From: an uncultured Gemmataceae bacterium
Lineage (GTDB): Bacteria > Planctomycetota > Planctomycetia > Gemmatales > Gemmataceae
Length of the DNA: 64,000 nt
Direction: 5' to 3'
NCBI GenBank assembly: GCA_963750165.1
Contig: CAVVPN010000003.1
Location: 2,752,001-2,816,000 of the forward strand
The notes beneath the pieces were generated by a model. It made no database searches, was not told the DNA's origin, and worked only from the letters and a program-made list of their open reading frames with translations. Shown here one piece after another: positions 1 to 64,000 of this stretch. Every line of letters starts with the position of its first letter. Position 1 is the stretch's first letter. Both the position numbers and the translations under genes were made by a program.

Positions 1-2
1 TG

Positions 3-467
3 GCGGCGCCGGCGGCGCTGAAGTGGGGGGACCGGATCCAGGCGCACATCCTGCGGCGGCACCAGCCGGCGTTCCTGCGGGTGGTCAACACGAACACGGG
101 GGCCCGCATGGGCGCGGGGCCGCTGGCGCGGTTCGCTGCCAAGGTGCGGCTCAAGGTGCTGGCCAAACTCGGCGTCGCCGGCTACCAGCCCTATGAGCGG
201 TTGGGCCTCTGGCTGCGTCAGGAACTGCGGCCGCTGGTGGAGCGCTTGCTGCTGGATCCGCGCTGCCTGGACCGCGGCGTCTTCAACCCCTCGGCGGTGC
301 AGGCGGTCGTGCGCCGCCACCTGGCGGGCCAGGCGAACCACACCTACCTGTTGATGGCGATGTTGATTTTTGAACAGGGCCAGCGCGAGTTTGTTGATGA
401 CGAACGGGTCGGAGCCGGTGCGGCCGATCCCGTGGGCGTGCCGGTGGCCCTGAACGGGCCCGGCTGA
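3..467 (+). CDS. Asparagine synthase (glutamine-hydrolysing)-like amidotransferase, C-terminal part; 5' end outside window
   Basis: Frame open from window start; C-terminus 'WLRQELRPLVERLLLD..RGVFNPSAV..H..G..NHTYLL' typical of Asn_synthase-family proteins in polysaccharide loci. Confidence 0.7.
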   Translation, partial: AAPAALKWGDRIQAHILRRHQPAFLRVVNTNTGARMGAGPLARFAAKVRLKVLAKLGVAGYQPYERLGLWLRQELRPLVERLLLDPRCLDRGVFNPSAVQAVVRRHLAGQANHTYLLMAMLIFEQGQREFVDDERVGAGAADPVGVPVALNGPG

Positions 468-533
468 GGCGGCCCCGCACTGCCCGCCCCACCGTCGAAA
501 CCGGCTTCACTCAGGCTCGCCCCAGGAATTACC

Positions 534-1472
534 ATGGCGACTACGTTTTTACCTCCGCCCCCCCAGACACAGGGCCGCCCGAAGCCCCTGCGGATGCTGT
601 TCGACCTGATGGCCCTCGCGCGTCCGCAGCAGTGGGTCAAGAACGGTTTCGTGCTGGCGCCGCTGCTGTTCAGCCCTGTCGCCTGGGAGCCAGCCGTCAT
701 CGCCGCCGCCGTCCTGGCGACCGCCTGCTTCTGCGTCTGGTCGAGCAGCGTCTACTGCCTGAACGACGTGCTCGACGCCCGCGCCGACGCGCGGCACCCG
801 CGCAAACGCTACCGGCCCATCGCGGCGGGGCGCGTCCGGCCCGGGGCGGCCGTCGCGGCGTGCGTCGTCCTGGCCGGCGCGGCGCTCGCAGTCGCTGGCG
901 TGGCCGTGTCGCTACCCTTGCTGCTCTTCGGCGCCCTCTACCTGGCCAACAGCCTGGCCTACTGCCTGGTACTCAAGTACCGCGTCGTCGTGGATGTCCT
1001 GGCGATCGCCCTGGGCTTCGTCCTGCGGCTCCTGGGCGGTTGCGCGGCGATTGGGGTGGAGCCCAGTTCCTGGCTGCTGGTGTGCGGCTTTTCGCTGGCG
1101 CTGTTGCTGGGCTTCGGCAAGCGCCGCCTGGAGGTGGACGGGTTGGAGCGGGCGGCGGAGTTTCGTCCGGTGCTGCAATCTTACAGCCCGGAGAAGCTGA
1201 ACCTGCTGCTGGGCATCACCGCCTCAATGTGTCTGCTCTCCTACATGCTGTACACCGTGGCCCCGGAGACGGTGCGCGTCCATCACACCGACAAACTTGT
1301 GTACACGACGCCGTTCGTCGCCTACGGGGTCTTCCGCTACCTGTTGAAAGTCCAGGAGGGCCAGCACGACGGGCCCGTCGAGGTGGTGGTCAAGGACTGG
1401 ACCTTTTCGTTGAACGTCCTGTTGTGGGTTGCGAGCGTCTTCGCGATCCTGTGGCTGTCCGGTTCCTTGTGA
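534..1472 (+). CDS. UbiA-family prenyltransferase, decaprenyl-phosphate phosphoribosyltransferase type
   Basis: RPQQWVKN, NDVLDARADARHPRKRYRPIAAG, GKRR..E motifs; many TM segments. Confidence 0.88.
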   Translation: MATTFLPPPPQTQGRPKPLRMLFDLMALARPQQWVKNGFVLAPLLFSPVAWEPAVIAAAVLATACFCVWSSSVYCLNDVLDARADARHPRKRYRPIAAGRVRPGAAVAACVVLAGAALAVAGVAVSLPLLLFGALYLANSLAYCLVLKYRVVVDVLAIALGFVLRLLGGCAAIGVEPSSWLLVCGFSLALLLGFGKRRLEVDGLERAAEFRPVLQSYSPEKLNLLLGITASMCLLSYMLYTVAPETVRVHHTDKLVYTTPFVAYGVFRYLLKVQEGQHDGPVEVVVKDWTFSLNVLLWVASVFAILWLSGSL

Positions 1473-1484
1473 GTCCCCCAAGCC

Positions 1485-2174
1485 ATGCACGCGCACCCTG
1501 AGCAACCGCCCCTGGCCGATCCCACGACCCCGCTGGCCGTGTTCGACTTCGACGGCACCCTGGTGCGGAGCGATTCGTTCCTGCCGTTTTTGCTGAGCTA
1601 CGGCTGGCGCCGGCGCCGGTTCCTGGCCCTGCTCACGCTGCCGTTCTACCTGGCCCTGTATGCCCTACGGATCCTGTCGGATCGGGCCGCCAAGGAGCGC
1701 GTCCTCATCGCTTTCCTGCGCGGCCAGTGCAGCGCCGCCATCGCCGAGCACGCGGACCGGTTCTGCCGGAACTGGGTGCAGCGCCGCCTGCGGCCGGAGG
1801 TGGTCGCGCGGCTGCGCGAGCACCAGGCGGCGGGTCACCGGGTCGTCCTGCTGTCCGCCAGCCCGGACGTTTACGTCCCGGCCGCGGCCAACCATTTGGG
1901 CATCAGCGAGGTCATTTGCACCCGCGTGGCCGTCGTCAACGGCCGCTGTGACGGGGCGCTGGAGGGCGGCAACTGCAAGGGGCCCGAGAAGGTGGCGGCA
2001 CTCCGGCGCTACCTTGGGGCGGACTCCCCGCCGCCGGCGTCGTGGGCGTACGGCGACTCGAAGAGTGATCTGCCCGTGTTGAACTGGGTGGGCGAGGGCT
2101 GGTTGGTGCGGCGCAAACGCCTGGTCCGCCTGAGCCCGACCGACCGTATCGTCGGGAACCCTGTCGGGGTGTGA
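1485..2174 (+). CDS. HAD-IB family phosphatase
   Basis: DFDGTL motif I, LSAS motif II, NCKGPEK, AYGDSKSD motif IV. Confidence 0.9.
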   Translation: MHAHPEQPPLADPTTPLAVFDFDGTLVRSDSFLPFLLSYGWRRRRFLALLTLPFYLALYALRILSDRAAKERVLIAFLRGQCSAAIAEHADRFCRNWVQRRLRPEVVARLREHQAAGHRVVLLSASPDVYVPAAANHLGISEVICTRVAVVNGRCDGALEGGNCKGPEKVAALRRYLGADSPPPASWAYGDSKSDLPVLNWVGEGWLVRRKRLVRLSPTDRIVGNPVGV

Positions 2175-2210
2175 CTGGCTAGGCGGTCGAACCTTGTTGA
2201 GGGCGGTGCG

Positions 2211-3686
2211 ATGGGCATGCGCTGGCTGTTCAGTGTGCGCGGGCTTGCGCAACTTTTCGGGATCCTGTTCTGCCTCCACTGGGGCTGCACGATGCTCGCC
2301 TTCCCGCTCTACAAGGGCCGACTGGAAGGATACGCCCCGGTCGTCCTGGGGTTGCTGGTGGGCGGGGCCCTCTGTGTGCCCGGGGTGCGCCAGGGACTAT
2401 CCCGGTGGTTGCTCGCCTGGCCGAAGACACGCTTCCTCCTCGGCCTGGTGGTGCTCGCGCTGGCCCTGCGCCTGGCCGCCATCCTGGTGTTCCCCGTCGA
2501 ACCCGTCAACGACCACCGATACTTCCACCGCTATGCGGTCAACCTGCTCGACGGCAAGGGCTACGGCGGCATCCCCTGGCCGCACCTCCGTCACCTCGAT
2601 GGCAACGGCGGCCTCCGGGCGTTCTACCCGCCCGGCATGACCTTCCTGCTCGCCGCCTGGTATCAGTTGACCGGCGCGGGAGCGATCAGCGGGAAGGTGT
2701 TGAACTGCCTGATCGGCACCGGCATGGTGCTGCTCCTGTACGACATCGGCCGGCGCCTGCGGGGGAACCTGGTCGGTCGCTGGGCCGGGTTGACTGCGGC
2801 GGTCCTGCCCACCCTGGTATTCTACAGCGCCTCGCTGGGCTATGAAATCGTGCTGGGAACCCTTTTCTGCCTTGTCCTGGAGATCACGCTCATCTGTCAG
2901 GAACGGGTGAGGTGGTATCACGCGCTGGCGCTCGGCCTCGTCCTTGGGTTCGGCACGCTCGTCAAGCCGGTGTGCCTGCTCGTGCCGGGACTGCTGCTGG
3001 TCTGGTGGCTGTGGCTGGGGTTGGGATGGCGGTCCCTGGCCTGGACCGCGGTCGTCCTGGTCGTTCAGGCGGCCGTCGTGGCGCCCTGGACGGTGCGGAA
3101 TTACTACACCTTCCACCAGTTCGTGCCCGTCTCGACGAACGGGGGGTACGTCCTTTACAGCGCGAACAACCCCGAGTCGTACGGCTTCCACATGCCGGTA
3201 GAGCCGCTCCCTGGGGAGACGGACGAGGTGGCGATGGACCGGGCACGTTCGCGGGCGGCGGTGAGCTGGATCCTGGCCCACCCGGCCGACTTCCTCCGAC
3301 TGGCTGCGATGAAGACGACCATCACCTGGGGGACGGCGAGCACCATTATGTCCTTCCTGTCCTGCGACCGGATGACGGATCGGGAAGAACAGGTGTGCAT
3401 GGCGACACTGAACACCGCCTGGACCGCCCTGCTCGTGGTGTGTTTCTTCGCCACCTGCCGAGCCCCGCTGTGGGGGGAGCGGCGCTTCCTGTTGGCCCTG
3501 CTACTATTGGTCTACCTGGCTGGGTTGCAACTCGTGTTCGAGGCCGAGAGTCGGCACCACATCCCCGCACTGGCCCCCCTGCTCCTGGTCGCCGCCAACG
3601 GCCTGGCGGCGCCCCCGCGCCGCCTCCCCCTCCGTGAAGCCACGGTCCAATCCCACACCGAACTCTCGTCGCTCCAGTCCTGCTGA
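2211..3686 (+). CDS. GT-C fold (ArnT/PMT-like, GT39-type) membrane glycosyltransferase
   Basis: Polytopic; ND..YF..YA.NL..GKGY, FYPPG, LVKP, PWTVRNY..FHQFVPVSTNGG, ESRHH.P. Confidence 0.8.
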   Translation: MGMRWLFSVRGLAQLFGILFCLHWGCTMLAFPLYKGRLEGYAPVVLGLLVGGALCVPGVRQGLSRWLLAWPKTRFLLGLVVLALALRLAAILVFPVEPVNDHRYFHRYAVNLLDGKGYGGIPWPHLRHLDGNGGLRAFYPPGMTFLLAAWYQLTGAGAISGKVLNCLIGTGMVLLLYDIGRRLRGNLVGRWAGLTAAVLPTLVFYSASLGYEIVLGTLFCLVLEITLICQERVRWYHALALGLVLGFGTLVKPVCLLVPGLLLVWWLWLGLGWRSLAWTAVVLVVQAAVVAPWTVRNYYTFHQFVPVSTNGGYVLYSANNPESYGFHMPVEPLPGETDEVAMDRARSRAAVSWILAHPADFLRLAAMKTTITWGTASTIMSFLSCDRMTDREEQVCMATLNTAWTALLVVCFFATCRAPLWGERRFLLALLLLVYLAGLQLVFEAESRHHIPALAPLLLVAANGLAAPPRRLPLREATVQSHTELSSLQSC

Positions 3687-3752
3687 CCGGGGCGGGGATC
3701 GCACTCTGGCCACGGGCCGGCGAACGGTAGCCTTCCAGATGGTTTTGAACCC

Positions 3753-3778
3753 GGGGCCGGTCGGCGACGACCGGCCCC
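3753..3778. terminator. GC-rich hairpin between convergent genes
   Basis: GGGGCCGGTCG-GCGA-CGACCGGCCCC: 11-bp stem, GNRA loop, no U-tract. Confidence 0.45.
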
Positions 3779-3800
3779 TGGGATCGATTGGGAATGACGA

Positions 3801-6800
3801 TTAGATTTGGCTGAAGGCGAAGCCGTTCTGAATGTCATTGAGCTGTGGCGCCAGCCAATTCAGGGCGGCCTGCGCCGCCGCCGCGTCTGGCCCCCCCTGG
3901 TGGATCAGCATCATCATTGCCATCCGGGCGTCCTGGCCGTAGTTGGTGAAGGCGACCGGCGGGTCCACGGTCCCGTTCGACTCGTTGTAGGTCGCGTTGA
4001 ACACCTGCTGGAGGTTGGTGAAATACGTAACGTGCCCCGAACTGTCGATGGTGCCGATTTGCGGGTAGTAGGGCGCAGCGTACGCCTCCGGGAAGTTCGG
4101 GCTGGTGAACAGGCTCAACTGGAACTCGTTCAGTTTGGTTTCCAGAATCTGGCCGCCGGTGAAACCCTGGTCAGCCGCGTGCTGGAGTGCCCACGCGAGG
4201 TAGTCGTCCTGCCACACGGACACAACGGGTTGTCCTTGCGCGATCGGACCCATGGCAACCCCCGCGTTCATCTCGAAATACGTGCCCAGCGGCGTGACGT
4301 GGGCGACGGCATACTGGTCGGCCCAGGTCAGGTTGTTTTCCAACTTCTGGACGAGGTAGGCCTTGTTCGGGTCAGCGTCGGGCAGGTAAGCGGCGGCGTC
4401 GGTGAGGTTGCGCAGCGGCCAGGCGGTGCCGCGTGGCGCGCCGGCATATTGGTTGGTGAGGCTCAGGTCGTTGGGCCCGTTGGCGAAGTCCCCAAAGAGG
4501 AGGCCCTCGCTGCCATTGCGCGTGTAGAAAGGCTGAGAGCCCAGCAGGCTATAGTTGGCCCAGAACTTCATCTCGTCGGCGTAGAAGCGGTCCCCGGTCA
4601 ACAGGTAGGGCACGTACGCCAGCGACGGTTGGTGCTGTTTGTCCGGTTCGAGCGGCCCCAGGGCCGTCGAAGACAGGTCTCCATGCGGCTGGTCGGCCAC
4701 TGGGGTATCGGAATACTGGCCGCGCTGGTCCAGCCAGAATTGCGGGTGGTTGTCGATGGTGACCAACGAGCCGTCGGCCTCGCGGATGTGGACCGGTTGC
4801 GAGCCGGCCAGGTTGCCGTTGGCCAGGATAAACGCCTTCTTGTTCTGGTCGGGATGGACCAGGTACTCGGCCACCCAGTCGGGGTAGGGCGCCAGCTCGG
4901 GACGGCCGCCGGGCGCTCCCATTGCGTCGTACGCCAGGCCACCGCGTTCCTCGATATCGAAGGTTGGGCCGGTGGTCGAGTACTGCACGTCGGGCACCGA
5001 GGACAGGTACTGCGGCAGCGCGTTGGCCTCGAAGTCTTTTTGCAGATCCGGCGTCGATTCGGCCTCGGTGAAGTTGAGGTCGAACGTCTCCCGCCAGCGC
5101 GTCAGGTAGTAGTCGTTAAACGTGTCGTGGTGGTAGAGGTTCTGACCATTGTAGTAGATGTCGGCGGAGGTGGCGATCACCGTGTCGCCCGTCACGTTCA
5201 GGTCGTTCTCAACCGTCACGTCCAGGCGGGTGGAGCCGTCCACGTATGAGCGGATGTCGAAGATCACGCGCAGGTACGGTTGCAGGGTGCCGTCGGCGGC
5301 AACCGGGTCCACGGTGAACCGCTGCTCCTTGACCAGCGGGCCGTTCAGCCACAGGTCGTTCGACTGCGTAGAGGGCACCGCGGCGGTGTACACGGTGCCG
5401 CCGATGTTGAACGACACCGAGGCATTGGGCAGCGTCGGCGTGAGGGCGGGGCCGGTCAGAGCGGGGGCCGCCGACAGGGGGAACACGCCCGCGGTGGTCG
5501 CGTGGACGGTCACGTCCGCGAAGCGGATCGAGCCGTCCGACCAGCGGGTCTGCACGTCGGTCTGGGTGGGCATGGTGCCGACCTGGACCCCCGTGGTGGC
5601 GAAGCCATCGGGCAGCGCCTGACCGAAGGTGGCCCAGCCCGGCGTCAGGGTGACCCCTTCTGTGTTGGTAACCACGGCGGTTGTGGTGGAGGTGACATTG
5701 ATCCCGTCCGAGTCCGTGACCGTCATCGTCACGTTGAAATTGCCGGCCGTGGCGTAGGTGTGGCTCGGCGAAGCCCCGGTGCTGGTGGTGCCGTCGCCGA
5801 AGTTCCAGGTGAACGTGTAGCCGGCCGCCGTGTCCGCCGGGTTCGGGTCCGTGACTGAGGGAGTAAAGACCGTGGGGTCGCCCAGGTAGTTGGTGTATGG
5901 GCCGCTCATGTTCACGGTCGGCGCCGTGTCGGTGGCGGTGATCGTATCGGTGCTGCTGAAGGTGATGCCGTTTTGGTCGGTGGCGGTCAGCGTGACGGCG
6001 AAGGAGCCGTGGTCGTCGGGAGTGAAAGTGAACTGCGCGCCGCTGCCGGTGGCGAAGGCAGTGCCGTTCTTGAGCACCTGCCAGGTGTACGTGTAGGTCG
6101 CCCCCGCGGGCGGGTTGCTGACGCTGCCGGTCAACGCGATCGCCGTGCCTGCCGGGCTCTGCCCCGACGCCGGCGCCCCCGTGATCTGCGCCTGCAGCCC
6201 CGCTTGGGTCACGGTGACGGTGGTCTGGGCCGCGGCGGAGCCGCCTTCCTGGTCCGTGACCGTCACGGTGACGGTGAAGGTGCCACCGCTGGCGTACGCA
6301 TGGCTCGGGGTGCTGGTGGCGGTGGCGGTGGTGCCGTCGCCAAAGTTCCAGTTGTAGCTGAAGCCGGCCGCCGTGTCCACCGCGCTCGGGTCCGTGGCGC
6401 TGGCGGTGAAGGCGACGCCGGTGCCCGCGATGCCCGTGTAGGGGCCGCCGAGGGTCACGGTCGGCGCCACGTAGTCGGCGGTGATCGTATCGGTGCTGCT
6501 GCCGGTGTCGCCGGACTGGTCGGTGGTCGTCAGCGTGACGGCGTACGAGCCGCGGTCGTTGGGGGTGAAAATGAACAGCGATCCGATGCCGGTGGCGAAG
6601 GTGGCGCCATTCTCGATCACGTGCCAGGCGTATGTGTAGGTGGACCCCGCGGTCGGGTTGCTGACGCTGCCGGTCAACGTAATCGCCGTGCCCGCCGGAC
6701 TGTGTGCCGATGCCGGCGCCCCCGTGATCTGCGCCTGAAGAGCCTGACCGGACCCGGTGGTGCCGGTTCCGGTGCCAGTGCCAGTCCCGGTTCCGGTTCC

Positions 6801-9800
6801 GGTGCCAGTCCCGGTTCCGGTGCCAGTCCCGGTGCCAGAGCCGGTGCCGCTGCCGGTGCCGGTGCCGGACCCGGTGCTGGTGGTCTGGTTGGTCACGGTA
6901 ACGGTGGTCTGGGCCGTGGCGGAGCTGCCGTTGTTCGTGACGATCAGGGTGACGGTGAAGGTGCCAGCGCTGGTGTAGCCGTGGCTCATGGTGGCGATGG
7001 TAGTGGTGGCGGAGGTGCCGTCGCCGAAGTTCCAGTTGTAGGTGAAGCCGGTCGCCGTGTTCGGGTCCGTGACAGAGACGGTGAAGGCGATGCTGGAGCC
7101 GACGACGCCCGCGTAAGGACCGCCGATGTTCGCGGTTAGCGCCACGTTGTCGGCGCTGACCGTCGTGCTGGTGCTGCTTTGCTGGCCGGCCTGGTTGGTG
7201 ACGGTCAGGGTGGCCACGTAGGTGCCGGTGGCGTCGGGGGTGAAGGTGAACTGCGCGCCGCTGCCGGTGGCAAAGACAGTGCCATTCTTGAGCACCTGCC
7301 AGGCGTCGGTATACGTCGCCCCCGACTGCGGGTTGCTGACGCTGCCTTGCAGCGTGACAGACGTGCCCTCCGGGCTGTGCCCCGATGTCGGCGCCCCCGT
7401 GATATGCGCCTGAGGGGCGGGGGCGGCGGCCACGGTGACGGTGGTCTGGGCGGTGCTGGCGGTGCCGTCCTGGTCCGTGACGGTCAGGTTGACGGTAAAG
7501 GCGCCACTGTTGACGTAGGTGTGGCTCGAGGTGGCGCCGGTGGCGGAGGTGCCGTCGCCGAAGTTCCAGCTGTAGGAGAAGCCGGCCGCCGTGTCGGCCG
7601 GGTTCGGGTCGGTGGCGCTGGCGGCGAAGGCGATACTGGTGCCCGCGACGCCCGCGTAGGGACCGCCAATGTTCGCGGTCGGGGCCACGTCGTCCGCGGT
7701 GATCGTATCGGTGCTGCTGCCGCTGTTGCCCAGCTGATTGGTGGCCGTCAGCGTGACGGCGAAGGAGCCGCGGTCGTTGGGGGTGAAGGTGAACTGCGAT
7801 CCGTTGCCGGTGGCAAAGGGGGCGCCGTTCTTGAGCACTTGCCAGACGTACGTGTAGGTGGACCCCGCGAGCGGGTTACTGACGCTGCCAGTCAACGTGA
7901 TCGGCGTGCCCGCCGGGCTGTGCCCCGACGTCGGCGCCCCCGTGATCTGCGCCTGAGGGACGGGGGCGGCGGCGGCCACGGTGACGGTGGTCTGGGCGGT
8001 GCTGGCGGTGCCGTCCTGGTCCGTGACGGTCAGGTTGACGGTGAAAGAGCCGCCGCTGACGTAGGTGTGGCTCGAGGTGGCGCCGGTGGCGGAGGTGCCG
8101 TCGCCGAATTTCCAGCTGTAGGAGAAGCCGGCCGCCGTGTCGGCCGGGTTCGAGTCGGTGGCGCTGGCGGCGAAGGCGATACTGGTGCCCGCGACGCCCG
8201 CGTAGGGACCGCCAATGTTCGCGGTCGGGGCCACGTCGTCCGCGGTGATCGTATCAGTGCTGCCGAGCGTGGCGCCAAACTGGTTGGTGGCGGTTAGCGT
8301 GACGGCGAAGGAACCGCGGTCGTCGGGGGTGAAGGTGAACTGCGATCCGATGCCGGTGGCGAAGGCGGCGCCATTCTTGAGCACCTGCCAGGCGTACGAG
8401 TAGGTGGCCCCCCCCGCGGGCGGGTTACTGATGCTGCCGGTCAACGTGATCGGCGTGCCCGCCGGGCTGTCCCCCGACATCGGCGCCCCCGTGATCTGCG
8501 CCTGAGGGGCGGGGGTCACGGTGACGGCGGTCTGGGCAGTGCTGGCGGTGCCGGCCTGGTCCGTGACGGTCAGGATGACGGTAAAGGTGCCACTGTTGAC
8601 GTAGGTGTGGCTCGGGGAGGCGCCGAAGGCGATGGCGCCGTCGCCGAAGTTCCAGCTGTAGGAGAAGCCGGCCGCCGTGTCGGCCGGGTTCGGGTCGGTG
8701 GCGCTGGCGGCGAAGGCGATGTCAGTGCCCACGACGCCTGCATAGGGACCGCCTAGGTTCGCGGTCGGGGCCACGTCATCCGCGGTGATCGTATCGATGC
8801 TGCTGAGCGTGGCGCCGAACTGGTCGGTGGCCGTCAGCGTGACGGCGAACGAGCCGCGGTCGTCGGGAGTGAAGGTGAACTGCGGGCCGCTGCCGGTGAC
8901 GAAGGCGGCGCCGTTCTGGAGCACCTGCCAGGTGTACGCATAAGTGGACCCCTGCTGCGGGTTGCTGACGCTGCCGGTCAACGTGATCGCCGTGCCTGCC
9001 GGGCTGTGCCCCGACGCCGGCGCCCCCATGATCTGCGCCTGAGGAGCGGGAGCCACGGTGACGGTGGACTGGGCGGTGCTGGCGGTGCCGGCCTGGTCCG
9101 TGACGGTCAGGATGACGGTAAAGGCGCCACTGTTGACGTAGGTGTGGCTCGGGGAGGCGCCGGTGGCGGAGGTGCCGTCGCCGAAGTTCCAGCTGTAGGA
9201 GAAGCCGGCCGCCGTGTCGGCCGGGTTCGGGTCGGCGGCGCTGGCGGCGAAGGCGATACTGGTGCCCGCGACGCCCGCGTAGGGACCGCCAATGTTCGCG
9301 GTCGGGGCCACGTCGTCCGCGGTGATCGTATCGGTGCTGCTGAGTGTGGCGCCGGTTTGGTTGGTGGCGGTCAGCGTGACGGCGAACGAGCCGCGGTCGT
9401 CGGGGGTGAAGGTGAACTGCGATCCGTTGCCGGTGGCGAAGGTGACGCCGTTCTTGAGCACTTGCCAGGCATACGTGTAGGTGGACCCCGCGAGCGGGTT
9501 ACTGACGCCGCCGGTCAACGTGATCGGCGTGCCCGCCGGGCTGTGCCCCGACATCGGTGCCCCCGTGATCTGCGCCTGAGGAGCGGGAGTCACGGTGACG
9601 GTGGTCTGGGCGGTGCCGGCGGTGCCAAGTTGGTCCGTGACGGTCAGGTTGACGGTAAAGGTGCCACCGTTGAGGTAGGTGTGGCTCGGGGAGGCGCCGG
9701 TGGCGGAGGTGCCGTCACCGAAGTTCCAGCTGTAGGAGAAGCCGGCCGCCGTGTCGGCCGGGTTCGAGTCGGTGGCGCTGGCGGCGAAGGCGATACTGGT

Positions 9801-12583
9801 GCCCGCGACGCCCGCGTAGGGACCGCCAATGTTCGCGGTCGGGGCCACGTCGTCCGCGGTGATCGTATCAGTGCTGCCGAGTGTGGCGCCGGTTTGGTTG
9901 GTGGCGGTCAGCGTGACGGCGAAGGAGCCGCGGTCGTCGGGGGTGAAGGTGAACTGCGATCCGCTGCCGCTGGCAAAGGCAGTGCCGTTCTTGAGCACCT
10001 GCCAGGCATACGCATAGGTGGACCCCGCGGGCGGGTTACTGACGCTGCCAGTCAACGTGATCGGCGTGCCCTCCGGGCTGTGCCCCGACGTCGGCGCCCC
10101 CGTAATCTGCGCCTGAGGGGCGGGGGTCACGATGACAGTGGTCTGGTCGGTGCCGGTGCCGCCGTTCTGGTCCATGACGGTCAGGATGACGGTAAAGGCG
10201 CCACTGTTGACGTAGGTGTGGCTCGGGGAGGCGCCGGTGGCGGAGGTGCCGTCACCGAAGTTCCAGCTGTAGGAGAAGCCGGCCGCCGTGTCGGCCGGAT
10301 TCGAGTCGGTGGCGCTGGCGGCGAAGGCGATACTGGTGCCCGCGACGCCCGCGTAGGGACCGCCAATGTTCACGGTCGGGGCCACGTCGTCCGCGGTGAT
10401 CGTATCGGTGCTGTCGAGCGTGGCGCCGGTTTGGTTGGTGGCCGTTAGCGTGACGGCGAACGAGCCGGCGGCGTCGGGGGTGAAGGTGAACTGCGGGCCG
10501 CTGCCGCTGACGAAGGCGGTGCCATTCTGGAGCACCTGCCAGGCGTACGTGTAGGTGGACCCCTGCTGCGGGTTGCTGACGCTGCCGGTCAACGTGATCG
10601 GCGTGCCCTCCGGGCTGTCCCCCGACATCGGCGCTCCCGTGATCTGCGCCTGAGGAGCGGGAGCCACGGTGACGGTAGTCTGGGCGATGCTGGCGGTGCC
10701 GGCCTGGTCCGTGACGGTCAGGATGACAGTAAAGGCGCCACTGTTGAGATAGGTGTGGCTCGGGGAAGCGCCGATGGCGGTGTCGCCGTCGCCGAAGTTC
10801 CAGCTGTAGGAGAAGCCGGCCGCCGTGTCGGCCGGGTTCGGGTCGGTGGCGCTGGCGGCGAAGGCGATGTCAGTGCCCACGACGCCTGCATAGGGACCGC
10901 CGAGGTTCGCGGTCGGTGCCACGTCGTCCGCGGTGATCGTCGTGCTGGTGCTGCTCTGTTGGCCCGCCTGGTTGGTGGCCGTCAGCGTGACGGCGAAGGA
11001 GCCACGGTCGTCGGGGGTGAAGGTGAACTGCGCGCCGCTGCCAGTTGCGAAGGCGGCGCTATTCTTGAGCACCTGCCAGGTGTACGTGTAGGTGGACCCC
11101 GCGAGCGGGTTACTGACGCTGCCAGTCAACGTGATCGGCGTGCCTGCCGGGCTGTGCCCCGACGCCGGCGCCCCCGTGATCTGCGCCTGCAGCGCCAGGT
11201 CGGCCACGGTGACGGTGGTCTGGGCGGTGCCGCTGTCGCCGGCCTGGTCCGTGACGGTCAGGGTGACAGGGAAGGTGCCAGCGCCGGCGTAGCCGTGGCT
11301 CATGGTGGCGGTGGTAGTGGTGGCAGTGGTGCCGTCGCCGAAGTTCCAGTTGTAGGAGAAGCCGGCCGCCGTCTCGACCGGGCTCGGGTCCGTGGCGCGG
11401 GCGTTGAAGGCGATGCTGGAGCCGACGACGCCCGCATAGGGACCGCCGAGGTTCGCGGTCGGCGCCACGTCGTCCGCGGTGATCGTCGTGCTGGTGCTGC
11501 CCAGCTGGCCCGCCTGGTCGGCGGCGGTCAGGGTGATGGCGAAGGAGCCGATGCCGTCGGGGGTGAAGGTGAACTGCGGGCCGCTGCCGCTGGCGAAGGC
11601 GGCGCCGTTCTTGAGCACCTGCCAGGCATACGTGTAGGTGGGCCCCTGCTGCGGGCTGTTGACGCTGCCGGTCAACGTGATCGGCGTGGCCGCCGGGCTG
11701 TGCCCCGACGCCGGCGCCCCGTGATCTGCGCCTGCAGCGTCGAGTCGGTCACGGTGACGGTGGTCGGATTCGTGCCGACGGTGGGCCAGTCCCCGAAGAA
11801 TTCCGGGGAGGTCAGGATCAGGACCGCCACTTTCTCCAGGGAAGAATCGACGGTGGGGATCGTGCCGACGAACTGCTGGACGTTGAGTGGGTACTGGGAG
11901 TTGTCCGTGTCATGCGCCGTGGTGTAAGCCAGGCTGTGGAACCCAATGATGTCCCCGGGATCCTGGTCCTGCAGGCCGCGGACAAAGCCGGTGAGACCGG
12001 GCGCGTCCGCCGTGCGGTTCAGCAGGCTGACGTAGTCATTCCCGACCACCAGGGTCTCATTTTCCTTGGTAGTCAGGATGTCCAGGGCCACGGTGGCGTA
12101 ACTCTTTGGGGTTTGCAACTGCGCCGTCCAGCCCGATAGCTCCGCGTAACTCGGGGCGCGGCCGAGCAGGTTCTGGTAGAGCGACTGCACGAATTTGGTG
12201 GGGCCCGGGTGGTCGGCCAGGTATTCCGGCGAGGTCAGCAAGGCGGTCTGAACCTGAACTTCACTCAGGCCGCCGTTGGTGAAGCGGTTGACCCAGTGCT
12301 GCCGCTCCGCGGGGGTTTCGGTGCGGTCCAGGAAGCTCTGGTAGTACGAGTCTACTTGCAGGCCGCGGTGCTCCGGCGACAGCCAGATGCTAGCCACCAG
12401 TTGTGTGGCTGAGGAGGTTTGATCCAGCTGCACGCCGGCGGTGACCTCGGCCGCGGTCGGCGAGCGGTGCAGCACCTGCAGGTACAGGCCGTTCACGTAA
12501 CTGGCTGCGTCCGGCACCAGGCGCGCTTCCAACGTCTCAACGCCAAGGTTAATCTGCTGTTTCTTCGTCGAGATGCGACCCAT
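3801..12583 (-). CDS. Giant secreted PKD-repeat protein (~2,927 aa after repairing one frameshift): planctomycete N-terminal motif, DUF4214-like domain, 11 two-domain PKD/Ig units, C-terminal putative catalytic region
   Basis: ATG 12583 with GAGG upstream; 'LGVETLEARLVP'; 'YVNGLYLQVLHRSP' DUF4214-like; repeated WNFGDG. ORFs 11672-12751 and 3801-11675 join at CCCC 11717-11720, where sister repeats have CCCCC. Confidence 0.85.
5660..11735 (-). repeat. Intragenic tandem repeat, ~537-bp (179-aa) unit x11, interrupted by a Gly-Thr linker at ~6750-6880
   Basis: Near-identical units (equivalent positions 9292/9829/10366, spacing 537). Confidence 0.9.
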
Positions 12584-13426
12584 GGGGAAACCTCGTGTTT
12601 GTTGATGCCCACCTTCCCGCAATGCGAACACGGAAAAGGTTGAGGCAAAGGACTTCATCCGACGGTTCCCACCGAGGGCTGGCGCACACCGAATGCCAAC
12701 CCATTGGCACCCAGGCGCTGGTAGTGGATGACGCACGACGGCCGAAACCACGTTCAGGGTTGTGTGTGGGAGTGGGATTACACGTCATTAGTGAAGCGAC
12801 GCCGCACGGCGCAACTTCCTTGGAAAAGGGCTTGTTCCACAGCGGTTCTGCTGAAACCTGGAGCGATAACAGACCCGCGACTCAACCGCTCCACGGATAG
12901 ACCACGTGGAAAGGAAAATGCTTACAAAGCTCACCGGGTCGAATGGGCCAGAAGAATCGTTACGACCGGTCCCCTCGGCTTCAAGGCCTACGAGACACGC
13001 CTCGTTGCGAGATCAACGCCGGTGACTGTGTGTGGCACAGACCTAGGCCGTTGGATTACACGTTTACTCAAGTAAATGAAAAGTAGGTCTTGCGAGCAAG
13101 TTTGTCAATTGTGTTTTTTGCCTTTTTTTCTACTTTAGAGGCGATTTGTGGGGAATCTTCCGCTCCAATCCGCAACTTCGCGGCCGTCCGCAGACCAACC
13201 TGGGTTCATCTCCTGCCAAAGTCTGCACCCGCAGCCGACCCTCCGAATCGCCGGCCCCCGACCGTTACGTCTGTCTCAGCGCCTCGCGGTCAGCGCACGC
13301 GGCATCGAGTTTCTTGGCCAACTGGTGTTTCGTGGTCCGGTAACGGGACTGCATCGGCTGCCCTGATGGCCTGCGGGCCCACGAGAAATTGGGCTCTTTT
13401 GAACCATGCCTGAGATGAAACCGCCG

Positions 13427-15960
13427 CTATTCATTCCCCGAGCGTAACTCCCACCGCTGGCGTGTCCGATACGTCTCCACCACCCAGCGCCGGCCGTCGC
13501 CCCGGATCGTGACCGCCCCGTGCGTTGCCGTGCTGAGGAAGCGCACGCCCGCCCCCGCATACGCCGCCTCGGTGTCCCGGCTGCGCGGCGGCACCTGGCA
13601 CACAATCGCCACGCGCGGCGCCGTCCAGCCGATCAGCGCCGCGTGATCGACCGCCTTGCTGCCGTGGTGCGGCACCTGAATCACGTCCACCGGCACTGCC
13701 GGCAACAACCGCACCTGCTCCAGTCCCGCCCCCTCCAGGTCGCCGGTCAGCAGCAGCGACCGTTCGCCGTGCCGCAGACGCAGCACCAGGCTGCGCGTGT
13801 TCTCGATGCCGTCCGGCCCGTGCGGCGGCGGGTGCAGCACCTCGATGTCCATGTCGCCGGCGCAGGCGGTCGCCGCGCTTGACGATGCGCACCGGGACGC
13901 GATACCGCTCCAGCGCCGCAGCGCCGCCTCGACGCCGGGCGTGTCGCGCTGCGAAAAGCTCGGCGTCGTGCTGACCTGGCCGACGCTGAAGCGCTCCAGC
14001 AGCGCCGGAATGCCGTTGAAGTGGTCAAGGTCCGCGTGCGACAGGAACACCTCGTCGATACGGCGGACGCCGCGGCTCCACAGGAACGGCGCGATGTGGC
14101 GGGCGGTCACGTCGGGGCCGGCGATGGCGCCGGCGTCGTAGAGCAGCACGCGGCCGTCCGGCGTCTCGATCACCGTGCAACCGCCGTGACCGACCGCGAC
14201 GAACGTGCAGCGCAGTTCGCCCGGCGGCCAGCGCAGCAGCGCCGCCAGGCCGACGCACAGCCACAGCGCCGCCAGCAGTGCCGCCGGCCGCCAGTGTCGC
14301 CGGAGTGCTGGCACCGTCAGGAAGGCGAGCAGGCCCGGGTAGAAGACCCACAGCCACCAGACCGGCACGTCGCCGACATAGGTGTAGGCGCCGGCCAGCC
14401 GTCCGCGGCGCTGACGAGCACGTCGCAGGCGCCGAGCGTGACGTGCAGCAGCCACACGGCCGGCTGCGCCAGCGGCCAACACCACGGCGCCAGCGCCAGC
14501 ACCACGAAACCCGCCACCAGCGCGATGGAGGTCAATAACAACAGCGGCGGCCCCAGCACGACGCTAACCGGCGACACCAGATGCGTCCACGACACGGTGA
14601 GCGGTAACAGCGCCAGCCAGACGGCGAGCGTCACGGCATAGGCCGCCAGGATTTGCTTGCCCGTCCAGAGCAGGGCCTTTTGCCACGCCGGCCGCGCCGC
14701 CCAGATCAGTTCCTCCACGGGGTCGGGCGGCGCGGTCGCCCACCAGGGGCCGACGCCCCAGCACAGCACCGCCACCGCCAGGAACGAGAACTGACAGCCC
14801 CAGTTGAACACGTCCGTCGGGTTGAGCAGCGCCACCAGCAGCCACGCCAGCGCGAAGGCGTTCGGCAGCAGCACCGGCCGCTTCAGCAGCAGGCCGCCGC
14901 AGAAGGCGCAGACCATGACCGCGGCGCGCAGCACCGGCGGCCGGCCGCCGACCAGCACGGTGTAGCACAGCAACAGCGCCGTCACCGCCAGGCCGCCGCG
15001 CCGCCGCCGTACGCCCGCCAGCCGCAGCAGCGCCCACGCGAAGCCGGCCAGCACCACCATGTGCTGTCCCGAGATCGCCAGCACATGAATGACGCCGGTG
15101 CGGATGTACTTCTGCCAGTCCGCGCGCGTCAGTGTCGAGCCCTCGCCGAGCAGCAGCGCCATCGCCAGGCCCGCCTGCGGTTCCGGCAGCGCCTCGGCGA
15201 ACAGCCGCTGACCGCCGCCGCGCAACAGCGCCACCAGGCCGGCGGCGTGCCACGGCCAACGCCGATCCGTCAGCGTGACGCCATCCGGGCCGGGCCGCAC
15301 CGCCAGCACGGCGCCGATGTTCTGGTCGCGCAAATACTCGGCGTAATCGAACTCGCCCGGGTTGCCCGGCGACAGCGGGACGCTGAGGTTGCCGACGACC
15401 TCGATAGCGTCACCGCCGTGCAGTTCCGGCACCGGGCCGCGGGCGACCACCTGCGCCAGGCCGGACGCCGGCAGCCAGTCGTCGCGGCCCATGATCTGGC
15501 GGACGCGCAGCACGAACTGCGTCGAACCGCTCGGCGGGCGGGCGCGGAGCGGGTCGCGCGGCGGCGGCGCCGTCAGCACTGGCTCGCGCTCGACGGTGCC
15601 GCGCAGCAGCGCGGGCCGTGGTTCCGGCGCGGCGCAGTGGGCCACGTCTTCGGCCGGCGTCGCGCGGCGGTAGTGGTGACCGGCGGCCGCCAGGGCCGCG
15701 ACCGCCGCCCAGAGGAAGCAGGGGGCCAGCCCCGGCCGGCCGACGGCCTGGGCCCGCGCCCAGGCGCCGAGGGCGCCGGCGACGATTAGCAGGCCGACCA
15801 GGGGCGCCACGCCGAGGTGGCGGTCGAGGAGGATGCCCGCGCTGGCGGCGAGGGCCAGCGGCACCAGCGGCGCCTGCCAAACCCCGGCGCCAGTGGTGGG
15901 TTGGGTGCTGAAGGCCTGCACCAGCGTCGGGGCCGCGGCGGGGACCAGAGGCGAAGCCAT
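13427..15960 (-). CDS. comEC: ComEC/Rec2 competence protein (OB-fold, membrane competence domain, metallo-beta-lactamase domain); frameshifted near 14404 and 13860-13920
   Basis: NPGEFDY, TGVIHVLAISGQH, PVLRA, AVGHGGC, SHADLDHFNG, LLTGDLE, PHHGS. Confidence 0.9.
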
Positions 15961-16093
15961 GACGGGGCCTCTCGGGGAAGGTGGTTGATCGATAATGTAT
16001 ACCCGGAGCGGGTGCTTGACCGGGGCGGGGCAGGATGAAACAATAGTCAGGGTCCGCATCCCTAACTCGCTCGCACTACGATGGGAGGCGATC

Positions 16094-16975
16094 ATGACAC
16101 GCAAAGCACTGGTCGTGGAAGACGAGCAGGACACCGGTCTGTTGCTGGCCGAATACCTGCGCCGCTGGGGCTTCGAGCCGACGGTCCTGACCGACGGGAA
16201 CCCCGCCATCTCGTGGGTCCGCGAACACCAGCCGGACCTGATCCTGCTCGACCTGCTCTTGCCGGGCACCGACGGCTTCACCATCTGCGAGAACCTCAAA
16301 CTGGAGCGGCAGACGAACCTCATTCCGATCATCATGATTACGGCCCTGATCGCTCCGGAGGACAAGGTGCGCGGCCTGAAGGTCGGCGCCAACCAGTATC
16401 TGACCAAGCCCTTCACCGGCGCCGACCTCAACAAGGCCATTCAGGAAGTCATCGCCTGGCGGCAGGATCTGGAGCACAACGGCACTGAGGGCGAGGTCCA
16501 CTTCCACCTGCAGAGCGACACGCAACACCTGGACGAGTTGAATCACCTGCTCGGGTCGCTGTTCCTGTTCAGCGGCCTGGCACAGCACCAGGTGAAGCAG
16601 CTGACGACGGCGGTGCGTGAGCTGGGCACCAACGCCATCGAGTGGGGCCACCAGAAGCAGAAGGACCGCATCGTCACGGTGGTCTACCGCATCGACCCGG
16701 AGAAGGTGACCATCGTCATCCGCGACACCGGCTCCGGTTTCAACCCGAGCAACGTGCCGCACGCCGCCACCACGGACGACCCGGTCGGCCACATGATGGT
16801 GCGCGAGACGCTGGGGCTGCGCGAGGGCGGCTTCGGCATTCTGATGTCGCGCGGTCTGGTGGACGACCTGCAGTACAATGAAACCGGCAATGAGGTGCGG
16901 CTCATCAAGTACTTCCCGCCCCAGGCACATCTGAAACCGGACCAGAACGGATCGCAGGAGACGGTGCAGAAATGA
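16094..16975 (+). CDS. Response regulator receiver fused to RsbW-like HATPase_c (anti-sigma/Ser kinase-type) domain
   Basis: VVEDE, DLILLD, YLTKPF; ELGTNAIEWG, DTGSGF, GGFGILM; GGAGG RBS. Confidence 0.88.
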   Translation: MTRKALVVEDEQDTGLLLAEYLRRWGFEPTVLTDGNPAISWVREHQPDLILLDLLLPGTDGFTICENLKLERQTNLIPIIMITALIAPEDKVRGLKVGANQYLTKPFTGADLNKAIQEVIAWRQDLEHNGTEGEVHFHLQSDTQHLDELNHLLGSLFLFSGLAQHQVKQLTTAVRELGTNAIEWGHQKQKDRIVTVVYRIDPEKVTIVIRDTGSGFNPSNVPHAATTDDPVGHMMVRETLGLREGGFGILMSRGLVDDLQYNETGNEVRLIKYFPPQAHLKPDQNGSQETVQK

Positions 16976-18043
16976 GCGCTTTTGTGGCTCGGGTTTTCTG
17001 CCCCCTCCGATGGACGTTGCTCGTCCTGGTATTGTGCTGCCTGTTCGCGGCCGGCTGCAGCAGCGGCGGCAAGAGTCGCGTCGTGCTCTACTGTGCCCAG
17101 GATCGCGAGTTCGCCGAGGACGTGCTCAACACCTTCGAGAAGCGCAGCGGCTGGCCGGTGACGACGCGCTTCGACAGCGAGGCGAACAAGGCGGTCGGCC
17201 TGTACGAGGACTTGGTGCGCGAGGCCCGGCAGCCGCGCTGCGATGTGTACTGGAACAACGAGATCATCGCCACCCTCCGCCTGGCAAAGCAGGATCTGCT
17301 GGAGCCCTACGACAGCCCCGCCGCGGCCGCGTTCCCGCCGCAGTGGCGCGCAGGACCACACCTGGCACGCCTTCGCCGCCCGCGCTCGCATCCTGCTGCT
17401 CAACACCAAGCTGCTGCGCGACCGCGGTATCCCCGAGGACCAGTGGCCGCGCAGCCTCGACGATTTGACCGACCCGCGCTACTCAGACCAGATCGCGATG
17501 AGCAAACCGCAGGCCGGCACGTCGGCGACGCAGGCGGCGTGTCTGTTCGTGGCGTGGGGCGACGCGAAGGCCAAGGCGTGGTATCGCGGCCTGCGCAAGA
17601 ACGGCGTGCAGTTGGTGGCGGGCAACAAGCAGGTCGCGGAGGGCGTCGGTCAGGGTCAGTTCGCCATCGGCCTGACCGACACCGACGACGCGATGGCCGA
17701 GATCGAGGCCGGGCGGCCAGTGCGCCTGGTCTTCCCCGACGCGGACGCACCACCGAACAGCGGCCGCGGCGTGTTGTTTATCCCGAACACGGTGGCGCTG
17801 ATCCGCGGCGGACCCAATCGCGACGGCGGCCGGCAGCTGATCGACTATCTGCTGAGCGAGGAAGTCGAGGCAGAGCTCGCGAAGGCGGGCTATCACATTC
17901 CGCTGAACCCGGCTGTGAAAGTGGAGTTGCCGGAGGCGATGCGGCCGGCGCGGTCGGCGCGGCAGCTGCCGGTCGATTTCGAGCGCGCGGCGGCGCGGTG
18001 GGCGGAGGTGCAGGCGTTTCTGCGCGAGGAGTTCGGGTTGTGA
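16972..18043 (+). CDS. ABC transporter extracellular solute-binding lipoprotein (Fe3+/polyamine-like family); frameshift near 17350
   Basis: Lipobox FAAGC; VVLYCAQD, CDVYWNNE, GLTDTDD, IPNTVAL; ORFs 16972 and 17243 overlap in different frames. Confidence 0.82.
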
Positions 18044-18091
18044 GTTGGTTCGTGGGGCAGACAGGAATGTCTGCCCCACGAACCAACTCAC
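18040..18091. repeat. Perfect 24-bp inverted repeat (REP-like / bidirectional terminator) containing both convergent stop codons
   Basis: GTGAGTTGGTTCGTGGGGCAGACA-GGAA-TGTCTGCCCCACGAACCAACTCAC. Confidence 0.85.
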
Positions 18092-19504
18092 TTCTTCTTC
18101 GCCCGCTCCCAGATCGGCCCATACACTTCCTTGTCGAACGGCGGGCAGCCCGTGGCGAACTGCCCCTGTTCGTTGTGCTTGGCGCGCATCAGTGCGGTGC
18201 AGTAGCTGAAGGTGCGGCAGACACGCTTACGGTCGAGCCGGCCGTGCTCCTGCAACTGGCGCACGAAGTCCGGCTGCGCGAAGGCGGCGCGGCCGACGCC
18301 CACGAAGGTGACGCGGCCGGCGCTGATGTTGGCGGCGCCGGCCTGCGGCAGAAATTCCTGCAAGTAACTGTACCCGCTGCCGACCACCGGCAGGTCCGGA
18401 AAGCGCTGCTGCACCTGGCCCGCGAGGGCGAAATGACGGGCGACGCCGTGCAGCGGATGCTCCGGTGTCTCGTAACCGTCCGGCGGCGGGTACTCGAACG
18501 GCCGCGCCACGTGCGGCGTCGCGTATGGGCTGCCCATGCTCACGTTCACCAGTGCCACTCCCAGCTGCCGCAGTTCCTCCACATACGTCAGCGGCTCCGT
18601 CAGGTCCGACTTCAGCGGCTGCTCGGCGCTCGTGCCCCAGGCGCTGAGCACTGGCGGCTGCCACGGGCACGGCTCGCCGTCGTCACCGCCCGGCCGTTTG
18701 CGAAACGGCACGCAGTCGAAGACATTGAGCCGCGTCGCCACGATGAGGCCGGGCACCTCGGCGCGGATGCGGCCGATGATCTCGCGCCAGCCGCGTGCGG
18801 TTCTCCAGGCTGCCGCCGTATGGCCCCGGCCGCGTCCGCGCCGCCAGCAGTTCGTTGAGCAGATAACGATGACATTGCTTCACATCGACGAACTGAAAGC
18901 CGAGCTGATACGCCAGCCGGGCCACGGTCACGTAATGGTCGGTCAGGCGTTTCAGCTCGTCGTCGGTCAGCAGCGGATAGTCCGCGTCCACGGTGCGGCC
19001 GGTGGTTTTATCGACGACGGTGCGCGGGTCGAGGAGCGGGTCGTGAAAAGCAATCAGCGGCCGCCGATAGCTGTAGCGGCCGGAGTGGGTCAGCTGCAGG
19101 CCGACGATCAGATCGTCGTCGCTGCCGAACGCCGCGCGGTGGGCGGCGCGGCACTCGCGCAGCAGCCGGCCCAGGTCCGGCGCGGTGCGGTCGTTGAGCC
19201 ATAGCTGCCGCGCGTTGGCCCGACCCTCCTCGACGACCGCGGTGGCCTCGCCCCAGATGAGTTTGGCGCCGCCACCGCCGAAACGCTGATAGCGGCGGTA
19301 GGTCAACTCGTCGGGATGACCGTCGAGGGTGCCGTCACAGCCCTCCATCGGCTGCACGCACAGGCGGTTGCCGGCGCGCTGCGGGCCGACGAATGCGGGC
19401 TGGAACAGCGGCGTCAAATCCTCGCTGAACTCCAGGTCCAGGTCGAGGCGCGTGCATTCCGTGGCGAGGTCGGACAGACTGTGGAATTTGAAGTAACGGG
19501 CCAA
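18088..19504 (-). CDS. NADH:flavin oxidoreductase (Old Yellow Enzyme family); frameshift near 18785
   Basis: QPMEGCDG, WGEATAV, QLTHSGR, KQCHRYLLNE, YGGSLENRTR; C-terminal CRTFSYC. Confidence 0.85.
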
Positions 19505-19529
19505 CGCTTCCTCCCCTCGTCGTGGGCAT

Positions 19530-19654
19530 TAGAGCGGTTCGCGTTTGGGTAGCGCACAAGTCGTGGGACGGCTCTCCAGAGCCGTCAGCGTTCTCCCGAC
19601 GGCTCTGGAGAGCCGTCCCACGACTTGTAGTCCACGCGACTGGGAACCGCTCTA
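19530..19654. repeat. Nested palindromic element: REP doublet 19556-19628 inside outer TAGAGCGGTTC/GAACCGCTCTA inverted repeats
   Basis: ACAAGTCGTGGGACGGCTCTCCAGAGCCGTC and its exact reverse complement, 11-nt spacer. Confidence 0.8.
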
Positions 19655-19689
19655 GGCACTGGGCATTGGGCATTATTGCAGATTGCGAC

Positions 19690-19759
19690 TGGGTGTAGCG
19701 GAAGTCGCCAGACTTCCGAGCAGCACCGGACGGAAGTCTGGCGACTTCCGCTACACCCA
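19690..19759. repeat. GTAG-type REP doublet (REPIN-like), copy 1
   Basis: GTAGCGGAAGTCGCCAGACTTCCG...CGGAAGTCTGGCGACTTCCGCTAC; same arms at 31404-31463. Confidence 0.85.
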
Positions 19760-19839
19760 ACTGCGAACCGCTCAAGTTATCAGATTTGCAATCGAGAACC
19801 TACACGGTTGCCCTGAACGGGAACCCGGATAACTAATGC

Positions 19840-20589
19840 CTAATGCCTGGTGGCAACCAGCCACAGCCGCTGCGCCCCCAGGCGGAACGGCTCATCCTGC
19901 AAGCCGCCGTAGCCCTGCATGTCGCTGAAGCCGTGCGCCCGCAACAGCCCGCACAGTTCCCGATACGTGTAGACACGCTGCGAGAAACTACGCTTCTCCA
20001 CCTGACCGTCGCGGATGAACGTCAGCTCCGGCTCGATCCGGCTGGCCTCCAGGTCGTAGCCGTTGCGGATCAGGAACACCATGTCGCCCACATCGTACCA
20101 GCGCTGCTCGTGGAAGTTCGGCAGCACCGCCTCGGCCGCCGTCGAGGCGTCGAGTACCAGCCGCGCCCCCGGCTTCAGCGCCCGCGCCAGCGCCGCCACG
20201 AACGCCGTGTTGCCCTCCTCGTCCAGGTAGCCGAAGCAGGTCCCCAGACAGTACGCCCCGTCGAAAACCGCCTCCCACGGCAGGTCGCGCATGTCGCCCT
20301 CGCGCCACTCCACCGCGACGCCCCGGCCGACCGCCGCCGCCCGCGCGTGCTCCAGGAACTCCGGGGAAAGGTCGATGCCCGTCACCGCGTAGCCACGCGC
20401 CGCCAGTTCCACGGCGTGCCGGCCGCCGCCGCACGGCACGTCCAGCACGCCCGCCCCCGGCGGCAGTTGCAGGTGCCGTTCGAGGAACTCCACCTCCGGC
20501 AACGTCACCTCCGGGGTGCCGTGGTGCAGCCACATCTCGACCGTGATGCCGGTGAAAAACGTCTGATACCAGTCCGCCGGAACACCCAT
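19840..20589 (-). CDS. Class I SAM-dependent methyltransferase
   Basis: VLDVPCGGGRH, GIDLS, GDMRDL, LKPGARL; GGAGG RBS before ATG 20589. Confidence 0.9.
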   Translation of the reverse strand: MGVPADWYQTFFTGITVEMWLHHGTPEVTLPEVEFLERHLQLPPGAGVLDVPCGGGRHAVELAARGYAVTGIDLSPEFLEHARAAAVGRGVAVEWREGDMRDLPWEAVFDGAYCLGTCFGYLDEEGNTAFVAALARALKPGARLVLDASTAAEAVLPNFHEQRWYDVGDMVFLIRNGYDLEASRIEPELTFIRDGQVEKRSFSQRVYTYRELCGLLRAHGFSDMQGYGGLQDEPFRLGAQRLWLVATRH

Positions 20590-20789
20590 GTTACGCCTCC
20601 AACTCCTGGCCGTGACAAAAATAGCGGTGGGTGAAGTGAGACGAGAAGCTGCCTTCCCTGACAATTGTTATAGCATATGCCGGCGCACAAAACGGCGTGG
20701 TTTTTCTTGACTTCGCCCGGAGTTTCCGCGACGCTGAGCGCTCGGCAACCTGTTTCACCACTGTGGCATTCATGACGAGGGGGACCAAG

Positions 20790-21500
20790 ATGGTGCGGAA
20801 CGTGACGTGCTGGACGGCGGCGCTGGCCAGCGTGGCGGCGCTGGGGCTGACGCTGGGTCTGGCGGCGGCGCCGGCCCAGAACAAGGCGATCATGCCGTTC
20901 AACGGCAAGGATCTGACGGGCTGGAAATTCAAGGGCAACAAGGACAAGAGCAAGTGGATGGTCGGCAAGGCCAAATTAGACGAGAAGGCCCCGAACAAGC
21001 TGGCGGTGATGCCCTTCGTGCCCGGCGACCTCGTCAACGCGGCCGGCGGCGTGGACCTGTACACCGAGCAGAAGTTCGGCGACGGCGTCTTCGAGGTCGA
21101 GTTCATGGTGCCCAGGGGCTCGAACTCGGGCATCTATCTCATGGGCGAGTACGAGGTGCAGATCCTCGACAGCTTCGGCCGCAAAAAGGTCGGTCCCGGC
21201 GACCTGGGCGGCCTGTACAACGCCGCCGCTCCGAAGGTCAACGCGGCGAAGGCCCCCGGCGAATGGCAGAAGTTCGTCATTGACTTCCAGGCGCCGCGCT
21301 TCCAGGACGGCAAGAAGCTCAGCAACGCGAAGTTCGTGAAGGTGACACTCAACGACCAGGTGATTCACGAGAACGTCGAGATGAAGGGGCCGACGCCGGG
21401 CGGCCTGACCGGCAAGGAGGCAGCGACCGGGCCGCTGATGTTCCAGGGCGATCACGGGCCCGTCGTCTTCCGCACGATCCGGATCACGCCGAAGAAGTGA
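20790..21500 (+). CDS. Secreted DUF1080 (3-keto-disaccharide hydrolase-like) protein
   Basis: Signal peptide; FNGKDLTGW, NSGIYL, YEVQILDS, GEWQ, FQGDHG.V.FR.I. Confidence 0.88.
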   Translation: MVRNVTCWTAALASVAALGLTLGLAAAPAQNKAIMPFNGKDLTGWKFKGNKDKSKWMVGKAKLDEKAPNKLAVMPFVPGDLVNAAGGVDLYTEQKFGDGVFEVEFMVPRGSNSGIYLMGEYEVQILDSFGRKKVGPGDLGGLYNAAAPKVNAAKAPGEWQKFVIDFQAPRFQDGKKLSNAKFVKVTLNDQVIHENVEMKGPTPGGLTGKEAATGPLMFQGDHGPVVFRTIRITPKK

Positions 21501-21510
21501 AGGTTTTTTC

Positions 21511-21567
21511 CGTGGTGCAGGCGGCCCGGCTGCACGCCAGCTGTACAGGCGGGCCGCCTGCACGACG
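21511..21567. repeat. Imperfect REP-like doublet
   Basis: CGTGGTGCAGGCGGCCCGGCTGCAC...GTACAGGCGGGCCGCCTGCACGACG. Confidence 0.65.
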
Positions 21568-21641
21568 ACAGAGGTGATTGCGAAGCCGCCGGCTGGGCGG
21601 TAGAGTGTTACTGGGAGAGTTGGTCCCTGCGAGGTATTGTC

Positions 21642-22616
21642 ATGTCGATGTCACTGCTGACGCTGACCTGTCTACTGCTGGTGCAGGCGCCCGCCAGCGA
21701 CCTCAAGCAGCGCGAGCGGCATCCGCTGGCGCCGAGCCTGCCGCTGCTCACCGCGAAGGAATACGAGGCCATCGACCGCGTGATCGACCGTCTCATCGCC
21801 GCCGACACCGGCAAGCTCAAGGGCGCCCAGGCGGCTCAGGCGCTCAAGGACTTTGCGGCCCTGGGGCCGGAGGCCATCCCCAGTCTGATCGAGGGCCTCA
21901 ACCACGCCGCAAACCTGCAGGACAGCTGCCCGGCGGTGCTCATCGCCAAGAAGCTCAGCCTGCTGCTGCGCGGCACCAAGGACATGCAGTTGCTGGACTA
22001 TGCGCGTGAGAACATCGGCAGTGGCGTGACGGCGAAGCGGCACACGGTGGTGCTGAAAGATCTCAAGGTGGCGTGCATGCTGCGCAAGTCGGCGCTGCAG
22101 ACGGCGGCGCTGAAGGAGAAGGGCGGGCTGGGCGGCCAGAAGCAGACGCAGCGCATGTCCACGGTGGAGCTACTGGCGGCGGCGGGCGCGGATCGCGGGC
22201 CGCGGTTGCAGGCGGTGCTGACGGAACTGGAGAAGCGGAGCGATCCGAAGGTGCTGCCGACACTGGCGCTGGCCGCAACCAGTTCCGAGGAGGAGACGAA
22301 AAAGCTGGGCCAAACCCTGCTGATCCGCCACCTCGGTCGGTGGAAAAGCGACGCCGTCAAGAAGCGCCTGGCAGATGAGAACAGTGCGGTTCGTGCCGCG
22401 GCGGCGAAGGTGGCCGGCCTCAAGAGCTATCGCATGCAGAATCAGCTGATGGATTTGTTGACCGACGACGACCTGGACGTGCGGCAGGCGGCGCGGCAGG
22501 CGCTGGTGCAGCTGAGCAAGGGCCAGGATTTCGGTCCGGCGCGGGACGCCACGGCCGAGGCGGTGAGCGAGGCACGGCGGCAGTGGCAGGCGTGCTGGGA
22601 CAAACAGAAGAAGTAG
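21642..22616 (+). CDS. Secreted HEAT-repeat protein; Cys-containing paralog of 37402-39624
   Basis: Signal peptide; LGPEAIPSLIEGLN..SCP; HEAT-like repeats; C-terminal LSKGQDFGP..W..W. Confidence 0.8.
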   Translation: MSMSLLTLTCLLLVQAPASDLKQRERHPLAPSLPLLTAKEYEAIDRVIDRLIAADTGKLKGAQAAQALKDFAALGPEAIPSLIEGLNHAANLQDSCPAVLIAKKLSLLLRGTKDMQLLDYARENIGSGVTAKRHTVVLKDLKVACMLRKSALQTAALKEKGGLGGQKQTQRMSTVELLAAAGADRGPRLQAVLTELEKRSDPKVLPTLALAATSSEEETKKLGQTLLIRHLGRWKSDAVKKRLADENSAVRAAAAKVAGLKSYRMQNQLMDLLTDDDLDVRQAARQALVQLSKGQDFGPARDATAEAVSEARRQWQACWDKQKK

Positions 22617-22632
22617 CTGCACCTGGGTGCTC

Positions 22633-23628
22633 ATGACACCGGTAGTGATGATCGCGGGCGACGGCATCGGCCCCGAGGTGATGGCGGCGACGCGGACCGT
22701 GGTCGGCGCCGCCGGCGCTCGCATCGACTGGGTGGAGGCGCACGCCGGCCTCGGTGCCGTGGAGCGCTACGGCGACCCGCTGCCGGCCGCCACGCTCGAA
22801 CTGATCCGCAAACACCGTGTCGCCCTCAAGGGCCCGTGTACCACCCCCATCGGTAAGGGTTACCGTTCCATCAACGTCCGGCTGCGGCAGGGCCTCGAAC
22901 TGTACGCCAGCGTGCGGCCGGTGCGGACGCTGCCCGGCGTTCAGCTGCCGTACAGCAACGTCAACCTCGTTGTGGTCCGCGAGAACACCGAGGGGCTGTA
23001 CTCCGGCCTCGAACACGTCGTCGTGCCGGGCGTCATCGAGAGTTTGCGGCTCATCACGAAGCACGCGGCGGAGCGGATCGTGCGCTTCGCCTTCGAGCTG
23101 GCCCGGCAGCAGGGTCGGCGGCGCGTGACCTTCTGCCACAAGGCGGACGTGTTGCCGCTGAGCGACGGCCTGTTTCTCGACACCGCCCGCGTCGTCGCGG
23201 ACGACTACCCTTTCCTGGAGTTCGAGGAACTGCACGTCGATACGCTGTGCCTGCAGCTGGCGCTGGACCCGACCGGGTTCGACGTGCTGGTGATGGAGAA
23301 TCTTTTTGGCGACGTAATCAGCGATCTGTGCGCCGGCCTGGTGGGCGGTCTGGGGCTGGTGCCGGGCGCGAACATCGGCAGCCGCTACGCGGTGTTCGAG
23401 GCGGTGCATGGCAGCGCCCCGGACATCGCGGGTAAAGGGCTGGCGAACCCGATCGCGCTGGTGCGCTCGGCGGCGCTGCTGTTGGAGCACATTGGCCAGC
23501 TCGACGCGGGGCGGCGCATCGAGGCGTCGGTGGCGCGGACGCTGCAGACCGGCCGCGGCCTGACGCGCGACCTCGGCGGCGACGGCACCACCACGACGCT
23601 GACGCAGGAATTGATCGCAAATCTGTAA
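22633..23628 (+). CDS. NAD-dependent isocitrate/isopropylmalate dehydrogenase family, catalytic (alpha-like) subunit
   Basis: GDGIGPEV, TTP..RSINVRLR, RENTEGLY, NLFGDVISD, FEAVHGSAPDIAGKGLANP. Confidence 0.9.
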   Translation: MTPVVMIAGDGIGPEVMAATRTVVGAAGARIDWVEAHAGLGAVERYGDPLPAATLELIRKHRVALKGPCTTPIGKGYRSINVRLRQGLELYASVRPVRTLPGVQLPYSNVNLVVVRENTEGLYSGLEHVVVPGVIESLRLITKHAAERIVRFAFELARQQGRRRVTFCHKADVLPLSDGLFLDTARVVADDYPFLEFEELHVDTLCLQLALDPTGFDVLVMENLFGDVISDLCAGLVGGLGLVPGANIGSRYAVFEAVHGSAPDIAGKGLANPIALVRSAALLLEHIGQLDAGRRIEASVARTLQTGRGLTRDLGGDGTTTTLTQELIANL

Positions 23629-23631
23629 GAA

Positions 23632-23732
23632 TTAGCCACAGAGGACACAGCGGGCACAGAGAGAAAGAAAAGAGGAGGAGGAAGCAATTCTCTTTTTTTC
23701 CTCTCTGTGTCCTCTGTGTCCTCTGTGGCTAA
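23632..23732. repeat. Inverted-repeat element with 9-nt-period arms and purine/pyrimidine-skewed core
   Basis: TTAGCCACAGAGGACACAG...CTGTGTCCTCTGTGGCTAA. Confidence 0.8.
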
Positions 23733-23753
23733 ATTTGTTTTGGAGAATGCTCG

Positions 23754-24749
23754 ATGGCGCTGCGCGTGACGCTGGTACAGGGCGGCGGTGTGGGCCTGGA
23801 TCAGGCGCCGGCCGTCAAGCGCATCCTCCAGGCCGCGGGCGTGGACATTCAGTGGGACGAGTGCTTCGCCGGCAACGCCGCCGTCGAGGCCGGCCAGCCT
23901 GCGCTGTCGCCCGCACTGCTTGAGTCCGTTCGCCGAAACGGCCTGGCCCTCAAGACCAAGCTGCTCGTCGCGCCGCACAAGCAGGGCAACTACAACGTTC
24001 AGTTTCGCCGGGCGCTGGGCCTGTTCGCCTCGGTGCGGCCGCTCAAGAACCTCCGCGGTCTGACCGCCCGCTTCCAGAACGTCGATATTCTGGTGATCCG
24101 CGAGCTGACCGAGGATCTGTACACCTCCATTGAGCACGAAATTGTGCCGGGCGTCGTGCAGAGCATCAAGGTCGTCACCGAGGCCGCCTGCCGGCGCTTC
24201 TTCCAGTTTGCCTTCGAGTGGGCGTGCGCCGCCGGCCGCAAGACCATCCACTGCGTCCACAAGGCCAACATCCTCAAAATGGCCGACGGCCTCTTCCTGG
24301 AGGTCTTCCGCACCACCGCCAAAGACTTCCCCGAGCTGCAAACGCGCGAGATCATTGTGGACAACTGCTGCATGCAACTCGTGTCGAAGCCGCAGCAGTT
24401 CGACGTGATGGTGATGGGCAATCTGTACGGCGACCTGGTGAGCGATTTGGGGGCGGGCCTGGTCGGCGGCGTCAGCGCCACGGCGGGCATCAACGTTGGC
24501 GACGGCATTCGCGTTTACGAAACGTTCCACGGCGGCGACCGCGACATCATTGGCGTTGATCGCGCCAGCCCGCTGCCGCTGCTGCTGCCGGCCATCGACC
24601 TGCTCGAGGGCGTCGGCCAGAAGGAGACCGGTCAGCGCATCTGCAACGCGGTCGAGACGGTGCTGACGGCTGGAGCAGTGCGCACGCCCGACCTGGGCGG
24701 CACCGCCACCACCACCGCGTTCGCCGACGCCATCATCCAGGCTTTGTGA
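23754..24749 (+). CDS. Second IDH/IPMDH-family protein with degenerate NAD-binding motif (putative partner/regulatory subunit)
   Basis: HKANILK, IVDNCCMQLVSKPQQFDVMV, NLYGDLVSD retained; GDGIG is GGGVG, HGSAPDIAG is HGGDRDIIG. Confidence 0.85.
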   Translation: MALRVTLVQGGGVGLDQAPAVKRILQAAGVDIQWDECFAGNAAVEAGQPALSPALLESVRRNGLALKTKLLVAPHKQGNYNVQFRRALGLFASVRPLKNLRGLTARFQNVDILVIRELTEDLYTSIEHEIVPGVVQSIKVVTEAACRRFFQFAFEWACAAGRKTIHCVHKANILKMADGLFLEVFRTTAKDFPELQTREIIVDNCCMQLVSKPQQFDVMVMGNLYGDLVSDLGAGLVGGVSATAGINVGDGIRVYETFHGGDRDIIGVDRASPLPLLLPAIDLLEGVGQKETGQRICNAVETVLTAGAVRTPDLGGTATTTAFADAIIQAL

Positions 24750-24761
24750 TCGAAATGAATT

Positions 24762-24855
24762 CACCGCGGAGAACGCAGAGCGCGCGGAGAGAAGACAAAG
24801 AATGATGAATGAAACACTTTTTGTCTGTTCTCTGCGCGCTGCGTTCTCCGCGGTG
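24762..24855. repeat. Inverted-repeat element, same architecture as 23632-23732
   Basis: CACCGCGGAGAACGCAG...CTGCGTTCTCCGCGGTG between convergent genes. Confidence 0.75.
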
Positions 24856-24872
24856 CATTGTTTGTTGCGGGC

Positions 24873-25916
24873 TCACGCCTTGACGAGGTGACGGTCCAGC
24901 CACTCCAGCACCAGCTTGCGCATGGCCGGCGTCTCCTCGTGAGCGCAGTCGTACAACTCCACGCGGCAATCGCCCTTGCGACCGTAGCGGCCGTAGAGCG
25001 GCAGCAGGTGGTCGCGGACCTGCTCGACGCCGGCCGGCGGCGTCAGGGCGTCCTTGCGGCCGTTCAGGCTCAGCCGTGGCCGCGGCACGATCAGCTCGTT
25101 CATCTGCTGCGTCTGGAAGTGCTTGAGCAGCCGCGGCACGTAGTAATATGGGCCGTGGATCTCCAGCCGGCCCGTCCGTTCGTACGCCGCCCACTCGGTC
25201 AGGCAGCACAGGTCGATGCACAACTTGACACGCGGGTCCAGCGCCGCCAGCCACTGCGCCTTGGTCGAGCCCATTGACAGCCCCAGCGTGCCGACGCGGC
25301 GCGGGTCCACCTCCGGCCGCGACAGCAGGTACGTCAGCGCCTGCACCTCGTCGAACATCATCATGCCGAACAGCACCTGACCGTGCCAGAGCATCCGCTT
25401 GAACGTGTTCAACTCGCCGGTGTGGCCGTTCAGGTGGTGCTTGCGGCTGGAGAAACACCAGCTGTCGAAGGACAACGCGACGATGCCCTTCTCGGCGTAG
25501 ACCGGCGTGTAGGCCGGCATCACCTTGCGGCCCTGCAGCAACTCTTCCTTGCCGATGGTGTGGTCGCCGAAGTGGGCGTGGATGTGCAGCACCGCCGGCG
25601 CCGCCTTCGGCCGCTTCGCCGGCAGCAACAGATACGCGGGCGCCGCCTCAATGCCGTTGAGGTCCAGTTCCAGGACTTCGAGGTTGAAGTTGGCGTGCTT
25701 CTCGGTGCGGACCAGGCGGGCGGTCGGCTTGCGGCGCTCGGGCAGGTCACCGAGCAGGCCCCAGAGTTCCTTGCGGCGCCGCTCCTGAAAGGCGGTGAAC
25801 TCCTTGGGCGTCAGCGCCGGTTGCTGCGGCGCGGCGGGGGCGGCTGGGGTTGGGGCGTGGCCCGTCGAGGCGCCCGCCAGCGCGGCGGCGCCCTGCAAGA
25901 AGGTACGGCGGTGCAT
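24873..25916 (-). CDS. Tat-exported alpha/beta hydrolase (dienelactone hydrolase / acetyl-esterase-like)
   Basis: MHRRTFLQG twin-arginine signal; GLSMG nucleophile elbow; D.LTP, HEET. Confidence 0.85.
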   Translation of the reverse strand: MHRRTFLQGAAALAGASTGHAPTPAAPAAPQQPALTPKEFTAFQERRRKELWGLLGDLPERRKPTARLVRTEKHANFNLEVLELDLNGIEAAPAYLLLPAKRPKAAPAVLHIHAHFGDHTIGKEELLQGRKVMPAYTPVYAEKGIVALSFDSWCFSSRKHHLNGHTGELNTFKRMLWHGQVLFGMMMFDEVQALTYLLSRPEVDPRRVGTLGLSMGSTKAQWLAALDPRVKLCIDLCCLTEWAAYERTGRLEIHGPYYYVPRLLKHFQTQQMNELIVPRPRLSLNGRKDALTPPAGVEQVRDHLLPLYGRYGRKGDCRVELYDCAHEETPAMRKLVLEWLDRHLVKA

Positions 25917-25930
25917 CGGGGGAACCTCGG

Positions 25931-26449
25931 TTAGTCGCTCTGGGTGTGCTGGCCGACGTCCGGCGGCGCCGCCTCGGCGCGGGTCAGGAACACCAGCTGG
26001 CGGTTGCACATGCGGATCTCATCGCCAGGCTTGAGCCGGGTGGGACCGTTGATCTTCTGACCGTTGAGGAAGGTGCCGTTCTTGGAAGCGATGTCGTGCA
26101 GCTCACAGTGGTCGCCCGTCAGGTGGACCAGCACAGCACAGTGGCGGCGCGAAACGTAAGCGTCCTGGAGCACAACGTCATTGTCGGGCATGCGGCCGAT
26201 GGTGTTCAGGCCGACCTTGAGCGGGTAAACGTACTCGGCGTCCATCAAAACGAAGCGGGCCAGGGGGGCGTCGCCGCCGCCCTGCTTCTGAATGGCGGTC
26301 GGACTGCCGCCGGCCAGCGCTGCGAGGTGATGCTGCTCCGCCGCGATGGTTTCGCCGCCCCGGGCGTGCAACAACTGGTCGCGCGCGGCCCGGAACTCCT
26401 GCCGTCGTGGCGATTCCAGATGCACACTGTTCAAACGCGCGTCCGACAT
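25931..26449 (-). CDS. FHA domain protein
   Basis: TIGR.PDND, VSRRH, SKNGTFLNG, LKPGDEI. Confidence 0.9.
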   Translation of the reverse strand: MSDARLNSVHLESPRRQEFRAARDQLLHARGGETIAAEQHHLAALAGGSPTAIQKQGGGDAPLARFVLMDAEYVYPLKVGLNTIGRMPDNDVVLQDAYVSRRHCAVLVHLTGDHCELHDIASKNGTFLNGQKINGPTRLKPGDEIRMCNRQLVFLTRAEAAPPDVGQHTQSD

Positions 26450-26572
26450 CACGGCACCACGCAACCACCTGCGGGCGCTCGCTCCTGGGTCAGCAAGGCG
26501 GTTGGAAGGGAGGGTGCAATTAACACACTTTCTAATGGTAACGCACCCCGCGGTTGAGTCAAGTAAATCCTT

Positions 26573-27700
26573 TCAGGGAACGACGTAAAAATTGCCGTCG
26601 GCGCCAAGAATGGCAGTCGGCCGATTCTGGCCCGTCTGCGGCCCAGCGACGCCGCGCTCGGTGGTCGGCGTGCCGTCCGCGCGGTAGACCGCCCAGCGCA
26701 CCTGGCCGCCTTCCGCCCACACCAGCAGCACCTGGCCCTTGATGTTGGGCAGCGCCAGCGGGAAGGACTGCCTGGCTGTCCCCTGGTCCGGCGTGGTGAT
26801 CGACTTGCCCGCGAAGGTGGCGCCGCCATCGGTCGAGAACTTCCAGTACGCGCGGTTGCGGCTCATCCAGCTGACCGTGACGCGGCCCTTGCCATCGACG
26901 TTCAGCGGGATGCCCTGCATGGGACAGTTGGCCGCCCACTTGTCCTCGCTGACGCGGACGCACTTGAAGTTGTTCTCGGTGCCCTTGCCGCGCAGCAGCC
27001 ACGGGTCGCGCAGCCCCTTGTAGCCGCCGCGGAAGGCGATGTACAGTTCGCCGCCGGGGGCCACGCGCGCTTCCAGCCGGCAGCAACCGCACGCGGCGCC
27101 GCTGGCGGGGTGATCGCTTTTGAGCAGCTCGTTTTTGCTGAAGGTCGCGCCGTTGTCGGTCGAGCGCACCCAGATGATTGGCGAAGCGACCTCGCTCTCG
27201 GGGTCGCGCAGGAAGCCAGGGAAGCCGCCGGTCCACAGGACGTAAACATTGCCGCGGCCGTCGGCGGCCAGAGCGGCGTTGTCCAGGCCGTACTGCGGCT
27301 CCTCCAGACGGCGCGGCGGTGCGAACGTGCGGCCGCCGTCGGTGCTGCGCGTGTAATAGACGCCGCCGCCCTTCTTGTAAAAGCCGTGCCAGATGACGTG
27401 AATCGCGCCGTCCTTGCCCAGCGCCAACCGCGGGCCGCGCTCCATGCCGCAGGTGACGGTGTCGGCGTCGGGGTTCAGCTTGACGGGCTTGCTGAAGGTC
27501 TTGCCGCCGTCCCGCGACTGGACGTAAAAGGCGTTGCCGGGCTGGCCGGTGCCGTAGGTCAGGTGCAGGGTGCCGCGGGCGTCCACGGCCACGTCGGGCA
27601 CCTGACCGCGGTTGGGGGCACGCACGACGCGCACGTCGGCGCGGGCGAGGGCCGGTAGCCAGGCGGCGGCGAGCAGGGTCAGGACAAGGGTGCGAGGCAT
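26573..27700 (-). CDS. Secreted BNR/Asp-box (sialidase-fold) protein with Cys motifs
   Basis: Signal peptide; four S.D.G.TF Asp-boxes; CGCCR and NCPMQG motifs. Confidence 0.8.
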   Translation of the reverse strand: MPRTLVLTLLAAAWLPALARADVRVVRAPNRGQVPDVAVDARGTLHLTYGTGQPGNAFYVQSRDGGKTFSKPVKLNPDADTVTCGMERGPRLALGKDGAIHVIWHGFYKKGGGVYYTRSTDGGRTFAPPRRLEEPQYGLDNAALAADGRGNVYVLWTGGFPGFLRDPESEVASPIIWVRSTDNGATFSKNELLKSDHPASGAACGCCRLEARVAPGGELYIAFRGGYKGLRDPWLLRGKGTENNFKCVRVSEDKWAANCPMQGIPLNVDGKGRVTVSWMSRNRAYWKFSTDGGATFAGKSITTPDQGTARQSFPLALPNIKGQVLLVWAEGGQVRWAVYRADGTPTTERGVAGPQTGQNRPTAILGADGNFYVVP

Positions 27701-27876
27701 GTCGATCTCCGGGAGAAGGCGGTGGCGGGCTGGCGATTCGGGTCGTCCTTGTTTCAGCATTATAACGCACCGGCGCGCCGTTCGTCTCCTGGTAAATGAG
27801 TGGCGGTGGCGCTGCACGACCAGTGGCGGCCCGGGTACAATGACTCCGCCCAGCTGGACCAACGACCGGAGTGCCG

Positions 27877-28137
27877 GTGAGCGAAGCGCGACCATTTCAC
27901 CGCCTGTTCGGCCTGTCCTGGATCGACTTTTTCCAGGGCACGACTGTCACCGTGGAAACCGAGAAGGATCTGTCGCTCAGGCGGCAGCTCGTCGATCTGG
28001 TGATCCTCCACAAGGGCCCCCGGCCGATCCCGCGGCGGCTGCCGGACGGCTTCGAGGACCTGGCGATGCACAACCTGGTGACGTTCAAATCCTTCCAGGA
28101 GGCGCTCGACGCCTGGGCGCTGCTCGAACTGGAGCAG
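27877..28137 (+). pseudogene. 5' remnant of a conserved hypothetical (Rpn/PD-(D/E)XK-like) gene, truncated by a repeat element
   Basis: HRLFGLSWIDFF..EKDLSLRRQLVDLVI..HNLVTFKS.QEALDAWALLEL, then abrupt switch into sequence repeated at 46.4-46.6 kb. Confidence 0.6.
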
Positions 28138-28300
28138 TTCACAGTCGCGTGGACCACGAATGGCAGGCCGGCGCTGGCAGGGCGCCGAATCTCGACATGC
28201 AAAAAAGTTGGCGTTCTTGGCGTTCTTGGCGTCCTTGCTGTGGCATTGCAGGCCGCTGAAGGTCAGGCCCTGCCCGCCGTCTCACCCGTGCGCGATCCGC
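28138..28300 (+). repeat. ~165-bp dispersed element, single-core copy
   Basis: Aligns along its length with reverse complement of 46358-46630; core GGCGCCG..TCTCGAC...AAAAAGTTGGCGTTCTTGGCGTTCTTGGCGTCCTTGCTGTGGCA. Confidence 0.8.
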
Positions 28301-28396
28301 GTGCGAACCGCGCTAATCGGCCACTACGTCTCAAGACCAACGGCTCGTCCGACAAGCCGCAGTGAACGCGGGCTCCAGGCGCTGGTCGTCGGCTCA

Positions 28397-28532
28397 GTGA
28401 CTATCCCATATGCAAACTGTTGTTCACCTGTATGGCCGCTCAGGCAACTCCGTTAGGGGCGATTTTCCTTGAGATTTTCAGCCCTTGTGTTAGTGGCTAA
28501 TGTGAACGCTTGTCCGTATATGGGATAGTCAC
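28397..28532. mobile_element. MITE-like element, 136 bp
   Basis: Perfect 15-bp terminal inverted repeats GTGACTATCCCATAT, a shared GTTCAC 10 nt further in, TCA on both flanks, AT-richer interior. Confidence 0.7.
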
Positions 28533-29257
28533 TCACTCCGCCGGCGTGTCCGGTTGCACGTGGTCGTCGTCGTCGCGCCGGCGCCGTTCGCCAGACGGCC
28601 GGTGGTGACGGTCGCCCCATTTGTCCAGCGCCCCTCGACGCGCGGCAGTGGCCGGTCACCGCGCGGCAGCGAACGGTCGAGTTGCGCTTGCTGCCAGGCC
28701 TCCGGCGTCAGCGCGTCTGCCGGCAACCGCCGCGCACACTCCGCCACGAAGCGCGCCGCCCCCGGCACCAGCTTGTGGACGCGGAACTTGTAGCCGTCAA
28801 TCGCGTGCAGCACATACCACGCGTTCCCGAGGCTGTACGACACCTCTTCCAGCTCGTCCCAGGCGACGTACTCGGTGCCGCGCCACGGCGAGCGGCACGC
28901 CAACCCTTCATCGTCCGCGACCAGCCGGAAGCGCAGCGACTCCCACAGCAGCGGCGCGGCCAGAAAGGCGAACAGCGCGTAAATGCCGATGATGGCCGCC
29001 ACGTCGCCGTTGTCCTTCGGCGGCTGGAAGAACATCAGCACGGTGATGCCGAGCGGGATGACGAACGCCGAGAAAATGGCGAAGCCGCGCGTCCACCAGC
29101 TGTGTTTCAGGACCATCGCCCCTGGCGCGTCCTCCGCCGGCAGCCGGCCGAGCATGGCCAACCACGCCATCAGGCCGAAGCCGCCGAGCACCGCCACGGG
29201 GATGAGAAAGAGTAAACCCCAGTCCACAACGCACCCAACCTTTGCTTGAGCCGCCAC
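28529..29257 (-). CDS. Membrane protein with bacterial PH-like C-terminal region; start and C-terminus uncertain
   Basis: Three TM segments then DDEGLACRSPWRG...VAWDELEEV; stop lies inside the MITE end. Confidence 0.6.
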   Translation of the reverse strand: MAAQAKVGCVVDWGLLFLIPVAVLGGFGLMAWLAMLGRLPAEDAPGAMVLKHSWWTRGFAIFSAFVIPLGITVLMFFQPPKDNGDVAAIIGIYALFAFLAAPLLWESLRFRLVADDEGLACRSPWRGTEYVAWDELEEVSYSLGNAWYVLHAIDGYKFRVHKLVPGAARFVAECARRLPADALTPEAWQQAQLDRSLPRGDRPLPRVEGRWTNGATVTTGRLANGAGATTTTTCNRTRRRSE

Positions 29258-29378
29258 GGGATGGCGTCAGTGTAGCGGGTCGCCGGAACCCCTGGCCAGA
29301 CGAACCCAGTATAAAGAATAATACAGGCCCTGCTATGGTTCCGCGGGGCAACGTCGGTCGGGAGGAGGGGGGCCCCCC

Positions 29379-30170
29379 ATGAACGCAGTGAAACTCGGCG
29401 TTAACCTGGAGTCCTTCGGCATGCCGTTGCGCCGCGCCCTGGCCGCGGCGCAGCAGCTGAGCGTGATCGGCGTGCAGATCGACGCGGCCGGCGACCTGGC
29501 GCCGCAGCGCCTGACGCAGACCGGCCGGCGCGAGTTCCGGAACCTGCTGCGCGCCCACAACCTCGAACTGACCGCCCTGAACTGCCCGCTGCGCCGCGGC
29601 CTCGACGTGGCCGAGAACCAGGAGGGGCGCATCGATCACGTCAAGAACGTCCTGTCGCTGGCCTTCGACCTGGGGCCGCGCATCGCCATCGTCCAGGCAG
29701 GCCGCGTGCCGGACGCCGAGGCGCTGGACGACCCGCGCGGCCGGCTGCTGACCGAAGCGCTCCAGACCCTGGGCGCCCACGGCGACCGCACCGGCACCAC
29801 GCTGGCGCTGGAAACGGGCCTGGAATCCGGTGAGGCACTGGCGGCCTACCTGAAGCGCTTCGACACCGGCGGCCTGGGTGTCAACTACGACCCGGCGAAC
29901 CTGCTGCTGAACGGCTTCGAGCCGTTCGCCGCCGCCCGGGCGCTGCGCGGCCGCATCAACCACGCCCACGCCCATGACGCCAGCCAGGCGCGCGCCAACC
30001 GTGCCGCCCAGGAGGTGCCGCTCGGCCACGGCGACCTCGACTGGTTGGCGCTGTTTGGGCTCTTCGAGGAGATCGAGTACCACGGTTGGCTGGTCGTCGA
30101 GCGCGAGGGCGGCACGGATCGGGCGCAGGACGTGGCGGCTGGCGTGGCGTTCCTGCGGCGTGTGATGTGA
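29379..30170 (+). CDS. Sugar phosphate isomerase/epimerase (xylose isomerase-like TIM barrel)
   Basis: LALETG, NYDPAN, HAHAHD, EVPLGHGDLDW, YHGWLVVERE. Confidence 0.88.
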   Translation: MNAVKLGVNLESFGMPLRRALAAAQQLSVIGVQIDAAGDLAPQRLTQTGRREFRNLLRAHNLELTALNCPLRRGLDVAENQEGRIDHVKNVLSLAFDLGPRIAIVQAGRVPDAEALDDPRGRLLTEALQTLGAHGDRTGTTLALETGLESGEALAAYLKRFDTGGLGVNYDPANLLLNGFEPFAAARALRGRINHAHAHDASQARANRAAQEVPLGHGDLDWLALFGLFEEIEYHGWLVVEREGGTDRAQDVAAGVAFLRRVM

Positions 30171-30192
30171 GGGCCGGTGCTTCGGGAAAGCG

Positions 30193-30399
30193 CTACAAGG
30201 GCGGCTCAGGCTGCCGTGGCGGCCGCACACGCGACACCTCAATGAGCAGCATCCACGTCAGCCGTGGTGGGTCATTGCGTGCCAGGCAGTCGCACTGGCG
30301 GTGAACGACTTCGCCGCCGGTGAATTCGCGACGGTCGCACACCGGGCAGCGCCACTCGCGCCGGACCTGATGCCGTAAGCGGCCCTGGGGCCCTTTCAT
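30193..30399 (-). CDS. Small Zn-ribbon protein (68 aa)
   Basis: GGAGG RBS; W.CPVC..(14)..CDC; directly downstream of a co-oriented gene. Confidence 0.6.
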   Translation of the reverse strand: MKGPQGRLRHQVRREWRCPVCDRREFTGGEVVHRQCDCLARNDPPRLTWMLLIEVSRVRPPRQPEPPL

Positions 30400-30415
30400 G
30401 GCCGTCCTCCCCACC

Positions 30416-31348
30416 TCAACGCTCCAGCACCTTGAAGTTGTCCAGTGCCTTCCGCAGTTCCGGCTCGGCGCTCAAAGTTGCGCTCCGCGCCCCGACAATC
30501 ACCTGATAGAAAAGTTCCTCGCCCTCGCGCTGCACCACCCGCAAGATGAACCTCCGCTCCTGGCCGCCGACGCGCTTGTCGATCACCGACTCGATCCAGT
30601 TCACCGGTTCGCCCTGCGGCCCCCGCTTCGTGTGGAGCACTTCCCAGTGGTCCGTCCGCGCCCCTGCCTTGCTGCCGAACACCTTGCCAATGTCCTCCGT
30701 GCGCAGCTTTTCCCGGCACTGCTCCAGGTACTGGTCCAGCGTGCCGTCCTGCCGCTCCGTCAGCACCAGGATGTGCGCGTCCTCCTCGACGTTGATGAGG
30801 AGCAGTTCCTCCAGGCTGCGGGCGTCCTGCGGGTTGAAGCCGTCCTTGTCCTTGACCGGCTGGTTCTTTTTGACGACCCCCCAGCGCTCCGACGGCCGCT
30901 CGATGGTGTAATTCTCGGTCTCACGTTTGATGAGCTTCGGCCCGGTGTAATCGAGTTTGCCGGTCCAGTACGCCTGGCCCATGAGGTTGCGCAGGCCCCA
31001 GCCCTCGGCGGCGTGATAGGCATACAGCGTCGCCACTGTCAGCAGCACGCCCAGGACGATGCCGGCCACCGCGTAGCGCTCGCCGGTGACCGCCTCGCGG
31101 TGGCGGCGGACGTGGACCAGCGCCGCCAGGCCGACGAGCACTGCGAGCACCGTGCCGACCACCGTGAATGCCCCGACCAGCGCCAGCAGCAGGCTTGCCA
31201 GCGCCAGGCCGCTGGTCTTGATGAGCGCCGGGTCGGAGCGCGGCACCGCGACCGGGTGCTGGCAGTCCGGGCAGGTGATCTGCTGGCCCGCAAAGTTCTC
31301 CGGGATGTCCAGACGCACGCCACAGGTGCATTTCAACGAGAGAGTCAT
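30416..31348 (-). CDS. Zn-ribbon + DUF4190-like membrane protein
   Basis: CTCG..CPDC; TSGLALASLLL..G..AL...G.RYAVAGIVLG. Confidence 0.78.
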   Translation of the reverse strand: MTLSLKCTCGVRLDIPENFAGQQITCPDCQHPVAVPRSDPALIKTSGLALASLLLALVGAFTVVGTVLAVLVGLAALVHVRRHREAVTGERYAVAGIVLGVLLTVATLYAYHAAEGWGLRNLMGQAYWTGKLDYTGPKLIKRETENYTIERPSERWGVVKKNQPVKDKDGFNPQDARSLEELLLINVEEDAHILVLTERQDGTLDQYLEQCREKLRTEDIGKVFGSKAGARTDHWEVLHTKRGPQGEPVNWIESVIDKRVGGQERRFILRVVQREGEELFYQVIVGARSATLSAEPELRKALDNFKVLER

Positions 31349-31403
31349 GGTTGCCGCTCCTTACCCGTCGATTATACCACCGCGGCAACGCGCTGCAAAA
31401 CCC

Positions 31404-31463
31404 GTAGCGGAAGTCGCCAGACTTCCGGGCAGCGCTGCCCGGAAGTCTGGCGACTTCCGCTAC
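31404..31463. repeat. GTAG-type REP doublet, copy 2; perfect 60-bp palindrome
   Basis: GTAGCGGAAGTCGCCAGACTTCCGGGCAGC|GCTGCCCGGAAGTCTGGCGACTTCCGCTAC. Confidence 0.88.
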
Positions 31464-31496
31464 ACCCACGGCTTCCGGCTTTCCTGGACCGGGCGG

Positions 31497-32408
31497 TCAC
31501 TCCGCGATCTCGATCGGCTGGCCGACGCGCGTCTTGCGCGACTCGCGGTGCCAGAGGTACGACAGCAGCGTCAACAGCAGCAGGCCCCAGAACGTCCAGA
31601 AGGGGATGTGGAACGCGCGGCCGTCGAGGAACGCGATGGTGTAATAGTCGCCGATGAGCTGGGGGACATCGGTGATGTGCTTGGCCACGTCCGGGCCAGC
31701 GTACTCCTCCACCTGCGGCGGCAGATTCGGGGACAACTCGCGAATGCGGTGCTCCACCACTTTGCCATCCTTGATGGGGACCGGACGGGGGCTGGCGTTC
31801 GCTTTTTTCTCCAGGCTCACCAGATCCGCTTTTTCCTTCTTGTCCAGGTTCTTCTTCTCGCTCAGCTCACTGAGCCGGGTTTGCTCGCTCGCCGTCAATT
31901 TCGCGGGCATCTCGATCATTTCCGACCTCAGAGGCGCGTTCCAGAACTGGATCATCAGCCACGGCACCAGCAGCGCCAGCGCCAGCAGCACCCAGGACAT
32001 GCGTTGCGTGAAGACCTTGGCGGGGGTGCGGACCTCGCCGACCTTGCGGCCGTTCTGCAGCACCTCGGCGCGCTCGCCGCGCAGCGGCCCGCGGGCCAGG
32101 GGTGTGACGTAAAAAACCACCCGGGCGGACGGCTCACCGGGGTCGAGGGATTGCTCGGCGGGCACCACCTGGGCGCCGGCCATGATTAGACGCACCTGCA
32201 CCGGGCCGCCGCCTTCGCCGCCCTTACGCGTGCCTTTCCAGCCGACCTGCACGGGGTAGACCCGGTTGGGCCGCATACGTTTGTAGTAGCGGACGCGCAG
32301 GGCCGGCAGGGTGACCGCGGCCTGCGCCCGGCGCGCTGTGTGCCCGCCCGGGACCGGATAATAGGGGTTTCGGGCATGACCAACTCTCCTGCTCAGGGTG
32401 ACAGCCAT
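31497..32408 (-). CDS. Hypothetical membrane protein (two TM segments)
   Basis: Long ORF with coding-like composition, co-oriented with downstream genes; start uncertain. Confidence 0.65.
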   Translation of the reverse strand: MAVTLSRRVGHARNPYYPVPGGHTARRAQAAVTLPALRVRYYKRMRPNRVYPVQVGWKGTRKGGEGGGPVQVRLIMAGAQVVPAEQSLDPGEPSARVVFYVTPLARGPLRGERAEVLQNGRKVGEVRTPAKVFTQRMSWVLLALALLVPWLMIQFWNAPLRSEMIEMPAKLTASEQTRLSELSEKKNLDKKEKADLVSLEKKANASPRPVPIKDGKVVEHRIRELSPNLPPQVEEYAGPDVAKHITDVPQLIGDYYTIAFLDGRAFHIPFWTFWGLLLLTLLSYLWHRESRKTRVGQPIEIAE

Positions 32409-32690
32409 GGGATGTTCTGCGCCGCCGCGCCCATACCATTCACAGGGCCCGCGGCCGGCCAGCGGCGCAGTCCAGACGCCAGGGACGGATGATGGGGAAG
32501 ATTCTATCAATACGGACACCAGCGCAGCAAAGAAAAACCTTGCGATTTGCGTAATCTGTGCTGGTTGGCCTTCCCAACCTGCCGTCCGCGCGGCCTGGGA
32601 GGATTGCCGGTCCCGCCCGTCGGCGTTTATAGTGATAGGGTGCCCGGCACCATCCATTCCCTTGTTCGTCCGTCACGGAGGCAGATTTTC

Positions 32691-34076
32691 ATGCGACCGC
32701 GGTTGTCGATCCAACTGGTGGGCCTGCTCGCGTTGTTGCTGTGTGGCCTGTCCGCGTCGGTGGCGTCCGCCGACGACTGGCCGCAGTGGCTGGGGCCGAA
32801 GCGCGATGGCGTATGGCGCGAACCCGGCTTGCTGACGAAGTTCCCAGCCGGCGGTCTCAAGCCGAAGTGGCGCACGCCCATCGGTGAAGGTTACGCCGGC
32901 CCCGCCGTTTCCGGCCGCCGCGTCTTCGTCACCGATTTCATCCGCGACAAGGGCGCCGCCGCCCCCAAAAGCGGCTTCGACAAGGCGACCATCCCCGGCC
33001 GCGAGCGCGTCCTGTGCCTGGACGAGAGCAACGGCAAGGTGCTCTGGAAAAAGGAGTACCCGGTCGCTTACAAGGTTAGCTATGCCGCCGGGCCGCGGAC
33101 CACGCCGGTCGTCAGCGGCGGCAAGGTGTATACGCTCGGCACCATGGGCGACCTGCTCTGCCTGGATGCGCTGGACGGCACGATCCTTTGGCAGAAGAAC
33201 CTGCCGAAGGAGTATCAGTTCAAGGTGCCGCTCTGGGGCATGGCCGGCAGCCCGCTGATCGACGGCGACCGGCTCATCTGCTTGGTCGGCGGCAAGGGCA
33301 GCGTGGCGGTGGCGTTCAACAAGGACACTGGCAAGGAACTCTGGCGGGCGTTGTCGGCCAACCAGCCCGGCTACGCGCCGCCGATGATCTACGAGGCCGC
33401 CGGCAAACGGCAGCTGATTATCTGGCACCCCGAGTCGGTCAACGCATTGAACCCGGAGACGGGCGCGGTGTACTGGTCGGTGCCGTTCGGCAAGGACGAG
33501 CTGCCCAATGGCAAGCTCATGGTCAAGGCGGCGCTGTCGATCCCGACGCCGCGGGTGGACGGCGACCTGCTGTTCGTGACGGCGTTCTACGACGGCCCGC
33601 TGATGCTGAAGCTGAACCAGGACAAGCCGGGGGCGAAGGTGCTGTGGCGCGGCAAGGGCAAGGGCGAACAGCCGCGCCTGACCGACGGCCTGCACAGCAT
33701 CATGAGTACGCCGTGGCTGAAGGACGGCTACATTTACGGCGTGTGCAGCTACGGCGAGCTGCGCTGTCTGGAGGCGGCGACGGGCAAGCGGTTGTGGGCG
33801 ACGCACGCGGCGACCGGCGGCGAATCGCTGCGCTGGGCCAACGCTTTCCTGGTGCCGATGGGCGGCGACCGCTTCATCCTGTTCAACGAACAGGGCGACC
33901 TGATTCTGGCGAAGCTGACGCCGAAGGGTTACGAGGAGATCAGCCGGGCCAACATCCTGACGCCGACGAACGAGTTGGCGGGGCGGCCGGTGATCTGGTC
34001 GCACCCGGCGTTCGCGGATCGCTGCGTCTTCGCCCGCAACGATCGCGAGATCGTCTGCGTGTCGCTGGCCAAATAG
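32691..34076 (+). CDS. Secreted PQQ-binding-like beta-propeller protein
   Basis: Signal peptide; DDWPQWLGPKRDG; repeated G.VLW; WSHPAFA..FARND; GGAGG RBS. Confidence 0.9.
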   Translation: MRPRLSIQLVGLLALLLCGLSASVASADDWPQWLGPKRDGVWREPGLLTKFPAGGLKPKWRTPIGEGYAGPAVSGRRVFVTDFIRDKGAAAPKSGFDKATIPGRERVLCLDESNGKVLWKKEYPVAYKVSYAAGPRTTPVVSGGKVYTLGTMGDLLCLDALDGTILWQKNLPKEYQFKVPLWGMAGSPLIDGDRLICLVGGKGSVAVAFNKDTGKELWRALSANQPGYAPPMIYEAAGKRQLIIWHPESVNALNPETGAVYWSVPFGKDELPNGKLMVKAALSIPTPRVDGDLLFVTAFYDGPLMLKLNQDKPGAKVLWRGKGKGEQPRLTDGLHSIMSTPWLKDGYIYGVCSYGELRCLEAATGKRLWATHAATGGESLRWANAFLVPMGGDRFILFNEQGDLILAKLTPKGYEEISRANILTPTNELAGRPVIWSHPAFADRCVFARNDREIVCVSLAK

Positions 34077-34629
34077 TCATCAGTCATCAGTCATTCGTTT
34101 ACTGGGTTGGGGCGCCGGTATGTTGTACGGCGTCCCAACCCTTTAACGTCAACTCCCGACCCTTTCCGCTTTCCGCTCCTGTTTATCCTTCCAGGCGACT
34201 CCGAAAGGTGCGCTACTTTCCCTGGTGAACCTGAAAGTTCGCCGTTCTGACGCGGCTCCGCAACTCTCCTGCACGAAAGAGCCTGGTCATGGGAAAACGC
34301 TTGCCTACCGTGGTTCGCCGTCGCCGGTGTGGCGATGGTACTGGAGATCCTGGCAACGCACACGACCGCCGATCCGGCGGCCCAGGAAGTCAAGGGCCCC
34401 AGGCAGGTGCCCAAACTGGAACGGGAAGCTGGCAAAACGCGGAACTGGCACGCCAGGCACAGCAACGGCAAACGGCGGCATGGGACTTACGACTTCATCC
34501 TTATCCTGACCGACCCTGAGTAGAGTGAAGCCGTTCGGGTGGTGAACACCCACGGACTCACCATCTCGGGCTGGAGGTGGCGGTCTTCTCGACTTCGGAT
34601 TTCCTGACGTTCGGGTGAGCGTTACTGCT

Positions 34630-34669
34630 CCGTTTACGTTTCGCGCGATCCCACGCGAAACGTAAACGG
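34630..34669. repeat. REP-like hairpin, copy 1
   Basis: CCGTTTACGTTTCGCG...CGCGAAACGTAAACGG; related copy at 39660-39715. Confidence 0.75.
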
Positions 34670-34690
34670 GTGTGCTGAGCCCGCAGCCGC

Positions 34691-36562
<1,872 letters not shown>

Positions 36563-36713
36563 GGTCCCTTGGGGAATCGTGAAAATAAATGGGATGGCGC
36601 CGGCGGCGCGGTCCCCTGGCCGGGCGCATACGAGTATTTATTGTATAAAGAAGGAGCGCGGCTTGAACAGCCCAGGGCGGCCCGCGGCGGCGTGAAACCT
36701 TGATGAAGGCCCC

Positions 36714-36759
36714 TTGCTCCCCTCACCCCTGCGGGGGAGAGGGGTTGGGGGTGAGGGGG
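36714..36759. repeat. CCCCTC/GAGGGG-type palindromic repeat
   Basis: TTGCTCCCCTCACCCC..GGGGGAGAGGGGTTGGGGGTGAGGGG; shorter relative at 45161-45196. Confidence 0.65.
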
Positions 36760-36765
36760 AAACAC

Positions 36766-37287
36766 ATGGACCTGTACGTGATCCGGCACGCGGAAGCGGT
36801 GGCGCTGGGCGAACGCGGCATTACCGAGGACGCGGAACGGCCGCTGACGGAGCACGGCGCGCGGCAGGCGGCAGCACTGGGAGCCGGCCTGCCGCACGTG
36901 GGTGTGAAGCTGGACCTGGTGCTGACCAGCCCGCTGGTGCGCGCCCGGCAGACGGCGGATGGACTCGTCAAGCACTGGAACGGCACCCCGCCGGCGGTCG
37001 AGGCGTGCAACGCCCTGGCGCCGCACATCAAGCCGCGTAAACTGGCGCGGGCGCTGCTGGCGGCGGACAAGCAGTCCGTGGCCCTCGTTGGTCATGAGCC
37101 GAGCCTGAGCGAATGGACGGCGTGGTTGATCGGCAGCAAGAAGGCGCAGCTGGAACTGCAGAAGGCGGGGGTGGCGTGCGTGCGGGTGGACGGCGGCGTG
37201 TGCAAGGGGGCCGGGCAGCTGGCGTGGCTGGTGCCGCCAGAGTGGTTCCTGTCGGGCGCCAGCAGCGACCGCCCGGAGGTGAGGTGA
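36766..37287 (+). CDS. sixA: Phosphohistidine phosphatase SixA
   Basis: IRHAEA, RPLT..G, SPLVRARQTA, LVGHEP. Confidence 0.9.
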   Translation: MDLYVIRHAEAVALGERGITEDAERPLTEHGARQAAALGAGLPHVGVKLDLVLTSPLVRARQTADGLVKHWNGTPPAVEACNALAPHIKPRKLARALLAADKQSVALVGHEPSLSEWTAWLIGSKKAQLELQKAGVACVRVDGGVCKGAGQLAWLVPPEWFLSGASSDRPEVR

Positions 37288-37401
37288 AGAGCGGCCCGCG
37301 GAAATGTTGCCGTGGTGCCAACATTTCAGTGGTTGGGTCGTTTAGCAGATTGGAATCCAATCCAAATTTGCATCGTCTACACCACTCCCAACGGGTGTCG
37401 C

Positions 37402-39624
37402 ATGAAGCGTTTCGGCCTGCTCAGCCTCGGGCTACTGACCCTGTTCCTGTGCTGCCCAACGACAGCCCAGACCGGCGGCGATCCAGTCGCCGATCTCGTC
37501 CAGAGCCTCGACGACGCCAGGGATAAGCCAGCCCAACTCAAGGCGCTCAAGGCGCTCGGCGCGTACGGCAACGCCGCCCGGACAGCCGTGCCGCTGGTGC
37601 GGCTGTTCCTGCGCGAAAAGGACGACGGCCTGGCCAACCAGGCGGCCCAGACCCTGGCGCAAATCGGCCGGCCCGCCGTGCCGCCGCTGGTCCAGTTGCT
37701 GACCGACAAGAACGCCAAACTGCGCCACCGTGCCGCCTGGGCGCTGAGCCTGTTGGGACCGGAAGGCAAGGACGCCGTGGCCGCCCTGGAGCAAGCGCTG
37801 ACGGACGACAACTCCGAGGTGCGCAGCCTGGCGGCCGCGGCGCTCGGCGAGATCGGGCCGGCGGCCCAGCCGGCGTGTGACCGCCTGGTGCGAACGCTGG
37901 CGGACCCCAACCCGAAGGTGCGGACGCAGGGCGCCCAGGCGCTGCGGCGGCTCGGCTCCGGGGCCGTGGCGGCACTCGGCAAGGCGTTGTCCGACGAACA
38001 GCCGGCCGTCCGGCAAGGTGCCGCCCAGGTTCTGGCGCTGCTCGGCTCCGAGGCGAAGACGGCCGTGCCGCAGTTGACCGAGGCGGTCAAGGATACCGAC
38101 TCGGGCGTGCGTCTGGCCGCAGTGGGAGGCGCTGGGGGCGGTCGGTCCTGAGGCGAAAACCGCCGTGCCCACCCTGATTGAGTCCCTTCGGGTCAAACAC
38201 TTGCAAACGCAGTTGCAGGCGTACTCCGCTCTGTTGCTGATCGTCAAGGACGACCCCGAGGCGCTGGCGAACACCCTCCGTGAGGTGTCCCTGCAGACGC
38301 GCTGGGCGACACCTTATCTGCTGCCGCAGTTCGGCCCCCGGGCCAAGGACGCCGTCCAGCCGCTCATCAAACTGCTGGAGGATCCCGACCTTAACGTCCG
38401 CGTGACCTCGGCAATCGCCCTCGGCAACCTGGGTTCGCCGACGGCCGCAGAAGCCGTGCCGGCTTTGATCAAATGCCTGAATGACCCGGAGCCTCCTGTC
38501 CGTATGAGCGCCGCGGCTGCCCTGGCCGCGATGGACCCGCCAAACCTCCAGCAAGCCGGCATGTCCCCCCGGCGGAGTGAGGCTTTCACGGCCCTGGAAA
38601 AAGCCGCCTTTCAGGTCGAACAGGTGTACATCGCCTCCCAGAATCGGCTGGCCCAGTTGACCGGCGGCAGGCCGTTGTTGAACCCCGCAGCCCTCTCCGA
38701 TCCGGTGCTCCAGGGTCAATACAACTACATCGTCAACACGTTCATCGTGGCCCTGAATTTTTACCCCTACAACAAGGGCGAATGTAGTAAACTGATCCCC
38801 ATCCAGCAGGCCGCCAGGAGCGTGCTGATGAAGCTCGGTCCGGAAGCGACGCCAGCGCTGGTTCGCGGGCTGAATTACGTGGGTCGTTACAACATTGGTT
38901 TTACCTGACCGCTTCACACCATGCAGAATTCTCTGCTGAGCGCCGTGCGCGCTTCCAGTTCTCCGGTCCTGTACAAATACGTTCTGCAAAACCTTGGCCA
39001 GGGCGTTCCCTCGCAGTCCACCGTCGGCTCGATCATTCACCAGGCCCGACAATTCCTCGCCGCGGACCTGTACAGGGGCCATGCGCCCATCCCGAAGCAG
39101 CACCACCCGGCGGCCATGGCCCGGCTGATTCAGCAACAGTCCCTGGCGCAACTCCGCCAGCAACAGCAGCAACTCCGGCAAGCGGCACAACTGCTGGCCC
39201 AGCAGCGGCAGCAACTGCTGGCCCAGCAACTGGAAAAATGGTGGCGCGACCAGAACCAGCGCAAGAGGCGCTGGAACGCTGCGTGCATGAACTGTGGCTG
39301 CTCGACACCGACGAGTTGCGGTTGCGCCTGGTGGACGAGCGACCGATGGTCCGCTGGGTGACGGTTCAGGTCATCGCCCTGCGACGGCTGCCGCTGGAGG
39401 TCGATCTGATCGATCTGTTGTCGGACAAGTCCCCCGAGGTGAGCCAGGCGGCGCGGCAGGGGCTCGTGCGCCTGAGCCGTGGCTGCGACTTCGGGCCGTC
39501 GCCCCAGGCCACGGCGGCGCAGCGCACCCAGGCGCTTGCCGCGTGGCGGCGCTGGCTGGCGCGGCAGGATCCACCGCCGGCACCGTCTTCTCCGGGCGAG
39601 CCGAAAACGATCGTCATGCCGTGA
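37402..39624 (+). CDS. Secreted HEAT-repeat protein (~740 aa reconstructed) with in-frame TGA at 38906; candidate selenoprotein; indels near 38124 (+1) and 39236 (-1)
   Basis: Four ORF pieces form one collinear protein; C-terminal half homologous to 21642-22616 on both sides of the TGA, which aligns with Cys96 of that paralog. Confidence 0.75.
38910..38942 (+). promoter_or_regulatory. Candidate SECIS-like hairpin immediately 3' of the in-frame UGA
   Basis: By eye: lower stem CGCU(U)CA/UGAGCG, upper stem GCAGA/UCUGC, apical loop ~19 nt after UGA; loop not clearly canonical. Confidence 0.4.
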
Positions 39625-39659
39625 AAGCGTCTTGCGTTTCGCTTCCCGCTGCTTATAAC

Positions 39660-39715
39660 GGACCCCGTTTCCGTTTCGCGTGGACTGCCACCCGCGCGAA
39701 ACGGAAACGGGGTCC
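39660..39715. repeat. REP-like hairpin, copy 2
   Basis: GGACCCCGTTTCCGTTTCGCG...CGCGAAACGGAAACGGGGTCC. Confidence 0.78.
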
Positions 39716-39747
39716 TGGTGTTCGCCCGCATGTCTGAGAGAACTTCT

Positions 39748-40605
39748 ATGCCGTTGTTCGGAGCCCACCTGTCGATTGCCGGCGGTCTGCACAACGCCCT
39801 GCTCGCGGCCCAGAAGCTCCAGTGCGGCACCGTTCAGCTCTTCACCAAGAACAACAACCAGTGGCAGGGCAAGCCGCTCAGCGCGGACGCCATCGCTACC
39901 TTCCGCCGCGTCCTCCGGCAGACGCGCCTGCGCCACGCCACGGCCCACGACTGCTACCTCATCAACCTCGCCTCGCCCAACGCCGCGCTGTACCGCCGCT
40001 CCGTGGAGGCGTTCGTCGAGGAGGTATGCCGCGCCGAGGCGCTCGGCCTGGCGTACCTGGTGACGCACCCCGGCGCGGCGACCGACGGCGATGAGCAGCG
40101 CGGCCTGGAGCGCGTCGCGGCAGCGCTCAATGAGACGCACCGCCGCTGTCCGAACTTCCGTGTGCGGGTCCTGCTGGAAACGACCGCCGGCCAGGGCACC
40201 AGCCTCGGCCACCGCTTCGAGCACCTGGCGCACATTCTGACGCAGCTCGCGGAGCCCGATCGCGTCGGCGTCTGTCTCGATACCTGCCACGTCTTTGCCG
40301 CCGGCTACGCACTGGCGCCGCGCGCGGAGTACCAGGCGACGCTGCGGAGTTTCGACAAACTCATCGGTCTGAAGCGACTGCGTTGCTTTCATCTCAACGA
40401 CAGCCTCAAGCCGTTCGGCAGCCGCGTTGATCGGCATGCCCACATCGGCCGTGGCCACCTCGGCCTGGAGCCGTTCCGCCTGCTGGTCAACGACCGCCGC
40501 TTCCGTGGCCGGCCCATGATCCTGGAAACGCCCAAGGAGGAGGGCGACAACCACGACATGGATACCGTCAACCTGGCGGCGCTGCGCGGGTTGGTCGAGC
40601 TTTAA
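39748..40605 (+). CDS. nfo: Endonuclease IV
   Basis: GAHLSIAGG, QLFTKN, HDCYLINL, HPG, ETTAGQG, DTCH, HLNDS, DRHAHIG, LETP. Confidence 0.95.
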   Translation: MPLFGAHLSIAGGLHNALLAAQKLQCGTVQLFTKNNNQWQGKPLSADAIATFRRVLRQTRLRHATAHDCYLINLASPNAALYRRSVEAFVEEVCRAEALGLAYLVTHPGAATDGDEQRGLERVAAALNETHRRCPNFRVRVLLETTAGQGTSLGHRFEHLAHILTQLAEPDRVGVCLDTCHVFAAGYALAPRAEYQATLRSFDKLIGLKRLRCFHLNDSLKPFGSRVDRHAHIGRGHLGLEPFRLLVNDRRFRGRPMILETPKEEGDNHDMDTVNLAALRGLVEL

Positions 40606-40750
40606 ACGAGAACGTGTTGCAGGCGGCTGTAGCGGTCCTGGTATTGAGCCCCGAAGAGGCGACCCGGCGGCGCTCCCAACCGGCGCAGGGATTGCAGGAA
40701 TTTGTCCTACAATGACCGCAGCGCCCGCACCCCATCAACAGGAGCGTCCG

Positions 40751-42676
40751 ATGGCCAGGAAAAAGCGCCCGTCCGACGGCGACCGACGGAAGAAGCGTCG
40801 CCAGCCGAAGCCGACCCCGAAACCGCCGGCTCCGCTCGACCTCCCCGACCGCCGCGCAATGGAGGGCGCGATGCGGGAAATCGCGGCCCAGCTGAGTGGC
40901 CGAAGCCACCCCGTTGACACGCCGCTGGGCCGGGCCGAGGCGCTCGTCCAGCAGGCGTTCCGCGAGCGCAGCCCGGAACGCCGCGCTCAACTGGCCCGGG
41001 ACGCGCTGGCCCTCAGTCCCGATTGCGCCGACGCCTATGTCCTGCTGGCGGAACAAACCCCCCGCCGCAAGGAAGCCCTGAAACTGTACGAGCAGGGCGT
41101 CGCCGCTGGCGAGCGTGCCCTCGGATCGGAGCGGTTTCAGGAGGCCGTCGGCCACTTCTGGGGCGTCCTCGAAACGCGGCCGTACATGCGTGCCCGGGAG
41201 GGACTGGCCCAGGTCCTGTGGACCTCCGGCCGCCGCAACGAGGCCGTGCGACACCTGCAAGAGATGCTGCGGCTGAACCCGAACGACAACCAGGGCCTGC
41301 GCTACACGCTGGCTGGCTGGCTGCTGTTCCTGGACCGCGATGCCGAGCTGGAAGCCCTGCTGCGGCAGTTCGACGACGACGGCATGGCGGCCTGGGCGTA
41401 CACACGGGCGCTGCTCGCCTTCCGGAAGCACGGCGACACGCTGGAGGCTCGCCAACTGCTCAAGCAGGCGAAGAAGGCCAACAAGTATGTGCCGGACTAC
41501 CTGCTCGGCCGCAAGTTCCCGCCGGAGCAACAGCCGCCCCACTACGGCCTGGGCGACGAGAACGAGGCCCTGATCTACGTCGCCGGCTTCCTGGCCGGCT
41601 GGAAGGGCACGCCGGGCGCGGTAGCCTGGCTGCGGGCCAACGACGCGAAGGTCAAGAAACACAAGGAAAAAGCACCCCAGGCCCGCGGGCCGCTCGATCT
41701 CGTCAAGAAGTGGCTGACGGACAAACTGCCGCAGGTCGAGGACGTGTGGCAGGCGGATTGCCGTCGGTTTCCCAAATGGGTCAACGCTGGTGGCGAGCCG
41801 GTGCGGCCGTGGGTCATCATGGCGCTGAACCGCACCAATAACCTGGTGCTGGGCCATCAGATCGTGGAGGCGGCGCCCACCGCGGCGCTGCTCTGGGACA
41901 CGCTGGTGCAGGCGATGCAGCACCCGCCCGCCGGCAAGCCGCACCGGCCCCGCGAACTCCAGGTCCGCGCCGACGAGCGCTGGGAAACGTTGCGGCCGCA
42001 CTTCGAGCAGGTCGGCATTCAGTTGGTGGTGACTGCCGAACTTGACCGGCTGGACGAGGCGTTCGCGGGGATGCTTGAGCACGTGATCGGGCCGGTCGAG
42101 CCGGGGTTGCTGGACGTGTCCGGCGTGACGCCGGAGCAGGCGGCCCGGTTTTACGAGGCTGCGGCGTACTTCTACCGGCAGGCGCCGTGGAAGAAAGTTG
42201 GCTACGAGTCGGCGATCAAGATCGAGTGCGACCGAATTGAGGGTGGGCCGTGGTACGGCGTGCTCATGGGCCAGTCGGGCCTGACCATCGGCCTGGCGCT
42301 GTACGAGGACTTGAAGCTGCTGCGCGGCATGTGGAGTGAGGAGCGCGACGACGAGGATAACGCCCGGCGGACGGTGGCGACGACCGTGACCTTCGGCGAC
42401 GAGTACGAGACGCCGGTGGCCGACATCGACGCGGCGCGGCGGCACGGTTGGCCGGTGGCGCGGCCGGACGCCTATCCGACGGCCATCCACAAGGGTCGCG
42501 GCATGTCGATGCGGCCGCCGAAGGCGGTGGAGTTGGAGTTGCTGGAGGGCTGTCTGCGGGCGGTGCCGGAGTTCGTGATGAAGCGCGACCAGGATGACCC
42601 GACGCCGGAGACGTTCACGGTGCCGGTGGCGTCGGGGCCGCTGCGGCTGACGCTGGCGTGGGTGGTGGACGAGTAA
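40751..42676 (+). CDS. TPR-containing protein with C-terminal DUF6930-like domains
   Basis: SPDCADAYVLLA, FWGVLETRPYMRAR, LNPNDNQGLRY; FYRQAPW; GGAG RBS. Confidence 0.7.
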   Translation: MARKKRPSDGDRRKKRRQPKPTPKPPAPLDLPDRRAMEGAMREIAAQLSGRSHPVDTPLGRAEALVQQAFRERSPERRAQLARDALALSPDCADAYVLLAEQTPRRKEALKLYEQGVAAGERALGSERFQEAVGHFWGVLETRPYMRAREGLAQVLWTSGRRNEAVRHLQEMLRLNPNDNQGLRYTLAGWLLFLDRDAELEALLRQFDDDGMAAWAYTRALLAFRKHGDTLEARQLLKQAKKANKYVPDYLLGRKFPPEQQPPHYGLGDENEALIYVAGFLAGWKGTPGAVAWLRANDAKVKKHKEKAPQARGPLDLVKKWLTDKLPQVEDVWQADCRRFPKWVNAGGEPVRPWVIMALNRTNNLVLGHQIVEAAPTAALLWDTLVQAMQHPPAGKPHRPRELQVRADERWETLRPHFEQVGIQLVVTAELDRLDEAFAGMLEHVIGPVEPGLLDVSGVTPEQAARFYEAAAYFYRQAPWKKVGYESAIKIECDRIEGGPWYGVLMGQSGLTIGLALYEDLKLLRGMWSEERDDEDNARRTVATTVTFGDEYETPVADIDAARRHGWPVARPDAYPTAIHKGRGMSMRPPKAVELELLEGCLRAVPEFVMKRDQDDPTPETFTVPVASGPLRLTLAWVVDE

Positions 42677-42680
42677 CGAC

Positions 42681-42775
42681 AGAACATCTTGGCGAGCGGG
42701 GTCGCGTCAGCGCCCCGTGCCTGCCTCCGCTGGGCACACGGGGCGCTGACGCGACCCCGCTCACCAAGATGTTCT
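42681..42775. repeat. Long REP doublet between convergent genes
   Basis: AGAACATCTTGG.GAGCGGGGTCGCGTCAGCGCCCCGTG and its reverse complement (one mismatch). Confidence 0.85.
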
Positions 42776-42797
42776 ACCAAACAAAGCAAACCCCCGT

Positions 42798-44140
42798 TTA
42801 CAAATCCGCCTGCACCAGTCGCTCGGGCCGGCCGACGCGCTGCAGCAGCGCCTCCGCCGCGAGATAGCCGCTGCGCACCGCTCCTTCCATGGTGGCCGGC
42901 CAGCCCGTCGCGGTCCAGTCGCCGGCCACGAACAGGTTGTCCAGTGGCGAGCGCTGCGACGGTCGCCAGCGGTCCACGTCCGGCACGGCGCTGAAGGTCG
43001 CGGCGTGCTCGGTCACCACCCGCGCCCGCCGCACTGCCGCCGCCTGTGCCGCCGGGAACAACTGCCGCAACTCGCCGACGATGCGCCGCTCCACCGCCTC
43101 ACGCCCCAGCCCGCGGAACTGCCGCGCCGCGCTGACTACCACCTGCAAATACTGGCCGTCCGCGTCGCCGCCGCGGTTGAAGACCCACTGCCCGACGCAA
43201 TCGACCAGCACCGCGTGCGGCAGCGTCAGCACCGGCCGGTCGAACCACACATGCACACTGGTGATCGGTGACGTTTCCAGGCGGTGGAGGTTGTGAAAGT
43301 AAGGCTCCGCGTCCACCACGGCCGGCGGCAGCAGATCCAGCAACCGCTCAAACGGCACGGCGCTGACGTACCAGTCCGCCGTCAGCGTTTCGCCCTGGCG
43401 CATCTCCAACCCGCTTACCCGGCCCTGTTCAACGGCGAAGCGCCGGCCGCCGCGCTGCACGTGCAGTTCGACCTGCTGGCAGTCCAGCCAGCCGCGGAGT
43501 TCCGGGCCGTAGAGACGGCCGAGCGGCACTGTGGGCAACTCGACCTCGAAGCCGCGCGGGTGACGCAGGAAACCGTCCACGAACACCTTGCGGGCGTAGC
43601 GCAGGCCGATGCGGTCGGGGCTCTCGTTAAGGGCGCTGATGAGCACCAGGCCCCAGAAGCGCTCGACAGCGCGGCGCTCTGGCGGTGTTGTCGCAGCCAG
43701 TCGTGGAACGGCGGATCGTCGTCCGGCGGCGTGCGCTGCAGACAGGCCAGGCCGTAGGCGATGCGTACCTTGTCGGCGAGCGGCAGGTAGTGGGCGGCGG
43801 CGAAGCTGCGCAGCAGGTGCAGCGGCGCGGGCCAGGGGTCGGCGGCGAATTTGCTGACGCGGCGGTCGGGCGTGAGGAAGTACAGGCACTGTTGCGGTCG
43901 CAGCAGGTGGGCGACGCCGACGGTGCGGCAGAAGTGGGCGTAGTTGGTGCAGCAGCCCATGCTGACGTGCTGGCAGGTGTCGATGAGCTGACCGGTGGCG
44001 GCGTCGTGGAAGGAGCCAGCCCGGCCGCCGAGGCGGTCGCGCGCCTCCAGCAGCGTGACGCGGAAGCCGCGCGGCGCCAGCGCCGTCGCCGCCGCCAGCC
44101 CGGCGAGGCCGCCACCCAGGATGAGCACCCGCTCCGCCAT
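42798..44140 (-). CDS. hpnE: Hydroxysqualene dehydroxylase HpnE; frameshift near 43675
   Basis: GGGLAGLAAA, LGGRAGSF, DTCQHVSMGCC, AGDWTATGWPATMEGAVRSG; downstream of hpnC and hpnD. Confidence 0.9.
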
Positions 44141-44160
44141 CGGTTCATCTCAAAAAATTA

Positions 44161-44267
44161 TTCACCACAAAGACTCAAAGGAACACAAAGGAAAGGCAAA
44201 GGAGAGCAACAAATTGCTCTTTTTCTCTCTTTGTCTTCTTTGTGTTCCTTTGTGTCTTTGTGGTGAA
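44161..44267. repeat. Inverted-repeat element, same architecture as 23632-23732, inside hpn operon
   Basis: TTCACCACAAAGAC.CAAAGGAACACAAAG...CTTTGTGTTCCTTTGTGTCTTTGTGGTGAA. Confidence 0.82.
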
Positions 44268-44277
44268 CTCCTCTTCG

Positions 44278-45139
44278 TCACGCCCAGCCCCAGCGCACCG
44301 GCAGGGCGGTCGCCACCAGCAGCAGCTTGCGCCAGCGGCTCAGGCTGACGCGGCACGAGAACACGTCGTAGTCGCGCCGCTCGATGGTGTTCAACAGTCC
44401 CCGATAGGTTCGCGCCATCACCAGGAACACCGCCCGCCCGGCGGCCGGCAGCAGGTCCACCAGCGGCCAGCCCGCGTCGTAAAACTGCCGCGCTCGCTGC
44501 ACCTGGAAGCGCATCAGGTCACGAAAGCGCTCGTCGCGCCGGCCCTGGGCGAACGCCGCCGCGTCGATGCCGAAGCGCTCCAGCTCCTCCTGCGGCAGGT
44601 ACACCCGACCGCGGGCCGCATCCTCGCCCAGGTCGCGCAGGATGTTCGTCATCTGAAACGCGATGCCCGCCTGCTCCGCGTACTGCTTGGCCTGCTCGCG
44701 ACGAAAGCCCCAGACGTGGATGCACGCCAGGCCCACCACCGACGCCACGCGGTAACAGTACAGCCGCAGGTCCGCGAAGGTGCGGTACGCCACCGGCTGC
44801 AGGTCCATCTCCACGCCGTCCAGCGCCGCGTCCAGGTAGCCGCGCGGGATGTGATGAGTGTGCAGCGTGTCGTGCAGCGCGGCGTGCAGCGGGTGTGTGA
44901 AGTCGCCGTGCCAGGCGCCGTCGAAGTCGGCGCGCGCAGCGGTGCAGGCGGCGCTGCCGGTCGGTTGGTGGGGCAGCCGCGTCGCTGAGATCGTCGGCGA
45001 CGCGCAGGAAGGCGTACAGGGCGCACATGGACCGGCGCTGCCGCGGCGGCAGTACGCCGAACGCCGGGTAGAAGTTGCCAGCTGTGAGCCGCGCCAGCGC
45101 CTCGCAATATCGATAGGAACGGGCCAACTCGGGGGTCAT
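44278..45139 (-). CDS. hpnD: Presqualene diphosphate synthase HpnD; +1 frameshift near 44935
   Basis: NFYPAF, LYAFLRVADDLSD, YCYRVASVVG, FQMTNILRDLGED..RGRVYLP. Confidence 0.88.
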
Positions 45140-45195
45140 GGTTCTTCCGTGGGTTTTGACTTGCTCCCCTCGCCTCCTGAAGGGGGCGAGGGGAG

Positions 45196-46131
45196 TCAAT
45201 CCATTTCGTCCCTCACCACAGCGCCGCGCACGCGCCGCCACAATACACCGCCCAGCAGGGCCGCCTTCTCCCACTTCGCCAACGTCGGCCGCCGGTGCCA
45301 CACATTGTAGTGGATCTGCTCGAGCTTGCGCAGCACCGCCAGGCCGCCGCGCACGAACAGCTCCACGTCCGGTCGCACCTCCTCCGGCATCAGCTCGACC
45401 AGCGGCAGACCACGGTAGAACAGGTCGCGCGTGCGGTCCACCGCGTAGCGCATCAGGTCGATGAACGGTTGGTTGTAGCGGCGCTGTTTCAGGTCGTCCT
45501 CGGTGTAGCCGAAGCGCAGCCGGTCCTCCTCGGGCAGATACACGCGATCGATGGCGTAATCGCGGGCCACGTCCTGCCAGAAATTCGTCAGTTGCAGCGC
45601 CGTGCAGATGTGGTCGCTCAGCGCCGCCCGGGGGGTGTCGTAGGCGCGGCACAGGTACAGTACCAGATGGCCGACCGGGTTGGCGGAGTAACGGCAGTAG
45701 TGCAGCAACTGGGCGAAGCTGCGATAGCGCTTGATGAGCTGGTCCTGCTCGAAGGCGAACAGCAAATCGAGGAACGGTTTTTTCGGGATGTCAAAGGCGC
45801 GGATGGTTTCGGCCAGCGCGACCATGACGGGGTGGTGCGGCTGGCCGGCGAAGCAGTCGTGCAGCTCGTCGCGCCACCAGCGCAGCAGGCCGAGCGAGCG
45901 CTGGCCGCCGCCGGTCTCGTCGCCGAGGTCGTCCGCCCAGCGGCAGTAGGCGTAGACGGCGTGGAAGTGCGGCCTTAGGTATCGCGGCAGCAGCAGGGTG
46001 GCGACGGAGAAGTTTTCGTAGTGGCCGCGCGCCAGCCGGCGGCAGTAGGCGTGCGCTCGCGGCGGCGACGGCGGCGCGTAGGAGCGCTGTGGGCCATAAG
46101 TCGCCAGTTCGCGGTGGAAGCCGTTACGCAT
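45196..46131 (-). CDS. hpnC: Squalene synthase HpnC (hydroxysqualene synthase)
   Basis: HYENFSVA, YAYCRWADDLGDE, YCRYSANPVG, LQLTNFWQD. Confidence 0.93.
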   Translation of the reverse strand: MRNGFHRELATYGPQRSYAPPSPPRAHAYCRRLARGHYENFSVATLLLPRYLRPHFHAVYAYCRWADDLGDETGGGQRSLGLLRWWRDELHDCFAGQPHHPVMVALAETIRAFDIPKKPFLDLLFAFEQDQLIKRYRSFAQLLHYCRYSANPVGHLVLYLCRAYDTPRAALSDHICTALQLTNFWQDVARDYAIDRVYLPEEDRLRFGYTEDDLKQRRYNQPFIDLMRYAVDRTRDLFYRGLPLVELMPEEVRPDVELFVRGGLAVLRKLEQIHYNVWHRRPTLAKWEKAALLGGVLWRRVRGAVVRDEMD

Positions 46132-46357
46132 GCCGCGGATTTTACCGGGGCCGCGCCGCCGCGGGAACGCCAATTCGCCGCCCTCCTCTCCCTCTCCCTG
46201 GTGGCATTGGTATCTGCACAACGGCATCAGCCGCTGTTCGGTTGCGTGGGGGGTGGCTGTTTCGGACGCCTGGGCGGCAGTTCGGGGATCGGTTCCAGGA
46301 CCGCCATCAGCAGTCGCCGTAATTCTTGGGGATCGTGATGCTCCAGCACGGCCAGCG

Positions 46358-46630
46358 GCGGATCGCGCCCGGGGTGGGACGGCGGGCACAGCTTGACCAG
46401 CAGGAGCCTGCATTGCCACAGCAAGGGGGCCAAGGAGGCCAAGGGGGCCAACTTTTTCACACGTCGAGAATCGGCGCCCTGGCTCCGTGCGGCTGGCAAG
46501 GCGCGACACCAAACGGCGGCGGTTGCCACAGCAAGGACGCCAAGAACGCCAAGAACGCCAACTTTTTCATACGTCGAGAAGCGGCGCCTGGCAGCGCCGG
46601 CCTGCCGTTTGTGGGCCACGCGACTGCGAA
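46358..46630 (-). repeat. Dispersed element, double-core copy (relative of 28138-28300)
   Basis: Two tandem ~68-bp cores between flanks matching those of the 28.1-kb copy. Confidence 0.8.
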
Positions 46631-46975
46631 TCGCGGCACGTTTGGCCCGGTGTCCAGTCTGGTTGACAGTCGCTGTACAGAATGTAAACCCTCATGTCGT
46701 CCGGCACTTCACGGCAGCAGTTCGAGCCGGACACGCACGTCGGCCCGACCAGACCAGCTTGTTCCAACTGATGTCCAGACAACGAGTAACGACACGCCAC
46801 AGGCCGCGCAGCCGAAAAGCCCGTGCATGGCCTGATGTTTGCTTATCCCTTCACCAATCCTCCGCTGAGGCAGGGCCCCAACGGATCGATGCGACCACCC
46901 TGTAACCCACTGGCATGGAGCGCGCGTTTCTCCCCCGATCACTCACCTTGCAAAAAGCCTTGGAGACGGGCGGCT

Positions 46976-48100
46976 GTGCTGACTCCGCGAACGACCGTTT
47001 GTCAACTGCTGCACACCCTGAACGTCGGCGGCGCCGAAGTCCTGGCGGCGCGGATCGGCCGCCGCCTTCGCGACCGCTGTCGCTTCGTCTTCGCCTGCCT
47101 GGACGAGATCGGCACCCTCGGCCTTGAACTGCGCGACGAAGGGTTTCCCGTCGAGGTGATCGGCCGGCGGGCCGGGCTGGACTGGCGCTGCGGCCTGCGC
47201 CTGGCGGCGTTGCTCCGCCGCGAGCGCGTCGATCTCATCCACGCCCATCAGTACACGCCGTTCTTTTACAGTCTGTTGGCCCGGTTCCTGTACCGCCGGC
47301 CGCCGGTGCTGTTCACCGAGCACGGCCGGCACTTCCCGGACTACCCGCGGCCCAAACGGCGGGCCGGCAACCGCCTTCTGCTGGAACAGCGCGACCGCGT
47401 GGTCGGCGTCGGCCAGGCCGTCCGCCAGGCGCTGATCCACAACGAGGGTATTCCCGCCCGGCGCGTCGGCGTCATCTACAACGGCATCGACCTGGACGGC
47501 TTCGGCAACGGCGCTCACGACCGTGCCGCCGTCCGCCGCGACCTGGGCGTGGCCGCGGACGACTTTGTGATCCTGCTCGTGGCACGTCTGGACTACCTCA
47601 AGGACCATGCCACCGCCGTGCGGACCATTCAGCGCGTGGCCCAGTCCCGGCCGAACGCCAAATTGGTCCTGGTCGGCGAGGGGCCGGAGAAGGCCAGGAT
47701 CGAGGCGCTGGTCGCGCAGCAGCAGCTCGGCGCCCAGGTGCGCTTCCTGGGCCTGCGCAAGGATGTTGCCCGGCTGCTGCGCGGGGCGGACCTGTTCCTG
47801 CTCACCAGCATCAGCGAGGGCATCCCCCTGACGGTGATCGAGGCGATGGCCGCGGGGCTGCCCGTGGTGGCCACGCGCGTCGGCGGCCTGGCCGAAGTGG
47901 TGGCGGATGGCACGACGGGCTGCCTGGCCCCTTCGGGCGATGACGCTGCCCTGGCCGAGCAGGTGCTGCGGCTGGCGGACGAGCCCGCGTTGCGGCACCG
48001 CCTGGGCGAAGCGGGCCGGCAGCGGGCGGCGGGCCTGTTCTCGGAAGACCAGATGCACGCGGCTTACTTCCAGCTTTACAAGGACATGATCGATGGCTGA
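46976..48100 (+). CDS. Glycosyltransferase family 4
   Basis: GGAE, IYNGID, ARLDYLKDH, SEGIPLTVIEAMAAGLPVVATRVGG; GTG start inferred from GGAG. Confidence 0.92.
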   Translation: MLTPRTTVCQLLHTLNVGGAEVLAARIGRRLRDRCRFVFACLDEIGTLGLELRDEGFPVEVIGRRAGLDWRCGLRLAALLRRERVDLIHAHQYTPFFYSLLARFLYRRPPVLFTEHGRHFPDYPRPKRRAGNRLLLEQRDRVVGVGQAVRQALIHNEGIPARRVGVIYNGIDLDGFGNGAHDRAAVRRDLGVAADDFVILLVARLDYLKDHATAVRTIQRVAQSRPNAKLVLVGEGPEKARIEALVAQQQLGAQVRFLGLRKDVARLLRGADLFLLTSISEGIPLTVIEAMAAGLPVVATRVGGLAEVVADGTTGCLAPSGDDAALAEQVLRLADEPALRHRLGEAGRQRAAGLFSEDQMHAAYFQLYKDMIDG

Positions 48101-49277
48101 CCAACCCCGGACCCAGCGGCCCGCGCTGCTCGTCTTCGCCGACGACTGGGGCCGGCATCCGTCCAGCTGCCAGCACCTGGTCGGCCATCTGCTCGAGCGC
48201 CGCCCCGTCCACTGGGTCAACACCATCGGCACGCGCACGCCGCGGCTCGACTGGGCCACCCTGCGCCGCAGCATGGGCAAGGCCCGTCAGTGGCTGCGGC
48301 GCCGGCCCGCGGCGGCCGGGGCGCTGCCCGCCAACCTTGCGGTGTTGAATCCGAAGATGTGGCCCTGGTTCGGTTCCGCCTTCGGCCGCGGGCTCAACCG
48401 GCGGCTGCTAACGCGGCAACTGGCGCCGCTGCTGCGCTCGCTTCCCGAGGCCCCGGTGGCCGTCACCACCATCCCGCTGGTCGCGGATCTGGTCGGCACT
48501 CTGCCCGTGCGCCGCTGGGTGTACTACTGCGTGGACGACTTCAGTCAGTGGCCCGGCCTGGATCAGCGGACCCTGGAGGACATGGAGGTCGAGCTGGTTG
48601 CGCGGGTCGATGACATCGTCGCCGTGAGCGAGCCGTTGCAGCAGCGCCTGGCCCGCATGGGCCGCTCGTCCCAGCTGCTGACCCACGGCGTCGAACTGGA
48701 CTGCTGGGCGCCGCCCACCCGGGCCGAGGCTGTTCCCGAACTGGACGGGCTGCCGCGGCCGCTCGTCGGCTTCTGGGGCGCCGTGGACCGGCGCATGGAC
48801 ACGGCCTTTGTGGAACGGTTGGCTGGCGACCTGCGCGAAGGGACCATCCTGCTGATCGGCCCCTCGGACGGCCACGACCCGGCCCTGGACCGTCTCGACC
48901 GCGTGCGGCGGCTCGGCGCGGTGCCGTTCGCGCGGCTGCCGGTGCTGGCGGCGGAGCTGGCGGTGCTGGTGATGCCCTATGCGGACCTGCCGGTCACCCG
49001 CGCCATGCAGCCGCTCAAACTGAAAGAGTACCTGGCCACCGGCAAGGCCGCCGTCGTCCGCGACCTGCCGGCCACGCGACCGTGGTCCGACTGCCTCGAC
49101 CTGGCGGCCTCGCCGGAGGTGTTCTCCCAGGCGGTGCGCCACCGCCTGGAGACGGGGTTGCCGGCGCATCAGCAAACGGCCCGCGGCCGCCTCGCTGACG
49201 AGGGCTGGGCCGCGAAGGCCCAGGCGTTCGAGCAAGTCCTTTTTCCCGCCCATGAGGCAGAGAGCAGGTCGGCATGA
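48093..49277 (+). CDS. Glycosyltransferase (GT-B, GT4-like)
   Basis: FADDWGRHPSSCQH, YYCVDDF, PLKLKEYLATGK. Confidence 0.85.
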   Translation: MADQPRTQRPALLVFADDWGRHPSSCQHLVGHLLERRPVHWVNTIGTRTPRLDWATLRRSMGKARQWLRRRPAAAGALPANLAVLNPKMWPWFGSAFGRGLNRRLLTRQLAPLLRSLPEAPVAVTTIPLVADLVGTLPVRRWVYYCVDDFSQWPGLDQRTLEDMEVELVARVDDIVAVSEPLQQRLARMGRSSQLLTHGVELDCWAPPTRAEAVPELDGLPRPLVGFWGAVDRRMDTAFVERLAGDLREGTILLIGPSDGHDPALDRLDRVRRLGAVPFARLPVLAAELAVLVMPYADLPVTRAMQPLKLKEYLATGKAAVVRDLPATRPWSDCLDLAASPEVFSQAVRHRLETGLPAHQQTARGRLADEGWAAKAQAFEQVLFPAHEAESRSA

Positions 49278-50476
49278 GGCAGCAACTCGAACGGCAGCGC
49301 CGGCCGCAACCCGGACGCCGCGGGGCGGTCGGCCCCGTGGTGCTGGACACCCGCGTCGTCACGGAGGCGGGCGGGGGGCCGGAGAAAACCATCCTCAGTT
49401 CGCCCCGCTTCTTCCGGCCCCACGGCTACGAGATGCTGTGCGCCTACATGCACCCCCCCGGCGACCCCGGCTTCGAGCAGTTGCGCCGCAAGGCGGCGGC
49501 CCTGGAAGCGCCGCTGTTCTCCGTGCCCGACCGCGGCGCGTGGGACTGGCGTGTGGTCTCGGAAATGCTGCGCATCTGCCGGCGCGAACGGGCCCGCATC
49601 TGGCACGGTCACGACTACAAAAGCAACGCCCTCGGCCTGCTGTTGACCCGCTTCTGGCCCATGCGCCTGGTGACGACGGTCCACGGTTGGGTGCGACAGA
49701 CGCGGCGCACGCCCCTGTATTACAAGATCGACCGGCTGTGTCTGCCGCGCTACGAGTCGGTGATCTGCGTCTCGGAGGACCTGCGCGAGCAGTGCCTGGC
49801 CAGCGGCGTCCCCGCCGAGCGCTGCGTGTTGATCGAAAACGGCATCGACCTGCAACAGTACGCCCGCTGCCGGTCGGTCGCGGAAGCCGGGCGGCGCCTC
49901 GAAGTGCCCGTCGGGCGGCAGGTGGTTGGCGCGGTCGGCCGGCTGTCACCGGAAAAGGGCTTCGACCTGTTGATCCGGGCCGTGCATGGCCTCCTGGCTG
50001 GCGGCCGGGACCTGGAACTGTGGATCGTCGGCGAGGGTGACGACCGGCCGCGCCTGGAGGCGCTCATCGCGGAGCTGGGCGCCGGCGACCGGATCCGGCT
50101 GCTGGGGTATCAGCCCGACCCGCGGGAACTGTACGAGGCCTGGGACGTGTTCGCCCTGAGCAGTCTGCGGGAGGGGCTGCCCAACGTGGTACTGGAGGCC
50201 CTGGCCCTGGAAGTGCCCGTGGTGGCGACGCGGGTCGCGGGCGTGCCGCGGTTGATCCACGATGGCGAGAACGGTCTGCTCGTGTCCCCCGGCTCGGCGG
50301 CGGAACTCGGCCAGGCCGTGGGCCGGTTGCTCGCGGACGACGCGCTCCGCCAGCGCCTGAGCCGGGCCGGCCGCCAGACCGTCGAGACGGGCTACAGTTT
50401 CGCCAGCCGCGTTGCGAAAATCGCCCGCCTCTATGACGCCTTGCTGGCGGGCGGCCCCAGCGGTCCGCCGTGTTGA
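49274..50476 (+). CDS. Glycosyltransferase family 4
   Basis: GGPEK, HGHDYK, GRLSPEKG, REGLPNVVLEA. Confidence 0.92.
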   Translation: MRQQLERQRRPQPGRRGAVGPVVLDTRVVTEAGGGPEKTILSSPRFFRPHGYEMLCAYMHPPGDPGFEQLRRKAAALEAPLFSVPDRGAWDWRVVSEMLRICRRERARIWHGHDYKSNALGLLLTRFWPMRLVTTVHGWVRQTRRTPLYYKIDRLCLPRYESVICVSEDLREQCLASGVPAERCVLIENGIDLQQYARCRSVAEAGRRLEVPVGRQVVGAVGRLSPEKGFDLLIRAVHGLLAGGRDLELWIVGEGDDRPRLEALIAELGAGDRIRLLGYQPDPRELYEAWDVFALSSLREGLPNVVLEALALEVPVVATRVAGVPRLIHDGENGLLVSPGSAAELGQAVGRLLADDALRQRLSRAGRQTVETGYSFASRVAKIARLYDALLAGGPSGPPC

Positions 50477-50506
50477 AGACATCGCACCAGGGAAAGGGGC
50501 TGAATC

Positions 50507-51589
50507 ATGGCCACCGTTGACGTTTCGACACCGCCGCCCGCTCCGCTGTCCATCCGGCTGCACCGCGGCCGCGACCTGGAGCACGGCATGGGCCGCTGGG
50601 CGGAATACGTGTCCCGAACGTCCTTCACGCCCCTGAGCCGGCACCCGGCCTGGCTGCACGTCCTGCGCGACGGGCTCGGCCACACGCCGTACTGCCTGGA
50701 GGCCGTGGCGGGCGACCGCACACGCGGCCTGCTGCCGCTGGCCGAGGTGGACAGCCTGCTCTTCGGACGCTTCCTTGTGAGCCTGCCCTACGTGAACCAC
50801 GGCGGCGTGCTGGCCGACGACGACGCCACGGCCGCCGCCCTGATTGACGCGGCGGTCAACCTGGCCGACGTGCTGGAGGTGCGTTATCTGGAACTGCGCC
50901 AGGGCGAAGCCATCGACCACCCGGCGCTGCCGCTGCGCATGTCCGGCAAGGTCCACATGCGCCGGCCGCTGCCGCCGACACCGGAATTACTCTGGGAAGA
51001 ACTCAACTGCAAGGTCCGCAACCAGGTCCGCAAGGCGCGCAAACACGAGTTGACCGTGGCCTGGGGTGGCGAAGAACTGCTCGGCGAATTTCACGCGGTC
51101 TTCAGCCGCAACATGCGCGACCTGGGCACGCCGACCTACGGCAAGGGGTTGTTCGCCAGCATTTTGCGGCAGTTCCCCGACCGGGCGGAACTGTGCGTGG
51201 TGCGGGCCGGCGCCGTGCCGGTGGCGTCCGCCCTGCTGACGCACGGCTGGGGCGTGACCGAGGTGCCCAGCGCCAGCGCCCTGCGGCAGTACAACGCCAC
51301 CTGCGCCAACATGCTGATGTACTGGCATCTGCTGGAGCGCGCCAGCCAGCGCGGCCAGTCCGTTTTCGACTTCGGCCGCTCCAGCCGGGACAGCAACACG
51401 TATCGGTTCAAGGACCAGTGGGGGGCCAAGGAGGCGCCGGCGGACTGGCTGTATCACCTGCGGATCGGCGAGATGTCGGCCATGCGTCCGGAGAACCCGC
51501 GCTACCAGCGCCTGATCCGCATGTGGCAGCGGTTGCCGGTGTGGCTGACGCGCCTGCTCGGGCCGCGCATCGTCCGCGGCATCCCCTGA
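50507..51589 (+). CDS. FemAB-like GNAT protein of the type found in exosortase/PEP-CTERM EPS loci
   Basis: SLLFGRFLVSLPY.N.GG, KVRNQVRKA, NMRDLGTP, FDFGRS..S.TYRFK.QWG, WQRLP. Confidence 0.88.
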   Translation: MATVDVSTPPPAPLSIRLHRGRDLEHGMGRWAEYVSRTSFTPLSRHPAWLHVLRDGLGHTPYCLEAVAGDRTRGLLPLAEVDSLLFGRFLVSLPYVNHGGVLADDDATAAALIDAAVNLADVLEVRYLELRQGEAIDHPALPLRMSGKVHMRRPLPPTPELLWEELNCKVRNQVRKARKHELTVAWGGEELLGEFHAVFSRNMRDLGTPTYGKGLFASILRQFPDRAELCVVRAGAVPVASALLTHGWGVTEVPSASALRQYNATCANMLMYWHLLERASQRGQSVFDFGRSSRDSNTYRFKDQWGAKEAPADWLYHLRIGEMSAMRPENPRYQRLIRMWQRLPVWLTRLLGPRIVRGIP

Positions 51590-52226
51590 ATGTCAACGGC
51601 GGTTGACAACACGGATGAGCCCGGCTGTAAACAATGGGCTGCGGAAATCAGGACGGGCCTGAACGAGCCGAAAAGTTTACACCGCCATCCGGAAGTGGAA
51701 TACCACTGTAAGCCGTTGATGTAGAGGACATTGCGAATGGAAACCAGAACATCAGCAGAAGCTCAGTCCGGTTGGCTCGGCGTTTGCTGAAGAAGAGAAG
51801 ATAGACAAAACAAATATTGAGGGAAAAGGGGGCGGTGCGCGGCCACGGCAAAGGGCACCGCGCGTGCGTCGGCACCGCCCCACTTCTCTCAACTGCGTTG
51901 TAAACCGTCGTTGATCAGAAGTCAAGTTGGCCCGCGCGTTGCGGGCCTTCCTTGCATCCACCGACTGCTGGAACTCGGGCCCGGGTGCTTGAGCCCCGAG
52001 CGTGGCTTCCCAATCCGATGTCCCGGGCCGGATGTGGATCCGGTAACCTTCGACCGATCCCCTGCCGTCCGTGGCCGTCGCCCACCGGTACGGTCTGCGC
52101 ACCGTCCCGAAAGGCGCCCGCCGCCCAGGCGAGCGCCTGCAATCTGTTGGAACAAAACTCCGTCGCCTTGGTCACTGCTGACCCAGGGGTCTGCCTTCAC
52201 TAACTCTCTACCTTGGGGGTCTGCCA

Positions 52227-55200
52227 GTGCTACATTCTCTGAATCGCGTGTGGTCCAAGCGGAAGAGCATGTTCCGGCGTCAAGGCGACGCAGTCACCCA
52301 GGCGCGCAAGCCGTTCCGCCCTGCCCTGGAAGCGCTCGAAGGCCGCGTCGTTCCCGCCTTCGCCATCCGGGCGACCGAGTTCGACAGCCTCAAGAACGTG
52401 GTCGCTTCGAGCACGCAAACCAGCCCGAGCGGCCCTGGCAGCGCCTTCAACGCCATCTTCACTCTGCCGGATTTCAGCATCACCATCGTCGGCAACAACT
52501 CGAACATCGGCTCCACCTACGCCGCCCACAGCACCACGATCAACATGCTGTACACCGGCCCGACCGGGGCCAACTCGGACAGCATTCTCATTGAGGTCCT
52601 GGGCGACAGCTACGTCACCCCCAGCGCTGGCCCGGCCCAAATCACCAGCAACGCCTCCCCCAGCACCTCCGGACTGCAGGCGAGCACTGTCACCATGACC
52701 AGCGGCGTGCTCAACGGCGACGTCGCGCTGTCGGGCACGCCAGGCACCACGCTGAACGGCCAGTTGGGGCAGACGATGGGGGCGGGCTCGATCGGTTCGG
52801 CGTCGAGCGTCCTGTCGCCCAACCCAACCGTGTCCGGTTCGGTCTTCACGCTCGCCAACCCGTTCACGTTCTACCAGACCTACACGTTCGGCGGGTTTAA
52901 CACCACCGGCCAGGCTGGTTCCATGTCGGCGGGCTCGGAGGTCGATGCCGTCCCCAACGCGAACAACCCGCACATCGCCATCGTCAAGTTGACCAACGGT
53001 ACCAACAATGATGACCCGCCCACCCCGGGTGTGCCGGACGGCCCCATCGTGATGGTGGGTAGCACGGTCACCTGGACCTACAACGTCACCAACCCGGGCA
53101 ACGAACCGATCGCCAACGTGAACGTCACCGATAACATCGCCGGGGTCAACCCACTGCCGGTGCTCTCGGGCAGCTTCAACGTCGGCGACACCAACGACAA
53201 CGGCCTGCTCGACCCCGGCGAGACCTGGGTGTACACCGCCACCGGCATCGCCACACTCGGCCAGTACAGCAACGTCGGCACCGTCACCGGCACCAGCACC
53301 ATCACCAACACCCCCGTCGCTTCCGATAACCCCGACCACTACTTCGGCGTTCCGGTCACCCCGACCATCACGACCCAGCAGACGCCGCTGACGGGCCCCG
53401 TCGGCACCTCGACCAACGACACGGCGATCGTCACCGGGTACTACCCGACCGGGACGGTCACGTTCAACCTGTACGACAACCCGAACGGCACCGGCACCTC
53501 GTTGTTCACCGACACCGAGCCGTTGGTCATCACCCCCGAGGAGCCACTGGTCGGGGTGGCGACCTCGACCGATTTTACGATCACTGCCCCCGGCACCTAC
53601 TACTGGGTGGCCACCTACAACGGCGACAACCTGAACAACAACCCGGTCACGAGCACGACGGACGGCGAGCCGGTGGTCGTCGCCACCCCGGCCATCAACA
53701 TCGTCAAGCTGACCAACGGCACCAACAACGATAGCCCGCCCGTCGCCGGCACGCCCGACGGCCCCATCGTGCCGGTCGGCAGCACCGTCACCTGGACCTA
53801 CAACGTCACCAACCCCGGCACGGAGCCGATCGCCAACGTCGCCGTCAGCGACAACATCGCGGGCGTCAACCCGACCCCGGTGCTCTCGGGCGGCTTCAAC
53901 GTCGGCGACGCCAACGACAACGGTCTGCTCGACCCCGGCGAGACCTGGGAGTTCACCGCCAGCGGCACGGCCACCGCCGGCCAGTACAGCAACATCGGCA
54001 CCGTCACCGGCACCAGCACCATCACCAACACGCCGGTCAGCGCCACCAATCCGGACCACTACTACGGCTACACGACGAATATCAACATCGTCAAGTTGAC
54101 CAACGGCACCAACAACGACAACCCGCCCGTCGCGGGCGTGCCCGACGGCCCAACGGTGCCCGTGGGCAGCACCGTCACCTGGACCTACAACGTCACCACC
54201 ACGGGCAACGTGCCACTCTCGAGCGTCGCCGTTAGCGACAACATCGCGGGCGTCAACCCGACCCCGGTGCTCTCGGGCGGCTTCAACGTCGGCGACACCA
54301 ACCAGGACGGCCTGCTCGAGGCCGGTGAGACCTGGGAGTTCACCGCCAGCGGCACGGCCATCGCCGGCCAGTACAGCAACATCGGCACCGCCACCGGCAC
54401 CCCGAGCACCCCGAGCGGCACCCCCATCCCCGGCGCCCCGCCGCAGACCTCCACCAACCCGGACCACTACTACGGCACGCTGTCGCTGGGCGACTTCGTC
54501 TGGAACGACGTGAACGCCAACGGCATCCAGGACAGCAGCGACCTGACCAGCAACGGCATCAACGGCGTGCTCGTCGATCTCGAGAACAGCGGCGGCACCG
54601 TCATCGCCACCACCACCACGGGCAATAACCCGGTGGGCGGCGCCCCCGGCTACTACCAGTTCAGCGGTCTGCTGCAGGGCACCTACACCGTCGTCATCGA
54701 CAGCAGCAACTTCGCCAGCGGCGGCGCCCTGGCCAGCTACTCGGCCACGCCGAGCATGGTTGCCGGCAGCACCACCGCCAACGACAGCAACGGCAGCCCG
54801 GCTTCTGTCACGCTGACCACGGCCAACGACGAGACCATCGACTTCGGCTACTTCAAGCCGGGCATCAACATCGTCAAGTTGACCAACGGCACCAACAACG
54901 ACAACCCGCCCGTGGCGGGCACCCCTGACGGCCCGACGGTGCCGGTGGGCTCGACGGTGACCTGGACCTACAACGTCACCAACCCCACGGGCGTGGCGCT
55001 GAGCAGCGTCAGCGTCAGCGACAACATCGCGGGCGTCAACCCGACCCCCGTCCTCTCGGGCGGCTTCAACGTCGGCGACACCAACCACGACGGCCTGCTG
55101 GAAATGGGCGAGACCTGGGTGTTCACCGCCACAGGCACCGCCATCGCCGGCCAGTACAGCAACATCGGCACCGCCACGGGCACGCCGGTGACGCCGACCG

Positions 55201-58200
55201 GCGGCACCATCCCGGGCGCCACGCCGGTCAGCGCCACCAACCCGGACCACTACTACGGCACGCTGTCGGTCGGCGACTTCGTCTGGAACGACGTGAACGC
55301 CAACGGCATCCAGGACAGCAGCGACCTGACCAGCAACGGCATCAACGGCGTGCTCGTCGATCTGAAGAACAGCAGCGGCACCGTCATCGCCACCACCACC
55401 ACCGGCAACAACCCGGTCGGCGGCGCCCCTGGTTACTACCAGTTCAGCGGCCTGCTGCAGGGCAGCTACACCGTCGTCATCGACAGCAGCAACTTCGCCA
55501 GCGGCGGCGCCCTGGCGGGCTACACGGCCACGCCGAGCATGGTTGCCGGCAGCACCCCCGCCAACGACAGCAACGGCAGCCCGGCCGCCGTCACGCTGAC
55601 CACGGCCAACGACGAGACCATCGACTTCGGCTACTTCAAGCCGGGCATCAACATCGTCAAGCTGACCAACGGCACCAACAACGACAGCCCGCCGGTGGCC
55701 GGCACGCCCGACGGCCCGACGGTGCCGGTGGGCTCGACGGTGACCTGGACTTACAACGTCACCAACCCCACGGGCGTGGCGCTGAGCAGCGTCAGCGTCA
55801 GCGACAACATCGCGGGCGTCAACCCGACCCCGGTGCTCTCGGGCGGCTTCAACGTCGGCGACACCAACCACGACGGCCTGCTGGAAATGGGCGAGACCTG
55901 GGTGTTCACCGCGAGCGGCACCGCCATCGCCGGCCAGTACAGCAACATCGGCACCGCCACCGGCACGCCGGTGACGCCGACCGGCGGCACCATCCCGGGC
56001 GCCACGCCGGTCAGCGCCACCAACCCGGACCACTACTACGGCACGCTGTCGGTCGGCGACTTCGTCTGGAACGACGTGAACGCCAACGGCATCCAGGACA
56101 GCAGCGACCTGACCGGCAACGGCATCAACGGCGTGCTGGTCGATCTCGAGAACAGCGGCGGCACCGTTATCGCCACCACCACCACGGGCAACAACCCGGT
56201 CGGCGGCGCCCCTGGCTACTACCAGTTCAGCGGCCTGCTCCAGGGCACCTACACCGTCGTCATCGACAGCAGCAACTTCAACACCGGCGGCGCCCTCTTC
56301 GGCTACACGCCCACGCCGAGCATGGCCGCCGGCAGCACCCCGGCCAACGACAGCAACGGCAGTCCGGCACCCGTCACGCTGACCACGGCCAACGACGAGA
56401 CCATCGACTTCGGCTACATCAGGCCGACCCCTATCACCATCACCACCACGCCTGGCGGTCCGGTGGCCATCGGCACGCCCAGCCTGGTCGTGACCAAGAC
56501 GGCCAACGTGACCGCCGCCTTGCCGTTCCAGCCCGTGACCTACACCTACACGGTCACCAACACGGGGAACGCTCCGGCGACCAACGTGTCCCTGGTCGAT
56601 GACGACGGCTTGCCGAGCATGCCTGCGTATTCCTTCACCCCGGCGCCGGTCACGACGACCTACAACGGCCAGACCTACAACGTCGGCGACGCCAACCACG
56701 ACGGGCTGCTCAGCCCCGGCGAGACGTGGCAGTTCACCGCCACCGTCATCCCGCCCGTGACCGAGTCGCAGGTCATCAACGGCACCGATGTGTCCGTCGG
56801 CACCCTGATCGTCCAGCACCCCACCAGCGGGCCGTACGCCGGCGACTACGAGGTCACCTTCCTGCAGAGCCTGGGCCTGGTGGACAACACCTACGGCACC
56901 AACGCCTCCTCCGGCTGGGGCACGCACGGCCACACCTTCAGCGACCTGACCGGCAGCGACGGCGCCGACTTCCAGTTCATCGACAGCAGGGGCAACACCG
57001 TCCTGCAGTTCGAGGCGGACTACGTCAGCCAGGGCAGTTCCATGACCCTGCCCAACGGCACCACGGTCAACTACCCGTCCGGCTACGGCACCCTCGGCCT
57101 GGGCGGCGACGGCAGCCTGAGCGTCGGCAACGGCAGTAACATCCTGGCCATCAACACCACCATTACCCAGGACCTGAACCAGTCGTCGGCCTACTACGGT
57201 TTCACCACCAACTCGCCGACCCCGGGCTCCAGCCTGGACGCCAACTGGAACAACGTGGACGGCTACACGGTGGTCGTCAGCCCCGCCACGTTCGGGGCCA
57301 ACGGCTTCGGTTCGGTGAGCATCCCGTACGTCCACGACTCGCCGTCCAAGCTGTCCAGCACCATCCGGTTCACCCCGGTCGCCGAGCCCTCGACGGTCAC
57401 CAACACCGTCACGGTCACCGCCACCGCCGCCGGCACGACCAATCAGGTCACCGGCAGTGCCACGACGAACGTGCAAATCGTGCCCGGCGGCCCCACCATG
57501 CAGAACACCGCCTCGATCGGCCTGCCGACGACGTTCGCGCCGCCGGCCACGCCCTTGACCGACTCGGCGACGCTGTCCGGCGGGAACAGCCCGACCGGCA
57601 CGATCACGTTCTACCTGTTCGCACCGGGGGTCACACCCAACGCCAACAACAGCAACAACGTCTACAGCACCACGGTCGCCGTCAGCCACGGCAACGGGAC
57701 GTACTCCACGCCGGCGACGGGCTACGCGCCGCAGACGACCGGCACGTATCAGTGGGTGGCCGTTTACAGCGGTGACGGTAGCAACGCCAGTGTCACCAGC
57801 CCCTTCGGCTCCGAGCCCGAAGCCGTCAGCCCGCCGATCTTCATCGCCACCACGCCCGGCGGCACGGTGGACCTCAACTCGCCCAGCCTGGTCATCACCA
57901 AGACGGCCAACGCGACCGCCGTGTTGCCGTTCCAGCCCGTGACCTACACCTACACGGTCAGCAACAACGGCAGCGCCGCCGCGACCAATGTGTCCGTGGT
58001 GGACGACAACGGCACGCCGGGCTCCACCGGCGATGATTTCAGTCCGGCGCCGGTCACGACGACCTACAACGGCCAGACCTACAACGTCGGCGACGCCAAC
58101 CACGACGGCCTGCTCAGCCCCGGCGAGACGTGGCAGTTCACCGCCACCGTCATCCCGCCCGTGACCGAGTCGCAGGTCATCAACGGCACCGACGTCGATG

Positions 58201-61200
58201 TCGGCACGCTCAGCGTGCAGCAGCTGCCGTCCGGCGACTACAAGGTCACGTTCCTGCAGAGCCTGGGCCTGGTGGACAACACCTACGGCACCAACGCCTC
58301 CTCCGGCTGGGGCACGCAGGGCCACAAGTTCAGCGACCTGACCGGCAGCGACGGCGCCGACTTCCAGTTCACCGACGGCAGGGGCAACACCGTCCTGCAG
58401 TTCGAGGCGGACTACGTCAGCCAGTCCAGCTCCTTCCCCTCTGACTACGGCACGCTCGGTCTGGGCGGTGACGGCAGCCTGAGCGTCGGCAACAGCGCCT
58501 GGATCAGGTCCATCGACACCACCATCACCGACGACCTGAACCAGTCGCCGGCCTACTACGGTTTCACCACCAACTCGCCCACGCCCGGCACCACTCTGGA
58601 CGCCAGCTGGAACAACGTGGACGGCTACACGGTGGTCATCAGTTCTGCCGCGTTCGGGGCCAACGGCTTCGGTTCGGTGAGCATCCCGTACGTCCACGAC
58701 TCGCCGTCCAAGCTGTCCGGCACCATCCGGTTCACCCCGGTCGCCGAGCCTTCCACCGTGACGAACAACGTGACGGTCACGGCCACCGGCGTCGGCTCCA
58801 CCACCCAGGTCACGGCCAACACCGGCGTCTCGGTGCAGATCGTGCCGGGCGGCCCGGCCAACCCCACCCCGGTCACTGCGTCCTCGTCGTCCGCGGCGAT
58901 GCCCACGCAGTTGACCGACTCGGCGACGATCACCGGTGGCAACAACCCGACCGGCACGGTCACCTTCTACCTGTTCGCGCCCGGGGTCACGCCCAACGCG
59001 ACCTTCAGCAACAACGTCTTCACCACCGCGGTCACGGTGAACGGCGCCGGAACCTATCCCACGCCGAGCGGCTACACGCCGATGCAGACGGGCACCTACC
59101 AGTGGGTGGCGGTCTACAGCGGCGACAGCAACAATCCGGGCGTCACCAGCCCGTTCGGCAGCGAGCCTGAGACGGTCGGGCCGCCGGTCGCCATCAGCAC
59201 GACGCCCGGCGGCACGGTGGCCCTGGTCAACGGCGTGGCGAGCGGCGCGTTGACCGACTCGGCGACGATCTCGGGCGGCTACAGACCGGGCGGTTCGGTC
59301 ACGTTCTACCTGTACGCGCCGGGCGTCACCCCCGACGCCCTCAACGACAACTACGTCTACACCGTCACGGTGCCGGTCACCGGCGACGGGACCTACACCA
59401 CGCCGGGCGGCTTCACGCCGACGATGGCATTGTCGGGCCTGGGCACCTACGAGTGGGTGGCCGTCTACAGCGGCGACCTCAACAACGCCGGGGTTTCGTC
59501 GCCCTTCAGCGACGAGCCGGAGATCGTCAACGGCGGCACCCCGAACGTGGTCGTGACCAAGACGGCCGACCGGTCCAGCATCGCGGCGGGAATGACGGCC
59601 GGATACACCGTCACGATCACCAGCACCGGCACCGGCACCGCCACCGGGGTGACGCTGAGCGACCCGCTGCCGGCTGGTTCTGGCGGCGACGTCAACTGGA
59701 TGATCGACGGCACGGTGGGCTCCCCGGCCGATTTCACCATCACCGGATCGCCGGGGCACCAGAGCCTGACGTTGTCGTCGTACTTCCTGACCACCCTGGG
59801 AGACAGCCTGGCCCCCGGCGCGAGCATCTCCGTCCACATCACCAGCCCGACGAACACGGGAGACGCCAACGGCGGCGCCCTGGCGAGCAGTTTCAACACA
59901 GCCGGCACTGCCGCCTCCGGTTTCGTCACCCTGGGCACGGCGAGCAATTACAGCGTGCTCGGGCTCATTAACACGGCCATCACCAACAGCGCCGTCACCA
60001 TCACGGGCAACGAGGGCGTGTCGCAGGGCGGCTCGCTCTCGAACATGGCTTCCTCGTCCATCACCGGTAACGTTTACGAGTATGCCAGCGGGCAATACTC
60101 GGGCCCGGGCATCCTGGGCGGGTCGGTCATCACCAACGCCAGTTTGCTCGCCCAGAACGATACGGACGCCCTCAATGCCTCGACCGCCGCTGCGGGGCTG
60201 AGCGCCACGCAGACCTTCGGGAACATCACCGCCGCGACCACCGTTAATGGCAACGGCGGCCTCAACGTGATTGATATCAACGGCAACATCAACCTCAACA
60301 ATGCCTCGCTGACCCTGAGCGGTTCCGCCTCGGACGTGTTCATCGTCAACGTGACCGGGAACGCCACCTTCGGGGGAACCGGTGGTTTGATGCTGGGCAG
60401 CGGCGTGACGGTCAACCACGTGCTGTACAACTTTACGGGCACCGTCGGCGGCCCTGCCGGCACCATCACTTCCCACGTCGGCAACGTCTTCTACGGGACG
60501 CTGCTGGCTCCCCATGAAAGTTTCAACCTCGACGGCAGCTTCGTCGGCGAGATCATCGGCGGCGGCTCGGCGGGCATCCAACTGCTTTCCAACGCCACGG
60601 TCAACGCCAACGTCATGAGCCTGCCGAACGGCCTGAGCAACACGGCCACGGTCACGGCCAGCGGCGTCGCGTCGCAGCAAGCTTCGGCCACGATCACGAT
60701 CGCGCAGCCGGGCACCATCAGCGGCACCAAGTTCCTTGACACGACCGGCAAAGGCTTCGGCGGCACCAACTCCCCGCTCGGCGGCGTGCCGATCAACCTC
60801 TACAACGACACCAACAACAACGGCGTCCTTGACGGTGGCGACTCCCTGGTCGCCACCACCACCACCTCGACGGTCGCGGGGCAAGTCGGCACCTACTCCT
60901 TCACCGGGCTGGCGCCGGGCACTTACTTCGTGCAGGAGGTGGTCCCCTCCGGCTACGTCCAGACCGGCGGCGGCCCGAACGGCTCGGCCGGCGCCACCTA
61001 CTACACCGTCACCGTCCAGTCCGGTCAGGCCTACGCCGGCAACAACTTCGACGACTACCAGACCCCGACCTGCGCCCCCACCAACGTCAGCTACTACGTC
61101 GTCAACAACGGCAGCACGACGTCGTACAGCAACCTGAGCGGCAACACCAACCAGGGTAACTCGGTGACGGCGGTGTTCACCGTCACGATGACCGAGACGC

Positions 61201-63896
61201 TCAGCCTGGTGAGCTACATCGCCCCCGGCCCGAGCTTCGACGCCACGACCGCCTACCAGCAGCAGATCTTCGACGTGGCCAGCGGCACCTTCACGCCCGG
61301 CACCTACATGCTCACGGTGCTGATCCCGAACAGTTACTACCAGATCGATTTCGTCTGCGGCCAGGCGATCAGCACGCTGGGGCCGCAGAACTACGGCCCC
61401 GATAGCGGCAACATCTTCTACACGCCGCAGGGCCGCCTGCTCAGCGCCGACAACGACGGCACGACGGCGTTCGCGCCCCACGCGGTCGCCCCAGGCGACT
61501 TCGCCAAGAACAACTTCTGGGGCACCGCGATCGGCCAGAACGTGATCAAGGCCCTCAACGGCGGCTCGACCGCAACCTACCTGGCCTACTGGCTGGCCAC
61601 CACGTTCCCGAACCTGTACGGCCCCGGCGCCGGCAGCAGCCACTCGCTGGTCAACAGCAACGGCACCTACTTCACCAACGCCCAGGTGGCGACCGCCTAC
61701 GCCCACTTCGCCGGCAACGACCAGCAGGTGCTGTCGTCGGCCCTGTCCGTCTACGCCACCAGCATCAACCTCGCCGGCACCAACGTCCACAGCCTCGACA
61801 CCCACTTCAACACCTCAATGACCGGGTCCGCCATGGACACGGTCAGCGTCGGCCCCAACGGCGCCGCGTTCGGCCTGGCGAACAACACCACCGCGACGGT
61901 GATGCAGTTGCTGGTGGACCTCAACGCCAACACCGCCGCCGGGGCGGCCGTCTCCGCGGGAGCCGGCCCGGTGTTCACCGGCATCAACAACACCGGCAAC
62001 GTCACCAACGGGGCGCCGACCACGGCGGGTGGGGTGTCCTACACGCCGGCCCAGGTGCGGGCCGCCTACGGCGTCAGCAACCTCGCCCTGGACGGCACCG
62101 GTCAGACGATCGCGATTGTCGATGGCTACGACAACCCGGCCATCTTCACGGCCCTGGACACCTTCGACGCCCAGTTCGGCGTGACGACCACCGGACCGTC
62201 GCTGTACGACCAGTACGGGGCGGCCGCGTCGTTCCTGACGGTGGTGAACCAGTCCGGCCAGACGGGCGCCCTGCCCGCCACCGACCCGACCGGCGGCTGG
62301 GAGCTGGAAGAGGAACTCGACGTGGAATGGATCCACGCCCTGGCCCCGGGCGCCCAGATCGTCCTGGTCGAGGCCAACAGCCAGTCCCTGTCCGATCTGA
62401 TGACCAGCGTGCAAACGGCCGCCGGCCTGCCCGGCGTCTCCGTGGTGTCGATGAGCTGGGGCTTCGCCGAGGGCGTGTCCGTCCTCGCCCAGGACGAGGC
62501 GACCTACGACGCCGACCTGACCACACCCGCCGGCCACCAGGGCGTCACCTTCGTGGCCAGCACCGGCGACTACGGCACCGCCGACCCCGAGTATCCCGCC
62601 TTCTCGCCCAACGTCGTGGCCGTCGGCGGCACCTCGCTGCTGCTCAACGGCGACGGCTCCTACAACAGCGAAACGGGTTGGGGTTACAACTCCAGCAGCC
62701 TGGGGGCGTTCATCGGCAGCGGCGGCGGTGTCAGCCAGTACGAGGCCGAGCCGGCCTACCAACAGAGCGTCCAGTCCACGGGCTTCCGCACCACCCCGGA
62801 CGTGTCCTTCGTGGCCGACCCGGGCACCGGCGCCTGGGTCGCCGACCCGTTCAACAAGTCCGCCGACGACCCCTGGCAGACCGTGGGCGGCACCAGCCTG
62901 TCGGCGCCGAGCTGGGCGGGCCTGTTCGCCCTGGCCAACCAGGGGCGGACGGACGCCGGCCTGGCGACCCTCGGCACCACCACGCCGAACCAGGCACAGC
63001 AGGCGCTGTACACGCTGCCCCTGGGCGATTTCAACGATGTCACCACCGGCTTCAACGGCTACAGCGCCGGCCCCGGCTACGACCTGGTGACGGGCCTGGG
63101 CACCCCGGTGGCCAGTCAACTGGTGCCCGACCTGGCCGCGTTCACCACGGCCGGCCCGTCGCCGCGCACCGTGACCGTGACCGCGGGCGTCGGCAGCGGC
63201 AGCCTGGGCAACTACAGCAGCATGAACGCCCTGCACAACGTTGTCAACGTCGAGGTGGCGGGGGCGACGGGGTTGACCTTGCGGGACAGCCAGAGCCCGG
63301 CCGCGGCGGCGTCAACGAGCCCGGCGCTCGACCTGAGCGTGCTGCCCAAGTCGGTCGCGGCCGCCCCGGTGAGTGCGCTTACGTTCGCGCCGACCCAGGC
63401 GGTCAACCCGCTGGCGGTCACCGCGGCGAACGGATTCGTGACGCTGCCGACCGCGGTCTCCGGTGCCAACGGGACCGTCGTCCAGGTGGTCAGCCAGGCT
63501 CCGGTCAGCCTGATCTCGGCGGGTCTGGTCCAGGCCCCGCAGAGTGTCGCCAGCAGGTCCACGGATCTGTTCGCCGAACTGGCCCGCGGTCGCGCCATCA
63601 GTGACGCCTCGCTGTGGCAGCACGACGACCTGTTCGTGCCGGCGGCGAACGCCCGGGAGCCGCTGGCGAACTTCGGGACCGAGGCGCCGGCCGAGGAGCA
63701 GGTGCTGGACAGCATCTTCGGCAGCCTGGCCGCGGACGACGGCGACGAGGCCCTGGTGCTCGCCCCCGGCATCCGTGAGGTGGACGCGGCCTGTGCCGTG
63801 GGCCTCGCCTGGCTGGCCCTGTCTGCGTCGGCCGAAGACGAGCGGAACAGCCGCAAGTCCTCCGGCTTGCCTCAGCGGCGTTCCCCGAAGGTGTGA
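52227..63896 (+). CDS. 3,889-aa secreted repetitive adhesin-like protein: DUF11-like and SdrD-B-like repeats, ice-binding-like beta-solenoid, C-terminal S53 (sedolisin) peptidase
   Basis: 'FRPALEALEGRVVP'; repeated NIVKLTNG..VTWTYNVTN..GETW and GDFVWNDVNANGIQD..GYYQFSGL; S53 motifs EEELDVEW, ASTGD, VGGTSLSAP, GYDLVTGLGTP. Confidence 0.92.
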   Translation: MLHSLNRVWSKRKSMFRRQGDAVTQARKPFRPALEALEGRVVPAFAIRATEFDSLKNVVASSTQTSPSGPGSAFNAIFTLPDFSITIVGNNSNIGSTYAAHSTTINMLYTGPTGANSDSILIEVLGDSYVTPSAGPAQITSNASPSTSGLQASTVTMTSGVLNGDVALSGTPGTTLNGQLGQTMGAGSIGSASSVLSPNPTVSGSVFTLANPFTFYQTYTFGGFNTTGQAGSMSAGSEVDAVPNANNPHIAIVKLTNGTNNDDPPTPGVPDGPIVMVGSTVTWTYNVTNPGNEPIANVNVTDNIAGVNPLPVLSGSFNVGDTNDNGLLDPGETWVYTATGIATLGQYSNVGTVTGTSTITNTPVASDNPDHYFGVPVTPTITTQQTPLTGPVGTSTNDTAIVTGYYPTGTVTFNLYDNPNGTGTSLFTDTEPLVITPEEPLVGVATSTDFTITAPGTYYWVATYNGDNLNNNPVTSTTDGEPVVVATPAINIVKLTNGTNNDSPPVAGTPDGPIVPVGSTVTWTYNVTNPGTEPIANVAVSDNIAGVNPTPVLSGGFNVGDANDNGLLDPGETWEFTASGTATAGQYSNIGTVTGTSTITNTPVSATNPDHYYGYTTNINIVKLTNGTNNDNPPVAGVPDGPTVPVGSTVTWTYNVTTTGNVPLSSVAVSDNIAGVNPTPVLSGGFNVGDTNQDGLLEAGETWEFTASGTAIAGQYSNIGTATGTPSTPSGTPIPGAPPQTSTNPDHYYGTLSLGDFVWNDVNANGIQDSSDLTSNGINGVLVDLENSGGTVIATTTTGNNPVGGAPGYYQFSGLLQGTYTVVIDSSNFASGGALASYSATPSMVAGSTTANDSNGSPASVTLTTANDETIDFGYFKPGINIVKLTNGTNNDNPPVAGTPDGPTVPVGSTVTWTYNVTNPTGVALSSVSVSDNIAGVNPTPVLSGGFNVGDTNHDGLLEMGETWVFTATGTAIAGQYSNIGTATGTPVTPTGGTIPGATPVSATNPDHYYGTLSVGDFVWNDVNANGIQDSSDLTSNGINGVLVDLKNSSGTVIATTTTGNNPVGGAPGYYQFSGLLQGSYTVVIDSSNFASGGALAGYTATPSMVAGSTPANDSNGSPAAVTLTTANDETIDFGYFKPGINIVKLTNGTNNDSPPVAGTPDGPTVPVGSTVTWTYNVTNPTGVALSSVSVSDNIAGVNPTPVLSGGFNVGDTNHDGLLEMGETWVFTASGTAIAGQYSNIGTATGTPVTPTGGTIPGATPVSATNPDHYYGTLSVGDFVWNDVNANGIQDSSDLTGNGINGVLVDLENSGGTVIATTTTGNNPVGGAPGYYQFSGLLQGTYTVVIDSSNFNTGGALFGYTPTPSMAAGSTPANDSNGSPAPVTLTTANDETIDFGYIRPTPITITTTPGGPVAIGTPSLVVTKTANVTAALPFQPVTYTYTVTNTGNAPATNVSLVDDDGLPSMPAYSFTPAPVTTTYNGQTYNVGDANHDGLLSPGETWQFTATVIPPVTESQVINGTDVSVGTLIVQHPTSGPYAGDYEVTFLQSLGLVDNTYGTNASSGWGTHGHTFSDLTGSDGADFQFIDSRGNTVLQFEADYVSQGSSMTLPNGTTVNYPSGYGTLGLGGDGSLSVGNGSNILAINTTITQDLNQSSAYYGFTTNSPTPGSSLDANWNNVDGYTVVVSPATFGANGFGSVSIPYVHDSPSKLSSTIRFTPVAEPSTVTNTVTVTATAAGTTNQVTGSATTNVQIVPGGPTMQNTASIGLPTTFAPPATPLTDSATLSGGNSPTGTITFYLFAPGVTPNANNSNNVYSTTVAVSHGNGTYSTPATGYAPQTTGTYQWVAVYSGDGSNASVTSPFGSEPEAVSPPIFIATTPGGTVDLNSPSLVITKTANATAVLPFQPVTYTYTVSNNGSAAATNVSVVDDNGTPGSTGDDFSPAPVTTTYNGQTYNVGDANHDGLLSPGETWQFTATVIPPVTESQVINGTDVDVGTLSVQQLPSGDYKVTFLQSLGLVDNTYGTNASSGWGTQGHKFSDLTGSDGADFQFTDGRGNTVLQFEADYVSQSSSFPSDYGTLGLGGDGSLSVGNSAWIRSIDTTITDDLNQSPAYYGFTTNSPTPGTTLDASWNNVDGYTVVISSAAFGANGFGSVSIPYVHDSPSKLSGTIRFTPVAEPSTVTNNVTVTATGVGSTTQVTANTGVSVQIVPGGPANPTPVTASSSSAAMPTQLTDSATITGGNNPTGTVTFYLFAPGVTPNATFSNNVFTTAVTVNGAGTYPTPSGYTPMQTGTYQWVAVYSGDSNNPGVTSPFGSEPETVGPPVAISTTPGGTVALVNGVASGALTDSATISGGYRPGGSVTFYLYAPGVTPDALNDNYVYTVTVPVTGDGTYTTPGGFTPTMALSGLGTYEWVAVYSGDLNNAGVSSPFSDEPEIVNGGTPNVVVTKTADRSSIAAGMTAGYTVTITSTGTGTATGVTLSDPLPAGSGGDVNWMIDGTVGSPADFTITGSPGHQSLTLSSYFLTTLGDSLAPGASISVHITSPTNTGDANGGALASSFNTAGTAASGFVTLGTASNYSVLGLINTAITNSAVTITGNEGVSQGGSLSNMASSSITGNVYEYASGQYSGPGILGGSVITNASLLAQNDTDALNASTAAAGLSATQTFGNITAATTVNGNGGLNVIDINGNINLNNASLTLSGSASDVFIVNVTGNATFGGTGGLMLGSGVTVNHVLYNFTGTVGGPAGTITSHVGNVFYGTLLAPHESFNLDGSFVGEIIGGGSAGIQLLSNATVNANVMSLPNGLSNTATVTASGVASQQASATITIAQPGTISGTKFLDTTGKGFGGTNSPLGGVPINLYNDTNNNGVLDGGDSLVATTTTSTVAGQVGTYSFTGLAPGTYFVQEVVPSGYVQTGGGPNGSAGATYYTVTVQSGQAYAGNNFDDYQTPTCAPTNVSYYVVNNGSTTSYSNLSGNTNQGNSVTAVFTVTMTETLSLVSYIAPGPSFDATTAYQQQIFDVASGTFTPGTYMLTVLIPNSYYQIDFVCGQAISTLGPQNYGPDSGNIFYTPQGRLLSADNDGTTAFAPHAVAPGDFAKNNFWGTAIGQNVIKALNGGSTATYLAYWLATTFPNLYGPGAGSSHSLVNSNGTYFTNAQVATAYAHFAGNDQQVLSSALSVYATSINLAGTNVHSLDTHFNTSMTGSAMDTVSVGPNGAAFGLANNTTATVMQLLVDLNANTAAGAAVSAGAGPVFTGINNTGNVTNGAPTTAGGVSYTPAQVRAAYGVSNLALDGTGQTIAIVDGYDNPAIFTALDTFDAQFGVTTTGPSLYDQYGAAASFLTVVNQSGQTGALPATDPTGGWELEEELDVEWIHALAPGAQIVLVEANSQSLSDLMTSVQTAAGLPGVSVVSMSWGFAEGVSVLAQDEATYDADLTTPAGHQGVTFVASTGDYGTADPEYPAFSPNVVAVGGTSLLLNGDGSYNSETGWGYNSSSLGAFIGSGGGVSQYEAEPAYQQSVQSTGFRTTPDVSFVADPGTGAWVADPFNKSADDPWQTVGGTSLSAPSWAGLFALANQGRTDAGLATLGTTTPNQAQQALYTLPLGDFNDVTTGFNGYSAGPGYDLVTGLGTPVASQLVPDLAAFTTAGPSPRTVTVTAGVGSGSLGNYSSMNALHNVVNVEVAGATGLTLRDSQSPAAAASTSPALDLSVLPKSVAAAPVSALTFAPTQAVNPLAVTAANGFVTLPTAVSGANGTVVQVVSQAPVSLISAGLVQAPQSVASRSTDLFAELARGRAISDASLWQHDDLFVPAANAREPLANFGTEAPAEEQVLDSIFGSLAADDGDEALVLAPGIREVDAACAVGLAWLALSASAEDERNSRKSSGLPQRRSPKV
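54080..56420 (+). repeat. Intragenic tandem repeat, 783-bp unit (DUF11-like + SdrD-B-like) x3
   Basis: Near-identical units starting ~54080/54863/55646. Confidence 0.88.
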
Positions 63897-64000
63897 CGGT
63901 TGACTGCTTCCCCACTGGATGTATCGGACCGGGGCCGCCCGGTTCTACTCCTTCCCCTTGCTGGCACGGACTGCTCGCCGCCCAGGCGAGCGCCAGCACC

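Follow-up and report, generated by a model that had tools for sequence, protein, structure and literature searches.

A predicted selenocysteine in a family of HEAT-repeat-bearing helical proteins of Gemmataceae

We analyzed a 64,000-nt stretch of the genome of an uncultured Gemmataceae bacterium (G000:C3:2752001-2816000; hereafter the window) and found that the gene at 37402-39624 on its plus strand carries an in-frame TGA, at 38906-38908, which with a probability of roughly 95% encodes selenocysteine (Sec). The reading draws on a UGA that is conserved among orthologs, on the selenocysteine machinery of the genome and on a hairpin downstream of the UGA. The explanation as a whole, that is an exported helical Sec protein with a two-hairpin insertion signal and a Se-S site, is in our view highly probable, and this Gemmataceae family of helical-repeat selenoproteins has very probably not been described before.

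Gene model and distribution of the UGA

Reading of the ORFs confirmed that, as the preliminary description had claimed, the ORF at 38165-38908 is joined in frame through the TGA to the ORF at 38921-39361. The further claim that 37402-39624 forms a single read-through frame had to be given up. When compared by tblastn with the protein of an intact ortholog (L031, 732 residues with Sec at 492), the window copy fell into three collinear pieces with 60, 58 and 68% identity. The first frame change lies at 38116-38128, between tblastn HSPs and at or near a GGG run (38124-38126), while the second was detected against the L031 protein near 39250-39262. Counting through the first break, Sec falls at about residue 502 of a protein of about 740, as had been proposed. 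We suggest that the locus is one gene whose product would be an all-helical protein of ~740 residues made up of a signal peptide, a HEAT array, a six-helix Sec domain and a C-terminal HEAT pair. The start and the signal-peptide-like N-terminus (37402-37470) were recognized by eye from a basic start, a hydrophobic stretch and small residues, similar in intact orthologs, and by this signal peptide the protein is predicted to be exported. An N-terminal array of HEAT_2/PBS-type repeats follows (37471-38540; 58-60% identity to the L031 protein), for which Pfam HEAT_2 was found in P0001 and in the ortholog L021. The gene ends with the C-terminal HEAT pair, the GxDFGP..W..W tail and the stop (39262-39624; 68% identity to the L031 protein), and the C-terminal match to a paralog that had been noted earlier was reproduced through this tail (E 6e-12).

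In G000 the Sec gene is flanked by a histidine-phosphatase gene and an AP_endonuc_2 gene, and the neighbourhoods of 13 TGA loci had nothing in common beyond 2-3 loci of one genus. Elsewhere in the window we noted a 3191-codon minus-strand ORF without a Pfam match (52230-61805), overlapped by a 3889-codon plus-strand frame, and a 2624-aa minus-strand protein with about 20 PKD domains (3801-11675).

A first search for relatives in 41 genomes had identified a second genus with GFT-TGA-P in a 784-codon frame. In the full search 60 of 252 Gemmataceae genomes matched, with 76 matches listed and a subset of the loci inspected; 34 non-TGA homologs with loci served as controls. Among the inspected loci, 15 distinct ones in 13 of the 252 genomes and 6 genera had TGA at the same column, although these counts are not independent since the loci are related and 8 of the 13 genomes belong to one genus. 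Median core identity among the TGA loci was 33%. All 15 TGA copies fell in one column with the motif G[FD][CTVI]UP. The frame was conserved downstream, a point that the preliminary description had proposed to check in orthologs, and 10 of the 15 genome copies were intact, each a single frame of 783-946 codons whose beginning resembles a signal peptide. One copy flagged as having a TGA (G139:C5) proved to be a Cys form on inspection and was moved to the control set.

A metagenome search with a DNA pattern allowing TGN gave 20 matches; 11 were family genes, all with TGA (8 new and 3 repeats), and the other nine were chance matches. Together with the 15 genome loci this makes 23 distinct Sec loci. 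One metagenome TGA locus (L136) had neither hairpin nor GU and stopped 15 codons later; it is either a decayed or a mis-assembled member. A species-wide pattern scan returned 24 loci, half of them (12) chance matches and the other 12 family genes that had been found before, and the species-wide family matches were titled Gemmataceae or uncultured Planctomycetota/Planctomycetia. In the sister family, 6 of the 15 genomes had homologs, all of them short non-TGA forms, and 400 genomes from elsewhere in the phylum gave no match at E<=1e-7. In our searches the selenoprotein family was limited to Gemmataceae among the genomes covered. Single loci stood out in other respects: two Sec-type copies occur in tandem at L060 (G167:C58), two long Cys-type copies in tandem at L064 (G172:C3), and a Glu-type fragment (GFSEP) lies in an AT-richer, broken context at L162 (G060:C115).

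Hairpins downstream of the UGA and the selenocysteine machinery

With the U of the UGA as position 0, all 15 TGA genome copies have a GU at +39/40, which 1 of the 34 non-TGA homologs shares; around it, 14 of the 15 form a stem of 5 bp or more, as opposed to none of the 34. In the independent set of eight new metagenome loci, seven had the GU and five had 5 bp or more of stem. RNAalifold recovered the same 6-bp hairpin unaided. In the SECIS alignment 90% of the cells were paired, relative to 23-47% in slid controls, and the relatedness of the loci inflates the SECIS shuffle test. Two-sided changes were found in five of the six SECIS base pairs, and the window copy and L031 swap two of these pairs relative to the other loci. 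In the window the SECIS-like hairpin occupies 38938-38954, with a 6-bp stem, the loop CGUGC (GU at 38945-38946) and -8.0 kcal/mol; its loop begins 35 nt after the UGA. It fits, at the far edge, the bSECIS consensus as given in the accessible text of PMC13188914 (loop of 3-9 nt with G among its first two positions, stem of 4-16 bp, 16-37 nt spacing and MFE <= -7.5), and its loop departs from GGUNN.

We assessed selection on the hairpins by synonymous resampling, in which the protein was fixed and the codons were redrawn. In the Sec loci p<=0.05 was reached by the SECIS in 16/23, by the spacer in 13/23 and by a downstream control in 0/23; the corresponding values for the Cys forms were 3/33, 0/33 and 1/33. 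The SECIS of the window alone was not significant (whole-region folding z -0.1 to -1.1; resampling p 0.15), the signal having come from the alignment and not from single-sequence folding of the post-UGA region. Only 148 of the 232,848 TGA triplets of G000, the window TGA included, passed a GU-plus-stem test that was defined after the alignment had been seen, and model R1 identified a single locus in G000, the Sec gene (E 5e-5; next 0.98). De novo TGA scans of G000 returned mostly noise, from which a Prx-like and an ArsM-like site were taken further.

The interval between the UGA and the SECIS holds a further hairpin, at 38923-38936 in the window (-6.1 kcal/mol; p 0.015 by synonymous resampling). 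The register of this spacer hairpin is variable among the loci, with a median of -6.7 kcal/mol as compared to -1.1 kcal/mol in controls. The loop G of three ordinary Sec genes of G000 (fdhA, Prx-like and ArsM-like) lies at about +21 to +25, whereas the family loop lies ~15 nt further from the UGA; the CUG-GUU-CAG core recurs in the Prx-like gene, where it is 15 nt closer to the UGA. According to the accessible part of PMC4605307, a model of SelB puts the distance between the loop and the A site at ~57 A, or ~13 nt, and allows for some flexibility of the hinge. We propose that the UGA would be read as selenocysteine by SelB and tRNA-Sec, and that the variable spacer hairpin would shorten the path by looping out ~15 surplus nt, which would bring the SECIS loop within the usual reach of SelB. 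Such an uptake of the added length between UGA and SECIS by the spacer hairpin appears somewhat likely from these distances.

The machinery that the preliminary description had proposed to look for was found in G000, which has selA, selB, selD and a tRNA-Sec (71.6 bits). The searches of the other TGA genomes covered selA and selB and detected selA in 12/12 and selB in 12/12 (11 over cut-off). Since 43 of the 47 genomes in which all homologs are non-TGA have selA as well, co-occurrence with the machinery is necessary and not discriminating. The three further Sec genes of G000 are of known-looking type. The fdhA-type gene is a molybdopterin oxidoreductase with IUHS and a GGUCU-loop hairpin at +21 (L156; G000:C3:1169930, minus). 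An exported protein with WUPFC and a GU-loop hairpin at +24 (G000:C12:1195919, minus), which we take to be Prx/AhpC-like from its motif, is likely a selenoprotein of known kind. A methyltransferase with DUIAG and a 10-bp hairpin (G000:C1:471060, plus) is presumably ArsM-like by the same kind of assignment. We also noted 16 tRNA genes arrayed in 1.6 kb at G000:C10:88560-90125.

The Sec domain, its relatives and alternative readings

AlphaFold2 modelled the C-terminal half as all-helical (pLDDT 84.8) and, within it, a six-helix core at 38690-39085 (pLDDT 90.5, pTM 0.83). In the motif GFT-U-P, Sec (modelled as Cys) belongs to the first turn of helix 4, and the Pro that follows it is invariant. 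The alpha-solenoid context claimed earlier was correct insofar as HEAT repeats flank the site; Sec itself lies in a separate six-helix domain and not in a canonical HEAT repeat. In agreement with the preliminary description and unlike thioredoxin-fold selenoproteins (UxxC, CxxU), neither AlphaFold2 model has strands and no Sec form has Cys at +3 or -3. PF13646 repeats scored over cut-off in the N-terminal array and the C-terminal pair; HEAT repeats were all that Pfam and NCBIfam recognized, and the Sec domain matched no Pfam or NCBIfam family. With NCBIfam 20.0, no model, the lyase/hydroxylase models included, was over cut-off for three proteins, and there were no families for the window core and one weak match (E 0.076) among 15 cores. 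Structure searches returned only generic helical repeats, the best being exportin-4 (Z 10.4, rmsd 3.3, 116 aligned), and no Foldseek match at E<=0.001. The best PDB sequence match had an E of 0.16, and Atlas matches were all under 0.9 and hypothetical or HEAT proteins only.

All 23 Sec forms had a second Cys within 46 residues of Sec, as compared to 11 of 28 Glu-type and 19 of 103 Cys-type proteins. At the positions -1, +37..40 or -42..-40, which were chosen after the data had been seen, a Cys occurred in 22/23 Sec forms, 1/28 Glu-type and 0/103 Cys-type proteins. This candidate partner was at -1 in 16 of the 23 and at +38/39 in four of the other seven. The window copy has Thr-Sec in place of the Cys-Sec (G[FD]CUP) of most orthologs and, like L031, a Cys at -41 (38783-38785), which is common to L031 and L135. 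To judge from helix order, the loops at -41 and +38 would lie to either side of the Sec loop on a common face, so that the -41 Cys may lie close to Sec.

The preliminary description had also aligned the TGA with a Cys of a short paralog (L027; 21642-22616, plus), and we found this to be Cys96 (S-C-P; codon 21927-21929), ungapped downstream, in a weak alignment (32-33% identity, E 5e-4 to 4e-6 in the genome). L027 lacks the SECIS-like hairpin. The use made of this UGA/Cys pairing stood in part: Cys homologs do occur at the column, but the subfamily of the Cys paralog is a distant one whose loop is shorter by two residues, and it is Glu that the closest non-Sec relatives carry. We examined the Sec column in the best 150 of 406 library proteins and counted C 106, E 22, D 3, Q 2, A 1 and S 1; 12 others stopped exactly before the column and 3 rows were unusable. 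HYT87396.1, a 491-aa 'HEAT repeat domain-containing protein [Gemmataceae bacterium]', is one of those that stop. In this set all 106 Cys proteins were in the shorter-loop subfamily while same-loop relatives had E, D, Q, A or S. None of the Cys forms in the best 150 of 406 had the GF loop of the Sec forms, so the classic Sec/Cys criterion applies only in comparison with the more distant subfamily. G000 itself has a third, long paralog with GFT-E-P at the column (L029; G000:C12:1150686-1151006, minus), in several broken frames and without a SECIS-like hairpin. Glu-type proteins have the GF loop in common with the Sec forms and group together in a clade (SH-aLRT 96), to which L029 and at least 27 library proteins belong, in a quick tree of 82 rows and 87 columns that kept 30 random and 1 chosen of 107 Cys rows and left out 2 mis-aligned rows and the loop columns. 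The same quick tree placed one Asp protein among the Sec forms (SH-aLRT 96) and gave no supported branching order of Sec and Glu; FastTree nested Glu in Sec with a weak backbone.

We propose that the selenolate at the helix start would pair with a Cys, adjacent in 16/23 forms or in a neighbouring loop, and that this would make a reversible Se-S redox site on an extracytoplasmic protein-binding scaffold, which may reduce or sense an oxidised partner. The presence of such a redox site on a partner-binding scaffold has, in our estimate, close to an even chance. Sec could instead be inserted at a site that is a soft-metal or organometal ligand with Se/S donors, the Cys+His and Glu/Asp forms binding other metals. 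The column takes U, C, E and D, all of them ligands, and a His is found at +37..41 in 84/103 Cys-type proteins, where Sec forms often have Cys. Moreover, the accessible text of bioRxiv 2022.07.06.499078 connects CU motifs, in HgcA and in the SAO system, with the handling of heavy metals. On the other hand, no metal-resistance or transport neighbours were conserved at 13 TGA loci. The Glu-type proteins have lost Sec and the partner Cys, mostly lack the His as well (present in 3/28) and also tolerate Q, A and S, which fits a loss of activity. We regard metal binding, a close competitor of the redox reading, as possible and somewhat doubtful; a structural or some other role takes up the remaining probability.

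A second alternative accepts the family as selenoproteins and takes the window copy for a decaying pseudogene with real frameshifts. Two breaks in 2.2 kb exceed the background of G000, where by a rough count 2 frame changes occurred in 8,698 aligned residues of 31 loci, and the Glu paralog on C12 is broken too. However, frameshifted copies were found in 4/4 cases in assemblies of 5-12 contigs and in 1/11 in assemblies of 110-1780 contigs, and this concentration in few-contig assemblies points to assembly indels. The first break falls at or beside a run of G, comparison with L031 shows mostly third-position changes both before and after the TGA, and the SECIS is retained with compensatory changes. 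One DNA run was listed (share 0.05), and its contigs span neither the TGA nor either of the frameshifts. A pseudogene is rather unlikely, and the frameshifts of the window copy are probably assembly errors.

It is very improbable that the UGA is a true stop, whether it separates two genes or ends a HEAT-only product, with translation starting again at an ATG further downstream. Many copies do have an ATG within 2-5 codons (38921 in the window), and both halves are present in databases (P0008, P0148). Against this, the TGA lies inside the compact six-helix domain of the AlphaFold2 model, the Cys and Glu homologs are continuous, the frame, the stop type (always TGA) and the U-P context are invariant, and the SECIS-like hairpin is kept only in TGA forms. 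A truncated by-product at low selenium is nevertheless likely. Decoding of the UGA as Trp, Gly or Cys through a changed code or a suppressor is even less credible: a second UCA tRNA called as tRNA-SeC by ARAGORN (G000:C11:1435205-1435300) is probably false, being absent from the 11 RF01852 matches and without a cloverleaf fold, TGA terminates ordinary genes here (for example at 39622-39624), and no Trp occurs at the column in the best 150 of 406 library proteins.

Relation to known selenoproteins

E. coli fdhF is an example of a bacterial selenoprotein gene with an intragenic SECIS. The Gemmataceae genes resemble bacterial genes of this kind, as described in the accessible text of PMC13188914, in the in-frame UGA, the 4-16 bp hairpin with a small loop of G then U, the 16-37 nt spacing and the SelABCD machinery. 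They differ in the position of the loop, whose start 35 nt from the UGA is at the outer end of this spacing, and in the second selected hairpin that lies between. We also compared the family with the CU-motif selenoproteins SaoL (NF040728), SaoB, SaoC, HgcA (NF040863), MbdU (NF045648) and KCU-star (NF033934). Points of likeness are the Cys-Sec dipeptide, which 16 of the 23 members carry, the truncation of database proteins at this Cys and the export of some members. On the other hand, the Gemmataceae proteins had no sequence match to the models of that set, have an all-helical HEAT-like domain and no conserved operon, and lack the adjacent Cys in 7/23 members, the window copy with its Thr-Sec included. 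The array and the C-terminal pair match HEAT_2 and PBS-lyase HEAT-like proteins (PF13646, PF03130), unlike the Sec domain, which has no Pfam match.

The suggestion that the family was an unfamiliar one agreed with these comparisons, as no match was found among the family models or catalogues compared. A HEAT-type family is absent from the 119-family table of 2026, and the word HEAT from the accessible text, of PMC13188914; the families of Haft and Tolstoy 2025 were compared through that table only. No HEAT family was found in the accessible parts of BSepDB (PMC13326102), of deep-Sep with its nine new families (PMC12013277) or of bioRxiv 2022.07.06.499078, and our literature searches found no paper on a Gemmataceae HEAT-like Sec family or on Sec/Glu exchange.

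As a tentative reading of the whole, the family may be a lineage-restricted one that joins Sec on an all-helical HEAT-like scaffold lacking any known redox fold to a two-hairpin signal, in which the variable spacer hairpin would return a SECIS displaced by five codons to the range of SelB, and to a site alternating between Sec+Cys, Cys+His and Glu/Asp; selenium might then be a tunable anionic ligand, replaced by carboxylate rather than by Cys. The finding brings to the selenoprotein catalogue, in which thioredoxin and metalloenzyme folds predominate, a family outside both, and implies that 'HEAT repeat protein' database entries of Gemmataceae are cut at the Sec codon. The spacer-hairpin layout offers a direct test of the reach of SelB, and could account for some of the bacterial selenoprotein genes in which a canonical SECIS is said to be missing. 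Finally, the Sec/Glu sister pair questions Cys as the stand-in for Sec and exposes a blind spot of Cys-homology screens.
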